DNA of 57,747 nucleotides from a virus (Duplodnaviria; Heunggongvirae; Uroviricota; Caudoviricetes). How positions within the stretch are numbered: position 1 is the stretch's first letter; every line of letters starts with the position of its first letter. Below the pieces are notes generated by a model. That model did not search any database. It saw only the letters and a list, made by a program, of their open reading frames with translations, and had not been told where the DNA came from. This document shows, piece after piece, positions 1 through 57,747 of the stretch. The DNA is taken from the IMG/VR virus record IMGVR_UViG_2917393062_000003, positions 1 through 57,747 of that record; one strand, given 5' to 3'. A program made the translations under genes and the position numbers.

Positions 1-357
1 ATGAATGAGAGAATTGATCAGGTATACAATCACCTGTCTGATGTCAAAAATGACGCGTCTCTCGCATGCGCAGTTACTCGTATGGAAACAACGTTATCTG
101 GTATCGAGCAAAAAATGTCCTCACTGGACAGTATCAATAAGACACTTGCTGAGCATTCCCATAAATTGTCTGAGTTAGCTCAAATAGACAAAAAGCTCGA
201 AAAACTCGATGACATAGATGATACCATTAGAAAAGCAAAGGTTTATATCGGCGTGAGTCTGGCGGTGATTTCATTCTGTGCTGGTGTAACTTGGTGGCTT
301 TTTGGCAGTTATCTTGGAAAGGTGATCGAGGCGCTGAATGCGCTTGTCCTGAAATAA
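1..357 (+). CDS. hypothetical coiled-coil protein with C-terminal hydrophobic segment (left flank, phage-like)
   Basis: ORF track 118 aa; ends with a TM-like stretch VSLAVISFCAGVTWWLFG; followed by an intrinsic terminator. Confidence 0.4.
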   Translation: MNERIDQVYNHLSDVKNDASLACAVTRMETTLSGIEQKMSSLDSINKTLAEHSHKLSELAQIDKKLEKLDDIDDTIRKAKVYIGVSLAVISFCAGVTWWLFGSYLGKVIEALNALVLK

Positions 358-365
358 TTCCTAAC

Positions 366-390
366 CCCGGCTATGCCGGGGTTTTTGCAT
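366..390 (+). terminator. rho-independent terminator
   Basis: hairpin aaccccggc-tatg-ccggggtt followed by a T-run. Confidence 0.6.
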
Positions 391-393
391 TAG

Positions 394-951
394 CTAAAGC
401 GACATTAACCTTTCCAACAGTTGCTCCTTACGGGCAACTATCCAGCCTTGCTGTTCCAGATAAAACTTAAAACGCTCCAGGGTACACACCATTGCGTCGG
501 CTGGGACTTTTTCCGTGAACTCAACCTGACCGTGGCTATTGAAATGGATCAGCAATGCGCATCCATCATTTTCGATGGGGGAGTTTTGCGCTGCTGGTGG
601 TTGTTTCTGACTGAAATAACAATCTTCCAGTTTTTCGAACACTTCCCACGCCTGATCGGTTTCGAGCATTTTGGCATGGCGGGCAGCGCCTCGTTCCGTC
701 CAGAGGATGAGGGAGCGGGTTTTGGGGGAAATTTGCAGGTAACTAAAAGTTACTCGCAAATTTTTCAGATCATCGCCAACGACTTTGAAATAATGCTTCC
801 CTTCCAGAAAACGAGTTTGATTACGTGAATGATTCATTTTTATGTTGGCAACATCCGTTCCATAAAGATGCGCCAATAGCTCGGTGGTTATGACAGGGAT
901 CTGGTTGTGGGTAATCGGGGAAAGAGTTTCAACTGCGATTTTGGTGGCCAT
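394..951 (-). CDS. ORF6N/KilA-C-like antirepressor-type protein (paralog of 13676-14221)
   Basis: 185 aa; motif LILWTERGAARHAKMLETDQAWEVFEKLED shared with the second copy at 13676-14221. Confidence 0.6.
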   Translation of the reverse strand: MATKIAVETLSPITHNQIPVITTELLAHLYGTDVANIKMNHSRNQTRFLEGKHYFKVVGDDLKNLRVTFSYLQISPKTRSLILWTERGAARHAKMLETDQAWEVFEKLEDCYFSQKQPPAAQNSPIENDGCALLIHFNSHGQVEFTEKVPADAMVCTLERFKFYLEQQGWIVARKEQLLERLMSL

Positions 952-1104
952 AAGATGATCCTTTTTCTTTGTGAATCATCACCACCTGCGACGCCAATCG
1001 CTTGGTGGTGAACTGTGCAGGGTTGGCGTAACCGGGAAAAAGGAACCGGCGCGGATTGCTCCGCCCCCACACAGCCCACCATTGAGATGTGACTGTGCAA
1101 ACGA

Positions 1105-1130
1105 CAATAAAAAAGACGCTGGCGCGTCTG
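1105..1130 (-). terminator. putative intrinsic terminator downstream of int
   Basis: minus-strand hairpin agacgc-gcca-gcgtct followed by T-run. Confidence 0.4.
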
Positions 1131-1215
1131 TTGTCGCCTTTTTCATCCGGGACGCCAATCCCGATACCAGATTTTGCTGGCATGTGCAGACTATAATCCC
1201 GGATGGTTATTTTTG

Positions 1216-2334
1216 TCAAACAACCAACTTAACCCATTCCTGACCTCGAGTATCGTTATAGCGATCGGTGGTTGCCTGGACTTTATGTCCCAGTAATGTT
1301 TTTGTATCGATACCCTGCGCACGGTACAGCCGTTCTGACAGGGAGCGTTGTTCATGAAATGTTGGTGGTGTTTTTCCTGCTGGTGGAGTTATTCCTGCCA
1401 GATCCCGCGCTTTAGCAAAGTAGTCGCTCAGGTTATCTTTACTCATTGGTTTTGGTTGTTTCTGGTGCCGGCTATGAATCAGGTATGGACTCAATATTCT
1501 GTCCCTGCATCCATCAATCACTTCTTTTAGCGATATCCCAATGGCATCACAGCGTAGCGTCAGCGGTAACGCCAGACGCATTCCAGTTTTTCCCTGGGTA
1601 ATATGCAGGTGTTCGTTCCACACATCTGAAAAACACATGTGGCAAATGTCATCACGGCGCTGACCAGTAACAATCGCAAGAAGCATTGCGTTACGGATAA
1701 AGTGTTTTTCAGGCGTTGCGTTGTAAATTTTTTGCCAGTCTTCCAGAGTGAGCCTGGCTCTGGTTACTTTAGGGATCGGTTTACGGGTAGCCTCCGGAGG
1801 ATTCCATCCGGGAGGGACTTCCCCTGCATGCTGTGCTTCTTTATAAATATCAACCCATAATCCGCGATTTACTCTCGCTGTGCTCACCATGTCTTTATCC
1901 AGCCACTCGTCCAGTATCAATGCAAAGTCTCTTACTTCCAGCTCTTTCAGTGGGTGGTTTCCCAGGCGGGAAACCAGGTATGCAGCCATTCGCGATTTTT
2001 CTTTGTGGGTTGTAGCTGCAATATCTCCATTTTTCAGTCGTGTGTCCTGTATTTTCAGATATCGATCAACCCATGCTTTTAATCTGATACCCCGACGTTT
2101 TGTTGCTGACGGACTTTCGTCAATTTTGCGCATGAAATATTCTGCTTCTGCTGCAGCTATTCGCTGATTGGCTGTGGAAGCGATTTTTTCCGCCTTGCCT
2201 TTGTCTGTTCCGAGCCCGTGAAATTTTCCAGTCACAGGGTTTTTATACTGGTAGTAAACCCTGCCAGTTCTGCGATCAAACTTTTCGTAAAGACCGGCAA
2301 CGTCAGTGCTGTTTTTTCGTGGCCTCGGTGACAT
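1216..2334 (-). CDS. int: tyrosine integrase, lambda Int family
   Basis: 372 aa; motifs LAIVTGQRRDDI, PPTFHEQRSLSERLY, GQEW matching lambda Int catalytic region. Confidence 0.9.
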   Translation of the reverse strand: MSPRPRKNSTDVAGLYEKFDRRTGRVYYQYKNPVTGKFHGLGTDKGKAEKIASTANQRIAAAEAEYFMRKIDESPSATKRRGIRLKAWVDRYLKIQDTRLKNGDIAATTHKEKSRMAAYLVSRLGNHPLKELEVRDFALILDEWLDKDMVSTARVNRGLWVDIYKEAQHAGEVPPGWNPPEATRKPIPKVTRARLTLEDWQKIYNATPEKHFIRNAMLLAIVTGQRRDDICHMCFSDVWNEHLHITQGKTGMRLALPLTLRCDAIGISLKEVIDGCRDRILSPYLIHSRHQKQPKPMSKDNLSDYFAKARDLAGITPPAGKTPPTFHEQRSLSERLYRAQGIDTKTLLGHKVQATTDRYNDTRGQEWVKLVV

Positions 2335-2572
2335 GAGTTAAAATCTCCTTCAGTGCATCATCATCGCCAGTATGAATTTCCGGCGCAATTCCCGTTTCAC
2401 CAGGTCCAACAAATACTGCCCGGCGATCTATCAGCCAACGTCCACGAATTTTTTGTGGTCTTGGTACGATATATCCAAGTTTTCCGTATTTCACCAGGGT
2501 AGTGTTTGTTATTGGGAGACTGAACCGTTTAGGTTTCCACTCGTCGAGCGTTATCAGGTACTGTTCGCTCAT
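2303..2572 (-). CDS. xis: excisionase-like protein
   Basis: about 89 aa directly upstream of int and overlapping it; ATG at 2572 with SD GGAGTG. Confidence 0.6.
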   Translation of the reverse strand: MSEQYLITLDEWKPKRFSLPITNTTLVKYGKLGYIVPRPQKIRGRWLIDRRAVFVGPGETGIAPEIHTGDDDALKEILTHVTEATKKQH

Positions 2573-2633
2573 GGTTATCACTCCGGAACGCGCCAGTTGC
2601 AGAATACCAACGACAACTGGCGACGGTTGAACA

Positions 2634-5114
2634 TTAAAAATCAGCCTGACTCGGGATCAGTTTTTGCCAGATTACTGAAACGTATTTCGCCTGGTGACGG
2701 GCATCATCCAGCGCATTGTGGCGCACGCCTTCAAATGGAATAACTGTTCTGGCATCGAAACCGATAGTTTTTCCCAGTTCAACGATTGTACGTACATCGC
2801 GATCGTTGTAGTAACGCCACGGGCAGGGGATGTTCAGGCGTTCGTACGAGGTTCGTAAAATAGTGTTGTCGAAAGTTGCACCATTGCCCCATACCTGAAC
2901 GAATTTTTCATCCGAGTACTCATTGATGAATTCCCGAAATTGAATAAGAGCGTCAACCAGTTTTACCTGATCAACTAAAATTGCAGATCTGGCTTCGCTG
3001 GACTGAGCAAGCCACCATTCGATGGTGGAACCATCAGGAACAGCCCCCGTGTCCATAGCGTCAACCAGGCTGATAACGATATAAAATGTTGGCCCGATTT
3101 CCCCGGTCTGCGGATCGAAGAACACAGCACCAATAACCACGATGGGGGCATTACTTTTTTTACCCATCGTTTCAAGGTCGATCATCAGGTGGTACCACAC
3201 TCTGCTGGTGGATGTGATAACGTGATGACCGTTCACCGCAATTAAGGGATCTGCTGTCTCGCCAGTTTCGCTATCGCTGGCGTGGTCCTGATAGCTGCCA
3301 GCATTCTCTTTGTGTGGATGTTCAGCGCCTTCCATTTCCTCCGGATCGTCTTCCTGAACTTCAACCTGATTCTCGTCATCGAATGTTTCCTGGTATGTTG
3401 CGTCGCCCATCACCGCGCCACAATCAGGGCAGTTGCCGCCACCGCTCTGGCCGCAGGCGGTGCAGACTTTTTCCGGCTTCTGTTGCGCTACTGGTTCAGG
3501 CTGTTTCGTTTCTGGCTCGTTTTGTTGCGCATTTGGGCTGTTTTGTTCCGCTTTCTGGTCGTTCTGTTCCGTTTCTTGCTGGTTCTGGTACACAGAATCG
3601 CGGGTCTGGATCCCATTAACCCATTTCGGATCATTCGGGTCGCTAATCCCTGCAACAAATTCACCACGTGATACTGCAAGCAGTTCATCGGCGTCAGGCT
3701 GGCTGATATTGGCTGCCTGCATAATTTTGTTTACTTCGTCAGCGGTAACTTTTACCGACTCTGGTTGTGCGATCGTGTCAGATGCACCAGTATTTTGTTG
3801 TGAACCTGAGTATGTACCGTTTTTGCGGGCAAAATATTCTTCTTTCGTGATTTCAGTAGCTCCCAAGGCCAGCGCTTTTTCCAGACCAGAAAGTTTGTTT
3901 GCGCGACCGTATTTTTCGCCGTCCTTATCGGTGAAAAGGAAGTAGAACGGCCCCTCACGCTCTACAGATGGTTCAGTTTCCAGCGTGCTTTCATTTTTTT
4001 GGGTATCAGATACTTCAGTTTCCACTGCATCAGTTTGTGCTGCTGACGGCTGGAGAATATCAGCAGTGTTCTGGTCTGTTTCTTCATCCTCAAACACGCC
4101 CTTTGTCGCCAGGTATTCAGTGATGTATTTGTTCAGTGCCACGGGATCTTTGTGAATGTCGAGCGGACGCTCACGGACAAGACCAAAAATAGTCTGACGG
4201 TTATAGCGAATGGCATCAGGCTGTTTGCGCATTGATGCGGAAATGCGCTTCCAGTCTTCGCGGTCTTTGGCGATAACTTCATTTTCTGCCCAGCGAAGGA
4301 TGTTACCGTCAATGCTTCCGGGGTCCGTATCACCAGGCCAGAGATAGCAGGCCAGCTCCCTGTCCAGCGCTTTCCATGTCTGCTTATATTCGCGACGAAT
4401 GGCATCAGTGGCAGGGTTGATTTTTTCTGCTGAATTTTCGGTGTTCTGTCGGTTGGTTCTGGCGCGGGCGAGATCAACAACAGACGTGTATTTCCCGGTT
4501 TCTTTGCGTTCGGCTTCGCGACGTTTTTTCCAGATGCGCATCTCCGCCTGAATTTCGGGCCATTTGGCACCTGGATTACATTTATGTTTAACCCACCCGA
4601 TGGCGAGCAGCTTAAGCTCTGAATACATGACGTTAACTTCAGGCATTTTCATCAGTGCCTCAACGATATGCCCGTCGAATGTTGCCATGTCCTCCTGCAA
4701 CAATTCCTGTGCACTAATCACCATATCAACGGTGATGTTTTCACATGTACCGAACTTAACCAGGACCGCGTTCTGTACTTCAAGGGACAGCTTGTCAAAA
4801 TTGACGTTCATCGGATCGGATTCTGGTTCGACCGGAATAAAGGAAGCGGATTCCTCATCCCAGCGGTTTTCCTGCATATATTCGGTATCCCAGGAGTCGA
4901 TAGCAGGGCGGGGCATGCCGGGTTTATCCTCGCAGACAAGAAATTTATAAGCGCAGTCCTGAGCAGCCGGATATTGCTCCAGGAATTGCCAGGTAAATTT
5001 GGCACGGGCGCGGCGTTCGTCACCGGCTTCAATGGCAGTGGCTACAGCAACTGCACCTTCTTCCTTTATTGCCTGTTCGTCCGGAATGGCGGCGCAAATA
5101 AAGACTTTACTCAT
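2634..5114 (-). CDS. RecE-like (exonuclease VIII family) protein with C-terminal DEDDh 3'-5' exonuclease domain
   Basis: 826 aa; central region LLAVSRGEFVAGISDPNDPKWVNGIQTRD...CTACGQSGGGNCPDCGAVMGDATYQETFD recalled from Rac RecE; C-terminus carries DEDDh motifs (MIDLETMG, WGNGATFDNTILR, HNALDDARH). Confidence 0.7.
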   Translation of the reverse strand: MSKVFICAAIPDEQAIKEEGAVAVATAIEAGDERRARAKFTWQFLEQYPAAQDCAYKFLVCEDKPGMPRPAIDSWDTEYMQENRWDEESASFIPVEPESDPMNVNFDKLSLEVQNAVLVKFGTCENITVDMVISAQELLQEDMATFDGHIVEALMKMPEVNVMYSELKLLAIGWVKHKCNPGAKWPEIQAEMRIWKKRREAERKETGKYTSVVDLARARTNRQNTENSAEKINPATDAIRREYKQTWKALDRELACYLWPGDTDPGSIDGNILRWAENEVIAKDREDWKRISASMRKQPDAIRYNRQTIFGLVRERPLDIHKDPVALNKYITEYLATKGVFEDEETDQNTADILQPSAAQTDAVETEVSDTQKNESTLETEPSVEREGPFYFLFTDKDGEKYGRANKLSGLEKALALGATEITKEEYFARKNGTYSGSQQNTGASDTIAQPESVKVTADEVNKIMQAANISQPDADELLAVSRGEFVAGISDPNDPKWVNGIQTRDSVYQNQQETEQNDQKAEQNSPNAQQNEPETKQPEPVAQQKPEKVCTACGQSGGGNCPDCGAVMGDATYQETFDDENQVEVQEDDPEEMEGAEHPHKENAGSYQDHASDSETGETADPLIAVNGHHVITSTSRVWYHLMIDLETMGKKSNAPIVVIGAVFFDPQTGEIGPTFYIVISLVDAMDTGAVPDGSTIEWWLAQSSEARSAILVDQVKLVDALIQFREFINEYSDEKFVQVWGNGATFDNTILRTSYERLNIPCPWRYYNDRDVRTIVELGKTIGFDARTVIPFEGVRHNALDDARHQAKYVSVIWQKLIPSQADF

Positions 5115-5194
5115 TTTGTTTTAACCTCATTACAGATTTAAGGGTGAACAAATCCATGCCATTGCTGGCATATAAAAATGAAACTGGATATTAA

Positions 5195-5395
5195 TTACGG
5201 CGCTGTTTTAAGTCCTGCCGGGATTTCGTTATTATCCAGGGGAATAACTTTATCGACCGGATAGCAGTTGCCGGGAATTTTCTGTTCTGCTGCGGCAGCC
5301 GTGCATTCTTTCATTGAACCATATATACCAGTAACCACATCAACCGGTTCGCCCGTATTAAGAAAAACAGTCAGGACGAGTGCAAATACTGTATT
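5195..5395 (-). CDS. small secreted/exported protein (signal peptide-like N-terminus)
   Basis: start MNTVFALVLTVFL with SD AAGGA 8 nt upstream; ATGA overlap with upstream ORF. Confidence 0.45.
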   Translation of the reverse strand, partial: NTVFALVLTVFLNTGEPVDVVTGIYGSMKECTAAAAEQKIPGNCYPVDKVIPLDNNEIPAGLKTAP

Positions 5396-5583
5396 CATTG
5401 CCAGCATCCTTTTTGTATCGGACGTAAACGTGCCAGCATTGAAAGAATGCAAATTTTATTTAATAACTCCCGTTCGTGTTTTCTCTTATTAATGGCATCT
5501 TCAGTAAATACAGGGTTACTGATTCTGACTCCAATTTCAAAACAACCTTCAGACGTATTAACGTTTGGTAATAACGTTTCCAT
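5395..5583 (-). CDS. hypothetical early-left protein
   Basis: 62 aa ORF, SD GAGGA before ATG, translationally coupled to downstream ORF. Confidence 0.4.
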   Translation of the reverse strand: METLLPNVNTSEGCFEIGVRISNPVFTEDAINKRKHERELLNKICILSMLARLRPIQKGCWQ

Positions 5584-6139
5584 TATCGCGTCCTCAACAA
5601 TGAATTTTGTGATGCGGTGCCTGGTGCCTCCAGGTGACGTTAACCAGTTAACAATTAACGCCGGAGTATTTCACGTTACGCCAGTAAAGGACCGCTTTAC
5701 TGTTTTAACTGTTCCGCGTGCGCTGAGCCGCATTCACCGCGCCACAAAATTCACTTTAAAAAGGGCGGACATCAGCCAGCAATGAAACTGATGCCGCCAA
5801 AAGGTAATCAACATGGGTTGTTGCAGCGGGGTTGTCACTCAGGCGTATGGTCAACCTGACAACCCGGCGTCCTCAACGGGGAAGGAATAACCCCGCCATA
5901 CATACCGCCGCGCCATTTCGCGGAGTGCCACAACCGGAAGCGCACAGACGAAGATGTCAGTGGTACACAACAAAGGGAGGAATGACTTCGCTGTGCGCTT
6001 TCGCGTTATGCCCTGACTTTTCAGGGATATATCCTTTCAGTAAACTGTCAGTGCCGGATGCTCACCCGTGTCCGGCGCACGCACTCCACCTGACCCGTGG
6101 AGAACTCCTTAATTACCAACCCTCAGGAGGGTGAAATTT

Positions 6140-6331
6140 ATGACACAAGAAGAAAAAGTAATGTTTCTTATGCGCCTGGCTGTGGAAACCTTTAACGCCC
6201 ATTGCCAGGTGTCCATTTCACCATCTCACGCCATTTCTCTTGCTACCGAGCAAATGGGGGAGATTGACGTCATTTACGATAAATTTGAAGCATTCCTGGA
6301 TAAGAAGCTTATGGCAGAGAAGCGTCAATAA
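6140..6331 (+). CDS. hypothetical small protein
   Basis: ATG at 6140 with strong SD AGGAGG 9 nt upstream; convergent with and overlapping 6309-6914. Confidence 0.45.
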   Translation: MTQEEKVMFLMRLAVETFNAHCQVSISPSHAISLATEQMGEIDVIYDKFEAFLDKKLMAEKRQ

Positions 6332-6914
6332 TTCTCATTACCCATCGTAAATATACCGGAGTGGGCTTGATGTTGTGTATTTCAAGCTCGCTCTTCATTA
6401 CTTCCAGCAGGTTTGAACTGATAATAAATAAATCAGATTCATCGTTATTATTTTTATCTGCATCCTCTTTTTTTGTTTTCAGCTCTTGCGGTGAATGTTC
6501 GAAAGAAACTTGCAGGGTATTATTTTTAGCATCCACAGAGCCTAAAGTATGTGCGTATGGATGTGCTATTGTGCGCCCTCGCAGATTTGCGTCATTTTCT
6601 AAATTCACTGAACAAAACAGGGCATCAACAAGGCTCTGTACAATGCAAAGGCAATCGAGGGCCGTCGCTGTTTCTGTTTTGATTGATGAAAGAACATGGC
6701 CATTCAGGCAAACAGAAATCACCCGTTCATTAACATCGCTTTCCCGCTTTTGATTATCAGAACCATATAGCCCGGTAAACGCATCGCGCACATTACGAAC
6801 CATATTATCGATGGTTTCTTTTTTTGCGGATTCCGGTTTAATTTCCACCAGGCTATCGCTAAGTGTCGTTGCAGCAATTGTCTGGATTTCTTTTGGTAAA
6901 TCTTTAAATTCCAT
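6309..6914 (-). CDS. hypothetical protein, AT-rich moron-like gene
   Basis: 201 aa; SD GAGG; 3' part encoded by markedly AT-rich DNA unlike neighbours. Confidence 0.5.
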   Translation of the reverse strand: MEFKDLPKEIQTIAATTLSDSLVEIKPESAKKETIDNMVRNVRDAFTGLYGSDNQKRESDVNERVISVCLNGHVLSSIKTETATALDCLCIVQSLVDALFCSVNLENDANLRGRTIAHPYAHTLGSVDAKNNTLQVSFEHSPQELKTKKEDADKNNNDESDLFIISSNLLEVMKSELEIHNIKPTPVYLRWVMRIIDASLP

Positions 6915-6936
6915 TATTAGCCTCGTTGGTCAGCTA

Positions 6937-7155
6937 TTAACGTGGGTATGTAATCATTCTGGCAATGCTTAATGCCGCTGCTTTTTCCAGCCTGGTGATA
7001 TCCTGCTCCAGAGCGGACAGATTTTCAGCTTGCTTAGCCCTGGCTTCATTGGCCCACTTCAGGTCCTGCGCTGCCGTAATTTTCTGGCGCATCCACTCAT
7101 AAAGTTCATCATCGGTATAGTCTGGCGCGATGATGACGGGTTCTCGTTTCTGCAT
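6937..7155 (-). CDS. hypothetical small coiled-coil protein
   Basis: 72 aa; SD GAGGAA 6 nt upstream. Confidence 0.45.
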   Translation of the reverse strand: MQKREPVIIAPDYTDDELYEWMRQKITAAQDLKWANEARAKQAENLSALEQDITRLEKAAALSIARMITYPR

Positions 7156-7184
7156 ACTGATTCCTCGCGGTGCTGTTTCGCTTA

Positions 7185-7313
7185 TCAGCCGTTAGATTTT
7201 GCCGAACTGGAAAGCGCCTGTTTAAACTCACTGAAGCTGAGAGCTTCTTCGCCTTCGGCAAGGCCTTCGAAGTATTCTTCGTAAGCCTTTTCCATGATTG
7301 CGTCGAAATCCAT
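7185..7313 (-). CDS. hypothetical small acidic protein (42 aa)
   Basis: manual translation MDFDAIMEKAYEEYFEGLAEGEEALSFSEFKQALSSSAKSNG; SD AGGTGA; not in ORF track because under 60 aa. Confidence 0.3.
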   Translation of the reverse strand: MDFDAIMEKAYEEYFEGLAEGEEALSFSEFKQALSSSAKSNG

Positions 7314-7314
7314 A

Positions 7315-7470
7315 TCACTCACCTGAATTTCTTTCCAGCCAGCGACGTGCGCCAGTTTCGGTTTTAAACGTTTTGCTTTTGGTATACGTCATCGCGGTGA
7401 ATGTGCCGTCCTGGTTGGGAAACACGCCGTATACCAGAGATTCGTTGTTACCAAGATCGATAGTATCCAT
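7315..7470 (-). CDS. hypothetical small protein (first gene of leftward early operon)
   Basis: start MDTIDLG with SD GAGG; the longer track ORF start at 7563 lies inside the predicted promoter. Confidence 0.4.
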   Translation of the reverse strand: MDTIDLGNNESLVYGVFPNQDGTFTAMTYTKSKTFKTETGARRWLERNSGE

Positions 7471-7547
7471 GTTGACCTCATTTCCCCTTAACGCCAGGGT
7501 GGCGGAACTGTTTGCTGAGAACACCGTGCGGTGTCTTGATGGAAGAT

Positions 7548-7599
7548 AATTTAGTTTTCTCATGGTAATAGGTCAAGTGTTTTTGATGAGAAAACTCAA
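7548..7599 (-). promoter_or_regulatory. leftward early promoter (PL-like) with operator palindromes
   Basis: minus-strand -35 TTGACC (7571-7576), 17-nt spacer, -10 TAAATT (7548-7553); operator ATGAGAAAACTCAA at 7586-7599 and a related copy at 7550-7563. Confidence 0.45.
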
Positions 7600-7663
7600 T
7601 GTTTAATGCAAAACAAAGCCAATACATTGAAATGTAAGGCTTTAAAATTTGTGAAGGAGTGGG

Positions 7664-8071
7664 TTATTGATGTTTGTTACGTTTGCGAGCTTCTAGTAGC
7701 TCGGTAAATAGGCGATTAAAATTCTCAACACGGGCACGGAGTTCGCTGATTTGTGCTTGCTGCTCTGATTTTGGAAGTGCGCGATACAATCGCAACATCT
7801 CCAACTCATCTTCCGATAAGTCTAAGGAGCTGTTGAGTGCAACTGGGGGCTCTGGTGTTTTATCCTCGTCACCAAACAGTATCCAGGTTGGTGAACATTG
7901 CAATACCTCAGCCAGGCGATGCAAATTTTGCCCGCGCGGGGCTGTATGGTCGCTTTCCCATAGTGAAATTGATGAGCCAGATACGCCAGCAGCCTTGCTT
8001 AAATCGTTTTGACTTAAACCAACCTGTTTGCGTCTTTCTCTAATTCGTTGACCTAAAGTTTTCTCGTTCAT
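7664..8071 (-). CDS. DicA/RacR-like HTH_XRE prophage repressor
   Basis: 135 aa; N-terminal HTH; LQCSPTWILFGDEDK motif recalled from DicA. Confidence 0.75.
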   Translation of the reverse strand: MNEKTLGQRIRERRKQVGLSQNDLSKAAGVSGSSISLWESDHTAPRGQNLHRLAEVLQCSPTWILFGDEDKTPEPPVALNSSLDLSEDELEMLRLYRALPKSEQQAQISELRARVENFNRLFTELLEARKRNKHQ

Positions 8072-8092
8072 ATTTAGATATCTTAATAACCC

Positions 8093-8136
8093 TTGACTTG
8101 AGATTCCTTGAGTGATTACTATTGAGAAAACTCAAC
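8093..8136 (+). promoter_or_regulatory. rightward early promoter (PR-like) with operator palindrome
   Basis: -35 TTGACT (8093-8098), 17-nt spacer, -10 TTACTA; 14-bp palindrome TTGAGAAAACTCAA at 8123-8136. Confidence 0.5.
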
Positions 8137-8148
8137 TTTGGAGGGGCG

Positions 8149-8376
8149 ATGTTTAAATCGGACGTAATTAATTTTTATGGGACGAAAGCCAAAGTAGCGA
8201 AAGCTGCTGGTGTTGATCCATCTGCTGTTTCTCAATGGGGGGAACTGGTTCCTGAAGGCCGCGCGATGCGCCTGCAAGAGGCATCCGGCGGGGAACTTCA
8301 GTACGACCCCAAAGTTTATGACGAATATCGTAAGGCAAAGCGGGCGGGGCGGTTGAACAATGAAAATCACCCCTGA
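8149..8376 (+). CDS. DicC/YdaS-like Cro-type regulator
   Basis: divergent from repressor; ATG at 8149 with SD GGAGGGG; motif GRAMRLQEASGGELQYDP. Confidence 0.6.
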   Translation: MFKSDVINFYGTKAKVAKAAGVDPSAVSQWGELVPEGRAMRLQEASGGELQYDPKVYDEYRKAKRAGRLNNENHP

Positions 8377-8911
8377 ACAGGTTTGTGAAGCTCTGGATGC
8401 CTGGGTATGCCGACCAGGAATGACACAGGAGCAGGCGACGATATTAATCACAGAAGCCTTCTGGGCACTGAAAGAACGCCCGAACATCGATGTTCAACGT
8501 GTCACGTTTGATGATGGCGCGGTTGATCAACGGGCGCTTGGTGTTAACCGGGTGAAGATATTCGAACGCTGGAAAGCTATCGACACCAGGGATAAGCGTG
8601 AAAAATTCACGGCGCTGATTCCGGCAATTATGGAGGCTATCCGGATAAGTGATTTCTGGTTGTATCGTGAAATTACTGACGGAAAAAGCATTACGTACAT
8701 GATCGCCGGGTTAAACAAAGAATATGGCGATGTGGTTGAGTCCGGTCTGCTTTTGGCAGATCCCGCTGTTGTGGAACGTGAGACTGACGAGCTTATAGAA
8801 AAAGCTATTGCTTTCAAGCATGCGTATCGTCAGCAATACCAACATTACTTTGCAGATAAACAAATGTCTGCCTGGGGTTCGTATGAGTATCGATGCACTA
8901 CGATGGGCTAA
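8360..8911 (+). CDS. hypothetical protein at the YdaT position of Rac-like early regions
   Basis: 183 aa; call is by gene order only (repressor, Cro-like, this ORF, O-like). Confidence 0.4.
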   Translation: MKITPEQVCEALDAWVCRPGMTQEQATILITEAFWALKERPNIDVQRVTFDDGAVDQRALGVNRVKIFERWKAIDTRDKREKFTALIPAIMEAIRISDFWLYREITDGKSITYMIAGLNKEYGDVVESGLLLADPAVVERETDELIEKAIAFKHAYRQQYQHYFADKQMSAWGSYEYRCTTMG

Positions 8912-9923
8912 AAAGGTGAAAACCGGCAGTTCATCCAGTAAGTCAGTATTGACCTGGCTTGCTGATATGTGCGGTGCCGATTTGTGTGCATACCCGTCAG
9001 TATCTGCACTGGCAGAAGTAACAGAACTAAACAAAAAAACTGTGCAGGACAGCTTACGACACCTGATGGAGATTGGGTTAATAGTTGATACCGGTGAGAG
9101 AAAAGGCCGAACAAAGCAAATTGTGGTGTACCGACTTATCGGTGTTGAAGAAAGTGTTGCTGAGCCTGAATACACCCAAAAACGGGAGTCTTTAAAGGTG
9201 GGTAAAATTGGTACTGTTAATAAAAACAGTGCCGAAAACGGTTATGTTTCAGCACCAAACAGACCCAAAAACGGAACTCTTTGCCGCATAGAAAATAACC
9301 AAAGACACCCAATTTTTCCATCAAAGACACCCAAAAACGGATCACGGAACCCAAAGGAACCAAAAGATCTAAACCCCACACATAACGCACGCGAGAGTGC
9401 TCCGATCAGTGATCGGGAAGTTTTGTCGCTACAGGCAACACCACCTGCATTCCTGGATGGCCTGAGCGAACCCATCGGAAAATTTCCGATGGCCGATGAC
9501 TGGCATCCGTCACGGGATTTTCGACGACGGGCTGCGTTGTGGGGGATGGCTCTGCCAGAGCCGGAATTTACACCTGCTGAACTTGCCGCATTCAGGGATT
9601 ACTGGACTGAGGAGGGTAAAGTTTTCACGCAGGTTCAGTGGGAGCAGAAATTCGCCCGTCACGTAAATCACGTCAGGGCGCAGGCTAAACCAGTCAGCAA
9701 GGGGGTAAACCATGCAGCAGCACCAGGTGGCACCGCATCACGGGCAGTTCAGGAAATTCGGGCAGCACGTGAGCAGTGGGAACGTGAAAACGGATTTATC
9801 AGCGACGGAAACGGCGTGGAAGCTGTGGGAACTCATGGGGGAGGTTTATTCGAACCGCTGGACCCAGAAGAACGGGGCCGCACCTTCGAAGCTCTGGATT
9901 GCACAGATTGGCGCGATGACTGA
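8883..9923 (+). CDS. replication initiation protein (O-like; N-terminal HTH, C-terminal DnaT-like region)
   Basis: N-terminal HTH SVSALAEVTELNKKTVQDSLRHL and C-terminal PEPEFTPAELAAFRDYWTEEGK; start chosen at internal ATG 8883. Confidence 0.55.
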   Translation: MSIDALRWAKKVKTGSSSSKSVLTWLADMCGADLCAYPSVSALAEVTELNKKTVQDSLRHLMEIGLIVDTGERKGRTKQIVVYRLIGVEESVAEPEYTQKRESLKVGKIGTVNKNSAENGYVSAPNRPKNGTLCRIENNQRHPIFPSKTPKNGSRNPKEPKDLNPTHNARESAPISDREVLSLQATPPAFLDGLSEPIGKFPMADDWHPSRDFRRRAALWGMALPEPEFTPAELAAFRDYWTEEGKVFTQVQWEQKFARHVNHVRAQAKPVSKGVNHAAAPGGTASRAVQEIRAAREQWERENGFISDGNGVEAVGTHGGGLFEPLDPEERGRTFEALDCTDWRDD

Positions 9924-10377
9924 GCAGCAAATCCGGCAGGTCTGCCGACAGTGCATGGACCGCTGCCGGGCGGGTGAAACATGGCCTCCGGACCTGGCTG
10001 AGTTTGTGGCGCTGATTTCGGAGAGCGGGGCAAATCCATTTGGTCTGACGGTGGATAACGTGATGGAGGAATATCGCCGCTGGCGCAATGAGTCCTGGCG
10101 ATACGACGGAAGCGATAAATATCCGTGGCCTCAGCCCGTGCTGTATCACATTTGTCTCGAGATGCGTTCAAAGGGGATTGAGCGGCAGATGACCGAAGGG
10201 GAGTTAAAACGGCTTGCAGAACGGCAGCTGACGAAATGGGCAAAGCATGTTGGTAATGGCCTCAGCGTTCCGCCTGTCCGGCGGCAACTGGCAGCACCAG
10301 AACGCCCGTCGGGGCCAACACCAATTGAGTTGCTGAAACGGGAGTATGAACGCCGGAAGGCAGCTGGTTTTGTATGA
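9712..10377 (+). CDS. replication protein P-like (helicase loader family); start uncertain
   Basis: C-terminal pattern WPPDLAEFVALIS...YPWPQPVLYHICLEM...ELKRLAERQL parallels lambda P; alternative starts at 9835 or 9916. Confidence 0.5.
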   Translation: MQQHQVAPHHGQFRKFGQHVSSGNVKTDLSATETAWKLWELMGEVYSNRWTQKNGAAPSKLWIAQIGAMTEQQIRQVCRQCMDRCRAGETWPPDLAEFVALISESGANPFGLTVDNVMEEYRRWRNESWRYDGSDKYPWPQPVLYHICLEMRSKGIERQMTEGELKRLAERQLTKWAKHVGNGLSVPPVRRQLAAPERPSGPTPIELLKREYERRKAAGFV

Positions 10378-10407
10378 ATTGTGAAGGTGATTTTTTCAGG
10401 AGGATTT

Positions 10408-10803
10408 ATGGCGAAACCTTTTACACCCGAACAACGGGAGGAGCTGAAGACTCGAATCATCGTTCTGGTGCGCAAAAATGGACGCATGACGATGTCGCAA
10501 CTGGAGAGAGCGACGGGAGCTGGCTGGCATTCGGTCCGACGCTGCCTTGTGGATGTACTGGTTTGTGGTGATTTATACATGTCCGGGGAATACGGTGTTT
10601 TTGCATCAGAGCAGGCGTATCGCGAATGGCGTAAGACACCGGAGAAAACAACTGACCAGACACTGATTCGAAAGTTACCAGACGGAGAAATACGCCGCTA
10701 CGACAGACATCTGAACATAATCTGTCGCGAGTGCCGGAAGAGCGAAGCTATGCAGCGTGTGCTGGCGTTCTATCAGGGTAATTTTCAGGAGATGATGTTG
10801 TGA
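10408..10803 (+). CDS. hypothetical protein
   Basis: ATG at 10408 with SD AGGAGG. Confidence 0.45.
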   Translation: MAKPFTPEQREELKTRIIVLVRKNGRMTMSQLERATGAGWHSVRRCLVDVLVCGDLYMSGEYGVFASEQAYREWRKTPEKTTDQTLIRKLPDGEIRRYDRHLNIICRECRKSEAMQRVLAFYQGNFQEMML

Positions 10804-11288
10804 GTGAGTCGGCTACCATTCTCGACATGTGCTGTGGCAGTCGCATGTTCTGGTTTGATAAGAATGACGAACGGGCGATATTTAGCGATATCAGAAAAGA
10901 AGAGCACACATTGTGTGATGGACGACGGCTGATAATTAGCCCTGACCTGATAGCAGATTTTCGAGCATTACCATTTGCAGACGCATCGTTTCCGGTTGTT
11001 GTATTCGACCCTCCGCATCTTGAGCGTATTGGTGATAAAGCCTGGATGGGAAAGAAATATGGACGGCTGAATAAAGATACCTGGCGTGATGATTTGCGGC
11101 GGGGATTTAAAGAAGCCTTTCGTGTGTTGTGGCCACATGGCGTTCTGATTTTTAAATGGAATGAAACGCAAATATCTGTCCGCCAGATATTGGCACTAAC
11201 CGACGCGAAACCAATCATCAGCCAGCGCACCGGTAAGAACGATAAAACACATTGGATTATTTTTGTGAAGGAGGCGACCAGTGGGTAA
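10800..11288 (+). CDS. putative DNA methyltransferase (N6-adenine type)
   Basis: 162 aa; LDMCCGSR (SAM-binding-like) and VVFDPPH (DPPY-like) motifs; GTG start overlapping upstream stop. Confidence 0.55.
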   Translation: MSESATILDMCCGSRMFWFDKNDERAIFSDIRKEEHTLCDGRRLIISPDLIADFRALPFADASFPVVVFDPPHLERIGDKAWMGKKYGRLNKDTWRDDLRRGFKEAFRVLWPHGVLIFKWNETQISVRQILALTDAKPIISQRTGKNDKTHWIIFVKEATSG

Positions 11289-11538
11289 ATCAAAATGCCA
11301 GGTTAATGGCAATCAGATAGAACCGTGTGCGGCATTGGCAAAAGCACTCGAATATGGAAATCCAACATTTAAGAGCAAAGGCATATTTATCCCGGGGCGT
11401 GTGAACATAAACACTGGCGAGCCAGGCTTAGACATTGCTCAAATTCACTCTGGTCAATATGTCGGTCGTGGCGTTGCAATGTGTTTTTGCCCGTTCTGTG
11501 GTGAAAGTCTGAAAACGTGGGAGAACAGAAATGAATGA
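11281..11538 (+). CDS. hypothetical protein with C-terminal CxxC pair
   Basis: 85 aa ORF, GTG start overlapping upstream gene. Confidence 0.35.
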   Translation: MGKSKCQVNGNQIEPCAALAKALEYGNPTFKSKGIFIPGRVNINTGEPGLDIAQIHSGQYVGRGVAMCFCPFCGESLKTWENRNE

Positions 11539-11842
11539 AATTAAAGAAATACCAGTAATGCGTGATGAATATGGCTGCTGGACGCATCCTGAATATGAAA
11601 AATTCTGTGACGGTCGGGAGTATATTTCAACGGAAGAGTTTAACGCATGGATGGAGGAAAATAATCTTCAATGGACCATCAGAACTATGGATGAAGATGA
11701 TTTTAATCTGGACGCAGATGGTCCCGATATTGCCTCCTGGAAACCGGAGCGCCCGGAAGGTGAAGGCTGGTTCATTGGTTCCATTCATGACACTGAAGAT
11801 GGTCCTGTTTGTGTATGGCTGAGAAATAAGGCTGAAGCATAA
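11531..11842 (+). CDS. hypothetical acidic protein
   Basis: 103 aa; ATGA overlap with upstream gene. Confidence 0.4.
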   Translation: MNEIKEIPVMRDEYGCWTHPEYEKFCDGREYISTEEFNAWMEENNLQWTIRTMDEDDFNLDADGPDIASWKPERPEGEGWFIGSIHDTEDGPVCVWLRNKAEA

Positions 11843-11971
11843 AGGCGATAAACCACCTGACAACAAAATACTGAAAATTTAAATCAGAAGTGGTTTTTAT
11901 TAAATCCTTAACCGGAGGGATTCTTGCACCCTCAAAACATCAGGAGGCCGCCCGAAAGGGCGGTAATAAAA

Positions 11972-12031
11972 ATGGCAGAATTAACTAAAGAATGGTTGCA
12001 ACAAACAATTACTGATATTCAGGTCAATTGA
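11972..12031 (+). CDS. 19-aa ORF resembling the N-terminus of the 12617-13321 protein (possible remnant or leader)
   Basis: MAELTKEWLQQTITDIQVN versus MTELTKEQLIEEAKL at 12617. Confidence 0.15.
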   Translation: MAELTKEWLQQTITDIQVN

Positions 12032-12039
12032 GGTGAGAA

Positions 12040-12210
12040 ATGCGAATGGAAAATTGTTTATTGCCGTATCTGGTGCGGTTTGGGGCGTCATCATTAACAG
12101 TTATTCCACATGTCATGATGGCTGACAATATTATCCCGGCACCGAAACGTCGTACCGGTATTGCAGCGGCACGACGTGCAGCAAAGAAACGCAGGAGAGC
12201 AAAACGATGA
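12040..12210 (+). CDS. small basic protein (56 aa)
   Basis: SD GGTGAG before ATG 12040; ATGA-coupled to next ORF; not in track. Confidence 0.3.
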   Translation: MRMENCLLPYLVRFGASSLTVIPHVMMADNIIPAPKRRTGIAAARRAAKKRRRAKR

Positions 12211-12395
12211 AAAACCGTAAAGCAAAAATTCTATTAGTTCGCAGAAACGAGCCTGGTGTCTGGCAGTGGGTAAAAATCAGCAACAGGCAGCTAGGATTAT
12301 TCAATTATTGCGGGCTTATGGGGAGCGGTTTTAGCAGAAAACCAAGTGCAGCCCAAAACCGCTGGAAAAACCACTTGCGTACTAAAGGAGAGTGA
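12207..12395 (+). CDS. hypothetical small basic protein
   Basis: 62 aa ORF, translationally coupled. Confidence 0.35.
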   Translation: MKNRKAKILLVRRNEPGVWQWVKISNRQLGLFNYCGLMGSGFSRKPSAAQNRWKNHLRTKGE

Positions 12396-12396
12396 T

Positions 12397-12624
12397 GTGC
12401 CTACATTATTCAGAAAAAAATATCCGCGAAAGAACAGAGCAACAGAATTCCTGTTTCTCATTCTGTTTATCGTGTTGATGATGCCGATATCCCCGTTAAT
12501 TCTGGTATGGGGAATCGGGAAAATAATTGAGCCAGTTATTGAATTGTATAACGACGTGGTATGGGCGTCGTTCAACACACTACACAATAAAATTAATCCG
12601 TATAAGGAAGACTCAAATGACTGA
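12397..12624 (+). CDS. small membrane protein
   Basis: GTG start with SD AAGGAG; hydrophobic FLFLILFIVLMMPISPLILVWGIG. Confidence 0.35.
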   Translation: MPTLFRKKYPRKNRATEFLFLILFIVLMMPISPLILVWGIGKIIEPVIELYNDVVWASFNTLHNKINPYKEDSND

Positions 12625-13321
12625 ATTAACCAAAGAACAATTAATCGAAGAAGCTAAATTAAAAATAGCGATTGCGAAATGCCACCTAAATTCAGGGATG
12701 GCACAGGTAGAGGGTGAGTTATTCAAAATTGCGCTGGCATCGCTGGAAGCAGAGCCTGTGGCGTGGAAGGCAACCTTCACGCAAATTGACAATGAATATA
12801 ATACGTTCACTGCTCTGTATTCTGACAAAGCAGAAGTCGAACGGTGGGTGCGACTGCATGAAATAGGTGACTTTCGGGCAGAAATAACACCGCTTTACGC
12901 AGCGCCGCCAGCGATGGTAGTGCCTGATGAAATGGATTTGCTTACCTGTCATCTCGACGGTGTAACTGAAACATATGCTGATGGCTGGAACGCCTGCCGC
13001 GTCGCCATGCTTCAGGCCGGAAGCTTTCGGGAAAATAAGAATTCGTCAACCAACAATTTTCGGGAAATCTCGGAAACGTCAACCAGCTCTCCGGGAACTC
13101 CGGCTGGCTGGATAAGCTGTAGTGATGCAGTTCCTGCGGAATACTGCGATGTGATTCTTCGCGATGATCTCGGGAATGTATTCCCCGGTTCCTGGGATAA
13201 GGTTTTTTGCCCCATTCGTGGCGGGAATAAGATGGCTTTTGTGGACAAAGACGGCATCGAAGTAGAGAGCTCAACTCACTGGATGCTGCTACCGGAACCA
13301 CCGCAGGAGGTGAATCAATGA
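12617..13321 (+). CDS. hypothetical phage protein (possibly DUF551-like C-terminus)
   Basis: ATG 12617 with SD AAGGAAG; C-terminal WMLLPEPP. Confidence 0.5.
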   Translation: MTELTKEQLIEEAKLKIAIAKCHLNSGMAQVEGELFKIALASLEAEPVAWKATFTQIDNEYNTFTALYSDKAEVERWVRLHEIGDFRAEITPLYAAPPAMVVPDEMDLLTCHLDGVTETYADGWNACRVAMLQAGSFRENKNSSTNNFREISETSTSSPGTPAGWISCSDAVPAEYCDVILRDDLGNVFPGSWDKVFCPIRGGNKMAFVDKDGIEVESSTHWMLLPEPPQEVNQ

Positions 13322-13401
13322 GCTGGCCTGAAGCATTCACCACGGTAGGAATCGCAATGGCGGTGGCGCTGGTGGTGTATTCGATTTGCCGCTGGGGTTG
13401 A
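13318..13401 (+). CDS. 27-aa hydrophobic peptide
   Basis: MSWPEAFTTVGIAMAVALVVYSICRWG; ATGA overlap with upstream gene. Confidence 0.25.
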   Translation: MSWPEAFTTVGIAMAVALVVYSICRWG

Positions 13402-13488
13402 CGTAATTACTAGTCCGGGGCTATATTTTCGACGCGCCAGCAAAATCTGGCGTCGGGATTGAGACCCCGGATGTTTACGGAGCGATAT

Positions 13489-13512
13489 GAGACGCGCCCG
13501 CGTCTTTTTTTT
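13489..13512 (+). terminator. rho-independent terminator ending the rightward early operon
   Basis: gagacgc-gccc-gcgtc followed by 8 T. Confidence 0.6.
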
Positions 13513-13675
13513 CATATCGTTTGCACAGTCATATTCGCGATTTATGGCGGGCTGTGTGGGGGAGCCGAAAGGCTCGCCGGTTTCCGTACCCGGTAGTCTC
13601 AACCCTGCACAGGTCGCCACCAGATGATTGAGACCAGAAGGTGGCGATAATGTCCAAATGTACGGAGTTATCGTT

Positions 13676-14221
13676 ATGACCACTCAAATTTCTGTCGAAA
13701 CTCTTTCCCCGATTACACACAACCAAATTCCCGTTATCACCACCGAGTTGCTGGCACAACTTTACGGCACGGATTCAGATAACATCAAAAAGAATTATTC
13801 GCGTAACGCAGATCGCTTTTGTGAAGGTAAGCACTTTTACAAAGTGATTGGTGATGAACTAAAGAATTTGCGGGTGACTTTAAGTCACTCACAAAATCCC
13901 ATCTCCCCAAAAACCCGCTCGCTCATACTCTGGACAGAACGCGGAGCAGCCCGCCACGCCAAAATGCTCGAAACCGATCAGGCGTGGGAAGTATTCGAAA
14001 AACTCGAAGACAGTTACTTCAACCAGTACGAGAAAGAGCGGGCTATGGGCAAAATGAATATCGATTTTCACCTGGCGATCCGTGACGATAAAACTGCTTT
14101 CATCCGAAGTTATGCGCCAGGTCAGCTGGTGACGGTTGAAGAAGCACTGACCTTGCTTAAATCGCGCGGTTGGCTGGTAATGCCGCGCGATGAACTGGCC
14201 GGAAAATTAATGGAGCTTTAA
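13676..14221 (+). CDS. ORF6N/KilA-C-like antirepressor-type protein
   Basis: start MTTQISVETLSPITHNQIPVITTELLA; about 90 percent nt identity to parts of 394-951 by eye. Confidence 0.6.
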   Translation: MTTQISVETLSPITHNQIPVITTELLAQLYGTDSDNIKKNYSRNADRFCEGKHFYKVIGDELKNLRVTLSHSQNPISPKTRSLILWTERGAARHAKMLETDQAWEVFEKLEDSYFNQYEKERAMGKMNIDFHLAIRDDKTAFIRSYAPGQLVTVEEALTLLKSRGWLVMPRDELAGKLMEL

Positions 14222-14229
14222 AGCAGATA

Positions 14230-14265
14230 CAAAAAACCCCTGCTGGTAAGGTCAGGGGTTTTTTT
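14230..14265. terminator. bidirectional rho-independent terminator
   Basis: cccctgctgg-taag-gtcagggg flanked by A-run and T-run. Confidence 0.65.
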
Positions 14266-14346
14266 GATGGTTTTCGCGAAAAGTGGTGTGAATTCGCATA
14301 TAACCACTGTTTTGTTGCTTGTACGGGCAGGCAACACTCAACAGGG
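14232..14346 (-). ncRNA. candidate antisense antitoxin sRNA of the ShoB-like locus
   Basis: minus-strand -35 TTGAAA / -10 TAATCT (forward 14350-14377); RNA would carry the complement of an 18-nt repeat also present in the toxin 5' UTR (14517-14534); ends at the bidirectional terminator. Confidence 0.3.
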
Positions 14347-14583
14347 TTAAGATTACTTAATTCTCCGCAAATTTCAAGAAATTATTAGCTTTTCCTGATA
14401 TCGCGAGTTGTGTAAAATGCAACTTGTTGAGAACGTTACTGTTATCAGAACAGGTGCTGAAACGGATTTTCCCCGGTGAAACAGGTGGTGCTGTCAGGGC
14501 TCTAACCTGGAAGATGGCAAGCAACACTCAACAGAAGCACGAATTGACTTTGGGGAAATGTAAGAGCCAGTCAATTCTGCCAC

Positions 14584-14599
14584 TTCCTTACGTAAGGAA
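14584..14599 (+). promoter_or_regulatory. perfect 16-bp palindrome sequestering the toxin Shine-Dalgarno
   Basis: TTCCTTACGTAAGGAA contains the AAGGA SD 6 nt before ATG 14605. Confidence 0.5.
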
Positions 14600-14604
14600 A
14601 ACGG

Positions 14605-14685
14605 ATGATGGACGCCCGACACCTGATTAAACAGGTAATCGAGATCATCATTGCTGTTTTACAGCTGATCCTGTTGTTCTTGTAA
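14605..14685 (+). CDS. ShoB-like type I toxin (26-aa hydrophobic peptide)
   Basis: MMDARHLIKQVIEIIIAVLQLILLFL; closely resembles recalled ShoB; long 5' UTR; not in ORF track. Confidence 0.6.
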   Translation: MMDARHLIKQVIEIIIAVLQLILLFL

Positions 14686-14932
14686 TAGCGGGAAACGTAA
14701 CTAAGGCGCGTCCAGTTTACCGACTGGCGCGCCTTTAACATATCCGGAGATTATCCGCTCAGCATTTTTTGCTTTAACAGATCAAGTTTTAGCCGATTCA
14801 GCCATTAAACCGACCTTCGTTTGTTGATAAGCGGGTATACCTGACTAGAATCGATTCACTTAAGTAGCGCGCAGGGATAAGAGGGATGGACCCTGAGAAG
14901 GGGAGAGCTATTTATCTGGAAGGATTCTGAAG

Positions 14933-15193
14933 ATGAAAATCGAAGAATTGCGTGAAATTTTTAGTGAAAATGGCCTCTATGCTGTGCGCGTTGAGAATGG
15001 ATCTATTGTCAGTTACTGCCGCATTAAATGTTTACAGTCTCAACAAAGGAAGAGTGGAGCTGTGTTAATTCATTTTGTGGACGGACTTATGACGGACGGT
15101 TTTATTTTGCGTGAAGATGAATTTGTCACATCATTACGGGGGCTGAAAGAGGCCGGGCTTAAAGCTGGCTTTTCTGCTTTTGAGGATGTGTGA
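14933..15193 (+). CDS. hypothetical protein
   Basis: 86 aa ORF with weak SD. Confidence 0.45.
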   Translation: MKIEELREIFSENGLYAVRVENGSIVSYCRIKCLQSQQRKSGAVLIHFVDGLMTDGFILREDEFVTSLRGLKEAGLKAGFSAFEDV

Positions 15194-15260
15194 ATTCAGC
15201 TACAATTCAGCACAGGGCTGAACCCCCTGTTGAGTAACACTGTGCCACCGGAGAAAGCCG

Positions 15261-15539
15261 ATGGCGCAAAATTCCAGACCACACAATTCTGATAATCTCG
15301 CCGTCCTTGCCAGCAGGCACGGGCGGCGTTCTCACGCATTCAAATATGACTGGTATCAGCACGATCCCTGCACTGAAGAACAGGCCGAATGGCTGATTCA
15401 GAACTACCGCAGACGTGGATATGAGTTTAGGAAAGCCCTCAGCCTCGATTATCTTCACTGGATAATCTACGTCAAGCTGCCGTACTCCGAGCGCCCACCG
15501 CGTCCGTCCCGCACATTCCAGCAACGGATCTGGAGGTAA
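15261..15539 (+). CDS. hypothetical protein
   Basis: 92 aa ORF with SD. Confidence 0.45.
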   Translation: MAQNSRPHNSDNLAVLASRHGRRSHAFKYDWYQHDPCTEEQAEWLIQNYRRRGYEFRKALSLDYLHWIIYVKLPYSERPPRPSRTFQQRIWR

Positions 15540-15540
15540 T

Positions 15541-16530
15541 GTGAGAGCATTACTGACACCTGAAATTGCCCCGCGTATGGGGATCGTACTGTTCAGGCCA
15601 GGTTCAGAGCTGATGCCCTTGTTTATGCAGGGGCGTGTCTTGCTGGAGCCTGAGCCGGAACGTTATTCATCTTTTGCCAGTGGTGTCGTTCCAGCGGCAT
15701 TACAACCGTTAGCGGATGATCCCGCTGTTCGGGCCGTATTCCGTAATGAGGCTGTGATCCATCGTGCTGGTGGAGTGGGATGTCTTGAAAGCTGGTTACT
15801 TCGTGAAAAAGGTTGTCAGTGGCCTCATTCCGACTGGCACAGCGAGAACATGACCACAATGCGTCACGTGCCGGGAGCAATCCGTTTGTGCTGGCACTGC
15901 GATAATCAGCTGCGCGATCAGTTCACAGAACGGTTGGAATCAATGGCAACGGATAACTGTGTTCGTTGGGTGTTGTCTGTTGTCCGTCGGGATCTCGGTT
16001 TTGATGAAAGTCACGTTGTGACAATGCCGGAACTGTGCTGGTGGCTGGTTCGTAATGACCTGGCGGATGCCTTACCTGAAAGCGCAGCCCGTAAGGCTCT
16101 GAGATTACCGAAGCCTGCTGTGCAGTCTGTCACTCGGGAAAGTGACCTCGTACCTTCAGTTCCGGCCACCAGCATCATCCAGGATAAAGCGAAAAAGGTG
16201 CTGGCGCTGAAAGTGGATCCGGAATCGCCGGAGTCTTTTATGTTACGCCCCAAACGTCGCCGCTGGGTTAACGAAAAGTACACGCGCTGGGTTAAGACAC
16301 AGCCGTGTGCATGTTGTGGTAAGCCAGCCGACGATCCCCATCACCTGATTGGTCACGGTCAGGGAGGGATGGGGACAAAAGCCCACGATATTTTCACGCT
16401 ACCGCTGTGCCGGGAGCATCACAATGAACTTCATGCTGATCCGCTGGCATTTGAAGAAAAGCATGGTTCCCAGATTGATTTAATTTTTCGTTTTCTTGAT
16501 CACGCCTTTGCAACCGGCGTGCTTGGGTAA
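15541..16530 (+). CDS. nin-region protein with C-terminal DUF968-like Cys/His motif
   Basis: 329 aa; C-terminal CACCGKPADDPHHLIGHGQGG...CREHHNELH; GTG start with SD GGAGGT. Confidence 0.55.
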   Translation: MRALLTPEIAPRMGIVLFRPGSELMPLFMQGRVLLEPEPERYSSFASGVVPAALQPLADDPAVRAVFRNEAVIHRAGGVGCLESWLLREKGCQWPHSDWHSENMTTMRHVPGAIRLCWHCDNQLRDQFTERLESMATDNCVRWVLSVVRRDLGFDESHVVTMPELCWWLVRNDLADALPESAARKALRLPKPAVQSVTRESDLVPSVPATSIIQDKAKKVLALKVDPESPESFMLRPKRRRWVNEKYTRWVKTQPCACCGKPADDPHHLIGHGQGGMGTKAHDIFTLPLCREHHNELHADPLAFEEKHGSQIDLIFRFLDHAFATGVLG

Positions 16531-16542
16531 AAGAGGTTACTG

Positions 16543-16902
16543 ATGCGTATAGAGCTTGTTTTGCCTTACCCGCCGACGGTGAACACCTACTGGCGACGTC
16601 GTGGCAGCACATATTTTGTATCAAAAGCCGGTGAGCGTTATCGTCGGGATGTGGCGCTCATTGTTCGCCAGCAGCGACTGAAATTAAACCTGTCCGGAAG
16701 GCTGGCAATAAAAATTATTGCAGAGCCACCGGATAAGCGCCGCCGAGACCTGGACAATATCCTGAAAGCTCCACTGGATGCGCTGACGCATGCGGGACTA
16801 CTCATAGACGACGAGCAGTTTGATGAAATCAATATTGTGCGTGGTCAGCTCGTTCCTGGTGGGCGGCTGGGGATAAAAATCACAGAGCTGGAGTGCGCAT
16901 GA
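16543..16902 (+). CDS. rusA: Holliday junction resolvase RusA
   Basis: 119 aa; DKRRRDLDNILKAPLDALTHAG matches RusA catalytic region. Confidence 0.85.
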   Translation: MRIELVLPYPPTVNTYWRRRGSTYFVSKAGERYRRDVALIVRQQRLKLNLSGRLAIKIIAEPPDKRRRDLDNILKAPLDALTHAGLLIDDEQFDEINIVRGQLVPGGRLGIKITELECA

Positions 16903-17588
16903 ATTACCAGTATTTACAGTTTGTTCGTGAGCAACTCATGATTGCCACCGCCGATTTGAGTGGAGCAACAAAAGGACAGCTTGAGGCCTGGCAGGAGAAT
17001 GCCATGTTTGAAACAGGGCGTTACAGGCGTAAAAAAATCCGGTACCGCGATGAAGTGACCGGAAAAATGATAACGCGGGATAATCCACCAATCCCGGGAA
17101 AACAATCGCTGGCGAAAGGTTCGTCAATTCCTCTGGTAAGTCAGGTTGAGTTTTCGACATCATCATGGCGACGGGCAGTTCTGTCTCTTGAAGAACATCA
17201 TAAAGCCTGGTTGTTGTGGTGTTACAGCGGCAGCATTTGCTGGGAACACCAGATCGCGATAACGCAGTGGGTGTGGCATGAATTTAACGCACAATCCGGT
17301 ACCAGAAAAATTGCAGGGAAAACGCTGGAGCGCCTGAAAAAATTAATCTGGCTGGCGGCACAGGATGTGAAGAGTGAGCTGGCTGGGCGTGAAACTTATG
17401 AATATCAGGAACTGGCATTACTGGCGGGAGTAACAACAAAAAACTGGTCCAAAACATTTACTGGTCACTGGGTTGCAATGAAACATATTTTCCACCGTCT
17501 GGATAGTGAGGCTTTATTGTTTGTGATGAGAACGCGTTCAGAACAAAAGGCGGCATTTTCAAAGCAAAGTGTTGCAAAAGTAGATTAA
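16899..17588 (+). CDS. putative late-gene antiterminator (Q-like), assigned mainly by position
   Basis: about 230 aa immediately after rusA and before a terminator and the lysis genes; no Cys4 zinc finger seen. Confidence 0.45.
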   Translation: MNYQYLQFVREQLMIATADLSGATKGQLEAWQENAMFETGRYRRKKIRYRDEVTGKMITRDNPPIPGKQSLAKGSSIPLVSQVEFSTSSWRRAVLSLEEHHKAWLLWCYSGSICWEHQIAITQWVWHEFNAQSGTRKIAGKTLERLKKLIWLAAQDVKSELAGRETYEYQELALLAGVTTKNWSKTFTGHWVAMKHIFHRLDSEALLFVMRTRSEQKAAFSKQSVAKVD

Positions 17589-17653
17589 AAGGCATATATT
17601 TCGTGCAAATCTGATATTTTGCCGATTTTGTACGCGATGGCAAAGTAAGCAAG

Positions 17654-17677
17654 GCCCGCCGCTGAGCGGGTTTTTTT
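17654..17677 (+). terminator. rho-independent terminator (tR'-like) downstream of Q-like gene
   Basis: gcccgc-cgctga-gcgggt followed by 7 T. Confidence 0.6.
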
Positions 17678-17890
17678 ATGTCTGAAAAACGGCACAGGGC
17701 GTTAAACACGCTGGTGGTTGCGCAGTGAGCGGTTTGAGCAGGCGGTGAGTGAGATAAGAGAAGTTCTGACATGTAAAGCCGTTGGTTGATTAATGCTTAT
17801 TTTTTTATAAGTCTTATTGCAATATATAAGTGTGGGGTGTAAAGTTATTCTCGAAATAATCATGTTTTCTCACGAATCAGAGGGGGGATA

Positions 17891-18151
17891 ATGATTGAGG
17901 TTCGATGGACAAGGACAGCCCTGAAGCAGTTACTTCGTGTGGATACGCGGTATCGGCAGGCGATAAAGGATAAGGTCGGTGCGCTAAAGGATTTTCCTCT
18001 GGTAGCTATGGATTTTAAAAAGCTATCAGGGAGTGATAATCGATTCCGTTTGAGGGTCGGAGTGTACAGGGTTATTTTTGATGTTGAGGATGGTGATCCT
18101 GTTGTCCTGGATATTAAGGAAATTAAGCGCAGAAGCACAACCACATACTAA
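17891..18151 (+). CDS. RelE/ParE-superfamily type II toxin (HigB-like by gene order)
   Basis: 86 aa; RFRLRVGVYRVIF motif; toxin gene precedes antitoxin. Confidence 0.7.
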   Translation: MIEVRWTRTALKQLLRVDTRYRQAIKDKVGALKDFPLVAMDFKKLSGSDNRFRLRVGVYRVIFDVEDGDPVVLDIKEIKRRSTTTY

Positions 18152-18211
18152 GGGAGGCTGGCGGGAAACCGCCAGTTTGCTGAACGACATTCAATCGCGA
18201 AAGGCAATGAT

Positions 18212-18586
18212 ATGAAAAACAGTGTCCAGTTTATTACTGATAATGCCGGGATTAGAACCGGGGTCATTATGTCAGTTGCTGAATATGAACGGCTGTTAAG
18301 CCTGGCAGATCCTGATGATGATTTTGAAAGCATCAAATATGAAGCCGGAGAGCATGACAATGAGACAATACCTCATGAAGTAGTATCCATCATGATTGAT
18401 GATGATGTGTCATTGTTGGCAGCATGGCGGATTTACAGGCGAATGACTCAGCAGGAAGTAGCGGAGTGTCTGGGGGTTAAACAGTCAGCCGTATCTCAGT
18501 TTGAGAGAGCAGGAGCTCCGCGAAAATCAACACTGGAAAAACTGGCTGAGATTTACAACTGCCGACCAAATCAGTTGGCTGATTGA
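18212..18586 (+). CDS. HigA-like antitoxin with C-terminal HTH_XRE
   Basis: 124 aa; HTH MTQQEVAECLGVKQSAVSQFE. Confidence 0.65.
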   Translation: MKNSVQFITDNAGIRTGVIMSVAEYERLLSLADPDDDFESIKYEAGEHDNETIPHEVVSIMIDDDVSLLAAWRIYRRMTQQEVAECLGVKQSAVSQFERAGAPRKSTLEKLAEIYNCRPNQLAD

Positions 18587-18931
18587 TTCGGTTTTCGTAA
18601 CGATTGCATTTTTCTTATCTGCTTGCCGTTGTTTGTAGCGTGTTTTTGCATGTTGTTTTGTAGTTAACCTTATGGTTGGCTGGATTTTGTTCATCCATAA
18701 AAAAATATCCCTCTCTGATCTTTAAGGTTCGCTTTTGCGGGCCTTTTTTTTTATATCCGCGCCACGCCCGGCGCACATCAAAAACCACAGAGCCTTTCAG
18801 GGGTGAGCTTACGGGATGGTCAGTGTGACTTTCTCTGTGGGCTGGTCACCCCGGGGCCTTTACTGCGCAAATCTGAATAACACTACACAAAAGGCATCTG
18901 CGGGTGCCTTTGACGGGGTGTTGTTTTTTAC

Positions 18932-18953
18932 GGGCCGCTGGTGGCCCTTTTTT
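18932..18953 (+). terminator. intrinsic terminator-like hairpin just upstream of the holin RBS
   Basis: gggcc-gctggt-ggccc followed by 6 T. Confidence 0.45.
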
Positions 18954-18969
18954 ATTTACAGGAGATGTT

Positions 18970-19356
18970 ATGGCAGAACCAGTATCCGGCACGACACAGG
19001 CCGGGCTGGCTGTTGGCGGGGTAACCGTTGTCGGCCTGTTCGACTGGATTGAGCCAGGCGTATTAATCGGGGCTTTTGCAGGTTCCATTATTTTTGTTAT
19101 GTCGGCGCGCGAATACCCGGTCTGGGGAAAATTGCTGCTTTTTATCGCGTCGCTGATGGCGGGAATCGTCGCCGCACCGTTCTCGTCTTCGGTTATCACT
19201 TTGCTGACACCGGAAAGCATTTCAGCCAGTCGTTCGGTTGGTGCGCTGGTGGCGTCTGCGGTATCGGTCCGCTTGCTAATGCTGTTGGGGAATGAGCCGT
19301 CATCATTATTTGGTCGGTTCTGGCCTAAAGGGAGAGGAGGCGATGGGGGTAAGTAA
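18970..19356 (+). CDS. putative holin
   Basis: 128 aa multi-TM protein with SD AGGAG, directly upstream of the endolysin. Confidence 0.55.
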   Translation: MAEPVSGTTQAGLAVGGVTVVGLFDWIEPGVLIGAFAGSIIFVMSAREYPVWGKLLLFIASLMAGIVAAPFSSSVITLLTPESISASRSVGALVASAVSVRLLMLLGNEPSSLFGRFWPKGRGGDGGK

Positions 19357-19624
19357 TTTTATTCTTACGCTGAATGCGTTCACCTGCGCCCTGATTGTTC
19401 TCGTCCTTCTGGCTTATCAACGAAGTGGCGCAAATTACTGCTGGAAGTCCTCTTTTTGCGCCTGGTTGCTGATGGTTGCCTGCGGCTCGGTAACCATCTT
19501 GATTCTGACCGGGGTCTATCGTCATCCGAGCATACCCGAAACTGTTATCAATATCGCACTGCTGGTGACTGTATGGGGTGCCAGGGGAAATATATCTCGA
19601 CTGGTAAACAGCAGGAAAAATTAA
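19340..19624 (+). CDS. second small membrane protein of the lysis cassette (holin/antiholin-like)
   Basis: 94 aa; strong SD GGAGGAGG; hydrophobic segments. Confidence 0.5.
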   Translation, partial: AMGVSNFILTLNAFTCALIVLVLLAYQRSGANYCWKSSFCAWLLMVACGSVTILILTGVYRHPSIPETVINIALLVTVWGARGNISRLVNSRKN

Positions 19625-19636
19625 CAGGAAAATATC

Positions 19637-20179
19637 ATGACAAAAGACGAAATTTTTGATGCCGTTCTTGGTAAAGAGGGCGGTTACGTCAACCATCCGG
19701 ATGATAAAGGTGGGCCGACCAAATGGGGAATTACGGAAAAAGTCGCCCGTGCGCACGGATATCAGGGCGATATGCGTAACCTGACACGCGGGCAGGCGCT
19801 GGAAATACTCGAGGCGGATTACTGGTATGGCCCACGATTCGACCAGATTGCGAACCTGTCGCCGGATATTGCTGCAGAACTGTGCGACACGGGCGTGAAC
19901 ATGGGACCAACTGTGGCGTCCAGAATGCTTCAACGCTGGCTGAACGTTTTCAACCTGCGCGGGAAACTGTATCCGGATATGGATGCAGATGGACGCATCG
20001 GACCTCGTACCCTCAATGCGTTACGGGCATATCTGAAAAATCGTGGCAGGGATGGAGAGCTGGTAATGCTGACCGCGCTGAACTGTACGCAGGGTGACCG
20101 CTATCTGGAGCTGGCAGAGAAACGGGAGGCTAACGAGTCGTTTGTCTACGGCTGGATGAAAGAGCGTGTGGCTGTATGA
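19637..20179 (+). CDS. endolysin (GH108-type muramidase with C-terminal peptidoglycan-binding region)
   Basis: 180 aa; EGGYVNHPDDKGGPTKWGIT motif. Confidence 0.8.
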   Translation: MTKDEIFDAVLGKEGGYVNHPDDKGGPTKWGITEKVARAHGYQGDMRNLTRGQALEILEADYWYGPRFDQIANLSPDIAAELCDTGVNMGPTVASRMLQRWLNVFNLRGKLYPDMDADGRIGPRTLNALRAYLKNRGRDGELVMLTALNCTQGDRYLELAEKREANESFVYGWMKERVAV

Positions 20180-20358
20180 AGCGAAAACACTGGACACACA
20201 GAATGCCGAGAACGGCGGCGAAATGGGCACTGGTAGCGATATTAGCGCCTTTTTTATTGGTGGGATGCGTTAGCCTGGATAAGGCGCGCCAGCTTTTCGA
20301 TACAGCTTCTCAGGTCTGTGAAATTGTCGACGGTGTTCGGCAGTGTATGCAGAACTGA
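20176..20358 (+). CDS. small lipoprotein (possible o-spanin-like lysis accessory)
   Basis: signal peptide with lipobox LLVGC; ATGA overlap with endolysin stop. Confidence 0.4.
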   Translation: MKRKHWTHRMPRTAAKWALVAILAPFLLVGCVSLDKARQLFDTASQVCEIVDGVRQCMQN

Positions 20359-20529
20359 TCGCCTGTAATAGCAGAATATTTTGCTGAAAAATGAAGGGTG
20401 CGCCAGCGTCCGGAAAGCATGAAATTCTGTGTTTGTGGCTATTCAATAAAATAAATTCTTTCTGTCGCCGCGAATACTCAAATGTTGATCAGTGCCCGGT
20501 GCGGCGACGGGCTTCGATATCAGGAGACG

Positions 20530-20829
20530 ATGATGGAAAAAACAGAAAACAAACCGATTGTAATTGGTGCTGATGCTGCTCCGTTTAAGTTTGAGTTGTC
20601 TCAACTGGTGGAGATGCGCATCAGTGATGAATGGGGTGAGGTTAAAGCTCGCGCTCAGTATGCGGATGGCGAAAACCAGTACTTACTCCACTACAAAGCT
20701 GCTGATGGTCGCGCCACGACGGAGTGGTTTGGTGAGTCAATGCTGGAAGCAACAGAAGATGATCGCCATCCAGGTTGTCCGGTATTTGCCTGCATGAAAT
20801 TACCGGAAGGCGCAGTCGTTACTGAGTAA
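20530..20829 (+). CDS. hypothetical protein
   Basis: ATG 20530 with SD AGGAG. Confidence 0.45.
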   Translation: MMEKTENKPIVIGADAAPFKFELSQLVEMRISDEWGEVKARAQYADGENQYLLHYKAADGRATTEWFGESMLEATEDDRHPGCPVFACMKLPEGAVVTE

Positions 20830-20909
20830 CAGGCATTACAGCAGCCCTTCAGTGAGGGGCTGCGATAATGCTATCGGCCTGAATATCTCTATTGAAAACA
20901 GGAGGCGAA

Positions 20910-21197
20910 ATGTCTGAGCGAAACTATGAAGCGATTGGACGCTGCGTTGTTCTGAGAAAGCGCATTGAAGAAAATCTTTGCGCACTGCAGAAAATAAAAT
21001 CGGAAATTATTTCTGCTGAAGTTCCGTTTTTATTAGATTGGCGGTTGTGTGGTGGTTATTCACTGGTGTTGAGCGTAGAAGCGAATGCAAATCGCTGTCG
21101 TGAATTGCTTGATGAGACAATGCAACTGGTCAGTGAACATAATCAGCATGCAGTGGCGGCAGGACAGGATGCAATCTGTGTTATCCACAAGGGATAA
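20910..21197 (+). CDS. hypothetical protein
   Basis: ATG 20910 with SD AGGAGG. Confidence 0.45.
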   Translation: MSERNYEAIGRCVVLRKRIEENLCALQKIKSEIISAEVPFLLDWRLCGGYSLVLSVEANANRCRELLDETMQLVSEHNQHAVAAGQDAICVIHKG

Positions 21198-21205
21198 GCA
21201 CCTCC

Positions 21206-21556
21206 ATGCCATCACGAATCCCCCGCGCATGCCGTAAGCGAGGCTGTGCAGGCACAACGACGGACAGTTCTGGCTACTGCGATAAACATCGTGGTGAAGG
21301 ATGGACACAACACCAGCGCGGACTGAACCGCCACCAGCGCGGCTATGGCTCAAAATGGACGGTGATTCGTGCCCGTATTCTGAAGCGCGATAAAGGTCTG
21401 TGTCAGTTGTGTCTGCGTGTCGGTGTGGTGCGCGAGGCGAAAACTGTCGACCACATCATTCCGAAAGCGCATGGCGGAACAGACGCAGACAGCAACCTGC
21501 AGAGTCTGTGCTGGCCCTGCCACAAAGCGAAAACAGCGCGCGAACGAATCAGGTGA
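21206..21556 (+). CDS. HNH endonuclease (terminase-associated)
   Basis: 116 aa; Cys-rich CxxC pairs and HIIPKAHGG...N...CWPCH HNH motif; directly upstream of terS. Confidence 0.8.
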   Translation: MPSRIPRACRKRGCAGTTTDSSGYCDKHRGEGWTQHQRGLNRHQRGYGSKWTVIRARILKRDKGLCQLCLRVGVVREAKTVDHIIPKAHGGTDADSNLQSLCWPCHKAKTARERIR

Positions 21557-21702
21557 TAATTATTCTCACTTGTGGGGAGGGCGGGTCAAATCCCTGCAGC
21601 CCTGGCTGTCCGGGACCGCCCGCCAACCCTTCTTCGCATCGCCGCAGGTTCGAAAACTTTTTTTTGGGAATGCGATCAAACGATTGATAGGTAAAACCGA
21701 TT

Positions 21703-22185
21703 ATGTCAGGACCCCCGAAAACCCCGCCACGCCTGCATTTGATACGAGGCAACCCCTCAAAGCGCCCCGTTAAAGACCCAAAAAAAACCGCTAAAAAGGA
21801 TGAAAAAGGTCTCCCTAAAATTCCGCAACATTTAGGGTCGCAGGGGAAGTACTGGTTCAGGCGAATGGCGGAAGAACTGAATGCGGAAGGGATCATTTCT
21901 CAGCTTGATGCGCGTGCACTCGAGTTACTGGTGGAAGCCTACACCGAATACCGGCATCACTGCGAAACACTTGATGCTGAGGGTTATACCTACCGCACGG
22001 AAACGCAGAACGGTGATGTGCTGATTAAGGCACACCCGGCTGCTGCGATGAAAGCGGATGCCTGGAAGCGGATCCGGGCGATGCTTGCAGAGTTTGGTAT
22101 GTCACCGGCAAGCCGGGCGAAAGTAAATACCGCCGGATCGGATGATGTTGATCCGCTGGCGGAGCTTTTAAAAGCGAGAGACTGA
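21703..22185 (+). CDS. terminase small subunit
   Basis: 160 aa; paralogous to 36131-36487; directly upstream of terL. Confidence 0.7.
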   Translation: MSGPPKTPPRLHLIRGNPSKRPVKDPKKTAKKDEKGLPKIPQHLGSQGKYWFRRMAEELNAEGIISQLDARALELLVEAYTEYRHHCETLDAEGYTYRTETQNGDVLIKAHPAAAMKADAWKRIRAMLAEFGMSPASRAKVNTAGSDDVDPLAELLKARD

Positions 22186-23270
22186 TGGCAAAAGTGGCTG
22201 ACGGGATCCGCTACGCCGAACGTGTTGTTGCAGGAGAAATTGTCGCTGGCGAATTTGTCCGTCTGGCCTGCCAGCGTTTTCTTGATGATCTGAAGTACGG
22301 CGAAGAGCGGGGGATTTATTTCAGTGAACCCCGTGCGCAGCACATCCTGAATTTCTACAAATTTGTGCCCCATGTAAAAGGGGCGCTGGCAGGCCAGCCC
22401 ATTGAACTGATGGACTGGCATGTATTTATCCTCATTAATATTTTTGGTTTTGTCATTCCGCTGGTCAATGAAGAGACCGGGGAAGTTGTCATGCGCAGCG
22501 ATGGCAGCGGACGTCCGGTGATGGTGCGCCGGTTCCGGACGGCGTACAACGAAGTCGCCCGTAAAAACGCAAAATCAACCCTGTCATCGGGTATCGGCCT
22601 GTATATGACGGGGGCAGATGGTGAAGGCGGTGCTGAGGTGTATTCAGCCGCAACCACGCGTGACCAGGCCAGAATTGTGTTTGAAGACGCCAAAAATATG
22701 GTCAGAAAAGCCCGGTCGACACTCGGGCGGTTGTTTGATTTCAACAAGCTGGCGATTTACCAGGAGCAGAGCGCATCAAAATTTGAACCGCTTTCCTCGG
22801 ATGCAAACAACCTGGACGGTCTGAACATCCACTGCGCCATTATTGATGAGCTGCATGCTCATAAAACCCGTGACGTGTGGGACGTTCTGGAAACGGCAAC
22901 CGGTGCCCGTCTGCAGTCCCTTTTATTTGGCATCACCACGGCTGGCTTTAACAAGGAAGGGATTTGTTACGAGCAACGCGATTACGCCATCAAGGTATTG
23001 CGAGGCTATAACAGCGACGTGGAGGGCGCGGTAAAAGACGACTCCTACTTTGCAATTATTTACACGCTCGATGAGGGAGATGATCCGTTTGATGAAACGG
23101 TCTGGCAGAAAGCGAATCCCGGCCTGGGCATCTGTAAACGCTGGGATGATCTGCGTCGTCTGGCGAAAAAGGCGAAGGAGCAGGTCTCGGCACGGGTGAA
23201 TTTTTTCACGAAGAAAGTAACATCACGCCGTAACAGCAGTGCGGCCTGTCCTGATTTTTTTAGTAACTAA
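22185..23270 (+). pseudogene. terminase large subunit, N-terminal part, interrupted at about 23212 by the inserted element
   Basis: aligns with the first ~315 aa of the intact TerL at 36471-38132, then runs into 19 codons of element DNA and a stop. Confidence 0.8.
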
Positions 23271-23342
23271 ATGAAAGAAAAAGATTTTTTCTTTTTCGTC
23301 GTTTTTGTTTTTTCTGGATGGTTCTGGCTGTTTTCATCATTT

Positions 23343-23363
23343 GTGTATTGCACTGTGTATTGC
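23343..23363. repeat. 21-bp subterminal repeat (tandem TGTGTATTGC units), left copy; candidate integrase arm-type site
   Basis: GTGTATTGCACTGTGTATTGC here and GTGTATTGCGCTGTGTATTGC at 38553-38573, direct orientation. Confidence 0.5.
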
Positions 23364-23383
23364 AAAAACGGGTTATAAATCAC

Positions 23384-24607
23384 ATGGCGCTAAACAAACT
23401 GAGCGATAAAAAACTTCGTTCCCTGCTTGGGCGCAGGAGTGAGAGGCAGGAAACCATCGCTGATGGTAACGGGCTTTCGGTACGGGTCAGTAAATACGGA
23501 TGTGTTAGTTTTGTTTTCTTTTACAGACTGGCGGGAAGGGGAACCGCGCCCATCTGGCTGACACTTGGAAAATATCCTGATCTGAGTCTCAAATCAGCGA
23601 GAGAGATGCGCGATCAGTGTCGAACTTGGCTTGCGGAGGGCAGAGATCCACGGATTCAGATAAAAATTGAACGGGAAGCCACCTTGCAACCTGTTACCGT
23701 TCGTGAGGCACTTGAATACTGGCTTGATAATTATGCAATGGATAAGCGTAGGGGAGCAGAACATATCAGGCAGTGCTTTGGTAAACATATTTATCCGGTG
23801 ATTGGTCATGTACCACTTAGTGATTGCTCTATATCTATGTGGATCAAGTGTTTTGACAAAATAAAAAAAGTAGCACCTGTACAGGCCGGAGCTTTGTTGC
23901 GTATATCAAAACAGGCGCTTAAATTTTGTAGGGTAAGAAAATACGCGATTAGTCATGAAATTGATGATCTTGAGGTCTGTGATGTGGGAAAAAAGTCTGC
24001 GCGAAGAAGCAGGGTTTTAACAGATGATGAAATCAGAGATTTATGGCGAAGTATTAATACTGATTATGACAATCACGAATTATCATATGAAAACCGAATT
24101 ATTTTACGTTTCCTGGTAGTTTTTGGTTGTCGACTGTCAGAAGTATTACTGTCGTCCTGGGTAGAGTGGGATTTTGATAAGAAATTATGGCGCGTTCCCG
24201 CTGATCATAGCAAAAATGGCAGGGAAATAATCAGACCGATTCCTGATGGCATGTTTAACTGGTTAGTTACGTTAAAAAAAATAACAGGTAACAAAGAAAA
24301 TGTGATTGGGTTTGATATGCGTCAGTGTACGGCAAGCGTAACTATCGGTAAGACATGGAAAAGGATGAAACACTCGGAGAAATGGACGGCGCATGATATG
24401 CGAAGAGTGTTTGCCACAAAACTAAGTGATCATGGTTTTGAACATAATGTGGTTGAACAGTTGCTTGGGCACACATTAGGCGGTGTTGCCGGGGTTTATA
24501 ACAGAAGCCAGTATATGGACAGAAAAAAAGAAGCTATGAACTGGTGGTACGACTATCTGAATAAGCAAATTAGTGGTGACAGTAATGATTCAAATAGTTA
24601 CGCGTGA
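23384..24607 (+). CDS. P4-like tyrosine integrase (N-terminal arm-binding-type domain)
   Basis: about 408 aa from MALNKLSDKKLRSL; catalytic motifs RLSEV, HDMRRVFAT, GGVAGVYNRSQY. Confidence 0.85.
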   Translation: MALNKLSDKKLRSLLGRRSERQETIADGNGLSVRVSKYGCVSFVFFYRLAGRGTAPIWLTLGKYPDLSLKSAREMRDQCRTWLAEGRDPRIQIKIEREATLQPVTVREALEYWLDNYAMDKRRGAEHIRQCFGKHIYPVIGHVPLSDCSISMWIKCFDKIKKVAPVQAGALLRISKQALKFCRVRKYAISHEIDDLEVCDVGKKSARRSRVLTDDEIRDLWRSINTDYDNHELSYENRIILRFLVVFGCRLSEVLLSSWVEWDFDKKLWRVPADHSKNGREIIRPIPDGMFNWLVTLKKITGNKENVIGFDMRQCTASVTIGKTWKRMKHSEKWTAHDMRRVFATKLSDHGFEHNVVEQLLGHTLGGVAGVYNRSQYMDRKKEAMNWWYDYLNKQISGDSNDSNSYA

Positions 24608-24806
24608 AGAACTTGAAAATGATAAAACAATCGACAGGATGATTAAGGAAGATGAATGTGCATGGTTAACAGCTCTTGGCAGGAGACACAGAGCATTACT
24701 TGAAAAGGAAGGAAAATTTCCACGTAAAATATGTATTGGCCCACAAACAAAAGTCTGGCGCTTATCTGAGGTGCTGGAATGGGTAAAGGGTGAATGGAAA
24801 CCCTGA
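24585..24806 (+). CDS. AlpA-family regulator
   Basis: EGKFPRKICIGPQTKVWRLSEVLEWV pattern; start ambiguous (24573, 24585 or 24639). Confidence 0.6.
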   Translation: MIQIVTREELENDKTIDRMIKEDECAWLTALGRRHRALLEKEGKFPRKICIGPQTKVWRLSEVLEWVKGEWKP

Positions 24807-24830
24807 ACTAAATTAAATGAGATATAATCA

Positions 24831-24855
24831 ACCCGTCTTTTGGCGGGTTTTTTTA
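24831..24855 (+). terminator. intrinsic terminator-like hairpin abutting the second alpA-like gene
   Basis: acccgtc-tttt-ggcgggt followed by 7 T. Confidence 0.4.
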
Positions 24856-24869
24856 TAGGTGATATTTTT

Positions 24870-25148
24870 ATGCAAAAATTTATTTATCCTACACCCGAAG
24901 AACGCATTCAGATTCTGAAAGATCATGGCGAACCGTATGATCGCCGTATACGCGAACATGAGTGTGCCAATCGTACCGGGCTTTCAAGAAGCAGACGTTG
25001 GGTACTTGAACAGGAGGGAGCATTTCCTGCTCGTGCTCATTTAGGGAAAGTGTCTGTTTCCTGGTTGCTCTCTGATGTGCTCTGGTGGGTTATGCATCCG
25101 CCAGGAGTAAAGGAAGTAAACAGCCCATACAAAAACGCCAATAAGTAA
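24870..25148 (+). CDS. second AlpA-family regulator
   Basis: EQEGAFPARAHLGKVSVSWLLSDVLWWV pattern. Confidence 0.6.
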   Translation: MQKFIYPTPEERIQILKDHGEPYDRRIREHECANRTGLSRSRRWVLEQEGAFPARAHLGKVSVSWLLSDVLWWVMHPPGVKEVNSPYKNANK

Positions 25149-25158
25149 TTACCGACAA

Positions 25159-25186
25159 CCCCGCACCACGCAATGCGGGGTTTTTT
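25159..25186 (+). terminator. rho-independent terminator
   Basis: ccccgca-ccacgcaa-tgcgggg followed by 6 T. Confidence 0.65.
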
Positions 25187-25205
25187 GTATGTGAGGTAGA
25201 AAGTG

Positions 25206-25799
25206 ATGAATAAAAATATTGCCGCGACGGGCAAGGGTGACGCACGTCATATGAAAAAATTCTGTGATATTCGTGATCTGGTCGTTCTGCGCTTTGATAG
25301 TGTGAACGTTCGCGTGGTGTATCTGAACGGCGATCCGTGGTTTGTTGGCGCTGATGTGTGTGCGGCGCTGGAAATTAGCAACGTTACCGATGCTGTTTCA
25401 GTTCTGGATAGCGATGAGGTAATGACCCTAGCTTTAACCGAGGGTCATTCAGGTAAGCGTGGTGGTGCCAGAAGTTGGAATGTTGTATCAGAATCAGGTT
25501 TTTACAAGTTGATCGCCAGAAGTCGCAAAGCTGTTAATCCTAGCACGTTCGCCCATCGTTTCAGTAATTGGGTATTCAGAAATGTGATACCGGGTATCAG
25601 AAAAACGGGGGCTTATGGTATCCCGTGGGGCGCATTACAGGATTTTTCCCGCCGCAAAGAGCAATACCAGATAAGTGCCAGCGAGAAGGGGAGGGAGCTA
25701 CAGGCATGTAAGCGCAAAAAGCGTGAGCTGGAGGAAGAAGAAAAAAGGCTGATACGTGAATACCAGCCTGAGTTTTACTTTGGTGAGCGTATTCAGTAA
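25206..25799 (+). CDS. Bro-N domain protein (antirepressor-like)
   Basis: N-terminal Bro-N pattern FVGADVCAALEISNVTDAVS...FYKLIARS...FAHRFSNWV. Confidence 0.7.
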   Translation: MNKNIAATGKGDARHMKKFCDIRDLVVLRFDSVNVRVVYLNGDPWFVGADVCAALEISNVTDAVSVLDSDEVMTLALTEGHSGKRGGARSWNVVSESGFYKLIARSRKAVNPSTFAHRFSNWVFRNVIPGIRKTGAYGIPWGALQDFSRRKEQYQISASEKGRELQACKRKKRELEEEEKRLIREYQPEFYFGERIQ

Positions 25800-26449
25800 C
25801 CACACGCGGTGTTGATTATACGGTACATCGTGTTGACCGGGAAGCTACCCACCAGCAAGGCAAAATCTTCTGCTAAAAAATGACATATGACCAGTCGTCC
25901 GGAAAGCATGAAATTTTACAAAAATGGAAAATGAAGATTTTTATTGTGCTGGTGGGTAAAAACAAAAAGCGCCCCGTTACCGGAGCGCCATTGCGAACAA
26001 TTAACCTACTGCGCAAAAAATGAATCTGTGCGGGGGGATTATATCAACCGTGGTCGAAATGACCATAGTTGCAGGATAACAGGCAAAACAAAGGCCACCC
26101 GCTACGGTGGCCCCTCGACACAAGCTACACGTTATCCCCAACGCATGAGCATAACCAACAATGCCACATTTACGGCTGGTGGGCAAATCCTGAGCTGTTC
26201 TGTAATTACAGGAACTACGGCATTGTCGCGGTTAGGTTATGCTCAACTTTTTTTCAACTCTATATCGCAAGCACGCCGTAATATATCGCCTTCATTGCTT
26301 CCGCAAAGATTCTTTTTCTCGAAGCATGATTTTAAGATAAAGGCGGCGACAATTAGAACAATCGCACAGAGTGCACAATTTTTAAGTTTTGGCATCTTTT
26401 ACTCCTATGGTTGCCGCCGTGATTCCTCACACCACGGCGCTGATAGTAA

Positions 26450-26629
26450 TTATTCTGATTCTTTGGCCTTGCGGCGCTGGCGGCGTTTGATCTCGCCACG
26501 CATGGCTGTAACGATAAACTGCGCGTCTGTTTCGTTTTCCTCTTTGACCAAATTCATTTCGCTTAAAACTTCTAGAGGGATTCTAGCCGTTTTTTGTTGT
26601 GATTTGTTGTTGGTTGTACCCGTTGGCAT
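26450..26629 (-). CDS. small regulator, possibly ribbon-helix-helix type
   Basis: 59 aa from MPTGTTNNK; very strong SD AAGGAGG; divergent from the rightward operon. Confidence 0.45.
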   Translation of the reverse strand: MPTGTTNNKSQQKTARIPLEVLSEMNLVKEENETDAQFIVTAMRGEIKRRQRRKAKESE

Positions 26630-26691
26630 TACTAGCCTCCTTACTGTTAGGTGGCGTTCAGTATACGTAGAAAAAAAAAATAAAAAAAAGC

Positions 26692-26742
26692 TTGAAGTGC
26701 AAGTCACCTAAAAGTAGCATAATCCTCAAAGGTGACTTGCAC
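26692..26742 (+). promoter_or_regulatory. rightward promoter bracketed by a perfect 13-bp inverted repeat (operator)
   Basis: -35 TTGAAG, 17-nt spacer, -10 TAGCAT; inverted repeat GTGCAAGTCACCT (26697-26709) / AGGTGACTTGCAC (26730-26742); upstream A-tract. Confidence 0.5.
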
Positions 26743-26823
26743 CTTAAAGACAAAGCCCCGCAAGTGTCGTTACCACTCACAGGGCTTCTAACCACCAACG
26801 ATAACGAGAGTATCGAGGTAGCT

Positions 26824-27030
26824 ATGTTAAATCATACCACACACCCGCAAGGGCGGGACTCGCACAACCTGAATAAATATATCTGGCGTTTTATCGCTCT
26901 GAGCACGGCACAACCGCGCGTGATTACCATTGAGGCCACCAGTGAACAGGAAGCCTGTCAGCAATCACCGGCTGGCTGCGTGATGGTATTCGCCGCCCAT
27001 ATTCGTCAGGGGGTGCACCATGTGCAATAA
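26824..27030 (+). CDS. hypothetical small protein (satellite rightward operon gene 1)
   Basis: ATG 26824 with SD GAGG. Confidence 0.4.
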   Translation: MLNHTTHPQGRDSHNLNKYIWRFIALSTAQPRVITIEATSEQEACQQSPAGCVMVFAAHIRQGVHHVQ

Positions 27031-27256
27031 CACCCGTCCGGACTCAGCCGCCGAAGCTATCAGAACGCTAATGCACGCGCTGATTGATATTTCATGCACG
27101 GCAGCAACCGCAGAAAAACACATTACCAGAGAGACGGAATATGCAGGGGCGATAATCCCGCATTCGCTGGCATATGTGCAGCTTAGTGCCGACATGGCAC
27201 TGGATGAGGCAGGCAAAATTCTTACCGCAGATATCCAGGGGGGACGCCATGCATAA
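27020..27256 (+). CDS. hypothetical small protein
   Basis: overlapping, translationally coupled ORF. Confidence 0.4.
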   Translation: MCNNTRPDSAAEAIRTLMHALIDISCTAATAEKHITRETEYAGAIIPHSLAYVQLSADMALDEAGKILTADIQGGRHA

Positions 27257-27461
27257 TCATGAAGCGCACTTACCTGTAGTGCTGAATGTGCCATCAGATT
27301 ATACGGGGCGCGTACTGGTGTATCTGGAAAAAGGCCGGGTTAAATGCCAGTGCCGTTTAATGGAAAACGAATTTATCAGCACTCTTGCGGGATTTTCTGA
27401 AATGCTCACTAAATCTGGTGTTAGTGCAGACCAGTTACGCGGGGGCGATTATGCGAAATAA
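27249..27461 (+). CDS. hypothetical small protein
   Basis: ATG 27249 overlapping upstream stop. Confidence 0.4.
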   Translation: MHNHEAHLPVVLNVPSDYTGRVLVYLEKGRVKCQCRLMENEFISTLAGFSEMLTKSGVSADQLRGGDYAK

Positions 27462-27669
27462 ACGTGATATTGAAGACCTGGCATTTGAAGCCCTGCACTC
27501 TGCGAAAAAGATCAGGGAAGTCGTCAATATGTGGATGAACAGCCTTAGCACCGATGAATCCGATAGCAGAGAAGAAATTCTTATTTCTTTGTTGTTAGAC
27601 CTGGCAAATACACAGGTTTCTCTGACATCTGATATTGAGCTCGCCGCTAAAAAGCTGCCTCTGGAGTAA
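27451..27669 (+). CDS. hypothetical small protein
   Basis: ATG 27451 overlapping upstream stop. Confidence 0.4.
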   Translation: MRNKRDIEDLAFEALHSAKKIREVVNMWMNSLSTDESDSREEILISLLLDLANTQVSLTSDIELAAKKLPLE

Positions 27670-27799
27670 AAAAACATGAAAAAGAAAAAATTCTGGCTTT
27701 ACTGCCAGCGGTCACGCTCGGCCTGAAATCCGCCCCGGTGATATTTTCCGGGATAAATACGGCAGCACGATAACGATTAAAACTGTCGATGATTTTCGT

Positions 27800-27991
27800 G
27801 TGACCTATATCCGCGAAGGTTATGCGCATCCCTGCGTGTCGTCACATATGCGCTTTGACAGGGAGTTCACCTTGGTAAGCAAAGCACCACCAGCAGAATT
27901 AAGCGACATCGACAGAATCATGCGCGTTACAGGAATGGAACGCATTAAGGCAGTACGTGAAATTATTCGTGAACGGGGAAAGGCAAAATGA
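27800..27991 (+). CDS. hypothetical small protein (GTG start)
   Basis: 63-aa ORF ending in ATGA overlap with the replication gene; weak RBS. Confidence 0.25.
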   Translation: MTYIREGYAHPCVSSHMRFDREFTLVSKAPPAELSDIDRIMRVTGMERIKAVREIIRERGKAK

Positions 27992-30111
27992 AGCGCGCAC
28001 CAAACTTAAAGCACCAGCCAGCCGATAAAATGACGGAGGTTATCATCTTTGCGGGTAGTGATGCGTGGAGCCATGCGAAAGAGTGGCAGGAATGGGCAGG
28101 TAAGCATATTGCCGCCGACAATGTGCCGCCTGTCGTTCTGTCAGATGAACACCTGAAAGATATTACCGGTTATCAAATTATTGATGATAGTCGTCAGTGT
28201 GTGCGTGTTTACCGCGCAGGGCACATCACTGAACGTAGCCTTACACAGATCGTCACGTTGCTGGCTGTGGCTGGCGTGAAGACCGTATACGAATACGCGG
28301 GGATAACTGACACCAGCCCGGCGGATTTATCCGACCAGTTGCCTCGCCTCAAAGACGAATACGAGCGCGGGGAAAGTCTGGTGTTGCCCTTAAAGAAAAA
28401 AATCACAGAAAGCCCGGGTGATGATGAATTAAAGCCCCGCGTTGAAAGCCGCGCCGATGGTGTTTTCTGGGTAACGCCAAAAGTGGATAAGCAGTCAGGC
28501 GAAATTATCCGGCCTGAGACGTGGTTATGTTCCCCGCTTGAACTACTGGGAACGGGGACAATCGGTAAAGAGCATTACCGCGTGATGCGCTGGAAAAAAT
28601 TCGCAAATCATGAAGTCATCACAATGGCGGTTCCGTGCGGTGGCATTGGCGACCGTGACGGCTGGCGGCTGCTGAAAGACCACGGACTGAACGTAACAAC
28701 TAACGGCAAAAATAGGGCTATCCTGGCTGACTGGATGCAGTTAAGCGGAAGCCATGAGGAATGGCAGTTAAGCACAACAACGGGCTGGCATTTTGGCGCG
28801 TACATCATGCCGGACGGTTCGGTCATTGGTGATTGCGAAAAGCCAGTCCTGTTTACCGGAAAAACGGCTGCTGTTAATGGCTATTCCGTGGCAGGAACGG
28901 CGGAGGGTTGGCGCGATACCGTGGCGCGGCTGGCTGGTGGTAATCCGTCCATGATGCTGGGTGTGGCGGTATCGTTATCCGCACCATTAATCGGGCTGGT
29001 GGGTGCTGACGGCTTCGGGGTACATCTTTTCGAACAGTCATCGGCAGGGAAAACCACCACACAGAACATCGCATCCAGTTTATGGGGAGAGCCGGACGCA
29101 CAACGGCTGACCTGGTACGGCACGGCGTTAGGTATCGCCAACGAGGCCGAAGCACATAATGACGGGCTGTTACCCCTGGATGAAATAGGTCAGGCCGGAA
29201 ACGCGCGGGAGGTGTCCACGTCAGCCTATACGCTGTTTAACGGTTCCGGGAAATTACAGGGGGCAAAGGACGGCGGCAACAGGGAGATAAAACACTGGCG
29301 AACGGTGGCAATCAGTACCGGAGAAATGGACGTTGAAACATTCCTCAAAACGGAAGGGATAAAAGTCAAGGCGGGGCAGCTTGTCCGCCTGCTTAACGTG
29401 CCAATGGAAAAAGCCACACAATTTCACGAATACAGCACCGGAAAGGCACACGCAGACGCGTTAAAGGATGCCTGGACAGAAAATCACGGGGCGGCGGGGC
29501 GTGAATGGGTTAAATGGTTGGCAGACCATCAGCAGGAGGCAAAGGACACGGTAAGGGCATGCCGTGAACGGTGGCGCAACCTGATACCGGAGAGCTACGG
29601 CGAGCAGGTACACCGCGTGGGTGAGCGTTTCGCCATACTGGAGGCCGCGCTTGTGCTTTCCGGTCATGTTACTGGCTGGGATGTTCAGGCGTGCCGCGAT
29701 GCCATACAGCATAATTTTTATGCCTGGGTGAAGGAGTTCGGCACGGGTAACAGGGAGTTTAAACAGATGGTTGAACAGGCAGAGGCTTTTTTAGCGTCGT
29801 TCGGATTCAGCAGATACCTTCCGTGGCCCAACACCGACGAGCGTGATTTACCGATTAAAGAGCTTGCCGGATACAGAAAGGGGAGTATCAGAAACGAAGA
29901 TGACGAGTTCCGTTTTTACACGTTCCCGCATGTATTTGAGGGTGAGATAGCACAGGGATTTAATCCGTCTCACTTTGCCCGCGCGTTGAGTGCTGCCGGA
30001 ATGCTGGAAGCGGGTAACGATCGCCGTTACAAGAAAAAGGCGCTCGGCAAAATTGGGGGGAAGCAGCATGTTTTTTACGTGCTGATGTTCCAGCCTGAGG
30101 CAGAAGATTAA
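27988..30111 (+). CDS. satellite replication protein with P-loop NTPase (DUF927-like primase/helicase class)
   Basis: 707 aa; Walker A SSAGKTT; iterons immediately downstream; family name from memory. Confidence 0.6.
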   Translation: MKRAPNLKHQPADKMTEVIIFAGSDAWSHAKEWQEWAGKHIAADNVPPVVLSDEHLKDITGYQIIDDSRQCVRVYRAGHITERSLTQIVTLLAVAGVKTVYEYAGITDTSPADLSDQLPRLKDEYERGESLVLPLKKKITESPGDDELKPRVESRADGVFWVTPKVDKQSGEIIRPETWLCSPLELLGTGTIGKEHYRVMRWKKFANHEVITMAVPCGGIGDRDGWRLLKDHGLNVTTNGKNRAILADWMQLSGSHEEWQLSTTTGWHFGAYIMPDGSVIGDCEKPVLFTGKTAAVNGYSVAGTAEGWRDTVARLAGGNPSMMLGVAVSLSAPLIGLVGADGFGVHLFEQSSAGKTTTQNIASSLWGEPDAQRLTWYGTALGIANEAEAHNDGLLPLDEIGQAGNAREVSTSAYTLFNGSGKLQGAKDGGNREIKHWRTVAISTGEMDVETFLKTEGIKVKAGQLVRLLNVPMEKATQFHEYSTGKAHADALKDAWTENHGAAGREWVKWLADHQQEAKDTVRACRERWRNLIPESYGEQVHRVGERFAILEAALVLSGHVTGWDVQACRDAIQHNFYAWVKEFGTGNREFKQMVEQAEAFLASFGFSRYLPWPNTDERDLPIKELAGYRKGSIRNEDDEFRFYTFPHVFEGEIAQGFNPSHFARALSAAGMLEAGNDRRYKKKALGKIGGKQHVFYVLMFQPEAED

Positions 30112-30132
30112 CCCCTGTGTGAGGTGAAAAGT

Positions 30133-30257
30133 TGCGGGTTATGCGGGTTATCCTGTGTATAAGTGCATTAACTGTATGAATAAAAAGGAAATCAATAACC
30201 CGCACGTAACCCGCAAAACGGCAGTTATAACCCGCAAAAGTGCGATTATAACCCGCA
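30133..30257. repeat. iteron cluster (TAACCCGCA units in both orientations), candidate replication origin
   Basis: two inverted-orientation units at 30133-30150 and four direct units between 30196 and 30257. Confidence 0.6.
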
Positions 30258-30320
30258 GAATTTCACCGTAAGGGTGTAAACAAGCGTAACAATCAACGTT
30301 AAAACCGGAGAACAGACAGC

Positions 30321-30743
30321 ATGACAGCACAGATAGCAGCTTACGGGCGGCTGGTGGCTGACCCGCAGTTAAAGACCACCAGCAAAGGGACACAAATGGC
30401 GATGGCGAGTATGGCAGTTCCCCTGCCGTGCAGCCAGGCAGATGACGGAACGGCGACGATGTGGTTATCCGTCCTGGCGTTTGGCAGACAGGCCGACGCA
30501 CTGGCAAAACACCACAAAGGCGAACTGGTGAGCGTGGCGGGTAACATGCAGGTAAGCCAGTGGACAGGTCAGAACGGCGAAATGCGGCAGGGTTGGCAGG
30601 TCATCGCAGACAGCGTAATCAGTGCGCGAACGGCGCGACCGGGCGGCAAAAAAGGCCAGCAGGGCCAGGCTACTGACGCACTGAACAGGGCAAAACAACA
30701 GGCGGGGAATGATGATCCGTACGGGGACGGGATACCGTTTTAA
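30321..30743 (+). CDS. SSB-like OB-fold protein with acidic C-terminal DGIPF tip
   Basis: 140 aa; Gly/Gln-rich linker and C-terminal DDPYGDGIPF resembling the SSB DDDIPF tail. Confidence 0.55.
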   Translation: MTAQIAAYGRLVADPQLKTTSKGTQMAMASMAVPLPCSQADDGTATMWLSVLAFGRQADALAKHHKGELVSVAGNMQVSQWTGQNGEMRQGWQVIADSVISARTARPGGKKGQQGQATDALNRAKQQAGNDDPYGDGIPF

Positions 30744-30758
30744 GCAGTGAGGTACAGC

Positions 30759-31040
30759 ATGATTAAAGACAGCAAAGCGGAAGAACTGGAGGCTAAAGGG
30801 CTGTACCGGAGAGCGGCGGCGCGTTGGGCTGATGTTATGTGGCTGGTGAGCACTGACAAGGAGCGCGAACAGGTGGCAAAGCGTCGCGCGGAATGTATCC
30901 GTAAGGCAGCGCGCCAACCAGTCATACCGGATAATTTCGGAATACTGAAAGAGGCCATAAACCGCACACATACCGGGATGGGCTTACAGAAACCTGGCGG
31001 TGAGATGTTCAGGAACTACCCGAAAAAAAAGGATAATTGA
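30759..31040 (+). CDS. PerC-like regulator (tentative)
   Basis: MIKDSKAEELEAKGLYRRAAARWADVM; family assignment from memory. Confidence 0.4.
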   Translation: MIKDSKAEELEAKGLYRRAAARWADVMWLVSTDKEREQVAKRRAECIRKAARQPVIPDNFGILKEAINRTHTGMGLQKPGGEMFRNYPKKKDN

Positions 31041-31085
31041 TAACGGTTGTTAACTGTTTCTGGTATCGTGGCAGCAGGAGGAAAC

Positions 31086-31334
31086 ATGCCAGTGACATTT
31101 GAAGAAGTCCAGCAACATAAAAAGCTTCATGATTTTGATGATCTGGAAACCACGACAGTAAAAAAATATCGCCGGCTGCTTTCTTCCGATGCGTTATTTT
31201 TTGTGGATCATCATGATTTTCTGCGTAGCTCACTGACCGGGGAAATTTTCGCAACCAACCGTGAGCAGGTGGAAGCGATGATCGAATATCTGTGGAAAAT
31301 AAGGCGCAGAATGCGTGATCCCGTGAAACGGTAG
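31086..31334 (+). CDS. hypothetical protein
   Basis: ATG 31086 with SD AGGAGG. Confidence 0.45.
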   Translation: MPVTFEEVQQHKKLHDFDDLETTTVKKYRRLLSSDALFFVDHHDFLRSSLTGEIFATNREQVEAMIEYLWKIRRRMRDPVKR

Positions 31335-31343
31335 AATAATAAT

Positions 31344-31372
31344 GGCCTGGTATTTTCCAGGCCATTTTTTTT
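31344..31372. terminator. rho-independent terminator between convergent genes
   Basis: ggcctgg-tatttt-ccaggcc followed by 8 T. Confidence 0.65.
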
Positions 31373-31844
31373 AGAAGTCGATCTCTGTATCGCGATTAAA
31401 TTCATCGCTAAGGTAAAGTGCTTCGCTTGGGCATTTTCCGTTTTCCAGTAATGTTTCCCAGAAATCTTTATCGAAACACCCCTCAAGATACAGATAGCGG
31501 CAGATGTGAAGTAAATCACTTCGTGTCCATCCGTGCATGCTGCTACTTGTTACACCATATTCACTTTCTAGTTTATAGAATGTGAGCGCCTCCCGGTCGT
31601 GCCAGGCTTTGCACAGACGATCGTATATCTTTTTAGCTTTGTTTTTAGATGTGCCGAAAAACTCTTCGTAAATTTCATGTGGGCGAGCAGGAATACTTCC
31701 GTCGCCATCCTGCAAGAAAGGATAAACATCTGCCTCCCAGGCATACACGTAAGAATCGCTGAACTCATCATAGTGTTTACCAAGGTGGAGAATCTGCAAT
31801 CGTTGCTGAATGAACATTGCTTTTTTCAGTTCATTTTCTGACAT
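31371..31844 (-). CDS. opposite-strand cargo protein of unknown function (candidate accessory or defence gene)
   Basis: 157 aa; only minus-strand gene in the satellite core; noticeably lower GC than neighbours; own upstream region. Confidence 0.55.
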   Translation of the reverse strand: MSENELKKAMFIQQRLQILHLGKHYDEFSDSYVYAWEADVYPFLQDGDGSIPARPHEIYEEFFGTSKNKAKKIYDRLCKAWHDREALTFYKLESEYGVTSSSMHGWTRSDLLHICRYLYLEGCFDKDFWETLLENGKCPSEALYLSDEFNRDTEIDF

Positions 31845-32138
31845 AGTTCGTTCCTCCTGATTGACGAGCAGAAAATGTACGGAACAGCTTATTTATTTTT
31901 TCAGGTTTTGTAAATTATTTGTTCGTGGTTGTTCCAGGTTGTTCGGTGATTCTGGCTGATGTTTACATACTGATTTTTATGTATATGTTGGCGTGTGGCA
32001 CTCAGACGTGAGCCGCCACAATGCCGCCTGACCCCCTGCGCGATGCCGGGTTGATCTGCGAGATGCCGGGAGTGTCGGGCGGCGCTCCCTCCGTGTTGGT
32101 TTCACGTCCTGAATCTTAACCAATACGAGAAAACCTTC

Positions 32139-33284
32139 ATGAAGAAATTAATCGAACTCCGCCAGCAAAAAACCGCCCTGAAAAACCAGATGCGATCCCT
32201 GCTGGAAAAAGCCGACAGTGAAAACCGCAGCCTGAACGATGACGAGGGCAAACAGTTTGATGAACTGCGTGCAAAAGCCGATTCCCTCGACACAGAAATT
32301 TCCCGTCTTGAAGCTGTTGCGGATGAAGAACGTAACCAGCCAGGTGTTTCCGTCGAAGAGAAAATCACCAAAGACGAACTGCGCTCTTACATTCTGACCG
32401 GGGAAACCCGCAACCTGTCCGGCAGTGTCCCGGCTGATGGTGGTTATACGGTTATCCCGGAACTGAACAGAGAAATTATGCGTCAGCTTTCTGATGAATC
32501 GGTGATGCGTAAAATCTGTACCGTTAAAACCATTCACAGCAATGAATTTAAGCAACTGGTTTCTGCCGGGGGTGCGGTCGTTGAACACGGCGAAGAAGGT
32601 GCGGCACGTAACCAGACGGCAACACCAAAACTGAATGAAGTCAGTATCCGCCTGTATCCGATCTACGCTTACCCGAAAACCACTCAGGAAATTATCGATT
32701 TTTCCGAAGTCGATATTATGGGCTGGTTATCTTCTGAAATTGGCGACACTTTCGTTGATACCGAAGAAATGGATCTGGTTTCTGGTGATGGCGAGAAAAA
32801 AGCTAAAGGTTTCCTGGCTTTTCCGCGCACTGCGGATAACGACAAAACCCGTCCTTTCGGTACGCTCCAGACGAAAAAAGTTACTGGCAGTCTCAGCGCC
32901 GACATGCTGATTGACCTGAAATTTACGCTGCGCAATAAGTACCGCAAAAAAGCTGTATGGGTGATGAACTCAAATACAGCCGCCTCCGCACAAAAACTGA
33001 AAAATGCCACTGGTGATTACATCTGGCGCGATCGTTTACAGGCTGGTGATCCTGATTCTCTGCTGGGGCTTCCGGTTGAATATCTGGAATTTATGCCGGA
33101 CGGTGTGATTGCAGTAGGTGACTTTAAGCGCGGTTATTTCATCGTTGACCATGAAACCGGTACGCGTACCCGTCCGGATTTCAGCGAACCCGGATTCATT
33201 AACATCTATACCCAGAAATATCTGGGCGGTGGTGTGGTGGATTCGAACGCCATCAAGATTCTGGAAATTCAGGCTGGCAAGTAA
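32139..33284 (+). CDS. HK97-family major capsid protein (satellite)
   Basis: 381 aa; paralogous in architecture to prophage MCP at 41463-42686. Confidence 0.8.
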   Translation: MKKLIELRQQKTALKNQMRSLLEKADSENRSLNDDEGKQFDELRAKADSLDTEISRLEAVADEERNQPGVSVEEKITKDELRSYILTGETRNLSGSVPADGGYTVIPELNREIMRQLSDESVMRKICTVKTIHSNEFKQLVSAGGAVVEHGEEGAARNQTATPKLNEVSIRLYPIYAYPKTTQEIIDFSEVDIMGWLSSEIGDTFVDTEEMDLVSGDGEKKAKGFLAFPRTADNDKTRPFGTLQTKKVTGSLSADMLIDLKFTLRNKYRKKAVWVMNSNTAASAQKLKNATGDYIWRDRLQAGDPDSLLGLPVEYLEFMPDGVIAVGDFKRGYFIVDHETGTRTRPDFSEPGFINIYTQKYLGGGVVDSNAIKILEIQAGK

Positions 33285-33333
33285 TGAGCAAAGGGGGCTT
33301 CGGCCTCCTTTTTCAGCTTTATGGAGTACACCG

Positions 33334-33894
33334 ATGAAAAATACCGATTTTGAAATCCGTACATCTGAACTGACCGCCAGTGATAAAAAACTGGTGGGTT
33401 ATGCCGTTCGCTGGAACAGCCTTTCAGAAATTATCTGGGACGAATTCCGCGAACAGTTTACGCCGGGGGCTTTTGCTGACTATCTGGCGGCGGGTAATGA
33501 TGTGCGCTGCCTGTATGAGCATGACTATACCCGACTGCTGGGGCGCACCAAATCCGGAACACTGGTACTGACTGAGGACAACACCGGGCTACGTTTTGAA
33601 CTGACACCGCCTGATACCCAGCTTGGAAAAGATGTGCTTACGCTGGTGGAGCGTGGCGACATTACAGGAATGAGCTTTGGCTTTCGCGCATTATGCGAAG
33701 AATGGAATATCGCGCAAAAACCGTATCTGCGCACTGTTACCGCCGCAGAACTTCGTGAAATCACGATAACGTCAATGCCTGCTTATCCCGAATCTGGCGT
33801 GGAGATTGCCCGCCGTTCGTTGTTTGCACAGCACCCTGAATTACGCCCGACAGGAAATAATCGTCATCGCTGGGCTGAACTGGCGGGGTTGTGA
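33334..33894 (+). CDS. HK97-family prohead protease (satellite)
   Basis: about 186 aa from MKNTDFEIR with SD GGAG; paralog of 40798-41448. Confidence 0.75.
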   Translation: MKNTDFEIRTSELTASDKKLVGYAVRWNSLSEIIWDEFREQFTPGAFADYLAAGNDVRCLYEHDYTRLLGRTKSGTLVLTEDNTGLRFELTPPDTQLGKDVLTLVERGDITGMSFGFRALCEEWNIAQKPYLRTVTAAELREITITSMPAYPESGVEIARRSLFAQHPELRPTGNNRHRWAELAGL

Positions 33895-33895
33895 T

Positions 33896-35110
33896 ATGTG
33901 GTGGCCTTTTAGTCGTAAAAAAAGCGATCTGCGTAACCTGTCCATTGATGATTTTCTGGCGCTGTCCGGCGTACCGAATACCGGATCCGGAGAATATGTT
34001 TCTGCCGGGACGGCTGAATCATTGCCTGCTGTGATGAACGCGGTTTCTGTCATCGCTGAGGCGGTGGCCACGATGCCGTGTTATCTGTATCTGGTACGTA
34101 ATGACAAGGGCAGGGAGGCGCGGGAATGGCTGGACAGTCACCCGGTCGATATTCTGCTGAATGAGCAGCCTAATTCGTGCCAGACACCTTACCAGTTTAA
34201 ACGCACAATGATGCGTCACTGCCTGCTGAACGGTAACGCCTATGCGGTTATTGAGTGGGGGCGGGACGGTCAGCCAAAATCACTTCATCCTTATGCGCCG
34301 GGTTGTGTTGTACCGGAACGCACTGGCGCACACAAATACCGCTATACCATCACCGAACCCTATACAGGAACGGTGCGCACGTATTTACAGGAAGAAGTCC
34401 TGCATCTCCGCTATGCCTCGGATGATGGCTTTCTGGGACGTTCCCCCGTCACGATTTGCCGTGAGGCGCTGGGGCTTGGCCTTGCTCAACAGCGTCACGG
34501 AGCCAGCATTATGAAAGATGGCATGATGGCGGCAGGGGTTATTACGTCAGGCGAATGGCTGGACGGCGTGAAAGGTAAACAGGCATTAGACGCCCTGGAA
34601 CGCTACAAGGGGGCGAAAAATGCCGGAAAAACGCCAATCCTTGAAGGGGGCATGGATTACAAGCAACTGGGGATGAGTAACCAGGATGCGGAATGGCTGG
34701 CCTCCCGTCGCTTCTCCATTGAAGACATCGCCCGGATGTTCAACGTATCGCCTATTTTTCTGCAGGAATACAGCAACAGCACCTACAGCAATTTCAGCGA
34801 GGCAAGCCGCGCGTTTCTGACCATGACAATGCGCCCATGGCTGGCGAACTTCGAACAGCAAATTAAGGCCGCTTTGCTGGTGGCTTCTCCCGTACCTGGT
34901 ACCCGTTATCTGGTTGAGTTTGATTCAGCCGATTTATTACGCGCCACCCCTACCGAACGTTACGCCACGTATGAGAAAGGGATTAAGAACGGGATCATGA
35001 ATCCGAACGAAGCCCGCGAACGTGAGGGGATGCCGCCGCGTGAAGGTGGCGACGAATTCAGCCAGGCATGGAAGCAGACGGTGGAAATTAAAGGTGAAAA
35101 AGATGAGTGA
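33896..35110 (+). CDS. portal protein (satellite)
   Basis: about 404 aa from MWWPFSRKK; paralog of prophage portal 39579-40820. Confidence 0.75.
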   Translation: MWWPFSRKKSDLRNLSIDDFLALSGVPNTGSGEYVSAGTAESLPAVMNAVSVIAEAVATMPCYLYLVRNDKGREAREWLDSHPVDILLNEQPNSCQTPYQFKRTMMRHCLLNGNAYAVIEWGRDGQPKSLHPYAPGCVVPERTGAHKYRYTITEPYTGTVRTYLQEEVLHLRYASDDGFLGRSPVTICREALGLGLAQQRHGASIMKDGMMAAGVITSGEWLDGVKGKQALDALERYKGAKNAGKTPILEGGMDYKQLGMSNQDAEWLASRRFSIEDIARMFNVSPIFLQEYSNSTYSNFSEASRAFLTMTMRPWLANFEQQIKAALLVASPVPGTRYLVEFDSADLLRATPTERYATYEKGIKNGIMNPNEAREREGMPPREGGDEFSQAWKQTVEIKGEKDE

Positions 35111-35402
35111 AGAAAAAATTACACCTGATGAGGTCAGGGCACATCTTCGCCTTGATAACTTCTACGATGAAGGCGAACTTCTGAAAATGTATACCGATGC
35201 GGCGCTGGAAGCCTGCCAGAAGCATATCGGGAAACGTTTTGAAGACGGGCTGGAATTTACCCCGGCAATACGTGTTGGTTGCCTGATGTACATTGCTTTC
35301 CTGTACGAGAACAGGGAAGCGGTTTCACCTGTGGAGCAGTCTGAACTGCCTATGGCTATTTCTGCGCTCTGGTCGGTTTATCGTGATGTAGGGGTGTACT
35401 GA
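35103..35402 (+). CDS. head-tail connector (gp6-like) protein (satellite)
   Basis: 99 aa; HLRLDNFYDEGELLK pattern shared with prophage 42733-43056. Confidence 0.65.
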   Translation: MSEEKITPDEVRAHLRLDNFYDEGELLKMYTDAALEACQKHIGKRFEDGLEFTPAIRVGCLMYIAFLYENREAVSPVEQSELPMAISALWSVYRDVGVY

Positions 35403-35842
35403 TGCCGTGGCAACCATTAAGGCGATGCACTGAGCCGGGCTGTAATAAGCGCGTGAAGTCCGGCAAGTGCGAAGATCACAGGCGGGCTGCATGGCGTGCA
35501 GAGGATGCCAGACGGGGACACCGCCGCGCGCGCGGGTATTCCCGACAGTGGGACAAATACCGCGCCCTGTACCTGAGCAAAAACCCGTTATGCGTGCGTT
35601 GTCTGGCTAAGGGGATTTATACGCCAGCTCTTGTGGTGGATCACATCATTCCCATCAATGGCGGCGGTGATGTTCTCTTCTGGCCTGAGTGGAATCACCA
35701 GGCATTGTGCCAGACGTGCCACAACCGTAAGACGACACGGGAAGATCCAGCCACGAAAGCGAACCGTAAGGCGGGCATGTATCGCGAGCAGGAAGAACGG
35801 GCGGCACATCGTAACGACTGGATGTATGGCGATGATGACTGA
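35402..35842 (+). CDS. HNH endonuclease (satellite, terminase-associated)
   Basis: 146 aa; Cys-rich, VDHIIPINGGG...CQTCHNRKT motif. Confidence 0.8.
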   Translation: MPWQPLRRCTEPGCNKRVKSGKCEDHRRAAWRAEDARRGHRRARGYSRQWDKYRALYLSKNPLCVRCLAKGIYTPALVVDHIIPINGGGDVLFWPEWNHQALCQTCHNRKTTREDPATKANRKAGMYREQEERAAHRNDWMYGDDD

Positions 35843-36011
35843 ACAGGAGCAAAACAGGCTGATACGTGGACTGATAAGGCAGCGTGACACATGGAAGGCA
35901 CAGGAGACAGGGCACAAAGCCAACAGGACAGGGCGCACAGAACGCACCACAGCGAAGCGATTAACCGACCGTGACCGCGAGGTCATGGAATGTTTTCGCA
36001 ATCGCTGGTGA
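35826..36011 (+). CDS. hypothetical small basic protein
   Basis: 61-aa ORF overlapping HNH stop. Confidence 0.25.
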   Translation: MAMMTEQEQNRLIRGLIRQRDTWKAQETGHKANRTGRTERTTAKRLTDRDREVMECFRNRW

Positions 36012-36130
36012 GGCCGTCAGAGGGGGTGGGGGAGGTTTTCAGGACAAAACCGTCCCTGCCGGACACCGACCGCCTCCTCAAATTTTTGTGCACGGAAATT
36101 TTTTTGAAAATAATTGGGCGAAAAAAGAAC

Positions 36131-36487
36131 ATGGCAAGACCACCAAAAGCCCCCGCTTACCTGGATGAAATCGCGGTCAGGCAGTGGAAGGAAAAATCGC
36201 GCCAGCTTTCCGGGCGGGAAGACCTTACCCCCGCCGACTGGAGCAATCTGGAACTGTATTGCGTTAACTACTCCATATACCGCAAAGCCGTCGAAGACCT
36301 TGCGACGCGCGGCTTCAGCATTGTTAACAGTCAGGGCAGCGAGAGCAGAAACCCCGCCCTGAGCGCAAAGGCTGACGCGGAAAGAATAATGATCAAAATG
36401 GCTTCTTTGCTGGGTTTTGACCCGGTAAGCCGCCGCAGAAATCCACCGGAAACAGAGGAAGAGGACGAGCTTGACCGCCTGGCATGA
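36131..36487 (+). CDS. terminase small subunit (satellite)
   Basis: start MARPPKAPAYLDEIAVRQW; paralog of 21703-22185. Confidence 0.65.
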   Translation: MARPPKAPAYLDEIAVRQWKEKSRQLSGREDLTPADWSNLELYCVNYSIYRKAVEDLATRGFSIVNSQGSESRNPALSAKADAERIMIKMASLLGFDPVSRRRNPPETEEEDELDRLA

Positions 36488-38132
36488 GTACGCAGAAGGC
36501 GTAAAAAACGGCAAAATTACGGCCTGTAAACGACTGAAACAGGCCGTTAAACGGTATTTTTCTGACCTTGAAAACCCCCTTTACACGTTCGATCCGGAGG
36601 TCGTGGAGCGGTTTATTGCCTTTTCTAGGGTGTGTCCGCACGTAAAAGGCGCAATGCGCGGTAGCCCCATTGAGCTGGAGCCGTGGCAGCAGTTCGCCTT
36701 TGCCTGCATCCTGGGCTTTAAGGTTAAGGCCACCGGACGGCGCAAATACACCAGCGCATTCATTGAAGTACCGCGAAAAAATGCCAAATCCACGGTCGCC
36801 GCTATCCTGGCTAACTGGTTTCTGGTTATGGAACACGGGCAGCAGGATATTTACACCGCCGCCGTGAGTCGTGATCAGGCGCGGATCGTGTTTGATGATG
36901 CGCGTCAGATGTGCCTTTTATCCCGACCGTTACGAAAGCGGGTAAATATTCAGGCGCACAAGGTGATACACCCGAAAACCAACAGCCTGTTAAAGCCACT
37001 GGCAGCAAAAGCGGCAACCATTGAGGGGACAAACCCGAGTCTTGCCATTGTGGATGAATATCACCTGCACCCTGACAACGGGGTTTATTCCGCGCTTGAA
37101 CTGGGAATGGGGGCGCGTCCGGAGGGGTTATTATTTGCCATCACCACATCGGGGAGCAACGTTGTTTCAGCCTGTAAACAACACTACGACTATTGCTGCC
37201 AGATACTGGATGGTGAAGAGGTGAACGAATCCATGTTCGTGCTGATTTACGAGCTGGATGATGAAAGCGAGGTTGACGATCCGGCGATGTGGATAAAGGC
37301 GAATCCCAATATCGATGTTTCCGTCGATCGTGAAAAACTGGCCTCAACCATCCAGAAAGCGCGGGGTATTCCGTCGCAGTGGGTGGAAATGCTCACCAAG
37401 CGATTCAATATCTGGTGTCAGGGGGCTACGCCGTGGATGGGTAACGGTGCATGGGCGGAGTGCGCCGGAACGTTCGCGGAGGCGGATTTATACGGGCAGG
37501 AGTGCTACGCGGGGCTGGACTTATCATCAACCAGCGATATTTCCAGCGTGTGCTATGCCTTTCCGGTCGGTAAAAAGATTATGCTGGTTTCCCGTCACTA
37601 TCTGCCGGAATTTCAGCTACAGAACCCCGCCAATAAAAACCGCGCCATCTATCGCCAGTGGGTAAAGGCGGGCTGGATACGCACAACACCGGGTGACTGC
37701 ATTGATTATGACCGTATCCGTGATGACATCATGGCGGATGCAGAGAATTTCAATATCAGGCTGGTGGGCTTCGATACATGGAACGCCACGCACCTGAGGA
37801 CGCAGCTACAGGGGGCAGGATTTGAGGTGGAGCCGTTCCCGCAAACATACCTTCGTTTCAGTCCGGCGGCGAAATCGTTCGAAGTTTTTGTTAACCGGAA
37901 GGTGATTGTTCATCGTGGTGATCCGGTGCTGGCCTGGTCAATGAGTAATGTTGTGATGCAGAGTGACGCGAACGCCAATATCAAGCCGAACAAGAAAAAA
38001 TCATCCAACAAGATAGACCCGAGCGTTGCGGCGCTGATGGCGTTTGGCACATTCCAGGCAGAGCATGAGGAATTTGCATTCGATATGAGCGACAGCCACA
38101 AAGAGCGGCTTGCGGCGTTTGATGGTGTGTAA
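36471..38132 (+). CDS. terminase large subunit (satellite, intact)
   Basis: 553 aa; TTG start overlapping terS; PRKNAKST Walker A-like; homologous to both split prophage terL parts. Confidence 0.85.
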   Translation: MTAWHEYAEGVKNGKITACKRLKQAVKRYFSDLENPLYTFDPEVVERFIAFSRVCPHVKGAMRGSPIELEPWQQFAFACILGFKVKATGRRKYTSAFIEVPRKNAKSTVAAILANWFLVMEHGQQDIYTAAVSRDQARIVFDDARQMCLLSRPLRKRVNIQAHKVIHPKTNSLLKPLAAKAATIEGTNPSLAIVDEYHLHPDNGVYSALELGMGARPEGLLFAITTSGSNVVSACKQHYDYCCQILDGEEVNESMFVLIYELDDESEVDDPAMWIKANPNIDVSVDREKLASTIQKARGIPSQWVEMLTKRFNIWCQGATPWMGNGAWAECAGTFAEADLYGQECYAGLDLSSTSDISSVCYAFPVGKKIMLVSRHYLPEFQLQNPANKNRAIYRQWVKAGWIRTTPGDCIDYDRIRDDIMADAENFNIRLVGFDTWNATHLRTQLQGAGFEVEPFPQTYLRFSPAAKSFEVFVNRKVIVHRGDPVLAWSMSNVVMQSDANANIKPNKKKSSNKIDPSVAALMAFGTFQAEHEEFAFDMSDSHKERLAAFDGV

Positions 38133-38212
38133 CGGAATGGATGAGAGAGGACAATGCTCATTTAATGGAATAAATTTTCAGTATTACCGGTACCCACTTT
38201 CAGGGATGTTTT

Positions 38213-38370
38213 TGCGGGTTATTTGAGGGGGAGGTGCGGGTTATTTTGAATGTCTTGCGGGTTACATTCTGGCTGATATTTAAATACGTTGTTTTTTAAC
38301 GCATTGATATTAAAGAGTAAAAAATACTTAGCACGCGAAGATAACCCGCTAACCCGCATAACCCGCGCTG
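38213..38370. repeat. second iteron cluster (AACCCGC units), crr-like
   Basis: three rc units at 38213-38264 and three direct units at 38341-38370; same repeat unit as 30133-30257. Confidence 0.55.
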
Positions 38371-38552
38371 TTTTGTATATATATACGAAAAATTGCATTC
38401 AGGGGGGGATCGAAATTTCTACTGCCTCTTATCTCTTTGAGTGCTCACCTCGTCAGATTGTTACACACAAGAAATAAAAAATGCTTCGCGATGGTAGGTC
38501 GAATCACTGTATCAAAAAACGGTGTGTATCAGCATTAAAACAATACAGATAC

Positions 38553-38573
38553 GTGTATTGCGCTGTGTATTGC
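38553..38573. repeat. 21-bp subterminal repeat, right copy
   Basis: GTGTATTGCGCTGTGTATTGC; one mismatch to left copy at 23343-23363. Confidence 0.5.
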
Positions 38574-38659
38574 TTGATGATTTATAAAGACTGTTTTTTC
38601 ATGTTAAACGATTGATATACAGGTGATTTTAAAAAACTTGAAATATTCTCACGAAACAC

Positions 38660-39385
38660 ATGAATGTGTGGGTCACTGCCGAATCTGCCTGGATGGACAT
38701 GATTAAGTGGGAGAAGTGCGAATACATTGCTCCACAGCATGAGCTGAAAACATATCCCATGTGGGTCGGCGTCGACCTTGCTCATAAGATTGATATCTGT
38801 GCGGCGGCAAAACTCTGGCGAACCGATAACGGACATGTTCATGCCGATTTTAAATTCTGGCTTCCGGAAGGACGGCTGGAACGATGCTCGCGGCAGCAGG
38901 CAGAACTTTACCGGAAGTGGGCAGAGATGGGGAAGCTCATCCTGACGGATGGTGATGTTATCGATCATGCTCAGATAAAAAGTGACTTACTGGAATGGAT
39001 TGGCGGTGAAAACCTCAGGGAACTGGGATTTGACCCGTGGAGCGCAATGCAGTTCAGTCTGGCGCTGGCTGAAGAAGGGATACCGCTGGTGGAAGTTCCG
39101 CAGACGGTCCGCAATCTGTCAGAGGCTATGAAGGAAACGGAATCACTGGTTTATGCCGGACGTTTCCACCACAGTAATCATCCGGTTATGAACTGGATGA
39201 TGTCTAACGTTACGGTAAAACCGGACAAAAACGACAATATCTTCCCGAATAAATCCACGCCGGAAGCCAAAATCGACGGCCCTGTTGCGATGTTTACAGC
39301 AATGAGCCGGATGCTGGTCAATGGCGGTGAACCGGAGCCGGATCTGTCTGAACATCTGGTCAGCGTGGGTATCCGTTCGCTTTAA
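38660..39385 (+). pseudogene. terminase large subunit, C-terminal part (continues the frame from 38642; would fuse to 22185-23212 on precise excision)
   Basis: 241 aa aligning with the last ~240 aa of satellite TerL; in-frame upstream codons encode NILTKH before MNVWV. Confidence 0.8.
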
Positions 39386-39396
39386 CCGAGGGCATT

Positions 39397-39579
39397 ATGT
39401 TTCTGATAATTCTCACGCCACTGGTGGGCGTGCTGGGGGCGCTTTTGCTGTCGTATGGCGCATGGCTGATTTATCCCCCGGCAGGTTTTGTTGTTGCAGG
39501 GGCGCTGTGCCTGTTCTGGTCGTGGCTGGTTGCGCGTTATCTCGATCGCGGTCAGCGGGTCGCCTCCGGAGGTGAGTAA
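39397..39579 (+). CDS. small membrane protein
   Basis: 60 aa, hydrophobic, SD GAGGG; between terL and portal. Confidence 0.4.
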
Positions 39580-40820
39580 TGTTTTTCCAGGGGCTTTTTC
39601 AGCGCAAAAATAACACTCCCGTTACAACACCCGGGATGCTTGCGGAAGAGCTGGGATTGTCATACGACACCTATACCGGAAAGCGGATCAGTAGTCAGCG
39701 GGCCATGCGGCTGACGGCGGTGTATTCCTGCGTCAGGGTGCTGGCGGAGTCTGTTGGTATGCTGCCCTGCAGCCTCTACAAAATCACCGGCACCCTTAAA
39801 ACACGGGCGGTGGATGAACGACTGCATAAGCTGGTTTCAGCCAAACCCAATGGCTACATGACGCCGCAGGAATTCTGGGAGCTGGTTATCGTCTGCCTGT
39901 GTCTGCGGGGTAATTTTTACGCTTACAAGGTGAAGGCGCTGGGGGAAGTTGTGGAGCTTCTTCCGATAGATCCGGGTTGTGTGGAACCGAAGCTGAACAG
40001 CCAGTGGCAGCCGGTTTATCAGGTGACGTTTCCGGATGGTTCCGTGGATGTGTTGACTCAGGATGAAATCTGGCATGTGCGTACTCTGACGCTGGACGGA
40101 CTGGTCGGGCTGAATCCCATTGCGTATGCGCGTGAGGCCATTTCACTGGCAGCGGCAACTGAGGAGCACGGCGCCAGGTTGTTTGGTAACGGTGCTGTGA
40201 CATCCGGTGTGTTGCGTACGGAACAAAAGCTCACGCCGGATGCTTATGAGCGCATGAAGAGGGATTTTGAGGAGCGTCATCTTGGGCTGGGTAATGCGCA
40301 CCGTCCGATGATTCTGGAAATGGGGCTGGACTGGAAGCCGGTGGCACTGAATGCCGAGGACAGTCAGTTCCTGGAAACCCGCAAGTTTCAGCTGGAAGAA
40401 ATCTGTCGTCTTTTCCGCGTGCCACTGCATATGGTGCAGAACACTGACCGCGCCACCTTCAACAATATTGAAGAGCTGGGGCTTGGTTTTATTAACTATT
40501 CCCTTGTGCCGTATCTGACCCGTATTGAACAGCGGATCAATACAGGGCTGGTCAGGGAGAGTAAAAAGGGAAAATTTTACGCCAAATTTAATGCCGGAGC
40601 GTTGTTGCGTGGTGACATGAAATCCCGCTTTGAAGCGTATGCCACGGGGATTAACTGGGGGATTTATTCCCCTAATGACTGCCGTGATCTGGAAGATATG
40701 AACCCTCGCCCGGGCGGTGATGTGTATCTGACGCCGATGAACATGACCACCAGACCCTCTGCTGGCGATGACAACGGTAAGAAAAAGGAGAGTGGAGATG
40801 CAGACAAAACAGCGTCTTGA
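39579..40820 (+). CDS. portal protein (prophage)
   Basis: 413 aa; SD GGAGGTGAG; position and length typical of HK97-type portal. Confidence 0.8.
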   Translation: MFFQGLFQRKNNTPVTTPGMLAEELGLSYDTYTGKRISSQRAMRLTAVYSCVRVLAESVGMLPCSLYKITGTLKTRAVDERLHKLVSAKPNGYMTPQEFWELVIVCLCLRGNFYAYKVKALGEVVELLPIDPGCVEPKLNSQWQPVYQVTFPDGSVDVLTQDEIWHVRTLTLDGLVGLNPIAYAREAISLAAATEEHGARLFGNGAVTSGVLRTEQKLTPDAYERMKRDFEERHLGLGNAHRPMILEMGLDWKPVALNAEDSQFLETRKFQLEEICRLFRVPLHMVQNTDRATFNNIEELGLGFINYSLVPYLTRIEQRINTGLVRESKKGKFYAKFNAGALLRGDMKSRFEAYATGINWGIYSPNDCRDLEDMNPRPGGDVYLTPMNMTTRPSAGDDNGKKKESGDADKTAS

Positions 40821-41448
40821 TATACCGCTGAACCTGAAATCCGTCAGTGATTCCGGGGAGTTTGAAGGTTACGGCTCTGTTTTTGGTATTAAGGACAGCC
40901 ACGATGATGTGGTGGTCCCCGGTGCTTTTACCGAAACACTTCAGAAATGGAGTGAAAAAAAGGCGCTGCCTGCGTTGCTCTGGCAGCACCGCATGGATGA
41001 GCCCATCGGTGTGTACACCGAAATGAAAGAAGATGATGTCGGGCTTTATGTCAGGGGGCGATTACTCGTTGATGATGATCCCCTGGCAAAACGTGCACAT
41101 GCTCATATGAAGGCCGGTTCTTTAACCGGCCTTTCTATTGGCTACATCCTGAAAGACTGGGAGTACGACCGTGAAAAAGGGGTATTCCTGCTGAAAGAGA
41201 TCGACCTGTGGGAGGTCAGTCTGGTGACGTTTCCTTCCAATGATGAGGCTCGCATCAGCGATGTGAAAAATGCGCTGGCGCGTGGGGAGATCCCTGATCA
41301 GAAAATTATTGAGCGGGTCCTGCGCGATGTTGGACTTTCGCGAACCCAGGCCAAAGCATTCATGGCCGGGGGATATGGCGCTTTATCCCTGCGTGATGCT
41401 GAGGATGTGGATGCCGCACTGAATGCACTGAAAAATCTTAAATTTTAA
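40798..41448 (+). CDS. prohead protease (prophage)
   Basis: start MQTKQRLDIP with SD AAGGAG; HK97 protease-like. Confidence 0.75.
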   Translation: MQTKQRLDIPLNLKSVSDSGEFEGYGSVFGIKDSHDDVVVPGAFTETLQKWSEKKALPALLWQHRMDEPIGVYTEMKEDDVGLYVRGRLLVDDDPLAKRAHAHMKAGSLTGLSIGYILKDWEYDREKGVFLLKEIDLWEVSLVTFPSNDEARISDVKNALARGEIPDQKIIERVLRDVGLSRTQAKAFMAGGYGALSLRDAEDVDAALNALKNLKF

Positions 41449-41462
41449 CCAGGAGAAAAATA

Positions 41463-42686
41463 ATGGCTGATGTTAAAGATGTGGAACAGGTCGCGCAGGA
41501 GTTGCAGCGGAAGTTTGACGATTTTAAGGAAAAAAACGACAAACGTATCGACGCGATCGAGCAGGAAAAGGGAAAACTTGCTGGTGAAGTGGAAACCCTC
41601 AACGGAAAACTGGCTGAACTGGAAAATCTGAAAAGCGATCTTGAAGCTGAACTGGCTGAAGTCAAGCGTCCGGCAGGCGGCACGCAAAATAAAGTTGCCG
41701 GTGAACATAAAGAAGCGTTTATCGGATTTATGCGCAAGGGGCGTGAAGACGGGCTGCGTGAGCTTGAGCGTAAGGCGCTTCAGGTAGGTAATGATGAAGA
41801 TGGTGGTTATGCCATTCCGGAAGAACTGGATCGCACCATTCTGACGCTGCTGAAAGATGAGGTGGTGATGCGCCAGGAAGCCACTGTGATCACCCTCGGT
41901 GGCTCGGATTATAAAAAACTGGTGAATCTGGGCGGCACAACGTCCGGATGGGTGGGGGAAACGGATGCACGTCCGGAAACCGCCACCTCAAAACTGGGGC
42001 TGATTGAACCCTTTATGGGGGAAATCTACGGCAACCCGCAGGCTACCCAGAAAATGCTCGATGATGCTTTCTTCAATGTGGAAGACTGGATCAACAGTGA
42101 GCTGGCGCTGGAATTTGCCGAACAGGAAGAAATTGCCTTTACCAGTGGCGACGGCAGCAAAAAACCAAAAGGTTTTCTGGCTTATGAGTCCACCGATGAA
42201 GATGACAAGACCCGTGCGTTTGGCAAACTTCAGCACATTGCTTCCGGCGCGGCTTCTGGCGTGACCGCTGATGCGATCATTAAACTGATTTACACCCTGC
42301 GTAAGGCGCACCGCAGCGGCGCGAAGTTCATGATGAACAACAGCAGCCTGTTTGCCATTCGTCTGCTGAAGGATAACGACGGAAATTATCTGTGGCGTCC
42401 GGGTATTGAGCTGGGTCAGCCTTCTTCTCTGGCAGGGTATGGCATCGTTGAGAATGAACAGATGCCGGATATTGCTGCCGATGCAAAAGCCATTGCGTTT
42501 GGTAACTTCAAACGTGGCTATACCATCGTTGATCGCATCGGTACCCGTATCCTGCGCGATCCGTACACCAATAAACCGTTTGTGGGTTTTTATACCACCA
42601 AGCGAACCGGCGGTATGCTGGTGGATTCTCAGGCGATTAAGCTGATGAAAATTGGGGCTGCAACCCGCCAGAAAGCCGCTGCGTAA
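41463..42686 (+). CDS. HK97-family major capsid protein (prophage)
   Basis: 407 aa with N-terminal coiled-coil delta-domain-like region; weak terminator follows. Confidence 0.8.
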   Translation: MADVKDVEQVAQELQRKFDDFKEKNDKRIDAIEQEKGKLAGEVETLNGKLAELENLKSDLEAELAEVKRPAGGTQNKVAGEHKEAFIGFMRKGREDGLRELERKALQVGNDEDGGYAIPEELDRTILTLLKDEVVMRQEATVITLGGSDYKKLVNLGGTTSGWVGETDARPETATSKLGLIEPFMGEIYGNPQATQKMLDDAFFNVEDWINSELALEFAEQEEIAFTSGDGSKKPKGFLAYESTDEDDKTRAFGKLQHIASGAASGVTADAIIKLIYTLRKAHRSGAKFMMNNSSLFAIRLLKDNDGNYLWRPGIELGQPSSLAGYGIVENEQMPDIAADAKAIAFGNFKRGYTIVDRIGTRILRDPYTNKPFVGFYTTKRTGGMLVDSQAIKLMKIGAATRQKAAA

Positions 42687-42732
42687 TGCGGTTTTTTTTG
42701 TGCCCGCGTAATGGCGGGCACAGGAGGAAAAT

Positions 42733-43056
42733 ATGCTCCTGAAAGAAGAGGAGATTAAATCTCATCTCCGGCTCGATGATGGTTTGTACAGTGACGGCGA
42801 TTTTCTGAAACTGCTGGCACAGGCGGTACAGAAAAGAACAGAGACATACCTGAACAGGAAGTTGTATGCACCGGAAGAGACGATTCCGGAAGACGATCCT
42901 GACGGGATGCATCTGACTGATGATGTTCGTCTGGCAATGCTGATGCTGGTCAGTCATTTTTATGAAAATCGCTCAACGATCACCGATGTGGAGAAGCTGG
43001 AAACGCCAATGAGTTTCAGATGGCTTGCTGGCCCTTACAGGATTGTCCCGCTATGA
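42733..43056 (+). CDS. head-tail connector (gp6-like)
   Basis: 107 aa; SD AGGAGG. Confidence 0.65.
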   Translation: MLLKEEEIKSHLRLDDGLYSDGDFLKLLAQAVQKRTETYLNRKLYAPEETIPEDDPDGMHLTDDVRLAMLMLVSHFYENRSTITDVEKLETPMSFRWLAGPYRIVPL

Positions 43057-43469
43057 AAATCAGGCAAAGTCAGACCAGTGCCACTTACCTTTTACCGGAT
43101 CCCGGAGAGCTGAATCGCCGAATAAAGATCCGCCTTCGGGTGGATGAACCCACCGCTGATTTTGGTACGGAGCCGACATATACGGAGTCGTTTGATGTCT
43201 GGGCAAAGGTGGCTCAGCCAGGCGCTGCCGCTTATCAGGGCTCAGTGCAGACAGAAAATATCGTTACGCATTATTTTACGATCCGTTTCCGTCACGACAT
43301 CACGGCAGATCATGAGGTGGTTTATTACGGTCAGGAGTACCGGATCCGGCGAATACGCGACCTGAACGGTCAGCGGCGTTTTTTATTGCTGGAATGTGAA
43401 GAACTGCGTACAGCGCGACGACGGGGTGAATGCCATGAATCAGACAGCATTTTTACACGTCGACTTTAA
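43053..43469 (+). CDS. putative head closure/adaptor protein
   Basis: ATGA-coupled ORF in the neck module. Confidence 0.45.
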   Translation: MKIRQSQTSATYLLPDPGELNRRIKIRLRVDEPTADFGTEPTYTESFDVWAKVAQPGAAAYQGSVQTENIVTHYFTIRFRHDITADHEVVYYGQEYRIRRIRDLNGQRRFLLLECEELRTARRRGECHESDSIFTRRL

Positions 43470-43959
43470 ACAACCAAAGGAGCTGGAGTTTAATCGCGCC
43501 CGTCTGCGTCGGGCATTTGTGCAGATCGGGCGCGTCTATATGCGCGACGCAAGACGTCTGGTGATTAAACGCGGACGATCCGGTCCGGGAGAGAACCCGG
43601 GATATCAGACCGGGCGTCTGGCCCGCTCCATCGGTTATTACGTTCCCAAAAAAACGACGCGTCGCCCCGGACTGATGGTGAAAATTTCTCCTAACCAGAA
43701 AAACGGGCAGGGGAATCGCCGTTTCCCTGAAGGCGCACCCTATTATCCGGCATTTCTGTATTACGGCGTTCGCCATTCAGCTTATGGAATGGATAAAAAG
43801 GATAAGCGGCAGAAGAAGCACCATTCTTCGGCTTTCCGACTGGCCCCGCGTAATAACTTTATGGCTGACGTTATTGAGCGGCGGCGTCACTGGACGCAGG
43901 AACTGTTGTCCCGTGAGCTGCAGCGTTCGTTACGTCCGGTAAAAAGGAAGCATAAATGA
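43435..43959 (+). CDS. putative neck/tail completion protein
   Basis: start MNQTAFLHVDF with SD; position in neck module. Confidence 0.4.
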   Translation: MNQTAFLHVDFKQPKELEFNRARLRRAFVQIGRVYMRDARRLVIKRGRSGPGENPGYQTGRLARSIGYYVPKKTTRRPGLMVKISPNQKNGQGNRRFPEGAPYYPAFLYYGVRHSAYGMDKKDKRQKKHHSSAFRLAPRNNFMADVIERRRHWTQELLSRELQRSLRPVKRKHK

Positions 43960-44519
43960 AGTTGACAACGATAATTGCGGCGCTGCGTGAGCGATGCCCG
44001 CGTTTTGAGAATCGCGTTGGTGGCGCGGCGCAGTTTAAGGCGATCCCTGATGCCGGAAAACTGCGACTGCCTGCTGCCTATGTTGTCCCCTCTGACGATG
44101 CGCCGGGGGAACAAAAATCACAGACCGATTACTGGCAGGATTTGACAGAAGGCTTCTCCGTTATTGTTGTGCTCAGCAATGAGCGTGATGAAAAAGGGCA
44201 GTGGGCAGCCTATGACGCCGTTCATGATGTCCGGAGAGAACTCTGGAAAGCCCTGCTTGGATGGATGCCGGATCCGCAGGGGGGCGAGATTGTTTATGCC
44301 GGTGGCACCCTGCTGGATCTGAACCGTTACGAACTGTATTACCAGTTTGATTTTACGGCGAAGTATGAAATCGCGGAAGAAGACACGCGACAGGCAGAGG
44401 ACGTGAATGCCCTGCCGGATTTATCCCTGCTGAGTATTGATGTGGATTACATCGATCCTGGTACTGGCCCGGATGGTGACATTGAGCACCATCTGGAAAT
44501 GCGTTTCCCTCAGAAATAA
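43956..44519 (+). CDS. putative tail terminator/completion protein
   Basis: 187 aa ORF immediately upstream of the sheath region. Confidence 0.4.
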   Translation: MKLTTIIAALRERCPRFENRVGGAAQFKAIPDAGKLRLPAAYVVPSDDAPGEQKSQTDYWQDLTEGFSVIVVLSNERDEKGQWAAYDAVHDVRRELWKALLGWMPDPQGGEIVYAGGTLLDLNRYELYYQFDFTAKYEIAEEDTRQAEDVNALPDLSLLSIDVDYIDPGTGPDGDIEHHLEMRFPQK

Positions 44520-44528
44520 GAGTCCCTC

Positions 44529-44690
44529 ATGTTTGTGAAACCCCTGAAAGGGCGGTCAGTTCCTGACCCTGCCCGTGGAGACCTTTTGCCTTCTGACGGG
44601 CGAAATGTGGAAGAAAGCAGCTACTGGCTTCGCCGTATAGCGGCGGGTGATGTGGTACGTGTTAAACAGGATAAGGCTAAAGAATCATGA
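44529..44690 (+). CDS. small protein upstream of sheath (53 aa)
   Basis: manual translation MFVKPLKGRSVPDPARGDLLPSDGRNVEESSYWLRRIAAGDVVRVKQDKAKES; ATGA overlap with sheath start. Confidence 0.35.
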   Translation: MFVKPLKGRSVPDPARGDLLPSDGRNVEESSYWLRRIAAGDVVRVKQDKAKES

Positions 44691-46183
44691 CAATAAGTTT
44701 TAGTGCTGTTCCGTCGGATACGCTGGTGCCGTTGTTTTACGCCGAGATGGACAATTCTGCGGCAAATACAGCAGTGACCAGCGCGCCTGCATTATTGATC
44801 GGGCATGCCAGCAACGATGCCGCCATTGAGGTTAACAGCCTGGTGCTGATGCCGTCGGCAGATTATGCCCGCCAGATTTGTGGGGCCGGGAGCCAGCTGG
44901 CGCGTATGGTTGACGTCTACCGTCAGACAGATCCTTTCGGTGAACTGTATGTTATTGCAGTACCGGAAGCCAAAGGGGCGGCGGCGACGGTCAGGGTGAC
45001 AGTTACCGGAGAAGCAGAGGAAAGCGGCACCCTGAGTCTGTATCTCGGGCGCTCCCGTGTACAGGTGCCTGTGGTGAATGGCGATGATGCCACTGCGGTT
45101 GCCGCCGCGATTAAGGAAGCGGTAAATGGGGTTATCACCCTGCCGTTTGCGGCGTCATCTGATGCAGGTGTGGTGACACTGACTGCCCGCCATAAGGGGC
45201 TGTATGGTAACGAGTTGCCTGTCTGCCTGAATTATTATGGTTCTGGTGGTGGTGAGATTCTGCCTGCGGGGCTTCAGGTTGTGACGGAAGCCGGAACTGC
45301 GGGTAGTGGCGCGCCTGATCTTACTGCCGCTGTTGCTGCTATGGGCGATGAGGCATTCGACTTTATCGGTCTGCCGTTCAACGATGCCGCCTCCATCAAT
45401 ATGATGATGACCGAAATGAATGACAGCAGCGGTCGCTGGAGTTATGCGCGCCAGTTATACGGGCATGTCTATACCGCAAAACTGGGAACGCTGTCAGAGC
45501 TGGTTGATGCCGGAGATATGCATAATCAGCAACATATCACGCTTGCCGGTTACGAAAAAGAAACCCAGTCGCCTGTCGATGAACTGGTTGCCAGTCGCCT
45601 TGCCCGTGAAGCGGTATTTATCCGCAATGACCCGGCCCGTCCGACACAGACGGGGGAACTGGTGGGGATGCTTCCGGCACCGAAAGGTAAGCGATTCATC
45701 ATGACAGAGCAGCAGACCCTTTTATCTCACGGCGTGGCGACGGCTTATGTGGAAGGCGGCACGTTGCGGATCCAGCGTTCCGTAACCACCTACAAAAAGA
45801 ATGCATATGGCGTGGCAGATAACAGCTATCTGGACAGTGAAACACTGCATACCAGCGCATACGTTCTTCGCAAACTGAAATCGGTCATCACAGGCAAGTA
45901 CGGACGCCACAAGCTGGCAAATGATGGTACCCGTTTTGGTCCGGGGCAGGCGATTGTTACTCCTGCCGTTATCAAAGGGGAGCTTCTGGCGACATATCGT
46001 CAGATGGAGCGTGCCGGTATTGTGGAAAATTACGATCTGTTTAAACAGTATCTGATAGTTGAGCGTGATGCGGATAACCCGAACCGACTGAACACGCTGT
46101 TCCCGCCGGATTATGTTAACCAGTTACGTGTCTTTGCGGTGGTTAACCAGTTCCGTCTCCAGTATTCAGAGGAGTCAGCATAA
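44687..46183 (+). CDS. contractile tail sheath protein (Mu gpL-like)
   Basis: 498 aa, followed by tube and chaperone genes in Mu-like order. Confidence 0.8.
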   Translation: MTISFSAVPSDTLVPLFYAEMDNSAANTAVTSAPALLIGHASNDAAIEVNSLVLMPSADYARQICGAGSQLARMVDVYRQTDPFGELYVIAVPEAKGAAATVRVTVTGEAEESGTLSLYLGRSRVQVPVVNGDDATAVAAAIKEAVNGVITLPFAASSDAGVVTLTARHKGLYGNELPVCLNYYGSGGGEILPAGLQVVTEAGTAGSGAPDLTAAVAAMGDEAFDFIGLPFNDAASINMMMTEMNDSSGRWSYARQLYGHVYTAKLGTLSELVDAGDMHNQQHITLAGYEKETQSPVDELVASRLAREAVFIRNDPARPTQTGELVGMLPAPKGKRFIMTEQQTLLSHGVATAYVEGGTLRIQRSVTTYKKNAYGVADNSYLDSETLHTSAYVLRKLKSVITGKYGRHKLANDGTRFGPGQAIVTPAVIKGELLATYRQMERAGIVENYDLFKQYLIVERDADNPNRLNTLFPPDYVNQLRVFAVVNQFRLQYSEESA

Positions 46184-46539
46184 TGGCAAAGATCGCCGGA
46201 ACCTGTTTTTTTAAAGTGGATGGTCAGCAGTTATCGCTGACAGGTGGCATTGAAGTGCCGATGAACACCAATGTCCGGGATGATGTCGTCGGCATGGCAG
46301 GGGATGTGGATTACAAGGAGACCTGGCGGTCACCTTACGTTAAGGGCACGTTTAAAGTGCCCAAAAATTTTCCGGTCGACAAAATTACCACCTCAGACCA
46401 GATGACGATTACCGCTGAGCTGGCAAACGGCATGGTGTATGTGCTTTCGGCGGCATGGCTGCACGGAGAGGCTAACCATAATGCCGAAGAAGGCACGGCA
46501 GATCTTGAATTCCACGGCGAAGAGGGAGGATATCAGTAA
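46183..46539 (+). CDS. tail tube protein
   Basis: 118 aa immediately after sheath. Confidence 0.75.
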   Translation: MAKIAGTCFFKVDGQQLSLTGGIEVPMNTNVRDDVVGMAGDVDYKETWRSPYVKGTFKVPKNFPVDKITTSDQMTITAELANGMVYVLSAAWLHGEANHNAEEGTADLEFHGEEGGYQ

Positions 46540-46868
46540 TGAGCGTGACAGAAATTGTTTTAAAAAAACCGGTGACAGCGCATAACGAAACGCTGTATGT
46601 GCTGGAGTTGCGTGAACCCACGTATGACGAAATCGAGGCGCTGGGTTTTCCTTTCATTATTTCCGGTGAGGGCAGTATTAAACTGGACAGCCAGGTGGCA
46701 CTGAAATATATCCCGCTGCTGGCGGGGATCCCGCGTTCATCGGCGGCGCAGATGGCAAAACTGGATATTTTTAAGACCAGCATGCAGATCCTGCGTTTTT
46801 TTACCCAGTCGGAGACGGGAAGCACCTCCGGAAACGACTCTACAATGTTGCCTGGTTCTGGAAACTGA
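46539..46868 (+). CDS. tail assembly chaperone (frame-0 product)
   Basis: 109 aa before tape measure; contains slippery site. Confidence 0.65.
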   Translation: MSVTEIVLKKPVTAHNETLYVLELREPTYDEIEALGFPFIISGEGSIKLDSQVALKYIPLLAGIPRSSAAQMAKLDIFKTSMQILRFFTQSETGSTSGNDSTMLPGSGN

Positions 46869-46960
46869 ATCCACTGGAGCTGCGACGGGTGGCTATTTCG
46901 CAGTTTACAGAACTGGAAGCCGAGGCCGTCCGCATTAACGAGGAGATGAAGCATGGCTGA
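46796..46960 (+). other. -1 programmed ribosomal frameshift site (T_TTT_TTT at 46796-46802) and -1 frame extension of the chaperone ending at 46960
   Basis: heptamer in correct X_XXY_YYZ phase; hairpin 7 nt downstream (46810-14/46826-30); -1 frame open from 46775 to 46960, overlapping TMP start. Confidence 0.55.
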
Positions 46961-48902
46961 CAGTTTTCAGCTGAAGGCGATCATCACTGCCGTGGATAAG
47001 GTATCGGCACCGCTGAAGGGGATGCAGCGCCAGCTGAAAGGCTTTAAAAAGGAGTTTGCCAGCCTGTCTCTGGGCGCAGCGGGTGCCGGAACCGCAGTAC
47101 TGGGGGCGCTGGCGCTCCCGGTCAAATCTGCCATTGCCCTTGAATCCAAAATGGCGGATGTCCGGAAAGTGGTGGATGGTCTGGATACGCCGGAAGCGTT
47201 TAAGGCAATGACGGAACAGGTGCGCGACCTGTCAACAGAACTGCCCATGTCGGCGGAAGGTATCGCCGAAATCGTGGCGGCGGGTGGTCAGGCTGGCATA
47301 GCCCGTGACGAGCTGATGCAGTTTACTGACGACGCCGTGAAGATGGGGGTGGCCTTTGACACCACGGCGGAAGAATCCGGTCAGATGATGGCACAGTGGC
47401 GCACTGCCTTTAAACTGACACAGGGAGAGGTGGCAGGACTTGCGGACAAGATTAACTATCTTGGTAATACCGGTCCTGCAAGTGCGAAAAAGATTTCTGA
47501 TATCGTGACCCGTATTGGCCCTTTAGGCGGTGTTGCGGGTGTGGCCTCCGGAGAAATTGCCGCAATGGGAGCAACTATTGCCGGAATGGGGGTGGAATCA
47601 GAAATTGCGGCGACGGGGATAAAGAATTTTATGCTGTCGCTGACAGCGGGGAATTCTGCCACCAAATCGCAGAAAAAAGCGCTTCGCCTGTTGCGCATTG
47701 ACCCGAAAAAACTGGCGGCGGATATGCAGAAAGACGCCCGTGGGGCCATGCTGCACGTACTGGATTCTCTGGCGAAAGTGCCGAAAGAAAAACAGGCTGC
47801 AGTGCTGAATGCGCTGTTCGGGAAGGAATCTCTGGGAGCCATCGCGCCGTTGCTCACGAATCTGGATTTGTTGCGAACCAATTTTAATCGTGTGGCGGAT
47901 GCGCAGCAGTATGGCGGCTCAATGCAGAAAGAATATGCCGCCCGTGCCGCGACGACGGAAAACCAGTTGTTGCTGCTGCAAAACCAGACAAAAGCGATTT
48001 CTTCCACGCTGGGGGAAACCTTCCTGCCTTCACTCAATGAAGGCATAAAAGAGATGAAACCTTTTCTGGAAGAAGTGCGCACGTTTGTCAGAGAAAATCC
48101 TGAGGTCGTAAAAACCATTGCTAAAACGGGGCTGGCACTGCTGACATTTGGTGTTGCCATTGGCTCGCTGTCGCGGATGGGAAAAATCCTTAGTGGTGTG
48201 ATGAATATGACGCCGGCAAAGGGGCTCATTACGTTACTGGTGGCAGGCGCGTATCTCATTATTGATAACTGGGATACTGTCGGACCGATTGTGAAAAAGG
48301 TCTGGCGGGAAGTTGATCAGGTTGTCAGGGCGATGGGGGGATGGGAACAGGCTGTAAAAACAATTGCAACTGTTTCTGCCCTGTATATTGGTGTGAAGGC
48401 GGTGGCAAGCATTCGTGCAGCAATAGCCGCTCAGAATCAATGGACAGCGGCGGCAGGTAAAACATCCCTGAAATTAAAGGGCCTCGGAAAGATCAGCCTC
48501 ATTGGGGGATTGCTTGAGCTCGGCATGATGGCGCAGGAGTTTGAAAAAGAACATCCCTGGCTTGTTAAAAATTTTGTGGCTGATGCACTGAACAGTGGAT
48601 TTGGTCTGAATGATAAGTTCGACGAGTGGGGCAAACAGTTCCATGATTTTGTCTATGACATGACCGGATGGCAGATGCCACGTGGTGATGGGTATTTATC
48701 TCCAGATAAACGCTACACCCCAAATGTATCACTGGAAAGGAATCAACTGTTAAGCCTTTCATCGTCACCGGCAACCCGCAGCGAACTTAAGGTGACGTTT
48801 GACAACGCGCCGCCGGGAATGCGTGTCATCGATTTGCCGAAAACAGGCGATCCCTTTATGAAAATCACCCATGACGTTGGGTATTCACCTTTCAGGCGTT
48901 AA
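46953..48902 (+). CDS. tail tape measure protein
   Basis: 649 aa, Ala/Gly-rich with hydrophobic segments. Confidence 0.8.
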   Translation: MADSFQLKAIITAVDKVSAPLKGMQRQLKGFKKEFASLSLGAAGAGTAVLGALALPVKSAIALESKMADVRKVVDGLDTPEAFKAMTEQVRDLSTELPMSAEGIAEIVAAGGQAGIARDELMQFTDDAVKMGVAFDTTAEESGQMMAQWRTAFKLTQGEVAGLADKINYLGNTGPASAKKISDIVTRIGPLGGVAGVASGEIAAMGATIAGMGVESEIAATGIKNFMLSLTAGNSATKSQKKALRLLRIDPKKLAADMQKDARGAMLHVLDSLAKVPKEKQAAVLNALFGKESLGAIAPLLTNLDLLRTNFNRVADAQQYGGSMQKEYAARAATTENQLLLLQNQTKAISSTLGETFLPSLNEGIKEMKPFLEEVRTFVRENPEVVKTIAKTGLALLTFGVAIGSLSRMGKILSGVMNMTPAKGLITLLVAGAYLIIDNWDTVGPIVKKVWREVDQVVRAMGGWEQAVKTIATVSALYIGVKAVASIRAAIAAQNQWTAAAGKTSLKLKGLGKISLIGGLLELGMMAQEFEKEHPWLVKNFVADALNSGFGLNDKFDEWGKQFHDFVYDMTGWQMPRGDGYLSPDKRYTPNVSLERNQLLSLSSSPATRSELKVTFDNAPPGMRVIDLPKTGDPFMKITHDVGYSPFRR

Positions 48903-48917
48903 TAATGAGGTATCAGA

Positions 48918-50309
48918 ATGGATTTCCCTTCCTTACCTTCTTTGCCCTCTTTGTTTTCTTCATCTTCCGGAACGACCTGGCGCGATAATCTTTACGACGC
49001 GTCATTTCGTGGCGTTCCGTTTTCGGTGGAAAGCGACGAGGGTTCGTTCGGACGCCGCGTTCAGGTCCATGAATACCCAAACCGTGATAAACCGTACACG
49101 GAGGATCTCGGGCGTGCCACGCGACGGCTGACGATTAATGCGTATCTCGTTGGTGATGATTACGCAGAGCAGCGCGATCGGCTGATTACAGCGATTGAAA
49201 CCGCCGGGCCGGGGACGCTGATCCATCCGCAGTTCGGTGAAATGCAGGGCTGTATTGACGGACAGGTGACCGTTTCTCACTCCAACACTGAAGGCCGTAT
49301 GTGCCGGGTTTCATTTCAGTTTGTTGAAAGCGGGGAACTGTCATTTCCGGTCGCCGGAGCCGCAACCGCCAGAAAACTGGAAGAGTCGTCCGGCTTCCTG
49401 GATGAACTGATTGAAGACATGTTCGGCGATTTTGATCTCGCGGGAATACCGGACTTTATTCAGAACGATGTTATTGCCCGGGCAACCGATATGCTGGGAA
49501 CCGTTCAGACAGCTTTCAAAATGGTTAATTCGGCTGTTTCTGCCGGAATGAGGCTGATGCAGGGCGATTTATCCGTCATTCTGATGCCGCCGTCGGTTGC
49601 CAGTGATTTTGTGCATATGTTGCAGGATACCTGGCGGGCAGGAACCAGACTGGCGGATAACACACAGGATCTGGTGCAGTCCATAACAACAATGTCCGGT
49701 ATTACGCTGGATCCAGGATTGGCACCGCGTGCGGTGTGGCCCACAGATTCCGCATCGGTTGTCAGGCAAAAACAGCAGACAAATCTGGTGGCTGCAGTCA
49801 TCCGGACGACGGCAATCAGCGAGGCTGCAAGGGCGGTCACTGCGCTGCCGCAACCCGGAAGTCTGGTGAAAAATCAGCAGGCAGTTGTGGCTGTTGGCGG
49901 CTCTGCTGAGCGTCAGTCTGATATTATTCATGTTTCACATCCGGCACTTGATAGTGTGGCTGCCAGTACAGAGCAGAATGAGACAGCACAACCACCCACG
50001 CGGGAAAATCTCACCATCATACGCGAATCGCTGAACGCGGCGATTGAGCAGGAGCTCAGGCGCACGGCGGATGACAGGCTGTTTTTTCAGCTGACGTCAT
50101 TACGTACAGAACTGAACCGGGATATTCAGGCGCGACTGGTTCAGACGGAGGAAACCGCAGAGCGAACACCAGCGGAAGTTCTGCCTGCGCTTGTTCTGGC
50201 TGCGTCATGGTACGACGATGCGTCCCGTGAAACTGATATCCTGGATCGAAATGCCATCTCCCATCCGGGCTTTGTTCCGGTCAGGGCATTAAGGGTACCC
50301 GTCAGATGA
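48918..50309 (+). CDS. DNA circulation protein (Mu gpN-like)
   Basis: 463 aa following TMP. Confidence 0.65.
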   Translation: MDFPSLPSLPSLFSSSSGTTWRDNLYDASFRGVPFSVESDEGSFGRRVQVHEYPNRDKPYTEDLGRATRRLTINAYLVGDDYAEQRDRLITAIETAGPGTLIHPQFGEMQGCIDGQVTVSHSNTEGRMCRVSFQFVESGELSFPVAGAATARKLEESSGFLDELIEDMFGDFDLAGIPDFIQNDVIARATDMLGTVQTAFKMVNSAVSAGMRLMQGDLSVILMPPSVASDFVHMLQDTWRAGTRLADNTQDLVQSITTMSGITLDPGLAPRAVWPTDSASVVRQKQQTNLVAAVIRTTAISEAARAVTALPQPGSLVKNQQAVVAVGGSAERQSDIIHVSHPALDSVAASTEQNETAQPPTRENLTIIRESLNAAIEQELRRTADDRLFFQLTSLRTELNRDIQARLVQTEETAERTPAEVLPALVLAASWYDDASRETDILDRNAISHPGFVPVRALRVPVR

Positions 50310-51361
50310 ATAATACCGTTTTACTTCGGGTTTCCGGTCGCGAATGGGGCGGCTGGACATCCGTCCGTATCAGTGCGGGCATTAACCGTATTGCCCGGGA
50401 TTTTAATGTTGCCATCACCACCCGCTGGCCCGGCAGCCGGGATTATCAACCCCGGATAAAAAATGGTGACCTGGTTGAAGTGCTTATTGGTGATGATCCC
50501 GTGCTTAACGGATATGTGGAGGCGCTACCGCTTCGTTATGACGCCAGCAGTGTCAGCATGGGGATTGTCGGGCGAAGCAAAACAGCCGATCTGGTTGACT
50601 GTTCTGCTTTGCCACTCCAGCAGAGCGGAAAAAACCTGCTCAGAATAGTCAGTGAACTGGCTGCACCATTTGGCATCACCGTTGTTGATGCTGGCGTGCC
50701 GCAGACAGCGGTGATTGATGCCCAGCCGGAACACGGCGAAACCGTTGCTGATTGTCTTAACCGGTTGCTGGGGCAGGTTCAGACCCTGGCTTATGACGAT
50801 GAATGCGGGCGACTGGTCCTGGGGAAACCCGGAGCAGGCAAAGCGGCGACAGCACTGGTGCTGGGAGAGAATATTCTTTCCTGTGACACGGAAAGAAGCA
50901 TCAGAGAGCGGTTTTCTGAATATCAGGTCAGTGGGCAGCGCCCGGGCAACGACGATGATTTTGGTGAGGCCACCATTGCCGCAATACGTCAGACCATTCA
51001 GGACAGTGGCGTGACCCGTTATCGCCCTTTGTTGATTCAGCAGTCAGGTACAGCAACGACAGCAACCTGTAAGGCCCGTTGTGAATTTGAAGCGCGCCAA
51101 CGGGCTGCGCTTACCCGTGAGACAACATATACGGTTCAGGGCTGGCGACAGGGCAATGGCGCGTTATGGCGTCCGGGATTATCTGTCATCGTTTTCGATC
51201 CGCTGAATAATTTTGATAATGATGAACTGGTGATCGCAGAAGTTACCTATAACCATGACGACCGGGGCACAACGACTGAATTACGGGTTGGCCCGGCAGA
51301 TGCTTATCTCCCCGAGCCTGTTACCACCAGAAAGAAAAAAAATGTTGAGGAGGATTTCTGA
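50306..51361 (+). CDS. Mu gpP-like tail/baseplate hub protein
   Basis: 351 aa; Mu-like order. Confidence 0.6.
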   Translation: MNNTVLLRVSGREWGGWTSVRISAGINRIARDFNVAITTRWPGSRDYQPRIKNGDLVEVLIGDDPVLNGYVEALPLRYDASSVSMGIVGRSKTADLVDCSALPLQQSGKNLLRIVSELAAPFGITVVDAGVPQTAVIDAQPEHGETVADCLNRLLGQVQTLAYDDECGRLVLGKPGAGKAATALVLGENILSCDTERSIRERFSEYQVSGQRPGNDDDFGEATIAAIRQTIQDSGVTRYRPLLIQQSGTATTATCKARCEFEARQRAALTRETTYTVQGWRQGNGALWRPGLSVIVFDPLNNFDNDELVIAEVTYNHDDRGTTTELRVGPADAYLPEPVTTRKKKNVEEDF

Positions 51362-51894
51362 TGAACGGCTTTTCTCTTCGCAATCTGATTTCCCGGGCTG
51401 TCATCACGGCGGTGGATTCCGCCAGAAAGTGTCAGTCTGTAGGGTTGAAAATGATAGCCGGAGATCAGAAACAACACGTTGAGCATCTTGAACCTTATGG
51501 TTTTACATCTGCCGCACAGAACGGTGCTGAGGGCGTTGCTTTATTCCCGGCGGGCGATCGTTCTCATGGCGTAGTTGTGGTCGTGGCTGACAGGCGTTAC
51601 CGGTTGAAAGGACTGAAACGTGGGGAAGTGGCGCTTTATGACGATCAGGGGCAGTCGGTTATCCTGACCCGTTCCGGTATTGTGGTGAACGGGGGCGGGA
51701 AGCCTATTATTTTTAAAAACGCGCCTAAAGCACGCTTTGAAATGCCTGTCGAATCCACCGCCGATATTACTGACAATTGCGACAGTGGCGGACTCAGCAT
51801 GCAGCAAATGCGGCAGACCTACAATGCCCACAAACACACCGAAAATGGTGATGGTGGCGGGATCACTGACGCGCCGGATCAACCGATGGGCTGA
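51361..51894 (+). CDS. baseplate assembly protein V / spike (Mu gp45-like)
   Basis: 177 aa. Confidence 0.6.
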   Translation: MNGFSLRNLISRAVITAVDSARKCQSVGLKMIAGDQKQHVEHLEPYGFTSAAQNGAEGVALFPAGDRSHGVVVVVADRRYRLKGLKRGEVALYDDQGQSVILTRSGIVVNGGGKPIIFKNAPKARFEMPVESTADITDNCDSGGLSMQQMRQTYNAHKHTENGDGGGITDAPDQPMG

Positions 51895-51899
51895 AAATC

Positions 51900-52313
51900 A
51901 TGATGATTAATGTTAACGGGCGACACGTGTCGACCGGGGCTTCGATCGACCTTCTGACGCGTGCTGTGATTATTTCGCTTTTTACCTGGCGGCGTGCCGG
52001 GCGGGATGATGATGCACCGCAGATATTTGGCTGGTGGGGGGATACCTGGCCTGCGGTTCAGAATGATCGCACGGGGTCACGTCTGTATCTGTTGCGACGC
52101 AGCAAGCTGACAAATAAAACCCCGCAGCTTGCCAGAGATTATGCCCGTGAGGCGCTGGCGTGGATGGTGGAAGATGGGGTCGCCGCCCGTCTTGATATTA
52201 ACGCCGTCCGGACCGGGACAGACTCGCTGGCACTTGCCATTACCATTTACCAGCGTGACGGCAATATTCACAACATTATTTTTGATGATATCTGGAGTGA
52301 ACTGAATGGCTGA
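51900..52313 (+). CDS. GP46-family baseplate protein
   Basis: 137 aa; position in Mu-like baseplate module. Confidence 0.55.
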   Translation: MMINVNGRHVSTGASIDLLTRAVIISLFTWRRAGRDDDAPQIFGWWGDTWPAVQNDRTGSRLYLLRRSKLTNKTPQLARDYAREALAWMVEDGVAARLDINAVRTGTDSLALAITIYQRDGNIHNIIFDDIWSELNG

Positions 52314-53388
52314 CAGTCAGTTTTATCGCCCCGGCCTCCCGCAACTTATTTCTATGATCCGGAGCGATTTATTAACCCGCTTTGAACAGGATACGCTGCT
52401 TCGTCGTATGGATGCGGAAGTGTATGCCCGTGTGCAGGCCGCAGCCGTGCACACGTTGTACGGGTATATCGATTATCTTGCCAGAAATCTGTTGCCGGAC
52501 ATGTGTGATGAAGACTGGCTGTACCGGCACGCCAGAATCAAACGCTGCCCGCGAAAAGATGCCGTGGCAGCCCGGGGATTTGTGCGCTGGGATGGCGTTG
52601 AAGGGACACCGGTATTGCCAGCGGGAACGCAGATCCAGCGTGACGATCAGGTGACCTTCACCACGACGGCGACGGTGACCGCAGTCGATGGTCTTCTCCG
52701 GGTGCCTGTTGTGGCAGACGAACCGGGTTTGGCGGGGAATACAGATGACGGTATTGCCATGCAACTGGGGACCCCCGTCAGTGGTCTGCCGTCCACAGGG
52801 TACGCAGACACCATTACAGACGGTGAAGATATTGAAAATCTGGAAATATGGCGTGCCCGCGTTATGGAACGTTATTACTACATTCCACAGGGAGGCGCAG
52901 ATCCAGATTATGTTATCTGGGCGAAAGAAGTTCAGGGTATTAATCGTGCATGGACCTTCAGGCACTGGAAAGGTATTGGAACGGTTGGGGTGATGGTGGC
53001 GACGAACGATCCGGAACATCCGGCCCCGGATGAAAGCGTCATTAACGCAGTCAGGGAGCATATTCTTCCCCTGGCACCTGTTGCCGGAAGCGGATTGTAT
53101 GTATTCGGTGCAACAGAGAAAGTCATCCCGATGACGATTGCGTTATCGAAAGACACACCGCAGATCAGGACTGCAATAAAAGCAGAACTGAATGCGCTGA
53201 TGTTCCGGGATGGTGTACCGGAAGGGCGCATGTATCTGTCCAGAATCAGCGAGGCCATCAGTTTATCTGCAGGCGAGGTGGCCCACCGGTTAATCGCCCC
53301 TTCATCGGATATTGATCTTGGGGAAACCGAACTTCCGGTACTCGGGGAGATCACATGGCAGGCTTATGACCCGGTAAGGAGTAAATAA
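52306..53388 (+). CDS. baseplate J-like protein (Mu gp47-like)
   Basis: 360 aa. Confidence 0.65.
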   Translation: MADSQFYRPGLPQLISMIRSDLLTRFEQDTLLRRMDAEVYARVQAAAVHTLYGYIDYLARNLLPDMCDEDWLYRHARIKRCPRKDAVAARGFVRWDGVEGTPVLPAGTQIQRDDQVTFTTTATVTAVDGLLRVPVVADEPGLAGNTDDGIAMQLGTPVSGLPSTGYADTITDGEDIENLEIWRARVMERYYYIPQGGADPDYVIWAKEVQGINRAWTFRHWKGIGTVGVMVATNDPEHPAPDESVINAVREHILPLAPVAGSGLYVFGATEKVIPMTIALSKDTPQIRTAIKAELNALMFRDGVPEGRMYLSRISEAISLSAGEVAHRLIAPSSDIDLGETELPVLGEITWQAYDPVRSK

Positions 53389-53978
53389 TGGATTCGTTAC
53401 AGGATGATTATACAAAATTGTTGTATGGCCTGATGCCGCCGGGACCTGCATGGTCAGATACCGACGGTGTACTTGACGGTCTGGCGCCGTCGCTTGTGCG
53501 TGTACATCAGCGGGCTGATGAACTGGTGATTGAAATCGATCCCGGTCAGTCAACAGAGCTGATTGAGCGTTATGAAGAATTGTATGGTTTACCTGATTCC
53601 TGCTCCCCTGTCGGGACTCAGACATTACGCCAGCGCCAGCAACGGCTGGAAGCAAAAGCTAATGTGGCTGGTGGCATAAATGAGCAGTTCTTCCTGGATC
53701 AGCTTGAGGCACTGGGATATACCGACGTGAAGATCGAACAATTCCAGCACCTGGATGCAAGCCCCGATCCGGAATGGGGAGATCGCTGGCGTTATTTCTG
53801 GCGCGTGACGTTGCCGGTGGATGCCGGTGCTCAGTGGCAGACATGCACGGATGCCTGCAACACACCGATCCGGACGTGGGGCGATACGGTTGCGGAGTGC
53901 GTGATTAATAAATTATGTCCGTCGCATACCGTCGTTTTATTTTCCTATCCAGATGAGGATGAAGATGCACAGGATTGA
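53388..53978 (+). CDS. tail protein, Mu gp48/YmfQ-like (DUF2313-type)
   Basis: 196 aa; N-terminal MDSLQDDYTKLLYGLMPPGPAW. Confidence 0.55.
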   Translation: MDSLQDDYTKLLYGLMPPGPAWSDTDGVLDGLAPSLVRVHQRADELVIEIDPGQSTELIERYEELYGLPDSCSPVGTQTLRQRQQRLEAKANVAGGINEQFFLDQLEALGYTDVKIEQFQHLDASPDPEWGDRWRYFWRVTLPVDAGAQWQTCTDACNTPIRTWGDTVAECVINKLCPSHTVVLFSYPDEDEDAQD

Positions 53979-55086
53979 TACGCTGACAGCGGTAAAAGAT
54001 AAGTTTGGTCCGGGCAAGAACGGATTTACTGACGGAAATCTTCGCACAGGACGTCTTGCCACCTGGCTGAACAGTGCCATGTGGGATGCCATTCAGGAGG
54101 AAATCTGTGGTGTCATTGAGAAGGCAGGGATAGAACTGAATAAAGAAGAACACGATCAGCTCTATAAAGCCATATTATTACTGGTGGGCGGTGCAATTAA
54201 CGAAGAGGCATTGCTGATCAAAAATAATCTTTCGGATGTGAAAAACAAGAATAAGGCTGTTGAAAACCTCGGATTAAAACCCACGGTCGAAAAGGCAAAA
54301 AATGCCGTTCAGCGCGATGGTGACACCATGAGTGGTGATTTGACGTTTGAAAATGACGCAATACTTGCGTGGATTCGAAATACAGATTGGGCAAAGATTG
54401 GGTTTAAAAATGATTCGGATTCAGACACCGATTCATATCTGTGGTTTGAAGCGGGAGATAATGGAAACGAATATTTCAAGTGGCGGAGTAAGTATGGAAC
54501 TACAACCACGGACCTGATGAATCTCAAGTGGGATGCGCTGTATGTTCTTGTTAAAGCCCTTTTCAGTAGTGAAGTAAAAATATCTACACTCAATGCACTG
54601 AGGATATTTAATTCATCTTTTGGCGCCATTTTTCGCCGTTCTGAAGACAGCCTGCATATCATTCCCACACGAGAAAACGAAGGGGAAAATGGTGATATTG
54701 GGCCGCTACGACCATTTTCGATTGACCTCAGAACTGGTCGCATAACTATGGGGCATGGATTAAATGTTGGTGGACAAGTGGTTCCGACAGACTACAGCAA
54801 TTTCGATGCTCGTTATCAGCAGATAAGAAACACCGCATCAAAAGCAGCAAATGGCTGGTTTAAGGATGAGGCCACGGGCGTCATTATGCAATGGGGGTAT
54901 CTGTCAAACGCCTCATCCGGCCTGACTTTTCCGATAGCGTTTCCGTCAGCATGCGCCAGCATTACCATAACTAACGCACACACACGTGCAAATTACAGTA
55001 TTGCGTTGAACTCGCTGTCAAATACAGGTGCAACGTTTTACAGCGAAAACAACGGGCATATGTATTGGACAGCGGTGGGATATTAA
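53965..55086 (+). CDS. tail fiber protein (first fiber)
   Basis: about 373 aa from MHRIDTLTAV after baseplate genes. Confidence 0.65.
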   Translation: MHRIDTLTAVKDKFGPGKNGFTDGNLRTGRLATWLNSAMWDAIQEEICGVIEKAGIELNKEEHDQLYKAILLLVGGAINEEALLIKNNLSDVKNKNKAVENLGLKPTVEKAKNAVQRDGDTMSGDLTFENDAILAWIRNTDWAKIGFKNDSDSDTDSYLWFEAGDNGNEYFKWRSKYGTTTTDLMNLKWDALYVLVKALFSSEVKISTLNALRIFNSSFGAIFRRSEDSLHIIPTRENEGENGDIGPLRPFSIDLRTGRITMGHGLNVGGQVVPTDYSNFDARYQQIRNTASKAANGWFKDEATGVIMQWGYLSNASSGLTFPIAFPSACASITITNAHTRANYSIALNSLSNTGATFYSENNGHMYWTAVGY

Positions 55087-55088
55087 TA

Positions 55089-55520
55089 ATGGCGATTTAT
55101 TTCAGTCCATCAACAAACGGTTTTTATAATTCTGACCTTCAGGGCGATTATGAAAACGCTGGAGCGTGGCCGGATGATTTAAAAGAAATTGCTGATGCCG
55201 ATTATCTGAATTTGCTGGATGGTCAGGCCTCCGGGCTTATTATTCTGTCAGATGAAGACGGATATCCGGTATTAAAAGAACCCGTAATTAACTGGCAGCA
55301 GAAAGCAGAAATGCAACGCCAATGTCTGCTGGCTGAAGCAAAGGACGTCATCTCCGACTGGAAAACCGAGCTAGAGCTGGGAATCATCAGCGATGTAGAT
55401 AAAGCCCGTCTGACACAATGGATGGCATATATCAAATCACTGAAGGCACTGGATTTAAGCAAGGTCAGTGATGAGCCATCCTTTGATTTAATTCCGTGGA
55501 CGGAAAAACCAGTCATGTAA
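55089..55520 (+). CDS. tail fiber assembly protein (first)
   Basis: start MAIYFSPSTNGFYNS with SD GGTGGG. Confidence 0.65.
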   Translation: MAIYFSPSTNGFYNSDLQGDYENAGAWPDDLKEIADADYLNLLDGQASGLIILSDEDGYPVLKEPVINWQQKAEMQRQCLLAEAKDVISDWKTELELGIISDVDKARLTQWMAYIKSLKALDLSKVSDEPSFDLIPWTEKPVM

Positions 55521-55567
55521 AACAATAACGGTCGCTTCCAGGAGACCGTTTTCAGTTCAGAGGCTCT

Positions 55568-57747: not shown

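Follow-up and report, generated by a model that had tools for sequence, protein, structure and literature searches.

The locus and its neighbours

The window, that is, the whole 57,747-nucleotide stretch of DNA analysed here (IMG/VR record IMGVR_UViG_2917393062_000003), represents a Qin/mEp460-type lambdoid prophage. The gene under study is an intact, full-length ydfE, located as the last gene before xis-int in a dicBF-type early-left operon. The features of this region are listed below.

1216..2334, minus strand: lambda-type integrase (Pfam Arm-DNA-bind_1 and Phage_integrase)
2303..2581, minus strand: excisionase, immediately downstream of ydfE (Pfam Exc); same order in all related loci
2634..5114, minus strand: full coding sequence with an ATG start (ORF list), 826 aa; intact YdfE-family protein made up of a RecE-like body and a DEDDh exonuclease head
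5195..5452, minus strand: YdfD-like gene, immediately upstream of ydfE (Pfam DUF1482); 68% identity with K-12 YdfD
5395..5583, minus strand: DicB cell-division inhibitor (Pfam DicB, E 1e-36); 87% identity with K-12 DicB
5763..5813, minus strand: divergent DicF-like sRNA (Rfam DicF) with a terminator-like hairpin (5795-5768)
6937..7155, 7185..7322 and 7315..7563, minus strand: ydfC-, ydfB- and ydfA-like genes at the start of the operon; 97-98% identity with K-12 YdfC, YdfB and YdfA
7664..8071, minus strand: DicA/CI-type repressor (Pfam HTH_3 and Phage_CI_repr); 56% identity with K-12 DicA

YdfD is the lysis protein of Qin, and its relative in the window probably starts at 5398 rather than 5452; the gene call at one related locus (L005) is 67 aa long. 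DicF gave no match at the Rfam gathering threshold; the sRNA was recognized from a sub-threshold match by E-value (34.1 bits against a gathering score of 48; E 4.8e-5) that spans the full length of the model. No promoter-like site was found directly upstream of the 2634..5114 gene.

The arrangement is that of the Qin prophage of K-12, where ydfE (b1577; YdfE_N, PF27430, and YdfE_C, PF27432) stands at the corresponding position of the corresponding operon, dicA-ydfABC-dicF-dicB-ydfD-ydfE-int. Assignment to the YdfE family follows from matches to PF27430 and PF27432 and from this collinearity, and the six upstream operon proteins share 56-98% identity with their K-12 counterparts. In K-12, however, IS2E interrupts the gene after approximately residue 256 and leaves a pseudogene, whereas the copy in the window is complete, with a RecE-like linker and an exonuclease domain; over aa 1-255, the two are 87% identical. 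Although K-12 carries only a broken copy, few prophage genes are more widespread in E. coli: of 5426 complete genomes, 3535 cover at least 80% of the gene, and genomes with any match have a median of two matching places when partial ones are counted. Members also occur in the live phages mEp460 and Tritos.

The novelty implied by a preliminary description of this DNA does not survive these comparisons. The protein is already known and catalogued, namely by Pfam (YdfE_N, YdfE_C and Rv2179c-like), by PHROG 2082, which covers all 826 aa end to end, and by NCBI, which calls it 'exonuclease' or '3'-5' exoribonuclease domain-containing protein'. About two-thirds of complete E. coli genomes contain it, and an arrangement without recT is normal for the family. 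A literature search found no functional study of YdfE or of an Rv2179c-type protein in a phage.

Domain architecture of the 826-residue protein

The coding sequence can be divided into the following segments.

4437..5114, minus strand: aa 1-226, N-terminal alpha/beta block (approximately 1-100) and helical block (105-226); the portion surviving in K-12 ydfE
4095..4382, minus strand: aa 245-340, helical block with homology to the N-terminal part of RecE (NCBIfam exoVIII, hhalign, AF2)
3819..3953, minus strand: aa 388-432, small beta-beta-alpha domain common to most family classes (AF2, phmmer)
3243..3800, minus strand: aa 439-624, Q/N- and D/E-rich central module with the GISDPNDPKWV motif, related to Rac RecE (BLASTP, composition)
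3420..3464, minus strand: aa 551-565, CTACGQSGGGNCPDC, putative zinc knuckle with four cysteines, C551, C554, C562 and C565 (read from the sequence)
2667..3191, minus strand: aa 642-816, Rv2179c-like/DexA-like DEDDh 3'-5' exonuclease domain (Pfam, PDB match, catalytic residues)

The resemblance of the central region to Rac RecE, which the preliminary description had proposed, was borne out by BLASTP: aa 439-624 align with residues 431-614 of Rac-SA53 RecE at 62% identity (E 1e-68), and both GISDPNDPKWV and the CxxC...CPDCG motif are included in the alignment. The NCBIfam exoVIII model (NF007259) matches aa 241-626 only, through positions 264-603 of its 877 (E 1.6e-80), and its score of 271.3 bits against a curated cut-off of 1269 places the protein outside this equivalog. 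Comparison of a family profile (which includes some RecE-like rows) with RecE 1-430 yielded an hhalign probability of 99.8% over aa 52-342. The helical block at aa 245-340 was modelled by AF2 with pLDDT values above 90, and the segment at aa 376-438 gave phmmer matches in family classes A, B, C and D. Read at the level of sequence, these alignments show the approximately 620 N-terminal residues to be homologous to the non-catalytic body of RecE, remotely at the N-terminus and closely in the central linker. A 2023 review still lists this body, around 600 residues in RecE, as being of unknown function (PMC11611040).

The C-terminus is of a different kind. Pfam PF16473, the Rv2179c-like 3'-5' exoribonuclease domain, matches aa 642-816 with an E-value of 6e-69 and a score of 231.7 bits against a gathering cut-off of 27, covering profile positions 2-177 of 177. 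The closest solved relative of the domain is the T4 exonuclease A, DexA (PDB 8kel, E 1e-9; a second entry is 8ken), where 8kel was taken as DexA from its 227-aa length and the positions of S87 and D90. DexA, annotated as a 3'-5' DNA exonuclease, shares approximately 35% identity over the domain, and its D7, E9, D119, H186 and D191 align with D646, E648, D749, H799 and D804, completing the DEDDh set; these catalytic residues are kept in 125-127 of 127 homologues. Unlike the protein studied here, DexA is a stand-alone enzyme with extra loops. It was the sole sequence relative that phmmer found in the PDB. Rv2179c of M. tuberculosis, the founder of PF16473, shares the family and the DEDDh chemistry, but is a single-domain exoribonuclease too distant to be retrieved in that search.

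Traces of a RecE-type PD-(D/E)XK nuclease were also sought. The 826-aa protein matches neither PF12684 nor PF06630 in Pfam, whereas Rac-SA53 RecE matches both, and jackhmmer started from the RecE nuclease did not retrieve the C-terminus. The domain search on residues ~640-826 (DnaQ-like versus RecE/YqaJ-type) proposed alongside the initial reading therefore upholds it: an Rv2179c-like DEDDh exonuclease was found there, and a RecE nuclease was not. Taken together, the sequence comparisons show a mosaic RecE paralogue, in which a DexA/Rv2179c-type DEDDh domain has evidently replaced the PD-(D/E)XK 5'-3' nuclease. Rac RecE (exodeoxyribonuclease VIII) and the window protein thus have in common the non-catalytic body, the four-cysteine central module and an early-left operon adjoining xis/int, and they differ in that the latter lacks the 5'-3' nuclease, the PF06630 N-terminal domain and an adjacent recT. 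Across six fully alignable homologues, dN/dS ranges from 0.13 to 0.58 per segment in all segments, and is at most 0.44 wherever dS is at least 0.13, showing, as estimated from these substitution rates, purifying selection on all parts of the protein.

Annealing partners, interchangeable heads and Chi sites

Consistent with the preliminary description, the gene adjoins xis without any recT-type gene. No RecT, Red-beta or Erf homologue was detected by phmmer in any six-frame ORF of at least 60 aa across the whole window, nor among the early genes in Pfam and PHROG scans; a recT elsewhere in the operon, named beforehand as an observation that would overturn the initial reading, was thus looked for and not found. 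A survey of gene neighbours in related prophages gave the same picture, with no SSAP in approximately 19 loci (including the whole annotated Tritos genome and ten further E. coli contexts) and the same xis order throughout; a scan of species-representative genomes with the single protein gave only 8 loci. Because an SSAP partner is lacking, the protein cannot be a RecET-type machine for 5'-3' resection and annealing. A 'different function', as the earlier reading had it, would be in keeping with the DEDDh head and the missing SSAP.

Five C-terminal classes were found on the YdfE/RecE-like scaffold, and recT accompanies the RecE-like body only in combination with a RecE nuclease head, as in Rac-SA53 and at one further locus (L011). 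The L011 protein joins this N-terminal body to a nuclease of the RecE type, and its gene is directly followed by recT (E 8.5e-123); the mosaic breakpoint falls directly after GISDPNDPKW, and the four-cysteine motif is absent from this variant. L011 serves as a natural control that supports the logic of the initial reading. Such natural exchanges also provide a way to learn the role of the RecE N-terminus.

One of the other heads (class A) carries the motif KKSLTDAIKKALSxLGFSADVxLGLYD, which prompted the idea of a possible Rad52/Red-beta-type annealase. This C-terminus has no sequence match in Pfam or the PDB. Its AF2 model consists of a helix, long beta-hairpins and a second helix, for which Foldseek returned nothing significant, and hhalign comparisons with single Erf, Red-beta and RecT sequences were likewise not significant. 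What speaks for the idea is gene context: among class A loci, a Gam gene precedes at 4 and a Gp157 gene follows at 31 of 31, with no other SSAP.

The prophage contains 26 Chi sites where 2.2 are expected, with a strand split of 21:5; Tritos contains 11 where 1.6 are expected, and P22 contains 0. A 2025 survey of lambdoid Rec modules describes a class of phages without a Rec module and with high Chi density that uses host RecBCD (Genome Res 2025, PMC12315714). Of the traits of this 'No Rec module - high Chi' class, the lack of an SSAP, Chi enrichment and strand bias were found in the window, and the prophage appears to fit the class. DnaQ-type nuclease genes that lie close to int and outside Rec modules are already mentioned there, as are 'RecE-2' proteins and RecE relatives without a nuclease domain (PMC12315714). 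The window fits all three descriptions. The survey gives no detailed analysis of these proteins. Proteins that resolve or cut DNA are encoded elsewhere in the prophage, namely RusA and a DUF968 protein that weakly matches the HNH-type HNHc_6.

Proposed function and competing explanations

With a probability of roughly 0.6, the intact ydfE product is a RecT-independent DNA exonuclease that trims 3' ends and is carried on a RecE-like body. Such an enzyme would remove nucleotides from free 3'-OH ends in a Mg2+-dependent manner, most likely acting, like T4 DexA, on DNA ends that are single-stranded or frayed, and would be made only upon derepression of the early-left operon. The RecE-like body may bring the exonuclease to its substrate or oligomerize it; a targeting role is a guess, since aa 1-440 have no fold relative in the PDB. 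Acting without RecT, the protein could serve phage DNA metabolism as a 3'-end or flap trimmer or as a DNA scavenger; the 3' tails that annealing requires would not be among its products. According to the lambdoid survey, homologous recombination is usually inhibited by 3'-5' DNA exonucleases (PMC12315714); thus, a positive role in phage recombination is not the default expectation. A position adjoining int is typical of accessory genes, and was counted against this explanation.

The nuclease domain is of the DexA family, of which a further member, EcD ('HREX'), is encoded in E. coli genomes as a DEDDh exonuclease reported to protect against T4 (PMC12153337). A prophage nuclease for defence or superinfection exclusion, degrading modified (5hmC) or other foreign phage DNA from 3' ends, could be imagined by analogy, the more so as DicB, encoded in the same operon, has been reported to protect against phage infection (PMC6832061). 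This is nevertheless rather unlikely. EcD is a stand-alone protein that starts with MIDTET, keeps the 5hmC-recognition residues and has Ala at the position of the DexA tetramer residue D90, whereas the window protein is an 826-aa RecE-like fusion that retains D at this position (D721) and lacks the recognition residues: Y769 stands in the place of DexA W152 (of 127 homologues, 111 have Y there, 14 have H and 2 have W), and D169 lies in an insert present only in DexA. Moreover, no PADLOC-DB 2.0 family matched at E 0.01 or better, the gene closes an early-left operon under repressor control and lacks a promoter-like site of its own, and it is retained in lytically competent phages. Since both the Pfam family and the NCBI product are named for an exoribonuclease, an RNA substrate is possible, and an Rv2179c-like 3'-5' exonuclease might act on the polycistronic dicBF transcript, on the precursor of the DicF-like sRNA encoded in the same operon or on host RNAs. 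We consider this distinctly improbable, as the only solved relative by sequence is the DNA exonuclease DexA rather than Rv2179c, and as the RecE-like body is otherwise joined to DNA enzymes (the RecE nuclease with recT) and also occurs in Rec-module slots beside Gam and Gp157.

The RecE-like body, the location within a lambdoid early-left operon and the presence of RusA and the HNHc_6-like DUF968 protein could be taken to indicate a true functional substitute for RecE in phage recombination, working with a host or unrecognized annealing protein. However, the polarity does not suit the production of 3' tails, no SSAP occurs in the window, in Tritos or in the approximately 19 loci, and a Chi-rich genome is typical of phages without a Rec system of their own, leaving this substitution very improbable. 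Finally, K-12 holds only a truncated pseudogene and a Shigella copy (L012) is fragmented, as might be expected of a functionless, decaying remnant of a RecE gene wrecked by recombination; judged from conservation, this explanation is effectively refuted, given that intact copies occur in viable phages and thousands of genomes, that dN/dS lies well under 1 in every segment and that nearly all homologues keep the active site.

A broader and doubtful extension of the favoured 3'-end-trimming function would make the RecE/YdfE N-terminal body a general adaptor of lambdoid recombination modules with interchangeable heads, the DEDDh version in Chi-rich, Rec-less phages being a dedicated partner or tuner of host RecBCD-Chi-RecA. 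The heads would then be of several kinds: the 5'-3' nuclease of RecE, accompanied by recT; a 3'-5' exonuclease of the DEDDh type; a head that may resemble an annealase, with Gam and Gp157 as flanking genes; and heads without a recognizable nuclease. If this were true, the DEDDh head might, for instance, shorten 3' flaps or tails and thereby allow invading ends to prime recombination-dependent replication; a 3'-5' exonuclease would then promote, rather than inhibit, phage recombination, and a first handle on the RecE N-terminus would be gained.

Many phage records name the ydfE-type protein 'exodeoxyribonuclease VIII', a name that misleads as to polarity and presupposes a recombination partner that is absent.

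DEDDh head and RecE-like body

The reading frame at 2634..5114 (minus strand), located exactly in the preliminary description, encodes 826 aa from an ATG start. A Pfam scan of the product returned one above-threshold Pfam-A domain, PF16473 (Rv2179c-like 3'-5' exoribonuclease), matched over the whole profile at residues 642-816 (E 6e-69, 231.7 bits; cut-off 27), with no match to the RecE nuclease domain PF12684. The protein's only sequence relatives in the PDB were the chains of 8kel and 8ken (E 1e-9). This 227-aa 'exodeoxyribonuclease' was identified as T4 DexA by comparison with the T4 gene and the positions S87 and D90. The catalytic residues align as D646/D7, E648/E9, D749/D119, H799/H186 and D804/D191 (window protein/DexA) and are kept in 125-127 of 127 homologues. 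On account of the PF16473 match, the DexA relatives and the aligned active site, the C-terminus is a DEDDh exonuclease rather than a RecE-type nuclease, as had been proposed.

The RecE-like central region described earlier was likewise recovered: residues 439-624 are 62% identical to the reference RecE of Rac-SA53 (BLASTP, E 1e-68), a stretch that takes in GISDPNDPKWV and the CxxC...CPDC motif, and a second, faint match covers residues 279-335. The NCBIfam exodeoxyribonuclease VIII model aligns with residues 241-626 only (model positions 264-603 of 877), and the score of 271 bits compares with a cut-off of 1269. The family profile, which includes some RecE-like rows, aligned with RecE 1-430 at 99.8% probability over 289 columns (hhalign). 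Whereas Rac-SA53 RecE carries an N-terminal PF06630 and a C-terminal PDDEXK-like PF12684 domain and adjoins a PF03837 RecT gene, the window protein has neither domain and no such neighbour. An AlphaFold2 model of residues 1-440, built with 48 homologues, reached a mean pLDDT of 85.6 and contains four folded blocks.

Folded blocks of the body (AlphaFold2)
Block 1, residues 1 to ~100: alpha/beta
Block 2, residues 105-226: helical
Block 3, residues 245-340: helical
Block 4, residues 388-432: small beta-beta-alpha unit

Exchangeable heads and mosaic alleles

Residues 1-440 were used as query in an exhaustive HMMER search of 1.84 billion cluster representatives, which yielded only 178 clusters. Of these, the long ones were sorted by C-terminus into five classes.

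Head classes on the shared body
Class A, 18 clusters: no recognisable domain
Class B, 13 clusters: no recognisable domain
Class C, 7 clusters and Rac-SA53 RecE: RecE-type PD-(D/E)XK nuclease
Class D, 6 clusters and the window protein: DEDDh exonuclease
Class E, 5 clusters: divergent PDDEXK nuclease

A natural mosaic is found at positions 7980-12010 of a related locus (L011), whose protein is 86% identical to the window protein across aa 1-500, changes to the RecE-type nuclease directly after GISDPNDPKW, and has recT as the gene immediately following its own (E 8.5e-123). On the shared body, recT accompanies the RecE nuclease, and no such partner accompanies the DEDDh head. The reverse combination, in which a PF06630 RecE-type N-terminus is joined to a DEDDh head, is seen in locus L010 and the homologous protein P0143.

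Class A genes occur in 31 IMG/VR loci (L028-L058; gene at ~6001-8400 of each). A Sipho_Gp157 homologue is the next gene in all 31 and four have a lambda Gam homologue immediately upstream, so the body also occupies the canonical Rec-module slot; RecT, Red-beta, Erf and exonuclease genes were absent within 6 kb in all 31. The class A head (~280 aa, motif KKSLTDAIKKALSxLGFSADVxLGLYD) could be an annealase, an idea that drew no confirmation from Foldseek or hhalign. Class B relatives (P0125, P0216 and others; alignment A3) carry the same body and a conserved terminal motif, LTYxQQLTIAALQGLCANP, with no recognisable domain. The term 'RecE-2' has been applied to RecE relatives without a nuclease domain (PMC12315714), and the class B relatives may be among these proteins.

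Against six fully alignable homologues, dN/dS was 0.13-0.58 in all four segments of the gene and at most 0.44 wherever dS was at least 0.13, the value of 0.58 coming from one near-identical exonuclease segment (dS 0.03). Because dS of the exonuclease segment is ~0.9, versus 0.14-0.48 in the other segments, the alleles are mosaics joined by recombination. In this segment (window 2634-3242; loci L001, L007, L008 and L015 compared), dS exceeded that of the remainder of the gene by a factor of two to six against mEp460-type copies but was only 0.03 against the copy of the type in E. coli BCE049; at least two exonuclease-domain alleles have been shuffled onto one body.

Intact ydfE and its prevalence

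The exact protein is present in an NCBI assembly, where its precomputed Pfam domains are YdfE_N (PF27430), YdfE_C (PF27432) and Rv2179c-like; the first two are newer than the Pfam-A copy used for our domain scan. The Qin cryptic prophage of K-12 has the order dicA-ydfA-ydfB-ydfC-dicF-dicB-ydfD-ydfE-[IS2E]-intQ', with ydfE annotated as a pseudogene overlapping IS2E.

Identity of K-12 Qin proteins to their window counterparts
DicA: 56%
YdfA: 98%
YdfB: 98%
YdfC: 97%
DicB: 87%
YdfD: 68%
YdfE: 87% over residues 1-255, the K-12 frame entering IS2 at that point

From the YdfE_N and YdfE_C matches and the collinearity with K-12, ORF 2634..5114 is an intact ydfE and the last gene of a dicBF-type early-left operon. 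A divergent DicF-like sRNA lies at 5763-5813 (minus strand; 34.1 bits against a gathering score of 48); its terminator-like hairpin spans 5795-5768. Beside it, a sub-threshold STnc100 match (5551-5765, minus strand) runs across the start of dicB (5395-5583). A 201-aa ORF (6309-6914, minus strand), which K-12 Qin lacks, separates the ydfC-like gene from DicF; its match is to PHROG 1363 (unknown function), with none in Pfam or PADLOC.

The novelty implied by the preliminary description did not hold. Intact ydfE has been catalogued before and is extremely common in prophages, and the architecture and neighbourhood seen here are typical for it. Of 5426 complete E. coli genomes, 3535 contain at least 80% of the gene by megablast (best identity 94.5%), with a median of two places per genome among E. 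coli genomes with any match, partial ones included. Complete phages with the gene include mEp460, Evi, Tritos, HannyBb, PhiR42_1 and the PPompW series, whose records give YdfE names such as 'exonuclease' and 'exodeoxyribonuclease VIII'. The protein aligns from end to end with PHROG 2082 ('exonuclease', 823 positions), and a protein search gave 7746 matches, saturated by E. coli proteins at 90-93% identity that are named 'exonuclease' or '3'-5' exoribonuclease (domain-containing protein)'.

Gene neighbourhood, Chi sites and predicted function

Upstream of ydfE lie DUF1482, DicB, three small ORFs, the 201-aa ORF and a CI/DicA-type repressor. The right arm encodes Cro, YdaT-like, DnaT-like and lambda-P-like replication proteins, a methyltransferase, DUF968, RusA and Q.

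Genes flanking ydfE and in the early-right arm
1216-2334: lambda-type integrase, downstream, after the excisionase
2303-2581: excisionase, next downstream of ydfE
10800-11288, plus strand: DNA methyltransferase
15541-16530, plus strand: DUF968 protein, weak HNH-type (HNHc_6) match
16543-16902, plus strand: RusA resolvase

Since the early-right arm encodes the last three, junction-processing enzymes are present in the prophage and an annealase is absent. Pfam and PHROG scans found no single-strand annealing protein among 25 early-region proteins, and phmmer found no match to Rac RecT, lambda Red-beta, P22 Erf, lambda Exo, Gam or Abc2 in any six-frame window ORF of at least 60 aa. The order ...dicB-DUF1482-YdfE-xis-int was kept, with no annealing protein, in every context examined: mEp460, BCE049, the whole annotated Tritos genome, E. 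ruysiae and E. albertii loci, and ten more E. coli assemblies with Pfam-annotated neighbours. The earlier points that the gene abuts xis with no recT-type partner, and that it is not a RecET-type enzyme, are thus sound.

Chi (GCTGGTGG) occurs 26 times in the window (57.7 kb), against 2.2 expected from shuffles, and 0 of 100 shuffles reach 26. The sites span 593-53674, with 21 of 26 on the plus strand and one (3204-3211) inside the exonuclease gene. Phage Tritos has 11 (1.6 expected), and P22 (41.7 kb), with its own erf/abc module, has none. Lambdoid phages without a Rec module are Chi-enriched and use host RecBCD (Genome Research 2025, PMC12315714); the window prophage, Chi-rich and without an annealing protein, matches this class. 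DnaQ-like 3'-5' nuclease genes are also known from lambdoid phages, in some cases close to int and away from canonical Rec modules, and these nucleases usually inhibit recombination (PMC12315714).

A complete, conserved DEDDh active site sits on a RecE-like body, with no annealase, in a prophage of the Rec-less, Chi-rich type. By analogy, the protein would be a 3'-5' exonuclease that depends on Mg2+ and attacks the 3' ends of DNA, because its nearest characterised relative is DexA, reported to be a 3'-5' DNA exonuclease (2025 NAR, PMC12153337), and the same body is elsewhere joined to DNA-recombination enzymes. A defence nuclease akin to EcD, the stand-alone E. coli DexA homologue reported to protect against T4 by digesting 5hmC DNA (PMC12153337), is less well supported. 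The position of DexA W152 is Y769 here, DexA D169 falls within a DexA-specific insert, and the tetramer residue D90 is kept as D721; EcD starts at the exonuclease domain, whereas the window protein is a fusion to the RecE-like body; PADLOC gave no match; and ydfE lacks a separate promoter-like site and belongs to an operon that has its own DicA/CI-type repressor gene. For these reasons the protein does not fit the EcD description. As a phage 3'-5' DNA exonuclease, it would probably be expressed once the early-left operon is derepressed and would act independently of RecT; it may trim 3' flaps or tails in RecBCD/RecA-dependent phage recombination, scavenge DNA or serve in exclusion.

Elsewhere in the window, Rfam detected two copies of an isrK sRNA and C4 antisense RNA pair above the gathering score, each with an ORF6N antirepressor-type gene directly downstream.

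isrK/C4-ORF6N units
1001-1183, minus strand: isrK/C4 pair
394-951, minus strand: ORF6N gene
13434-13624, plus strand: isrK/C4 pair
13628-14221, plus strand: ORF6N gene

The arrangement resembles a pair of c4-ant immunity units of the P1/P7 style within a single lambdoid prophage; one unit lies on the far side of int, at the edge of the prophage.

Follow-up and report, generated by a model that had tools for sequence, protein, structure and literature searches.

Candidate operators of a P22/Qin-type immunity switch on both sides of a DicA-like repressor gene in a tailed-phage sequence

Three copies of a 14-bp repeat flank a gene for a DicA-like repressor in the window, that is, in the whole stretch of 57,747 nucleotides that was analysed (IMG/VR record IMGVR_UViG_2917393062_000003), and each of them lies at one of the two early promoters predicted for this region. 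Judged from their sequence, position and conservation, the three sites are very probably the operators of an immunity switch of the P22/Qin type that controls both early promoters. The immunity regions known from Qin and P22 have the same layout, and what is particular to this sequence is the specificity TTGAG-N4-CTCAA. A text search of the literature with the operator sequence gave only unrelated eukaryotic matches, no paper describing a TTGAG-N4-CTCAA specificity was found, and a search on mEp460 gave no title or abstract on its operators. The coordinates of the features discussed below are collected in Table 1.

Table 1. Predicted regulatory sites, promoters and genes of the immunity region and its neighbourhood in the window
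Feature	Positions	Strand	Basis and remarks
Putative OR1-like operator, TTGAGAAAACTCAA	8122-8135		Overlaps the last rightward -10 base and the predicted +1; positional homologue of Qin Oc
OR2-like candidate, TTGAGATTCCTTGA	8098-8111		8 of 10 arm positions; abuts the rightward -35
OR3-like candidate, TTTAGATATCTTAA	8073-8086		8 of 10 arm positions; 1 base from the repressor ATG; overlaps the PRM-like -10
Putative OL1-like operator, ATGAGAAAACTAAA (minus strand)	7550-7563		Overlaps the leftward -10
Putative OL2-like operator, ATGAGAAAACTCAA	7586-7599		Upstream of the leftward -35
Predicted PR-like promoter, TTGACT-18-TACTAT	8093-8122	+	Consensus match; ahead of the cro/dicC-like, ydaT-like and replication genes
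Predicted PL-like promoter, TTGACC-17-TAAATT	7548-7576 (-35 at 7571-7576)	-	Consensus match; leftward operon ydfA to dicF, dicB
Putative PRM-like -10, TAAGAT	8080-8085	-	Sequence; 8 nt before the repressor ATG; function presumed
Repressor gene, 135 aa	7664-8071	-	N-terminal HTH_3, E 1.7e-16
Cro/DicC-like gene, 75 aa	8149-8376	+	P22_Cro, E 1.1e-17; diverges from the repressor gene
ydaT-like gene, cII position	8360-8911	+	Profile match
ydfA-like gene (DUF1391)	7315-7470	-	Profile match; first in the leftward operon
DicF-like sRNA	5763-5813	-	Rfam, 34.1 bits against a gathering threshold of 48; E 5.6e-5
dicB homologue, cell-division inhibitor	5395-5583	-	87% identical to K-12 DicB; leftward operon
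Rem-like gene, candidate antirepressor	14933-15193	+	70% identical to K-12 Rem
Terminator-like hairpin with U-rich tail	7604-7644	-	-12 kcal/mol, z -2.55; directly after the repressor stop codon

Repeat copies and candidate operators

The original prediction placed the repressor gene between repeated copies of one palindrome, and direct reading together with a pattern search bears this out, with copies at 7550-7562, 7587-7599 and 8123-8135. The sequence TGAGAAAACTCAA occurs exactly, on the plus strand, at 7587-7599 and at 8123-8135, which makes a direct pair on either side of the repressor gene, 536 bp apart. The related copy predicted at 7550-7563 is also present, but it is inverted relative to the other two: the pattern search places TGAGAAAACTAAA, with one mismatch, on the minus strand at 7550-7562. 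A repeat finder recovered the direct pair (D5) and inverted pairs (I2 and I4) independently. The right-hand copy had been located at 8123-8136; the copy is real, but its position has to be shifted by one base, since the 14-mer TTGAGAAAACTCAA occupies 8122-8135. Likewise, the description of the copies as 14-bp palindromes applies to 8122-8135, which is the sole true 5+4+5 palindrome among the three (TTGAG-AAAA-CTCAA), but not strictly to the other two, whose arms are imperfect. The left arm of 7586-7599 is ATGAG, and 7550-7563 reads ATGAG-AAAA-CTAAA on the minus strand.

Elsewhere in the 57.7 kb, the repeat is matched with at most one mismatch only at 20591-20603, within an open reading frame. 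Looser matches to TTGAG-N4-CTCAA, with up to two mismatches, occur over the whole window at the level expected by chance (26 found vs. 27 expected); five of these 26 are clustered within 7550-8135, and a comparable cluster in any 600-bp span arose in only 3 of 300 Markov simulations. When both intergenic regions were shuffled 3000 times, no shuffle gave a right-hand 13-mer with two left-hand copies at one mismatch or less, two being the number observed. The perfect-arm match at 20591-20604, TTGAGTTGTCTCAA, was considered as a distant operator and is treated as a chance occurrence, given that it lies inside an open reading frame and that mEp460 has no site of the form TTGAG-N4-CTCAA (one mismatch allowed) outside its immunity region.

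Two further candidate sites, absent from the original prediction, were found at 8098-8111 (OR2-like) and 8073-8086 (OR3-like), the latter also reported by the repeat finder (I17). The distance from centre to centre is 24 bp between the OR1-like and OR2-like sites, 25 bp between the OR2-like and OR3-like sites, and 36 bp between the OL1-like and OL2-like sites. With 8 of 10 arm positions matched, and with equivalents in Qin that are not bound when alone, the OR2-like and OR3-like sites are regarded as candidates that may be non-functional or may need cooperative binding. No third operator was found in the left intergenic region, where the expected place is held by the hairpin at 7614-7644.

Promoters

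Promoters were called as matches to the sigma-70 consensus in a scan of 7300-8400. Only two sigma-70-like promoters were obtained in this interval, with repeat copies overlapping or adjoining each of them, in agreement with the prediction that divergent early promoters lie at these sites. The site at 8122-8135 shares one base, the last, with the rightward -10 and extends over the expected +1, as anticipated for a repeat beside the rightward promoter, and 7550-7563 does sit on the leftward promoter, over its -10. The same had been said of 7586-7599, which adjoins that promoter but does not lie on its hexamers, since its nearest base lies 10 bp upstream of the -35. In position and hexamers, the predicted PR-like and PL-like promoters correspond to Qin dicCp and to the annotated PR and PL of P22. 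The PR-like -35 hexamer is that of Qin dicCp, the start site of which was mapped by 5'RACE (Yun et al. 2012, PMC3441716), and also that which opens the annotated P22 PR.

The absence of a Shine-Dalgarno sequence before the repressor ATG, together with the position of TAAGAT, would imply a nearly leaderless repressor mRNA, with a start expected near 8074 on the minus strand. The two early transcripts would begin near 8129 (rightward) and near 7541 (leftward). Each gene downstream of the two early promoters has its own Shine-Dalgarno sequence and ATG.

The repressor and its neighbours

The protein encoded between the repeats had been predicted to be DicA-like, and its HTH_3 domain and its 55% identity to K-12 DicA over the full length support this assignment. 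Its first 72 residues match the N-terminal domain of P22 C2 in the PDB (E 1.9e-15; entries including 2r1j and 3jxb), and its C-terminal 60 residues align with DicA-type proteins only. A Pfam search with the repressor returned HTH_3 only, with no match to the C-terminal S24 peptidase domain that has an Ala-Gly cleavage site in cleavable repressors of the lambda CI/LexA kind, none to any other peptidase domain, and nothing on the remainder of the protein; to the lambda CI family there is only a sub-threshold match (Phage_CI_repr). The C-terminal half of the Cro-like protein is nearly identical to K-12 DicC. The region thus holds the components of a Qin-type module: a short HTH_3 repressor, a divergent P22_Cro gene, a leftward ydfA-dicF-dicB operon, and a palindrome over a -10. 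Genes for an integrase, an excisionase, an exonuclease, replication proteins and a terminase are found in the neighbourhood of the element, and an Ant-like protein is encoded at 13628-14221. Over the first 25 kb of the window, the complete E. coli genome that matches best covers 51%, at 91.5% identity.

Proposed mechanism

In the mechanism that we propose, dimers of the DicA-like repressor would recognise the 14-bp TTGAG-N4-CTCAA sites. Bound at 8122-8135, the repressor would cover the -10 and +1 of the rightward promoter and silence the cro/dicC-like, ydaT-like and replication genes, while binding at 7550-7563, over the leftward -10, and at 7586-7599 would silence the leftward operon, which begins with ydfA and includes dicF and dicB. 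The weaker sites at 8098-8111 and 8073-8086 would complete a triplet resembling OR1, OR2 and OR3, and the overlap of the OR3-like site with TAAGAT means that the PRM-like promoter could be shut off by the Cro-like protein or by an excess of repressor. The Cro-like protein and the repressor probably share their binding sites. The hairpin at 7604-7644 probably ends transcription of the repressor gene before the leftward promoter is reached. Given that the repressor matches no peptidase domain and that a Rem homologue is present, induction probably proceeds through this candidate antirepressor and not through RecA-stimulated self-cleavage.

Comparison with the Qin prophage

Operators of the Qin locus, which was studied by Bejar et al. 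in 1986 and 1988, are said in later papers to have been assigned in the 1986 work. Qin and the window have the same gene order, with a leftward ydfA-dicF-dicB operon, the repressor gene, a divergent cro-like gene and a ydaT-like gene, and DicA of Qin also has 135 residues. By sequence and position, Qin further resembles the window in having a palindrome, Oc, over the rightward -10 and two sites at the leftward promoter.

Qin Oc (TTGTTAGTTATGACTAACAA), which is homologous to 8122-8135, overlaps the -10 of dicC and is bound by DicA in vivo; its cloning at high copy number selects single-base mutations in Oc, and it confers DicA-dependent repression on a reporter, in a host without added DicC, that is abolished by one A-to-C change (PMC3441716). 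DicA also activates its own promoter, and it did not bind Om and Oa when these were tested alone (PMC3441716). The repressor of the window may likewise activate its own transcription. At dicBp, deletion of dicA de-represses 22-fold and deletion of dicC is without effect; the DicA/DicC pair shows the behaviour of a bistable switch, and in Qin dicBp is freed from repression by the antirepressor Rem (J Bacteriol 2023, PMC10448788). The place where DicA binds at dicBp in K-12 was called unknown in PMC7567609.

The two systems differ in the recognition helix (SHVSVSQWER in Qin, SGSSISLWES here) and in the half-site (TTAGT in Qin, TTGAG here), and a separate immunity specificity is therefore expected. 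They also differ after the repressor gene, where the conserved hairpin of the window faces a different sequence in Qin. Moreover, Qin is cryptic, whereas the immunity type of the window is also found in the functional phages mEp460_ev081 and HannyBb.

Comparison with P22, lambda and 434

The earlier description of the arrangement as lambda-like OL/OR holds for the logic of the switch, but the closest models are P22 immC and the dicA-dicC-dicB region of Qin, not lambda itself. The P22 sites were read within the annotated operator features of the record of the virB-3 operator mutant, so that single bases may differ from the wild type. The N-terminal domain of P22 C2 is 47% identical to the window repressor over 72 residues, and the P22 operators have the same 5+4+5 core geometry, but with the half-site TTAAG and within an operator of 18 bp. 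Their order is that of the putative and candidate sites of the window: repressor ATG, OR3, the PR -35 (TTGACT), OR2, the PR -10 and OR1, with centres 23 and 25 bp apart in P22 vs. 24 and 25 bp in the window. In P22, OR3 (ATTTAAGATGACTTAACT) abuts the c2 ATG, much like the OR3-like site here; the annotated PR opens with TTGACT, overlapping the end of OR2; and the annotated PRM ends with TAAGAT, the same hexamer as in the window, its transcript starting 4 nt before the c2 ATG. On the left, the P22 PL has the -35 TTGACC that is also seen in the window, with OL1 downstream and OL2 upstream of it, 35 bp apart (36 bp in the window). P22 has a third left operator, OL3, whereas only two left sites were found here. 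The proteins differ in length as well: P22 C2 has 216 residues and is cleaved by a RecA-dependent route (PMC10448788), while the window repressor has 135 and a short C-terminal region without a Pfam match.

Lambda follows the same logic, with a repressor gene between two early promoters that carry repeated operators, a divergent cro and bistable behaviour. It differs in its 17-bp operators, in having three clear sites per side and in its RecA-induced repressor with a C-terminal domain for cleavage and oligomerisation, and neither the repressor nor the Cro-like protein of the window has close sequence similarity to its lambda counterpart. The operators of 434 are 14 bp long (ACAA-N6-TTGT), with an A/T-rich central spacer like that of the sites described here and with different half-sites; the central bases of the 434 operator are not known to be contacted. 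The DNA-binding domain of the window repressor belongs to the same family as those of 434 (E 7.6e-7 to 434 Cro and 1.4e-4 to 434 repressor), a more distant homology than that to P22 C2, and the 434 repressor, unlike that of the window, has a cleavable C-terminal domain.

Conservation within the immunity type

Conservation was evaluated in 46 distinct left and 21 distinct right intergenic sequences of this immunity type. On the left, mean column conservation is 0.997 at the OL1-like site and 0.989 at the OL2-like site. The -10 and the -35 reach 1.0 and 0.957, whereas the spacers from OL1 to the -35 and from there to OL2 score only 0.72 and 0.84. The OL1-like site is identical in 44 of the 46 variants. 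The terminator-like hairpin at 7604-7644 is also nearly invariant in these sequences. On the right, the OR1-like site is identical in 20 of the 21 variants (conservation 0.997), the OR3-like site is invariant in all 21, and the three candidate sites reach 0.993-1.0, whereas the -10 and the bases leading up to the ATG of the cro-like gene stay at about 0.91. Since nearly all of the right intergenic region is conserved, conservation on that side does not set the sites apart from their surroundings.

Phages mEp460_ev081 and HannyBb share the 1.1-kb region at 90-91% identity. Among 5426 complete E. coli genomes, 797 (about 15%) cover at least 80% of it, with about 97% identity in the best matches. 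These phages and E. coli prophages have the immunity type of the window and the same three 13-nt cores, but the spacers that separate OL1, the -35 and OL2 in them are considerably different from those found here. The right-hand site of mEp460 and HannyBb has arms of 6 bp (ATTGAG/CTCAAT).

Comparison across immunity types

Related loci were sought in annotated collections, by a scan of viral contigs for the ydfA leader, and by tblastn against phage records. The first scan for related loci gave only near-identical repressors (97-99%), and the diversity came from the ydfA-leader scan and tblastn. Six or seven repressor types were found on the same scaffold, in which the same three positions are taken by a 14-bp palindrome particular to each type. 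The half-sites are TTGAG-N4-CTCAA in this window, mEp460 and HannyBb; TTAGT-N4-ACTAA in Qin; TTAGG-N4-TCTAA in PPompW; TTAGA-N4-TCTAA in L149, Rac 442/2 and BUCT709; and CTAAC-N4-GTTAG in phiES15. Repressors that have the recognition helix AHVTISQWE in common also have their half-sites in common, and the type of the window combines the most divergent helix (SGSSISLWES) with the most divergent half-site.

The right-hand site of each type finds its best matches in the left region of its own type, at positions 16-17 and 52-54. That of the window matches at 13 and 12 of 14 positions in its own left region, vs. at most 10 in those of other types. Qin is an exception in that only position 17 was recovered, a weaker second left site being read by eye. 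The OL2-like position carries a type-specific site in the other types too, and equivalents of the OR3-like site lie beside the repressor ATG in types B-E, with only a weaker candidate in phiES15.

The second sites of some types have a variant half-site of their own that is common to left and right, TATG- in Qin and -CGAA in BUCT709. OL2 is also separated from OL1 by 34-36 bp, which brings it to a different side of the helix. In the window and in P22, a spacing of 35-36 bp likewise puts OL1 and OL2 on different faces, unlike what simple side-by-side cooperative binding would predict. The differing second sites could reflect a preference of the Cro-like protein, or a loop of about 570 bp between OL and OR formed via the short helical C-terminal region of the repressor, and not side-by-side cooperativity. 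A broader reading would be that DicA-type modules form a natural series of five or more repressor/operator pairs, each orthogonal to the others, on a promoter scaffold that stays fixed, with second sites (OR2-like, OL2-like) perhaps read differently from the first; this reading, including the account of the second sites, is a speculation that we consider unlikely.

Alternative explanations

The sites could be operators of the Cro/DicC-like protein only, with the DicA-like repressor acting elsewhere or indirectly. The helix-turn-helix of the Cro-like protein changes with immunity type in step with that of the repressor, and the two track the sites in just the same way, so that the sequence comparison fits either protein as the one that binds. 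The data from Qin are what separates them: repression through Oc requires DicA in a host without added DicC (PMC3441716), and dicBp responds to the loss of dicA and not to that of dicC (PMC10448788). Furthermore, the N-terminus of the repressor is homologous to that of P22 C2, whose operators share the 5+4+5 core geometry. Exclusive binding by the Cro-like protein is, on these grounds, very unlikely. A role for the YdaT-like protein is harder still to credit, given that four immunity types with different sites have YdaT-like proteins that hardly differ over the N-terminal 110 residues; this protein is thus not what distinguishes the sites. Hardly any weight can be given either to the related view that the repeats are coding sequence, with ATG AGA AAA CTC AA opening frames that begin MRKLN. 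Two such frames do exist, 7315-7563 on the minus strand and 8122-8376 on the plus strand, and they continue without a frame change into ydfA and the cro-like gene; yet the copy at 7586 meets a stop codon after six codons, transcription is predicted to start downstream of both MRKLN start codons, and the downstream genes each have a Shine-Dalgarno sequence and ATG of their own.

The inverted repeat formed by 7549-7563 and 7586-7600 has 15-nt arms that are 93% complementary and 22 nt apart (I2), and could be taken for a stem-loop, as an RNA hairpin or a DNA cruciform, instead of two protein sites. Such a structure would leave unexplained the third copy, which is direct and stands 536 bp away over the other promoter, and its 22-nt loop would hold the conserved -35 hexamer. 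By manual count, the left sites of other types are complementary at 8-11 of 14 positions (arms alone), vs. 13 of 14 here, and we consider a stem-loop extremely unlikely. The same low probability is given to the view that the repeats are functionless and either arose by chance or remained behind when phage modules recombined. Loose arm matches do occur at chance level window-wide, and a perfect-arm match lies within an open reading frame at 20591-20604. Against this view stand the shuffles, none of which reproduced the repeat, the conservation of the sites far above that of the adjoining spacers in the 46 variants, the type-specific palindromes at the same positions in other immunity types, and the finding that the module boundaries common to the types are at conserved flanks and not at the sites. 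Operators of a P22/Qin-type switch, read by the DicA-like repressor, remain by far the best account of the three sites.

Significance

The general understanding of such switches is unchanged by these results. For an immunity type that is carried by about 15% of complete E. coli genomes and by functional phages, they point to putative operators and promoters and to the way in which induction is likely to proceed, and they add comparative evidence on where repressors of the DicA type bind at a promoter of the dicB type. Taken together, the immunity types give a small table relating recognition helix to half-site, which could guide tests of cross-immunity and the design of orthogonal repressors.

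Probable start codon and terminator of the repressor gene

In some relatives, the open reading frame of the DicA-like repressor can be extended upstream to give a protein of 152 aa (MLITQGISSQGLLRYLNM...) in place of 135 aa. This applies to the HannyBb phage locus (L002), where the gene is annotated in the 152-aa form at 1862-2320, and to 26 IMG/VR loci (e.g., L151 and L205). The extension would span the OR3-like and OR2-like candidate operators, and in the window it is closed. The true start of the repressor is probably that of the 135-aa form.

The repressor gene is followed by a hairpin with a U-rich tail, with an outer AAAGCC...GGCUUU pairing and an inner ACAUU/AAUGU stem (-12 kcal/mol, z -2.55). 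It remains almost unchanged across the 46 distinct left intergenic sequences of this immunity type, while the sequence flanking it is variable. Transcription of the repressor gene is probably terminated by this hairpin.

Operator-like sequences

In two related loci of other immunity types, Qin (L004) and BUCT709 (L210), the right and left second sites (OR2-like and OL2-like) have a common variant half-site, unlike the first sites (OR1-like and OL1-like). The second sites read TATGT...GTTAA and TATGC...GCTAA in Qin, and ...TCGAA and ...ACGAA in BUCT709. Given that there are just these two cases, the sharing may be a coincidence.

Away from the immunity region, TTGAGTTGTCTCAA at 20591-20604, within the open reading frame 20482-20829, has perfect operator arms. 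This match is probably due to chance, the alternative being that it may serve as a distant site for the repressor. Outside the immunity region of mEp460, a phage of the same immunity type, no site of the operator form was found at up to one mismatch.

Leftward operon and putative antirepressors

Coordinates of features in and around the immunity region of the window
Feature	Position	Strand	Remarks
Ant-like ORF, left	394-951	-	after left isrK/C4 pair
isrK + C4 pair, left	1001-1183	-
Integrase gene	1216-2334
STnc100-like match	5551-5765	-	Rfam, 35.1 bits, sub-threshold (47)
DicF-like RNA	5763-5813	-	Rfam, 34.1 bits, sub-threshold (48)
ORF, 201 aa	6309-6914	-	within 5953-7327
Hairpin with U-rich tail	7604-7644	-	immediately 3' of repressor stop codon
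isrK + C4 pair, right	13434-13624	+
Ant-like ORF, right	13628-14221	+	after right isrK/C4 pair
Rem-like ORF, 86 aa	14933-15193	+	70% identity to K-12 Rem

The DicF-like and STnc100-like matches both lie just upstream of the dicB homologue, and the position of the former in the leftward operon is that expected for DicF. Within this operon, 5953-7327 has no counterpart in mEp460.

The window carries two copies of the isrK sRNA and C4 antisense RNA pair, each with an Ant-like open reading frame downstream (185-197 aa) which, from a reading of the protein sequences, encodes a putative antirepressor. The two copies form an inverted repeat of 600 bp with 74.5% identity. The left copy is positioned beyond the integrase gene and may therefore be part of an adjacent element. 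The right copy precedes the Rem-like gene by 0.7 kb; in Qin, Rem is an antirepressor that lifts the repression of the dicB promoter (PMC10448788).

Follow-up and report, generated by a model that had tools for sequence, protein, structure and literature searches.

In bacteriophage lambda, the gene for the replication initiator O (38686-39585) is followed by that for the helicase loader P (39582-40283), and the two overlap by only 4 nt. The origin of replication lies inside the initiator gene, and O ends 27 residues after a KLRDKW motif, right at the ATG of P. Lambda P, a protein of 233 aa, is divided into domains I (residues 1-40), II (41-118), III (119-192) and IV (193-233), of which domain I forms a flexible 'lasso' that the authors speculate to engage lambda O (PMC12661323). 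The activities of lambda P are abolished when residues 9-86 are lacking, and early work reported a read-through product of the initiator, O', the O frame being open for 35 codons past its stop (PMC3640518).

Rac-type prophages (ydaU/ydaV) and PPompW carry their replication genes in the order dicA, dicC, ydaT-like gene, initiator and loader, with deposited loader annotations of 153 or 140 aa. Long out-of-frame overlaps are known from other phage genes, e.g., phiX174 D/E and A/B and lambda Rz/Rz1. Constraint in such overlaps is partitioned, an ordered part of one product being encoded opposite a disordered or variable part of the other.

Here we describe the initiator-loader junction in a caudoviral sequence of 57,747 nt (IMG/VR record IMGVR_UViG_2917393062_000003, positions 1 to 57,747; the window), where the two reading frames overlap by up to 212 nt. 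The literature that we searched on ydaU/ydaV, PPompW, DnaT/replication protein P and lambdoid O-like/P-like overlaps contained no description of this overlap. Conservation among homologous loci, codon-phase diversity and structural models were used to analyze which start codon the loader gene uses and how the shared stretch is constrained.

Identity of the two proteins and their neighborhood

The downstream gene encodes a member of the Phage_lambda_P family. It matches Pfam PF06992 with 60.6 bits (cut-off 26; E 2.1e-16), and the match covers loader residues 56-188, i.e., from nt 9877 onward, corresponding to positions 28-161 of the 162 profile positions. A scan of the loader against NCBIfam gave no family at E <= 0.01, and hence offers no explanation for the preference of PGAP for shorter starts.

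The upstream ORF, the initiator, matches Pfam DnaT (PF17948) over residues 201-268 with 65.9 bits (cut-off 25; E 2.7e-18). Its residues 194-279 match positions 82-167 of NCBIfam PRK02854 (DnaT) with 94 bits, against an equivalog cut-off of 201, and an HTH_36 match remains below the Pfam cut-off. Close relatives are annotated as 'DnaT-like ssDNA-binding domain-containing protein' or 'phage replication protein'. With E. coli DnaT, the initiator shares only the C-terminal ssDNA-binding domain, whereas its N-terminal HTH and its C-terminal tail are unrelated to that protein. Because the Pfam search gave no hit of the window initiator to Phage_rep_O (PF04492) at E <= 0.01, the protein is an analogue of lambda O by position and presumed role and stands outside the Phage_rep_O family. 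The label 'O-like' in the initial annotation is thus appropriate for position and role but not for family, the protein being built from HTH and DnaT domains instead.

The gene order, initiator followed by loader downstream of a cro/cII-like region, is that of lambda, and the order of dicA, dicC, ydaT-like gene, initiator and loader is that of Rac and PPompW. The Pfam search assigned the flanking genes to the YdaT family (upstream) and to DUF977 (downstream), and the region shares 91-94% identity with PPompW and Rac-type prophages found in E. coli. As in lambda, the initiator gene likely contains the replication origin, which is indicated here by iterons. Among 5426 complete E. coli genomes, 1256 carry the loader gene. 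Coordinates are given in Table 1.

Table 1. Features of the initiator-loader junction (positions in the window)
Feature	Position	Strand	Remarks
Initiator-like ORF	8883-9923	+	346 aa; ATG 8883, stop TGA 9921-9923
Lambda P-like helicase-loader gene, long form	9712-10377	+	221 aa; stop 10375-10377
Shine-Dalgarno AGGGGG of P-like gene	9700-9705	+	inside initiator ORF; 6-nt spacing to ATG 9712
Proposed loader start codon	9712-9714	+	xAT-Gxx in initiator frame
Overlap zone B	9712-9801	+	initiator-frame constraint dominant; initiator tail helix over variable P residues 1-30
Overlap zone C	9802-9923	+	P-frame constraint dominant; P residues 31-70 over acidic initiator end, aa 307-346
Met42	9835-9837	+	most likely internal methionine; start of 180-181-aa NCBI protein entries
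Met69	9916-9918	+	internal methionine; RefSeq/PGAP start in E. coli (153 aa)

Candidate start codons of the loader gene

The P-like frame is shifted by +1 with respect to that of the initiator and is open from 9709, being closed upstream by a TAA at 9706-9708. It contains in-frame ATGs at 9712, 9835, 9916 and 9955, which would give proteins of 221, 180, 153 and 140 aa and overlaps with the initiator ORF of 212, 89 and 8 nt and none, respectively. The predicted long-form sequence includes MQQHQVAPHHGQFR... and ...TETAWK. A good Shine-Dalgarno (SD) sequence is found at 9712 only, with an anti-SD duplex energy of -11.8 kcal/mol as compared to -4.2 kcal/mol for ATG 9835. At 9835, 9916 and 9955 the SD is weak or absent: a weak GGGA motif lies 4 nt 5' of ATG 9835, and inspection of the sequence upstream of ATG 9916 revealed no SD. 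These results agree with the initial annotation, which had given 9712 as the start of the longest P-like ORF, preceded by a good SD, and had set the out-of-frame overlap at up to 212 nt.

Two other proposals in that annotation did not hold. A start at 9835 had been offered as a way to avoid the overlap, but 89 nt of it would remain. At 9916, ATGA coupling had been suggested; the sequence there is ATGACTGA, in which the initiator stop is the second TGA, while the TGA within ATGA is out of the initiator frame and the overlap amounts to 8 nt. A hairpin coupling the two genes or stimulating a frameshift near the internal start was also considered and was not supported, since the predicted fold of 9665-9765 was no more stable than that of shuffled sequences (z-score +0.57).

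Databases hold versions of this one loader gene with 140, 153, 180-181 and about 221-223 aa. The RefSeq E. coli, Rac-SA53 and pPE4 annotations start at the equivalent of 9916 and the PPompW records at the equivalent of 9955, so that every inspected record with CDS coordinates starts the loader 68 or 81 codons late. For the NCBI entries of 180-181 aa, the start at Met42 was taken from the protein listing.

Conservation of the overlap in homologous loci

We collected 39 homologous loci, including 37 intact ones (36 plus the window itself) from about 20 enterobacterial genera. The same overlap arrangement, in the same relative frame, was present in 37 of the 39 loci, and the third frame of these overlap stretches contained 139 stop codons. 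The exceptions, L030 and L038, are P-like genes without an overlapping initiator, located beside host genes, i.e., a PTS transporter-like gene and a gene that its translation, inspected by eye, showed to be ttcA-like. Because they stand solitary among host genes, they are remnants rather than counter-examples. Interrupted copies were found at L037 and L041. Query coverage by loader homologues of 215-223 aa is 96-100%, down to an identity of 50%. For statistical purposes the loci were grouped into 17 lineages, with loader proteins less than 70% identical to each other, for which independence is an approximation. A scan of viral contigs added relatives of 95-99% identity only and no new lineages, and was used for counting polymorphisms. 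The overlap goes beyond what chance would produce.

We considered the openness of each frame separately. In 37/37 loci zone C is open in the initiator frame, the stop of which is located 53-125 nt past the Met42 codon. When the loader was synonymously resampled, the chance of an open initiator frame in zone C was about 0.235 for a single locus and about 1e-12 for the 17 lineages together. On this basis, the initiator extension appears to be maintained by selection. For the P frame over codons 2-36, the chance of openness given the initiator protein was 0.62 per locus and 5e-5 over 17 lineages. The openness of the P frame upstream of W36 is therefore weak as proof of translation once it is conditioned on the initiator, and we relied on the invariant ATG and SD instead.

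Upstream of W36, no start codon other than the equivalent of 9712 aligns throughout the family. The initiator codon holding this ATG is NAT in 37/37 loci and never NAC: CAT (His) occurs 20 times, AAT (Asn) 14 times, TAT (Tyr) twice and GAT (Asp) once. The codon that follows is always G-initial, for Ala, Val, Glu or Gly. In the remainder of these initiator genes, NAT accounts for a fraction of 0.49 of the NAY codons, and the chance of an invariant NAT is about 5e-6 over the 17 lineages treated as independent, which is only approximately true. Furthermore, nearly all of the 37 loci have a GGAGG/GGGGG/GAGGT-like motif at -7 to -12, while the initiator residues encoded over this motif differ (GG, GE, EV, RG, RV or KG). 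At the start it is a nucleotide signal that is conserved, and the initiator amino acids change. Loader translation very probably starts at ATG 9712; the evidence for the exact position consists of the conserved ATG and SD.

Onset of conservation in the loader

In the homologue alignment, residues A35-W36, near nt 9814, mark the beginning of the sequence conserved in the P family. The motif A35-W36-x-L38-W39-E40 precedes Met42 in homologues down to 44% identity (37 translated loci), and W39 and Met42 are each at least 90% conserved. P residues 35-68 (AWxLWExMGEIYSNRWxxKNG..P..LW) rank with the most strongly conserved positions of the family, and the conserved loader sequence of zone C, residues 31-70, reads AWxLWExMGEIYSNRWxxKNG..P..LWIAQIG. 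Residues M42, I45, R49, W50, K53, N54, G55, P58 and W62, all encoded upstream of 9916, are nearly invariant across homologues. The TGG triplets of W36 and W39 are kept, and the initiator residues opposite them vary among V, L and M. In L023 and L026 the Met42 codon is CTG (Leu).

The loader coding sequence thus most likely reaches upstream of 9835, with Met42 as an internal residue. Since conservation starts upstream of both 9835 and 9916, the alignments support the long overlap and not the shorter starts. The initial annotation had proposed an alignment with P-family N-termini as a check and had named a conserved N-terminus at 9916 as the outcome that would speak against the long overlap; conservation instead starts near 9814 and the Pfam match at 9877, and the periodicity of the P frame from about 9800 points the same way.

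Partition of constraint between the two frames

Codon-phase nucleotide diversity was calculated from a non-redundant set of 14 loci with identities of 62% or more. The diversity peak coincides with the third codon position of the initiator up to about 9801 and with that of the loader from about 9802. Phase diversities in 9820-9923 were 0.145/0.119/0.410, in agreement with those in the loader-only region (0.160/0.103/0.515). The periodicity of the P phase is already present in 9802-9831 and runs through 9802-9921. The same phase switch was found in the polymorphic sites of 66 distinct close variants from viral contigs, of which 21-24% of sites were polymorphic within the overlap vs 32-42% in the flanks.

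The shift is also apparent from amino-acid identities in 26 loci. In 9712-9801 the initiator frame showed 30% identity and the P frame 17%, and in 9802-9923 the P frame showed 52% and the initiator frame 31%. Many of the 'conserved' initiator residues in 9802-9923 are forced by invariant loader codons, e.g., [L/M/V]-[D/G/A] opposite the TGG of Trp and E-E-[R/W] opposite Lys-Asn-Gly. Beyond an open frame and a lower overall variability, neither P codons 1-30 nor initiator codons 308-346 carry a selection signature of their own. The data together point to 9712-9923 as a genuine dual-coding region in which both frames are coding.

Structural models of initiator and loader

An AlphaFold2 model of the 221-aa loader was generated with an alignment of 42 sequences and had a mean pLDDT of 75.5. 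Residues 1-26 were modeled with pLDDT below 50. They are followed by a helix of residues 25-46 (pLDDT around 86), which spans Met42, and by helices 48-54 and 60-67, which precede Met69. The top fold matches in the PDB were lambda P chains of 9oa1, the best being 9oa1_Z, the only fully resolved lambda P chain, over 217 columns with a probability of 1.0 and a TM score of about 0.48. This modest score fits a flexible multi-domain chain. The family profile matched lambda P chains 8v9t and 8v9s (E 2e-6), aligning profile positions 68-189 with lambda P residues 80-202, which places P-like residue ~70 opposite residue 80 of lambda P. On the basis of the profile and fold matches, the 221-aa long form is colinear with the 233-aa lambda P. 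A direct BLASTP comparison with lambda P was discarded as a basis for colinearity, as it aligned only residues 86-193, and the N-terminal part of an alignment of the family with lambda P was unreliable as well.

The AlphaFold2 model of the initiator had a mean pLDDT of 54, with a winged HTH at aa 3-85, a disordered linker at aa 87-195 and the DnaT domain at aa 200-268 (pLDDT 80-91). In the tail, a helix was predicted at aa 287-302 (nt 9741-9788, 'RAVQEIRAAREQWERE'), and aa 307-346 form a disordered acidic end. In each frame the ordered element thus overlies what is disordered in the other, with a boundary at about 9790-9800 that coincides with the phase switch in nucleotide diversity.

Alternative explanations

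Two alternatives involve Met42. The loader could start at ATG 9835, which would give 180 aa and an 89-nt overlap, with the upstream frame untranslated and open by chance. The high conservation of Met42, the many NCBI 'replication protein P' entries of 180-181 aa, the poor conservation (17% identity) and low pLDDT (<50) of P residues 1-30 and the chance openness of the P frame (about 0.62 per locus) agree with such a start. However, W36, W39 and the AWxLWE motif are conserved further upstream, with TGG triplets retained opposite varying initiator residues, and P-phase periodicity is already established in 9802-9831. Met42 is replaced by a CTG codon in two lineages, the SD is weak (-4.2 vs -11.8 kcal/mol at 9712), and a protein starting here would have helix 25-46 of the AlphaFold2 model cut. 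We consider this start unlikely. Nested isoforms are common in phage genes, and a shorter product could be made from Met42 by internal initiation next to the full-length protein from 9712, in line with the conservation of Met42 and the weak GGGA motif 4 nt upstream. Against two isoforms, this residue is Leu (CTG) in two lineages and its SD is poor, while none of the data require a second product, which makes them quite unlikely.

The starts at 9916 (153 aa, 8-nt overlap) and 9955 (140 aa, no overlap) are the ones used in deposited RefSeq and PPompW annotations, and they would agree with the short overlaps that are usual for coupled genes, such as the 4 nt of lambda O/P. They would, however, exclude loader residues 42-68, which are among the most conserved of the family, and would begin downstream of the start of the Pfam match at aa 56 and of P-phase periodicity in 9802-9921; at 9916 an upstream SD is lacking. 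The resulting protein would also lack what corresponds to lambda P residues 1-79, which lambda P needs for its function (PMC3640518). These starts are already contradicted by the conservation data, and we regard them as very unlikely. A programmed +1 frameshift fusing the initiator to the loader would be compatible with the +1 position of the P frame and with a few database proteins in which other domains are fused to PF06992 (P0027, P0086 and P0107). It is extremely improbable in view of the conserved ATG and SD with which the P frame begins and of an initiator frame that stays open as far as the conserved stop region; no slippery site or structure was found either (fold of 9665-9765, z +0.57).

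Proposed organization and comparison with known systems

A dual-coding segment with the loader translated from 9712 is the explanation that we find likely. Segment 9712-9923 would belong to the replication module of a lambdoid prophage of the Rac/PPompW type, and loader synthesis would be initiated de novo at 9712 by means of an SD embedded in the initiator coding sequence. The first 70 loader codons would then share their DNA, in the +1 frame, with the final 70 initiator codons. In 9712-9800, the conserved initiator helix would be encoded over a variable, disordered loader N-terminus positioned like the 'lasso' that forms domain I of lambda P. The conserved helical domain of the loader, the counterpart of lambda P domain II, would start in 9800-9923, opposite the disordered, acidic end of the initiator.

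Compared to lambda, in which the overlap measures 4 nt rather than 212 nt, the window initiator has an extra conserved tail of about 70 aa over the loader N-terminus. The reported lambda O' product resembles it in that an initiator polypeptide extends in its own frame into the region coding for the P N-terminus. Whereas lambda would need read-through of a UGA for this, the extension in the window is part of the normal predicted product, comprises 70 codons and is conserved. With overlaps of the phiX174 and Rz type, the locus shares that two proteins are derived from one stretch in different frames and that constraint is partitioned between them. It differs in being a terminal overlap of neighbors without an embedded gene, the products of which are presumed partners. 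That this is a further instance of a long out-of-frame phage gene overlap, here in a lambda-type replication module, is well supported.

Modularity and proposed evolution of the initiator tail

The tail of about 70 aa is common to initiators with at least five different bodies, i.e., HTH_36 plus DnaT, DUF1376, HTH_36/DnaD_N, Phage_rep_O PF04492 (L020) and an unassigned one. Its shared sequence is S-x-A-x-Q-Q-I-R-A-A-R-E-x-W-E-R ... G-x-H-G-G-N-L-F-E-P-L-D-x-E-E-R. E. coli homologues share only the half composed of DnaT and tail, with 85-92% identity, and differ in their N-terminal domains. The L021-type protein, which has an HTH_36/DnaD_N body, contains a C-terminal segment that by eye resembles the C-terminus of lambda O. 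Here the ATG of P is located 13 residues after the KLRDKW motif, and at least 70 further initiator residues follow. From this spacing, compared to that of lambda O, we infer that the tail arose as an extension by overprinting of the region coding for the loader N-terminus, and that tail and loader travel together.

Initiator tail and loader N-terminus would be the contact parts of the two proteins, and the overlap would hold the tail and the loader as one exchangeable unit. A bolder reading, which we put forward only tentatively and consider rather doubtful, is that the overlap physically welds the recognition surfaces of initiator and loader, making tail and loader a recombination-proof cassette that can be grafted onto unrelated origin-binding bodies. 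The welded surfaces may then be the initiator tail helix on one side and the N-terminal lasso plus domain II of the loader on the other, and the 4-nt junction of lambda, possibly also its O' product, may be relatives of the overprinted state.

For the loader itself, the late starts in current annotations drop the counterpart of lambda P domain I and at least most of that of domain II. Expressing or modeling the annotated protein would mean working with a truncated loader. For the module as a whole, the junction presents a clean partition of constraint between two reading frames, and the overlap suggests how lambdoid replication modules may keep a matched tail and loader while swapping their origin-binding domains.

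Annotation of the loader start and overlaps in the operon

The start codon of the lambda P-like helicase loader gene (window 9712-10377) is annotated inconsistently in the public records of its homologues (L001, L002, L003, L042 and L043). The protein has 153 aa in the RefSeq entries of E. coli U90 and Xuzhou21, in prophage Rac-SA53 and in pPE4, 140 aa in prophage PPompW, and 180-181 aa or 221 aa in other NCBI entries. The pPE4 locus, L003, is PP818812.1, 'Actinobacillus phage vB_Apl-pPE4', with Actinobacillus pleuropneumoniae as the recorded host, which looks an odd assignment. Its DNA is 94% identical to the E. coli-type prophage replication region of the window, and the loader proteins are 97% identical.

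A second out-of-frame overlap occurs in the same operon, where an ORF of the YdaT_toxin family overlaps the start of the initiator gene by 29 nt. This arrangement is annotated identically in the PPompW records.

Solitary and interrupted P-like genes

Two of the homologous loci, L030 and L038, carry a P-like gene without an upstream initiator gene, in each case adjoining a host gene. These are likely prophage remnants in which the loader ORF is still intact. In Leclercia (L037) and in Candidatus Symbiopectobacterium (L041) the P-like gene is interrupted and is probably a pseudogene.

Coordinates of repeats, the upstream overlap and atypical P-like genes
Feature	Location	Details
Direct repeat, three copies	window 9169-9193, 9258-9282, 9324-9348	core ACCCAAAAACGG
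CAAAGACACCCAA	window 9300-9312, 9322-9334	two occurrences
YdaT_toxin-family ORF	window 8360-8911	initiator start codon at 8883
Solitary P-like gene	L030 2492-3118	adjoins ttcA-like host gene (identity read by eye from the translation)
Solitary P-like gene	L038 2474-3043	adjoins PTS transporter-like host gene
Interrupted P-like gene	L037 around 2686	stop or frameshift within N-terminal region
Interrupted P-like gene	L041 2204-2581	stop or frameshift within N-terminal region

Possible parallels with phage lambda

Iteron-like direct repeats are present in the initiator gene, in the stretch that encodes the disordered linker (window 9169-9348). They probably constitute the replication origin, which in lambda likewise lies inside the initiator gene. 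The lambda O frame remains open for 35 codons beyond its UGA, reaching the P coding region (L004 1084-1190). Early reports cited in PMC3640518 describe an O' read-through product that ends inside P, and O-36P and O-63P constructs were toxic (PMC3640518). The extension of the lambda O frame into P may be related to the extended tail of the window's initiator, i.e., the last ~70 codons, which most likely overlap the first ~70 codons of the loader gene out of frame.

Follow-up and report, generated by a model that had tools for sequence, protein, structure and literature searches.

The window, by which we mean the whole stretch of 57,747 nt analysed here, carries at positions 14222–14764 a cassette (moron) of 543 bp that lies between the stop codon of an antirepressor gene and the promoter region of rem. 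The cassette is situated in the early/nin region of a lambda-like (lambdoid) prophage, in which an integrase (1216–2334), a P-like loader and the antirepressor (13628–14221) are followed by the cassette and rem (14933–15193), with DUF968/HNH, RusA, Q and endolysin (19637–20179) genes downstream of rem; the presence of antirepressor, RusA, Q, endolysin and integrase bears out the prophage setting assumed in the first-pass annotation. The prophage looks composite or interrupted, with a TerL fragment followed by another integrase. Homology of the flanks to prophages carrying hokD or hok ends after the ant stop codon (14221) and resumes at ~14765, which defines a cassette swap of 543 bp. E. coli prophages with the same flanks hold hokD in the slot between antirepressor and rem, and one metagenome contig holds a HOK_GEF gene. 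On the source contig, PDHZ01000026.1 (GCA_004745115.1), a second prophage carries a near-identical cassette: the two copies are ~99% identical (6 differences in ~640 nt), compared with only 91.6% overall identity for the 2,252-nt aligned block that contains the cassette. The neighbouring potC/potD genes are 97.5–97.8% identical to those of E. coli, with 0 of 5,425 records reaching 99%; accordingly, the host is a close relative of E. coli within Escherichia and possibly lies outside the main E. coli groups.

The coding part of the cassette is a plus-strand ORF for a 26-aa peptide, MMDARHLIKQVIEIIIAVLQLILLFL (14605–14685), which was also predicted by the gene caller in the source assembly. The first-pass annotation had likened this hydrophobic ORF to ShoB and had named an alignment to ShoB as a check; the resemblance is borne out by the BLASTP comparison with the K-12 peptide, which gave significant similarity with 21/26 identical residues (81%) and 24/26 positives (E 6e-13). 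Residues 14–26 (IIIAVLQLILLFL), that is, all of the C-terminal 13 residues, are identical to those of K-12 ShoB, and the codons of this half differ between window and K-12 by three synonymous and no non-synonymous changes; among the relatives described below, codon differences in the C-terminal half of the ORF are mostly synonymous as well. The C-terminal part has been reported to be the portion of ShoB required for killing (PMC12022103). At the nucleotide level, a megablast search matched window positions 14549–14738 to annotated shoB in 4,317 of 5,426 complete E. coli genomes at ~79–80% identity, with no full-length match to the locus in any of them. NCBIfam and Pfam scans of the peptide returned no match, HOK_GEF included; they are uninformative as to a ShoB family because K-12 ShoB itself has no model and is likewise without a match. 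As judged from these alignments, the peptide is a ShoB-type membrane peptide and a predicted toxin.

The full-length toxin mRNA is predicted to comprise ~318 nt (14425–14742, plus strand) with a 5'UTR of ~180 nt, its start inferred from the -10 hexamer and its end from a conserved 3' hairpin. The -10, TAAAAT (14413–14418, plus strand), aligns with that of K-12 shoB, for which the same hexamer has been reported (PMC11264685), and is accompanied by a weak -35; a convincing -35 is absent and the consensus scan found no match for the toxin promoter. The predicted mRNA folds better than all of its shuffles (z = -3.31). Its first nucleotides (14425–14448) form a putative self-lock with the sRNA target site, as suggested by MFE pairing and co-variation: UGUUGAG (14425–14431) pairs with CUCAACA (14526–14532), and 14435–14446 pairs with 14513–14525. 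Further downstream follow a conserved 5'UTR core, CCCCGGTGAAACAGGTGGTGCTGTCAGGGCT (14471–14501), that forms a conserved hairpin and includes the motif CCCCnnTGAAACnnGTGGTGnnGTCAnnGCT, invariant in K-12 and all phage-type loci, and a conserved stem-loop between target site and SD (14537–14580; RNAalifold helix columns 129–167) that is present in the MFE structure of the window mRNA and shows many changes on both sides of the helix among relatives. The SD AAGGA (14594–14598), 6 nt upstream of the ATG, is sequestered in a hairpin formed by the palindrome TTCCTTACGTAAGGAA (14584–14599), with a predicted probability of being unpaired of 0.14; the hairpin is kept among relatives, CCTT/AAGG having changed to CCTC/GAGG in loci L005 and L014. 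The terminator-like 3' hairpin (14703–14735, plus strand), with a short U tract, is conserved in K-12 and all relatives and shows compensatory changes across the latter; the consensus scan did not mark it as a terminator. Taken over 11 mRNAs, the RNAalifold consensus structure of the family has 77 pairs, 35 of which show compensatory changes, the SD hairpin included.

Divergent from the toxin gene, an OhsC-like antitoxin sRNA of ~111 nt is predicted on the minus strand (14232–14342), with its 5' end set by comparison with the homologous K-12 RNA: the first nucleotide of OhsC is the G of GUUGAGG, which lies 7 nt past the -10, and the window has GUUGAGU (start 14342) at K-12-like spacing from TAATCT. 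The sRNA promoter (14350–14377, minus strand), as read from the sequence, consists of a -35 TTGAAA (14377–14372), a 16-nt spacer and a -10 TAATCT (14355–14350), matching the consensus hexamers at 8/12 positions; -35/-10-like hexamers are conserved in position in 9/9 phage-type loci while the intervening sequence varies. A hairpin at 14231–14264, whose inverted-repeat arms (AAAAAACCCCTG/CAGGGGTTTTTT) match perfectly over 12 bp and are flanked by runs of A and T, is predicted to be a bidirectional terminator that ends the sRNA on the minus strand and ant transcription on the plus strand. Its alignment with the terminator of K-12 OhsC extends to the loop CTGGTAAGG, and the stem shows compensatory changes across relatives. 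The predicted sRNA, too, folds better than all shuffles (z = -4.15). None of the four locus signals was flagged by the consensus promoter/terminator scan (0/4), the sRNA promoter because its -10 is a poor match, the sRNA terminator because its loop of 10 nt exceeds the limit of the scan.

The sRNA and the 5'UTR are connected by a 19-nt direct repeat, GGCAGGCAACACTCAACAG at 14326–14344 and GGCAAGCAACACTCAACAG at 14516–14534, with 18/19 identical positions and an exact core of 14 nt; with ≤3 mismatches allowed, the 57.7-kb window contains no further copy, and 100 shuffles produced none. The upstream copy is the predicted sRNA seed (minus strand), the complement of which would pair with the downstream copy, the predicted target site on the plus strand at a position homologous to the OhsC target of K-12. 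Owing to an A.C mismatch, the predicted sRNA/target duplex, at -32.6 kcal/mol, is weaker than all others in the comparison of related loci given below. With these results, most of what the first-pass annotation had put forward for the locus holds. The minus-strand promoter TTGAAA/TAATCT was found as stated and is conserved in position in the nine phage-borne relatives, the SD does lie in a perfect 16-bp palindrome, the hairpin of the predicted bidirectional terminator is present and homologous to that of K-12 OhsC, and the proposed layout of a divergent sRNA with short target complementarity agrees with the repeat occupying the positions of the K-12 OhsC 5' end and its target. Some details needed amendment: the repeat, given as 18 nt (14327–14344/14517–14534), is real but has 19 nt, starts at 14326 and 14516 and includes one mismatch; the RNA sizes (~100 nt for the sRNA, ~280 nt for the mRNA) differ somewhat from our predictions of ~111 and ~318 nt; and the locus, delimited as 14232–14700, is real but extends further, to the conserved 3' hairpin.

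The closest characterized counterpart is shoB-ohsC of E. coli K-12 (ShoB b4687, OhsC b4608), which is located between acpS and yfhL, whereas the window copy resides in a prophage. In K-12, the 79-nt ohsC gene is divergent and upstream of shoB, and this locus can be aligned with that of the window from end to end, through sRNA terminator, 5'UTR core, SD hairpin, ORF and 3' hairpin. In both loci the sRNA gene precedes the toxin gene, divergent from it and without overlap, and the 5' end of the sRNA is complementary to a site ~70–90 nt upstream of the SD; they also share the toxin -10 hexamer, the UTR core, the SD and 3' hairpins and the loop of the sRNA terminator. The 19-nt repeat of K-12, GTGCAGCATGCACCCTCAA, represents the 5' end of OhsC and its target in the shoB 5'UTR (PMC3919570); the window seed and target occupy equivalent positions but are unrelated in sequence to those of K-12 (GGCAAGCAACACUCAACAG versus GUGCAGCAUGCACCCUCAA). 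Further differences are the length of the sRNA (~111 nt with an extra internal hairpin versus 79 nt for OhsC), the one mismatch (A.C) in the sRNA/target duplex that K-12 does not have, and the distance between the genes, the sRNA gene of the window being ~60 nt closer to the toxin gene. Predicted cross-pairing between window and K-12 RNAs is weak, at -19 to -21 kcal/mol compared with -33 to -43 kcal/mol for cognate pairs, from which we predict the prophage-borne and the chromosomal system to be orthogonal. The Rfam model ohsC_RNA (RF02495) matched window positions 14231–14304 (minus strand) with 20.6 bits (E 0.34), compared with 106.8 bits for K-12 OhsC, and an Rfam scan over 3 kb of the window gave no ohsC_RNA match at E ≤ 1; as 20.6 bits are below the gathering threshold of 50 bits, the window sRNA falls outside ohsC_RNA by the Rfam criterion. 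By position, architecture and terminator homology, the predicted sRNA is nevertheless the counterpart of OhsC. In K-12, OhsC represses ShoB, and ShoB depolarises the membrane; the shoB mRNA exists as a full-length form of ~320 nt and a processed form of ~280 nt, the latter alone being active (PMC5668327, PMC5066626).

Pattern scans identified phage-type relatives on IMG/VR contigs and one metagenome contig (L004–L006 and L013–L018), the metagenome scan contributing this single contig, of the L005 type. Six of them (L004–L006, L014–L016) encode peptides of 26 aa that resemble ShoB, such as MMETRHLLKQIIEIIIAVLQLILLFL and MTDYRHLIKQVIKIVIAVLQLILLLL; the L017 peptide is a 28-aa variant and that of L013 is much more diverged. 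In other phage backbones, the cassette is found between a Rha gene and tail-fibre genes, ahead of ninB, or near polymerase genes; L016 shows ~80% identity to Escherichia phages and L017 ~80% to Klebsiella phages, small fractions being covered in either case. Each locus has its own repeat, with 8 distinct seed sequences in 10 related loci that are matched within the locus. One repeat copy lies 41–47 nt after the UTR core and the other ~141–147 nt upstream of it (207 nt upstream in chromosomal loci). Differences between the two copies of a locus are mostly transitions compatible with G.U pairing, that of the window itself being the A.C mismatch. Cognate sRNA/target duplexes average -40.4 kcal/mol versus -19.4 for non-cognate ones, and none of the other permutations, out of 40,320 for the 8 seed types from the 10 loci, scores as well as the cognate assignment. 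Likewise, the first ~30 nt of each mRNA are complementary to the mRNA's own target site, the cognate score being reached by 4 of 40,320 permutations. Across the 8 seed types, a change of the sRNA seed is accompanied by changes of the UTR target and of the mRNA 5' end.

Several other type I systems bear comparison with the window locus. The zorO-orzO/zorP-orzP pairs of E. coli O157:H7 resemble it in their divergent genes, in the small size and hydrophobicity of the peptide and in the length of the 5'UTR; they employ an 18-nt seed at the sRNA 5' end, the seeds are paralogue-specific, and specificity is sensitive to mismatches (PMC3919570). However, the ZorO peptide and UTR could not be aligned with those of the window, and the window sRNA scored 22.4 bits with the Rfam model OrzO-P, far below its gathering score of 60, this match arising from a very similar terminator hairpin with the loop CCUUACCAG; membership in zor/orz was therefore rejected. 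Both weak Rfam matches of the window sRNA, to ohsC_RNA and OrzO-P, are in fact driven by the shared terminator hairpin. A two-layer control has been described for type I systems in which the primary transcript is inert, being locked by its 5' end, and is activated by 5' processing, with the sRNA binding far upstream of the SD (PMC5668327, PMC5066626, PMC7708055); the model of the inert primary transcript has been proposed for shoB, dinQ, tisB and zorO (PMC5066626, PMC5668327). Complementarity between 5' end and target is of the same kind in systems with two-layer control and in the window, although a comparison system of this type is without sequence homology to the window locus. The hokD (relF) cassette of Qin-like lambdoid prophages, a type I toxin moron, occupies the identical slot between ORF6N antirepressor and rem in the same orientation, but belongs to an unrelated family (HOK_GEF, ~51 aa) with overlapping antisense regulation; as the window peptide has no HOK_GEF match, assignment to hok/sok was dismissed. 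Finally, ralR-ralA of the rac prophage is likewise a type I pair carried by a prophage, and its sRNA acts in trans through a short complementarity, in this case 16 nt (PMC4041452), but the toxin is a DNase rather than a membrane peptide and there is no homology to the window.

With respect to distribution, the two halves of the locus differ: the toxin half matched 5,423 places in 5,421 E. coli genomes, which amounts to practically one chromosomal copy per genome, while the sRNA half had zero matches in complete E. coli genomes. Searches of 5,426 complete E. coli genomes, of 50,697 phage records and of the genomes of 100,044 species representatives did not find the variant of the window; the species representatives yielded only three loci, all of them chromosomal and from Escherichia. 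Plasmid-borne copies were discarded, since the only plasmid matches proved to be mislabelled chromosomes. These counts may be set beside the published view that ShoB is confined to E. coli and Shigella as a single-copy gene, with surveys of shoB-ohsC reporting no plasmid copies and leaving phage copies unmentioned (PMC2887945, PMC11264685, PMC8594479); of type I systems in general, it has been said that they do not readily spread by horizontal transfer (PMC2887945). The pairing requirements of shoB-ohsC were still listed as not yet established in a 2024 survey. While the shoB-ohsC system as such is known, the new elements are a mobile, prophage-borne member with its own seed, a longer predicted sRNA and the moron setting.

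Taken together, the cassette at 14222–14764 is a diverged, self-contained and seemingly intact copy of the shoB-ohsC pair, and we consider it highly probable that it is of the ShoB/OhsC type and works by sRNA-UTR pairing, a mechanism deduced from homology and co-variation. According to this model, the weak promoter with the -10 TAAAAT would give rise to an mRNA of ~318 nt that is translationally inert as a primary transcript, its SD being enclosed in a hairpin and its own 5' end pairing with the sRNA target region. Processing at the 5' end may then open the mRNA, by analogy with K-12 shoB, tisB, zorO and dinQ. We have less confidence in this activation step, for which the analogy is our basis: in silico removal of the first 41 nt raised the probability of the target being unpaired only from 0.32 to 0.41 and did not open the SD, and the processing step is therefore unsupported by folding alone. 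The minus-strand sRNA (~111 nt), presumed to be constitutive, would pair by its 5' end with 14516–14534, forming 12–14 contiguous bp, the A.C mismatch and then another 4 bp, and would thereby block ribosome loading or trigger cleavage, such that no peptide is made. If the sRNA were lost or outpaced, the peptide would be expected to enter the inner membrane and depolarise it, as K-12 ShoB does. The cassette might then act like the hokD cassette it replaces, in prophage stabilisation or on the host under stress or infection. That the biological role is the same as that of hokD is likely, but it is the least certain step of the scheme, and the second near-identical cassette in the host weakens a simple addiction role.

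The conserved signals also bear on whether the cassette may be a silent or decaying relic, homologous to shoB-ohsC but unexpressed or non-toxic and passively carried along, which we regard as improbable. Its promoter matches are indeed weak and escaped the consensus scan, the seed duplex contains the A.C mismatch, and the prophage is composite or interrupted (TerL fragment, then another integrase), all of which would fit decay. Yet the ORF is intact, with synonymous changes alone relative to ShoB in its C-terminal half; SD hairpin, UTR core and 3' hairpin have been kept with compensatory changes; and seed, target and mRNA 5' end still match one another. Moreover, the two copies on the contig are ~99% identical in an enclosing 2,252-nt block of 91.6% identity, which likewise speaks against a relic. 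Even further from our expectation, to the point that we give it hardly any credence, is the idea that the direct repeat acts at the DNA level, as an operator pair or a recombination site, and not through RNA-RNA pairing. Direct repeats can serve as protein-binding sites, and CpxR sites have been proposed in the K-12 intergenic region (PMC11264685); but the repeat sequence is wholly different between relatives and yet matched inside each locus, the 543-bp cassette encodes no locus-specific DNA-binding protein, and where the two copies of a locus differ, the change is mostly a transition that still allows G.U pairing between the RNAs. In addition, the upstream copy comes directly behind a conserved promoter and forms the 5' end of the counterpart of a known sRNA.

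If pairing of sRNA and UTR is accepted as the mechanism, the role of the cassette could still differ from prophage stabilisation, its main effect being abortive infection or superinfection exclusion, or a contribution to membrane damage during lysis. We deem such a role possible but, on balance, the less probable one. It is a moron of the nin region with its own signals and is interchangeable with hokD, and the strong diversification of seeds between phage backbones would suit a part in conflicts between phages or with the host; the second copy in the host, having an identical seed, would cancel simple addiction, and type I systems have been linked to phage tolerance (PMC11264685). The lysis variant is disfavoured by the location of the cassette outside the lysis module, the endolysin being encoded at 19637–20179. 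A broader and more tentative idea, which we hold with similarly limited confidence, is that phage-borne shoB/ohsC cassettes constitute an unrecognised mobile clade in which the triplet of seed, target and lock diversifies like immunity specificities and which is exchangeable with hok at a fixed moron slot, the chromosomal shoB-ohsC being perhaps a domesticated phage moron.

In the window and about nine viral or metagenome contigs, the system occurs with at least 8 seed specificities and on several phage backbones, and these phage-borne loci show that the shoB-ohsC family is mobile. Their natural co-variation supports both the still unvalidated pairing of OhsC with shoB and the idea that the shoB mRNA locks itself by its 5' end. 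The finding also raises the questions of cross-talk between prophage and chromosomal copies, predicted here to be orthogonal, and of the use of a membrane-depolarising toxin to a prophage in a slot otherwise held by hokD. Should the seed/target/lock triplet truly diversify like immunity specificities, then each phage's antitoxin would neutralise its own toxin alone, and a mobile phage clade of this kind would contradict the view that such type I systems do not move horizontally.

In prophages related to that of the window, the interval that separates the ORF6N antirepressor gene from rem, and that here (14222–14764) holds the shoB-ohsC-like toxin/antisense-RNA cassette, is filled by a hokD or HOK_GEF gene (positions 1122–1900 of L022 and about 1950–2332 of L021). 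From the sequences compared, this interval appears to serve as a moron slot of fixed position, able to take various type I toxin cassettes. The best sigma-70-like site of the region (TTGATA/16 nt/TAGAAT, 10/12; 14824–14851, plus strand) directly follows the cassette and precedes rem, and it is kept in the hok-slot relative L021. Immediately 5' of the antirepressor gene (ant), three Rfam matches were found within 13421–13624, namely isrK (13434–13510; 71.5 bits), C4 antisense RNA (13540–13624; 71.7 bits) and the c4-a1b1 target element (13421–13473); the group looks like an antisense-RNA control module for ant, of the P1/P7 or Gifsy type.

The minus strand at 14232–14314, within the predicted OhsC-like antitoxin sRNA, gave a sub-threshold match to the Rfam family of OrzO-P antitoxins (22.4 bits, E 0.086), the sRNAs of the zorO-orzO and zorP-orzP loci of E. 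coli O157:H7. The terminator hairpin loop CCUUACCAG is common to OhsC, OrzO-P and the window sRNA, a hint that these antitoxin sRNAs derive their 3' modules from a common ancestor.

Farther downstream in the window, a truncated terminase large-subunit ORF (22185–23270) is followed by an integrase (23318–24607), a DNA primase (27988–30111), a major head protein (32139–33284), a portal (33806–35110) and, after the latter, a complete terminase (36471–38132); a second portal (39579–40820) then precedes tail sheath and tape measure genes. In this part of the window (22185–38132), a second integrase-bearing element, be it a capsid-encoding satellite or another prophage, seems to have inserted into the lambdoid prophage or to abut it. 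On the host side, past the window start, the prophage is adjoined by potC/potD (source-contig stretch L011, 5700–7119). As these genes are 97.5–97.8% identical to those of every E. coli genome compared, with none at 99% identity, the host may belong to a divergent Escherichia lineage rather than to typical E. coli.

The source contig PDHZ01000026.1 carries a further copy of the cassette in a second prophage region (L020, record 1736–6996), which has the gene order ant/shoB-like/rem/DUF968/RusA/Q in common with window 12433–17693. The two cassette copies differ at only ~6 of 640 positions, whereas the 2,252-nt aligned block enclosing the cassette is only 91.6% identical, a disparity that suggests recent exchange or homogenization of the cassette. 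The seed, the 5' part of the sRNA predicted to pair with the toxin 5' UTR, is identical in both copies, so that the two predicted sRNAs should be mutually cross-protective.

Follow-up and report, generated by a model that had tools for sequence, protein, structure and literature searches.

A predicted RelE-family toxin–antitoxin cassette in the variable Q-to-lysis slot of a lambdoid prophage

The window, by which we mean the whole 57,747-nucleotide stretch of Caudoviricetes DNA that was analyzed (IMG/VR record IMGVR_UViG_2917393062_000003), belongs to a lambdoid phage with a phiP27-like late region and is of the Escherichia prophage type. The window ends are approximately 90–95% identical to E. 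coli prophages. Pfam searches place the Q antiterminator gene (16893–17588, + strand; PF06323, E = 4.4e-94) on the left and the holin gene Phage_holin_8 (18970–19356, + strand; E = 2.9e-20) on the right as backbone, with Phage_holin_3_7 (19343–19624) and a GH108 endolysin (19637–20179) following downstream. Between Q and the holin genes lie two open reading frames on the + strand, one of 86 amino acids (17891–18151) and one of 124 amino acids (18212–18586), exactly where the initial annotation of this DNA had located a toxin–antitoxin (TA) pair. The predicted toxin gene precedes the antitoxin gene with a 60-nt gap, the order that had been described as HigBA-like. The GC content of the cassette is 0.40–0.48, compared with 0.49–0.55 in its flanks.

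The 86-residue product scores above the curated threshold of the Pfam family ParE_toxin (PF05016; 33.2 bits, cut-off 23, E = 8e-8) and the 124-residue product above that of HTH_3 (PF01381; 39.8 bits, cut-off 23, E = 4.6e-10, residues 72–120), so that the HMM search proposed in the initial annotation as a check on its RelE/ParE-fold toxin and XRE-type antitoxin returned both families. PHROGs assigns the toxin to phrog_1213, ‘RelE-like toxin’ (E = 7e-21), in the category ‘moron, auxiliary metabolic gene and host takeover’, and the RefSeq cluster ‘type II toxin-antitoxin system RelE family toxin [Escherichia]’ is 100% identical to it. The identical protein is present on 901 contigs. NCBIfam contained no model naming the toxin, and one E. 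coli record labels the protein ‘plasmid stabilization protein’.

Comparison with solved structures narrows the assignment. A profile of 52 toxin-family sequences searched against the PDB matched RelE-subfamily structures only, with E-values of 1e-7 for 3bpq, 3.7e-7 for 1wmi and 4e-6 for E. coli RelE; Rv2866 was matched as well. The AF2 model of the toxin (pLDDT 90.3) predicts a compact RelE fold in the order beta-alpha-alpha-beta-beta-beta, with a strand at residues 5–6, helices at 8–16 and 19–34 and strands at 42–44, 51–56, 59–66 and 69–77. Its best Foldseek matches are all RelE proteins with TM-scores of 0.70–0.77 (3bpq_B: TM 0.76, rmsd 1.7), at a sequence identity to the solved RelE proteins of just 21–26%. 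Using hhalign, the toxin aligned to E. coli RelE with 94.6% probability, pairing R51/R53 with K52/K54, R60 with R61 and R81 with R81, while a phmmer alignment placed the C-terminal Y86 opposite Y87. The residues at the RelE catalytic positions are thus basic or tyrosine. All 52 family members have R60, R81 and Y86, and nearly all have R53 and R55; position 51 is tyrosine in most members and arginine in the window toxin. With arginine in place of Lys52 and Lys54, and a position 51 that is mostly tyrosine in the family, the active site differs from that of the E. coli enzyme. Sequence profiles and the predicted structure support placing the toxin in the RelE subfamily of the RelE/ParE superfamily, a narrower class than first proposed. 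By analogy with RelE it would be a ribosome-dependent mRNA endonuclease that arrests growth.

The antitoxin matches phrog_7241 over its full length (E = 4e-49). Its AF2 model (pLDDT 86) shows an N-terminal β-hairpin and helix (residues ~5–37), a low-confidence linker and a C-terminal five-helix domain (~55–122) of the XRE/Cro-type HTH fold, for which Foldseek returned P22 c2 and 434 Cro. Together with the HTH_3 match, this agrees with the XRE-type antitoxin originally suggested. No ribbon-helix-helix match was found in the antitoxin with Pfam. For the N-terminal part, the Pfam family RelB-like (PF18506) scored 13.9 bits (E = 0.048), which is below its cut-off of 27; the same family was matched in 26 of 35 aligned members of the antitoxin family (E ≤ 0.01, best 1.1e-8). 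Searched with the antitoxin profile, solved HigA proteins gave weak matches restricted to the HTH region (HigA2, HigA3 and HigA, E = 0.04–0.18; best 7ewc HigA2, E = 0.042). From sequence and model, toxin binding and inhibition most likely fall to the RelB-like N-terminal module and the flexible linker, and the C-terminal Cro/XRE domain most likely binds the candidate operators described below.

The two genes travel together. Among 143 related loci, which were gathered with the antitoxin as query so that loci with a toxin and no antitoxin could not appear, a toxin homolog lies directly upstream and on the same strand in 121, and in the other 22 (~15%) the antitoxin stands alone with no recognizable toxin upstream. 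The toxin is thus not needed for the HTH protein to be retained. Compared with the E. coli copies, the toxin gene has three or zero nucleotide differences, all synonymous, and the antitoxin gene has 6–7 synonymous and three non-synonymous codon changes. Far from being absent or disrupted in all relatives, the outcome that would have counted against the initial annotation, the pair is present in E. coli prophages and at these 121 loci. The label ‘HigBA’ is only partly appropriate: it describes the gene order, but not the family, as the toxin sequence matches RelE rather than HigB and the N-terminus of the antitoxin appears to be RelB-like. Our literature search found no experimental study of a family combining a RelE toxin with a hybrid RelB-like/XRE antitoxin. 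At the level of annotation the cassette is already known, as an ordinary predicted RelE TA pair.

Comparing the interval from Q to holin across prophages, as had been suggested, identifies the cassette as variable cargo. With approximately 95% nucleotide identity, the same cassette occupies this slot in 11 of 5,426 complete E. coli genomes, whereas 1,351 of them match the flanks. Positions 16801–17693 are 95% identical to prophage L147 of E. coli A36, which has no TA pair. This sister prophage has the same Q and tR' region and the same segment upstream of the holin, with tRNA-Thr, tRNA-Gly, TerB and DUF3927 in the slot; cargo in the relatives comprises methylases, TerB, a NanS esterase and tRNAs. 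Since L147 holds different cargo between these flanks, the slot is variable and the cassette, as the initial annotation had it, a moron; its GC content below that of the flanks agrees with this. Several relatives have the TA pair in this slot in reversed orientation, which argues for an autonomous unit. A DNA methyltransferase gene adjoins the pair in 24 of the 143 loci. At the left joint of the cassette we found a remnant of such a gene (17726–17790, + strand): this 3' end translates to SERFEQAVSEIREVLTCKAVG followed by a stop codon, compared with AERFEQTVSEIREILTCKAVD and a stop codon where the methylase ends that immediately precedes the same TA pair in E. coli prophages. The methylase stump to the left of the cassette and the absence of TerB-DUF3927 to its right show how recombination rebuilds the slot.

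A consensus scan detected a pR'-like promoter (TTGCAA-17-TATATT, 17572–17600, + strand) that overlaps the end of Q; it is a pattern match at 9 of 12 positions, and its location after Q suggests that it may function as pR'. A candidate promoter for the cassette itself (TTGCAA-17 nt-TAAAGT, 17817–17845, + strand) lies 45 nt upstream of the toxin ATG. With 8 of 12 consensus matches it is weak and falls under the threshold of the scanner. Relatives have clear TTGACA-17-TATTAT promoters 44–45 nt upstream of the toxin ATG, the same geometry as in the window. Two candidate operators can be read from the sequence, CTTAT-N6-ATAAG (17796–17811) and CTTAT-N8-ATAAG (17813–17830). The nearest Photorhabdus and Xenorhabdus relatives have these half-sites (ATAAG/CTTAT) around their −35 and −10 elements, and in other clades different palindromes occupy the same position at the promoter. 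The layout of a promoter with operator-like repeats, as read from these sequences, is conserved across the family. The promoter-like site with its operator-like repeats would allow the pair to be expressed in the lysogen. Two further elements were considered and rejected. A second promoter specific to the antitoxin has only 33 nt between the intercistronic hairpin and the ATG, with no plausible pair of hexamers. A mini-ORF running from an ATG at 17862 to a TAA at 17889–17891, whose stop overlaps the toxin ATG (TAATG), was evaluated as a means of translational coupling; in relatives, ATGCTCTTTAA is not consistently a closed ORF.

A terminator scan of positions 17400–19100 yielded five sites, against 1.8 ± 1.3 in shuffled sequences. 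The tR'-like terminator (17651–17680, + strand) consists of a 9-bp stem (17651–17674) and a T run, folds at −14.7 kcal/mol (z = −1.3) and would end a predicted transcript of ~70 nt that starts at the pR'-like promoter; many lambdoid prophages have this segment at ~87% conservation. The terminator-like hairpin nearest to the 3' end of the cassette (18724–18754, + strand) has a 9-bp stem (18724–18745) followed by T9 (−13.1 kcal/mol, z = −3.1), and the segment that contains it, 18719–18857, also occurs upstream of TerB in L147, which lacks the TA pair. Tandem stem-loops precede the holin ribosome-binding site (18875–18953, + strand), a long hairpin at 18875–18926 with a U run and GGGCC...GGCCC at 18932–18947 with a T run. 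The fold of 18860–18965 has −35.9 kcal/mol (z = −3.1). Taken alone, the stems at 17651–17674 (z = −1.3) and 18932–18947 (z = −0.8) are no more stable than shuffled sequences; they qualify as terminators by pattern (a GC stem and a T run) and position, not by energy. Both phiP27 and L147 have the region 18875–18953 ahead of a holin gene, so it is part of the backbone and not of the cassette. The two terminators initially described as flanking the TA pair are hence both present as stems with T runs, but they are backbone elements shared with phages that lack the cassette, and the site nearest to it is 18724–18745. Neither this site nor the hairpin at 18875–18926 is listed in the initial annotation. 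Rfam gave nothing at the gathering score for 17500–19050. Sub-threshold matches to isrK/isrJ (17605–17676), Trp-leader and SorY are weak and coincide with the terminator hairpins, which probably cause them.

A GC-rich stem-loop, AGGCUGGCGG-GAAA-CCGCCAGUUU, begins 4 nt past the toxin stop codon (18155–18178, + strand) and folds at −23.3 kcal/mol (z = −3.5). A comparable hairpin is found in 49 of 71 distinct relatives, compared with 7% of shuffles. Compensatory changes occur in four of its six pairs, and 88.7% of alignment cells are paired, against ~50% in slid controls. This GNRA-looped hairpin and the conserved toxin leader might form a family-specific post-transcriptional device that sets the ratio of toxin to antitoxin, a reading that we offer tentatively and think rather unlikely to be correct. 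In that event the hairpin could partially terminate transcription, serve as an element for RNase processing or stabilization, or gate antitoxin translation, and it would add a level of control for which no counterpart is known in RelE or HigB-type systems. We found nothing specific in the literature on WP_000573777 or on intercistronic hairpins in RelE/XRE systems.

Overall, we consider it very probable that the locus is a self-contained type II TA cassette, with a RelE toxin and a two-module antitoxin, carried as a moron in the Q-to-lysis slot. The cassette promoter would drive both genes in the lysogen. By homology, the toxin would cut mRNA from within the ribosomal A site and so stop translation and growth, unless neutralized by the RelB-like module and linker of the antitoxin. 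The HTH domain, sitting on the CTTAT/ATAAG repeats over the weak promoter-like site, would repress the operon. If the cassette were lost or shut off, the more stable toxin would be freed; the outcome could be that the prophage is retained, or that growth is aborted on infection by a phage that switches off host expression. In the lytic phase, RNA polymerase modified by Q and starting at the pR'-like promoter is predicted to pass the tR'-like terminator, transcribe the cassette and continue beyond the downstream terminators into the holin gene. The position and strand of the cassette are consistent with such late read-through, which is not conserved in the family because the pair is reversed in several relatives.

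Anti-phage defense of the lysogen, by abortive infection or superinfection exclusion, may be the main role of the pair instead of prophage addiction, although we regard this as the less likely emphasis. The molecular mechanism would be the same: an infecting phage stops host transcription or translation, the labile antitoxin decays and RelE halts translation. The accessory cargo held in the slot by relatives, the methyltransferase gene found beside the pair at some loci and the PHROGs category of the toxin all favor a defensive role, and type II TA systems are known to be able to act in phage defense (reviews cited in PMC11364771). On the other hand, none of the PADLOC defense models matches the toxin, the antitoxin receives only generic HTH matches there, and RelE-type pairs are not known to belong to the well-documented defense TA systems.

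Two other explanations concern the activity of the toxin itself. Loss of TA function, leaving an HTH protein that only controls transcription (of the cassette or phage genes) and a RelE-like ORF that is inactive or being lost, would account for the loci with an HTH gene and no recognizable toxin, and for the weak promoter in the window. We think this improbable, as both ORFs are full length, the toxin is identical to a protein on hundreds of contigs and differs from its E. coli copies only by synonymous changes, and the invariant R60, R81 and Y86 are present. Even more improbable, in our judgment, is a ParE-type DNA gyrase poison in place of a RelE-type mRNA endonuclease. The sole Pfam family matched carries the name ParE_toxin, though it covers the entire RelE/ParE superfamily; the ParE structures 6xrw, 6x0a and 5cw7 appear among the lower Foldseek matches (E ~2e-3 to 5e-3), and the ‘plasmid stabilization protein’ record points the same way. 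Against this, the family profile finds RelE and no ParE, the top structural matches are all RelE, and the basic residues and C-terminal tyrosine at the RelE catalytic positions are conserved. The toxin, with 86 amino acids, is as compact as RelE, and the longer C-terminal region of ParE toxins is missing. A RelE-type TA cassette thus remains our preferred interpretation.

By profile and predicted structure (TM 0.73–0.77), the toxin is nearest to RelBE3 of Methanocaldococcus jannaschii (3BPQ) and to RelE proteins in general, such as aRelE of P. horikoshii (1WMI) and E. coli RelE (4FXE/4V7J). The antitoxin of 3BPQ is the basis of the Pfam family PF18506, the same N-terminal family that recurs among the relatives of the window antitoxin. 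Classical RelBE systems differ in that the antitoxin gene comes first and encodes a ribbon-helix-helix RelB, whereas in the window the toxin gene comes first and DNA binding is assigned to a C-terminal XRE HTH domain. In these respects the pair resembles HigBA systems (Rts1/P. vulgaris HigBA, V. cholerae HigBA2, E. coli HigBA and Salmonella SehAB), which likewise are toxin-first and combine a RelE-superfamily toxin with an XRE HTH antitoxin. E. coli HigA and SehB have, like the window antitoxin, a C-terminal DNA-binding domain and an N-terminal part for protein contacts, and are 138–142 residues long (PMC7160566) compared with 124 here. In sequence, the toxin has no match to a HigB Pfam family or, in the PDB profile search, to any HigB, with HigB appearing only among lower-ranked Foldseek matches (E ~4e-3 to 1e-2); the matches of the antitoxin to solved HigA proteins fall short of significance and stay within the HTH region. 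SehAB and E. coli HigBA were considered as the nearest characterized homologs and rejected, as SehB and HigA are longer with a different N-terminal domain (PMC7160566) and neither single-sequence nor profile searches gave a PDB match.

The cassette can also be compared with other lambdoid morons between Q and the lysis genes, such as tRNAs, TerB, NanS-p and methylases, which share its position after Q, pR' and tR' and before the holin and vary in content. In Stx phages the stx genes occupy this slot. The cassette is lower in GC than its flanks and has candidate promoter and terminator sites of its own, the promoter being weak and assigned by its geometry in relatives. It adds one more cargo to the lambdoid Q-to-lysis slot and otherwise matters for correct annotation; where other morons of this slot carry a virulence or metabolic gene, the cargo of the window is an addiction- or defense-type module.

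Two plus-strand ORFs separated by a 60-nt gap occupy the interval 17654-18953. An HMM search matched the first (17891-18151, 86 aa) to the Pfam family ParE_toxin (PF05016, 33.2 bits, cut-off 23) and the second (18212-18586, 124 aa) to HTH_3 at residues 72-120 (39.8 bits, cut-off 23), confirming the toxin-antitoxin gene pair that the initial annotation had proposed here. As also proposed, the pair lies between a Q antiterminator gene (16893-17588; PF06323, E=4e-94), itself preceded by RusA and DUF968 genes, and the lysis genes Phage_holin_8 (18970-19356), Phage_holin_3_7 (19343-19624) and GH108 endolysin (19637-20179).

In PHROGs the toxin falls into the moron-category family phrog_1213 'RelE-like toxin' (E=7e-21). 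A 100% identical protein cluster occurs on 901 contigs and is named 'MULTISPECIES: type II toxin-antitoxin system RelE family toxin [Escherichia]' by NCBI. Exhaustive phmmer against 1.84 billion cluster representatives returned 490 relatives at E<=0.001. An alignment of 52 relatives revealed R60, R81 and Y86 as invariant and W6, R53, R55 and G57 as almost invariant. The profile built from this alignment was searched against all PDB sequences and matched only the RelE subfamily: M. jannaschii RelE3 (1e-7), P. horikoshii aRelE (3.7e-7), E. coli RelE (4e-6 to 5e-5), T. thermophilus RelE and the M. tuberculosis RelE proteins. The AlphaFold2 model (pLDDT 90.3) displays a compact RelE fold, for which Foldseek ranked the same RelE proteins best (TM 0.70-0.77), above YoeB, ParE, HigB and YafQ. 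Using hhalign (probability 94.6%), R51/R53, R60 and R81 align with K52/K54, R61 and R81 of E. coli RelE, while the C-terminal Y86 corresponds to its Y87 in the phmmer alignment. The RelE/ParE fold of the initial annotation is thereby upheld. The name of the Pfam family might suggest a ParE-type gyrase poison, which is unlikely. The profile matches in the PDB include neither ParE nor HigB. Sequence, modelled fold and residue conservation together predict that the toxin is a RelE-type ribosome-dependent mRNA endonuclease.

The antitoxin matches phrog_7241 over its full length (E=4e-49). Its relatives, 119-132 aa long, are found in Salmonella (66-75% identity), Photorhabdus and Xenorhabdus (about 60%) and further in Yersinia, Pectobacterium, Pantoea, Serratia, Haemophilus and others. 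In the AlphaFold2 model (pLDDT 86), a β-hairpin (residues 6-9 and 15-19) and a helix (22-32) are connected by a linker of lower confidence (about 38-54) to a five-helix XRE domain (55-122), on which P22 c2 and 434 Cro superpose; the HTH_XRE type claimed for the second gene is therefore borne out. PDB matches in sequence and profile searches were confined to this HTH part. For the N-terminal module, 26 of 35 aligned family members match PF18506 'RelB-like' at E<=0.01 (best 1.1e-8), the window antitoxin itself scoring 13.9 bits, under the threshold of 27. PF18506 was founded on the antitoxin in the RelBE3 complex of M. jannaschii. The N-terminal module thus appears related to this family, and the protein is best described as a putative hybrid of a RelB-like N-terminus and an XRE C-terminus. 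The antitoxin profile also detects the C-terminal HTH of NGO0477 from Neisseria gonorrhoeae (PDB 3KXA; 141 aa, solved but uncharacterised) at residues 70-117 (E=6e-4), and Foldseek aligns the model with it over 124 columns with poor rmsd. 3KXA may be a solved antitoxin of similar two-domain design.

With the antitoxin profile we retrieved 143 related loci (63 from one-per-species genomes and 80 from viral contigs), a sample anchored on the antitoxin, with toxin-alone loci outside its view. In 121 of these the antitoxin gene is immediately preceded by a same-strand toxin homologue; in the other 22 (about 15%) it is solitary or beside toxin fragments. No toxin ORF was recognisable upstream of the antitoxin in L006-L009, L011, L013, L017, L020, L031, L058, L059, L076, L080 and others. 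In Buttiauxella (L017, L080), a DNA methylase gene directly precedes the lone antitoxin. Compared with E. coli copies, the toxin gene differs at 3 or 0 nucleotides, all synonymous, and the antitoxin gene at 11, comprising 6-7 synonymous and 3 non-synonymous codons. Small as they are, these counts fit purifying selection.

Comparison of the Q-to-holin interval in E. coli supports the moron proposal. By megablast of 17589-18969, the flanks are present in 1,351 of 5,426 complete genomes but the cassette in only 11 (about 95.5% identity), where matches always cover 17724/17726 to 18782/18857. In these prophages the pair is also located between Q and holin, preceded by a DNA methyltransferase gene and followed by TerB, DUF3927 and a NanS-type esterase. 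Both the Q-plus-tR' stretch of the window (16801-17693, 95%) and its holin-upstream segment (18855-18989, 89%) recur in a prophage of E. coli A36 (L147), which carries tRNA-Thr, tRNA-Gly, TerB and DUF3927 in place of the pair. The window itself contains no tRNA genes, while relatives have tRNAs in this slot.

The alignments show the window to be a mosaic: Q backbone up to 17693; a remnant of 20 codons from the 3' end of a methylase gene (17726-17790, SERFEQAVSEIREVLTCKAVG and stop); the cassette to about 18718; a segment that precedes TerB in E. coli relatives (18719-18857), the TerB-DUF3927 pair being absent; and, directly following, the holin backbone from 18855. GC content is 0.40-0.48 in the cassette and 0.49-0.55 in its flanks. 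The methyltransferase gene is intact directly upstream of the same pair in the E. coli prophages, and a methylase homologue is found near the pair, in either orientation, in 24 of the 143 loci. Both terminator-like sites that the initial annotation named as flanking the moron exist, at 17651-17674 and 18932-18947, each with a T run after the stem, and both are part of the backbone segments. Our scan found five terminator-like sites in 17400-19100 compared with 1.8 +/- 1.3 in shuffles, one of them immediately 3' of the cassette (18724-18745); folding added a long hairpin followed by a U run (18875-18926). Overall, the window is essentially one prophage, with integrase, excisionase, exonuclease and dicB-like genes at the left end (1-6000), and baseplate and tail-fibre genes at the right (51700-57747); at both ends, identity to E. 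coli prophages is about 90-95%.

Several relatives have the pair in the same slot but in the opposite orientation to the late genes: L084 has its holin8, holin3_7 and GH108 genes immediately before the toxin on the other strand, and in L109 and L116 the antitoxin is immediately followed by the Q gene on the other strand. The pair is therefore an autonomous unit, and late read-through would characterise this prophage and its relatives in E. coli, not the family as a whole.

When the 110-nt stretches preceding the toxin start were lined up across relatives (L004-L146), a shared layout emerged, in which a clear promoter of the TTGACA-17-TATTAT type lies 44-45 nt ahead of the ATG. Clade-specific inverted repeats (ATAAG/CTTAT, TACGAT/ATCGTA, TTAGAT/ATCTAA) cover -35 and -10, and the conserved leader contains the motif ATGCTCTTTAA after a small hairpin. 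The window's candidate promoter (TTGCAA 17817-17822, 17-nt spacer, TAAAGT 17840-17845, 45 nt to the ATG) follows this geometry, its hexamers being weaker, and was not called by a consensus scanner. Candidate operator repeats are CTTAT-N6-ATAAG (17796-17811) and CTTAT-N8-ATAAG (17813-17830), half-sites shared with the nearest Photorhabdus and Xenorhabdus relatives, and the leader carries the palindrome TTATT-CTCGA-AATAA (17845-17859). Such a layout would be expected if the HTH antitoxin represses its own operon. A nine-codon mini-ORF (17862-17891, MFSHESEGG and stop) overlaps the toxin start with its stop codon (TAATG) and is probably fortuitous, since relatives do not conserve it as an ORF. 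Further upstream, the 3' end of Q is overlapped by a promoter-like site (17572-17600), which with the terminator at 17651-17680 would define a short RNA, about 70 nt long and comparable to the pR'-tR' RNA of lambdoid phages. Rfam matches at 17604-17676 to isrK and isrJ, sRNAs of Salmonella prophages, are weak and stay below the gathering scores (20-21 bits versus 37-50).

A GC-rich stem-loop with a GAAA loop (18155-18178; -23.3 kcal/mol, z=-3.5) starts 4 nt past the toxin stop codon. Of 71 distinct relatives, 49 have a similar hairpin no more than about 10 nt from the stop, compared with 7% of shuffled sequences, with the consensus GGCGGG-GNAA-CCCGCC and a GNRA-type loop. Pairing is kept in clade-specific stems (GAGGGGG/CCCCCTC, AGTGGGGA/TTCCCACT, GACGGGGC/GCCCCGTC, GGCAGGGC/GCCCTGCC, TAGTGAGG/CCTCACTA). 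In the MAFFT alignment 88.7% of hairpin cells are paired versus about 50% with the partner slid, four of six pairs show compensatory changes on both sides, and 0 of 500 shuffles reached the covariation score. It may act as a partial terminator, mRNA stabiliser or processing site. A literature search found no description of this hairpin, the sole feature here that might repay follow-up.

Taken together, the initial reading is supported: the Q-to-lysis slot carries a type II toxin-antitoxin moron, with a predicted RelE-family toxin encoded first and a putative hybrid antitoxin second. We infer that the toxin is toxic and neutralised by its partner, and that the pair is autoregulated, expressed in the lysogen and read through late. 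Our literature search found no experimental work on this RelE/hybrid-antitoxin family. The pair is already known at the annotation level, because identical or near-identical copies are annotated in RefSeq, GenBank phage records and PHROGs: E. coli copies are labeled in RefSeq 'type II toxin-antitoxin system RelE family toxin' and 'helix-turn-helix domain-containing protein', those of phage record PPyecE_EH1910 'plasmid stabilization protein' and 'transcriptional regulator'.

The homologs suspected at first, Salmonella SehAB and E. coli HigBA, were dropped as their antitoxin is longer than and unlike the window antitoxin (PMC7160566). Toxin and antitoxin both point to one solved pair, M. jannaschii RelBE3 (3BPQ), so 'HigBA' holds as a label for toxin-first order and HTH type but not for family. 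Compared with 3BPQ, the window antitoxin has gained a C-terminal XRE domain and the toxin gene comes first.
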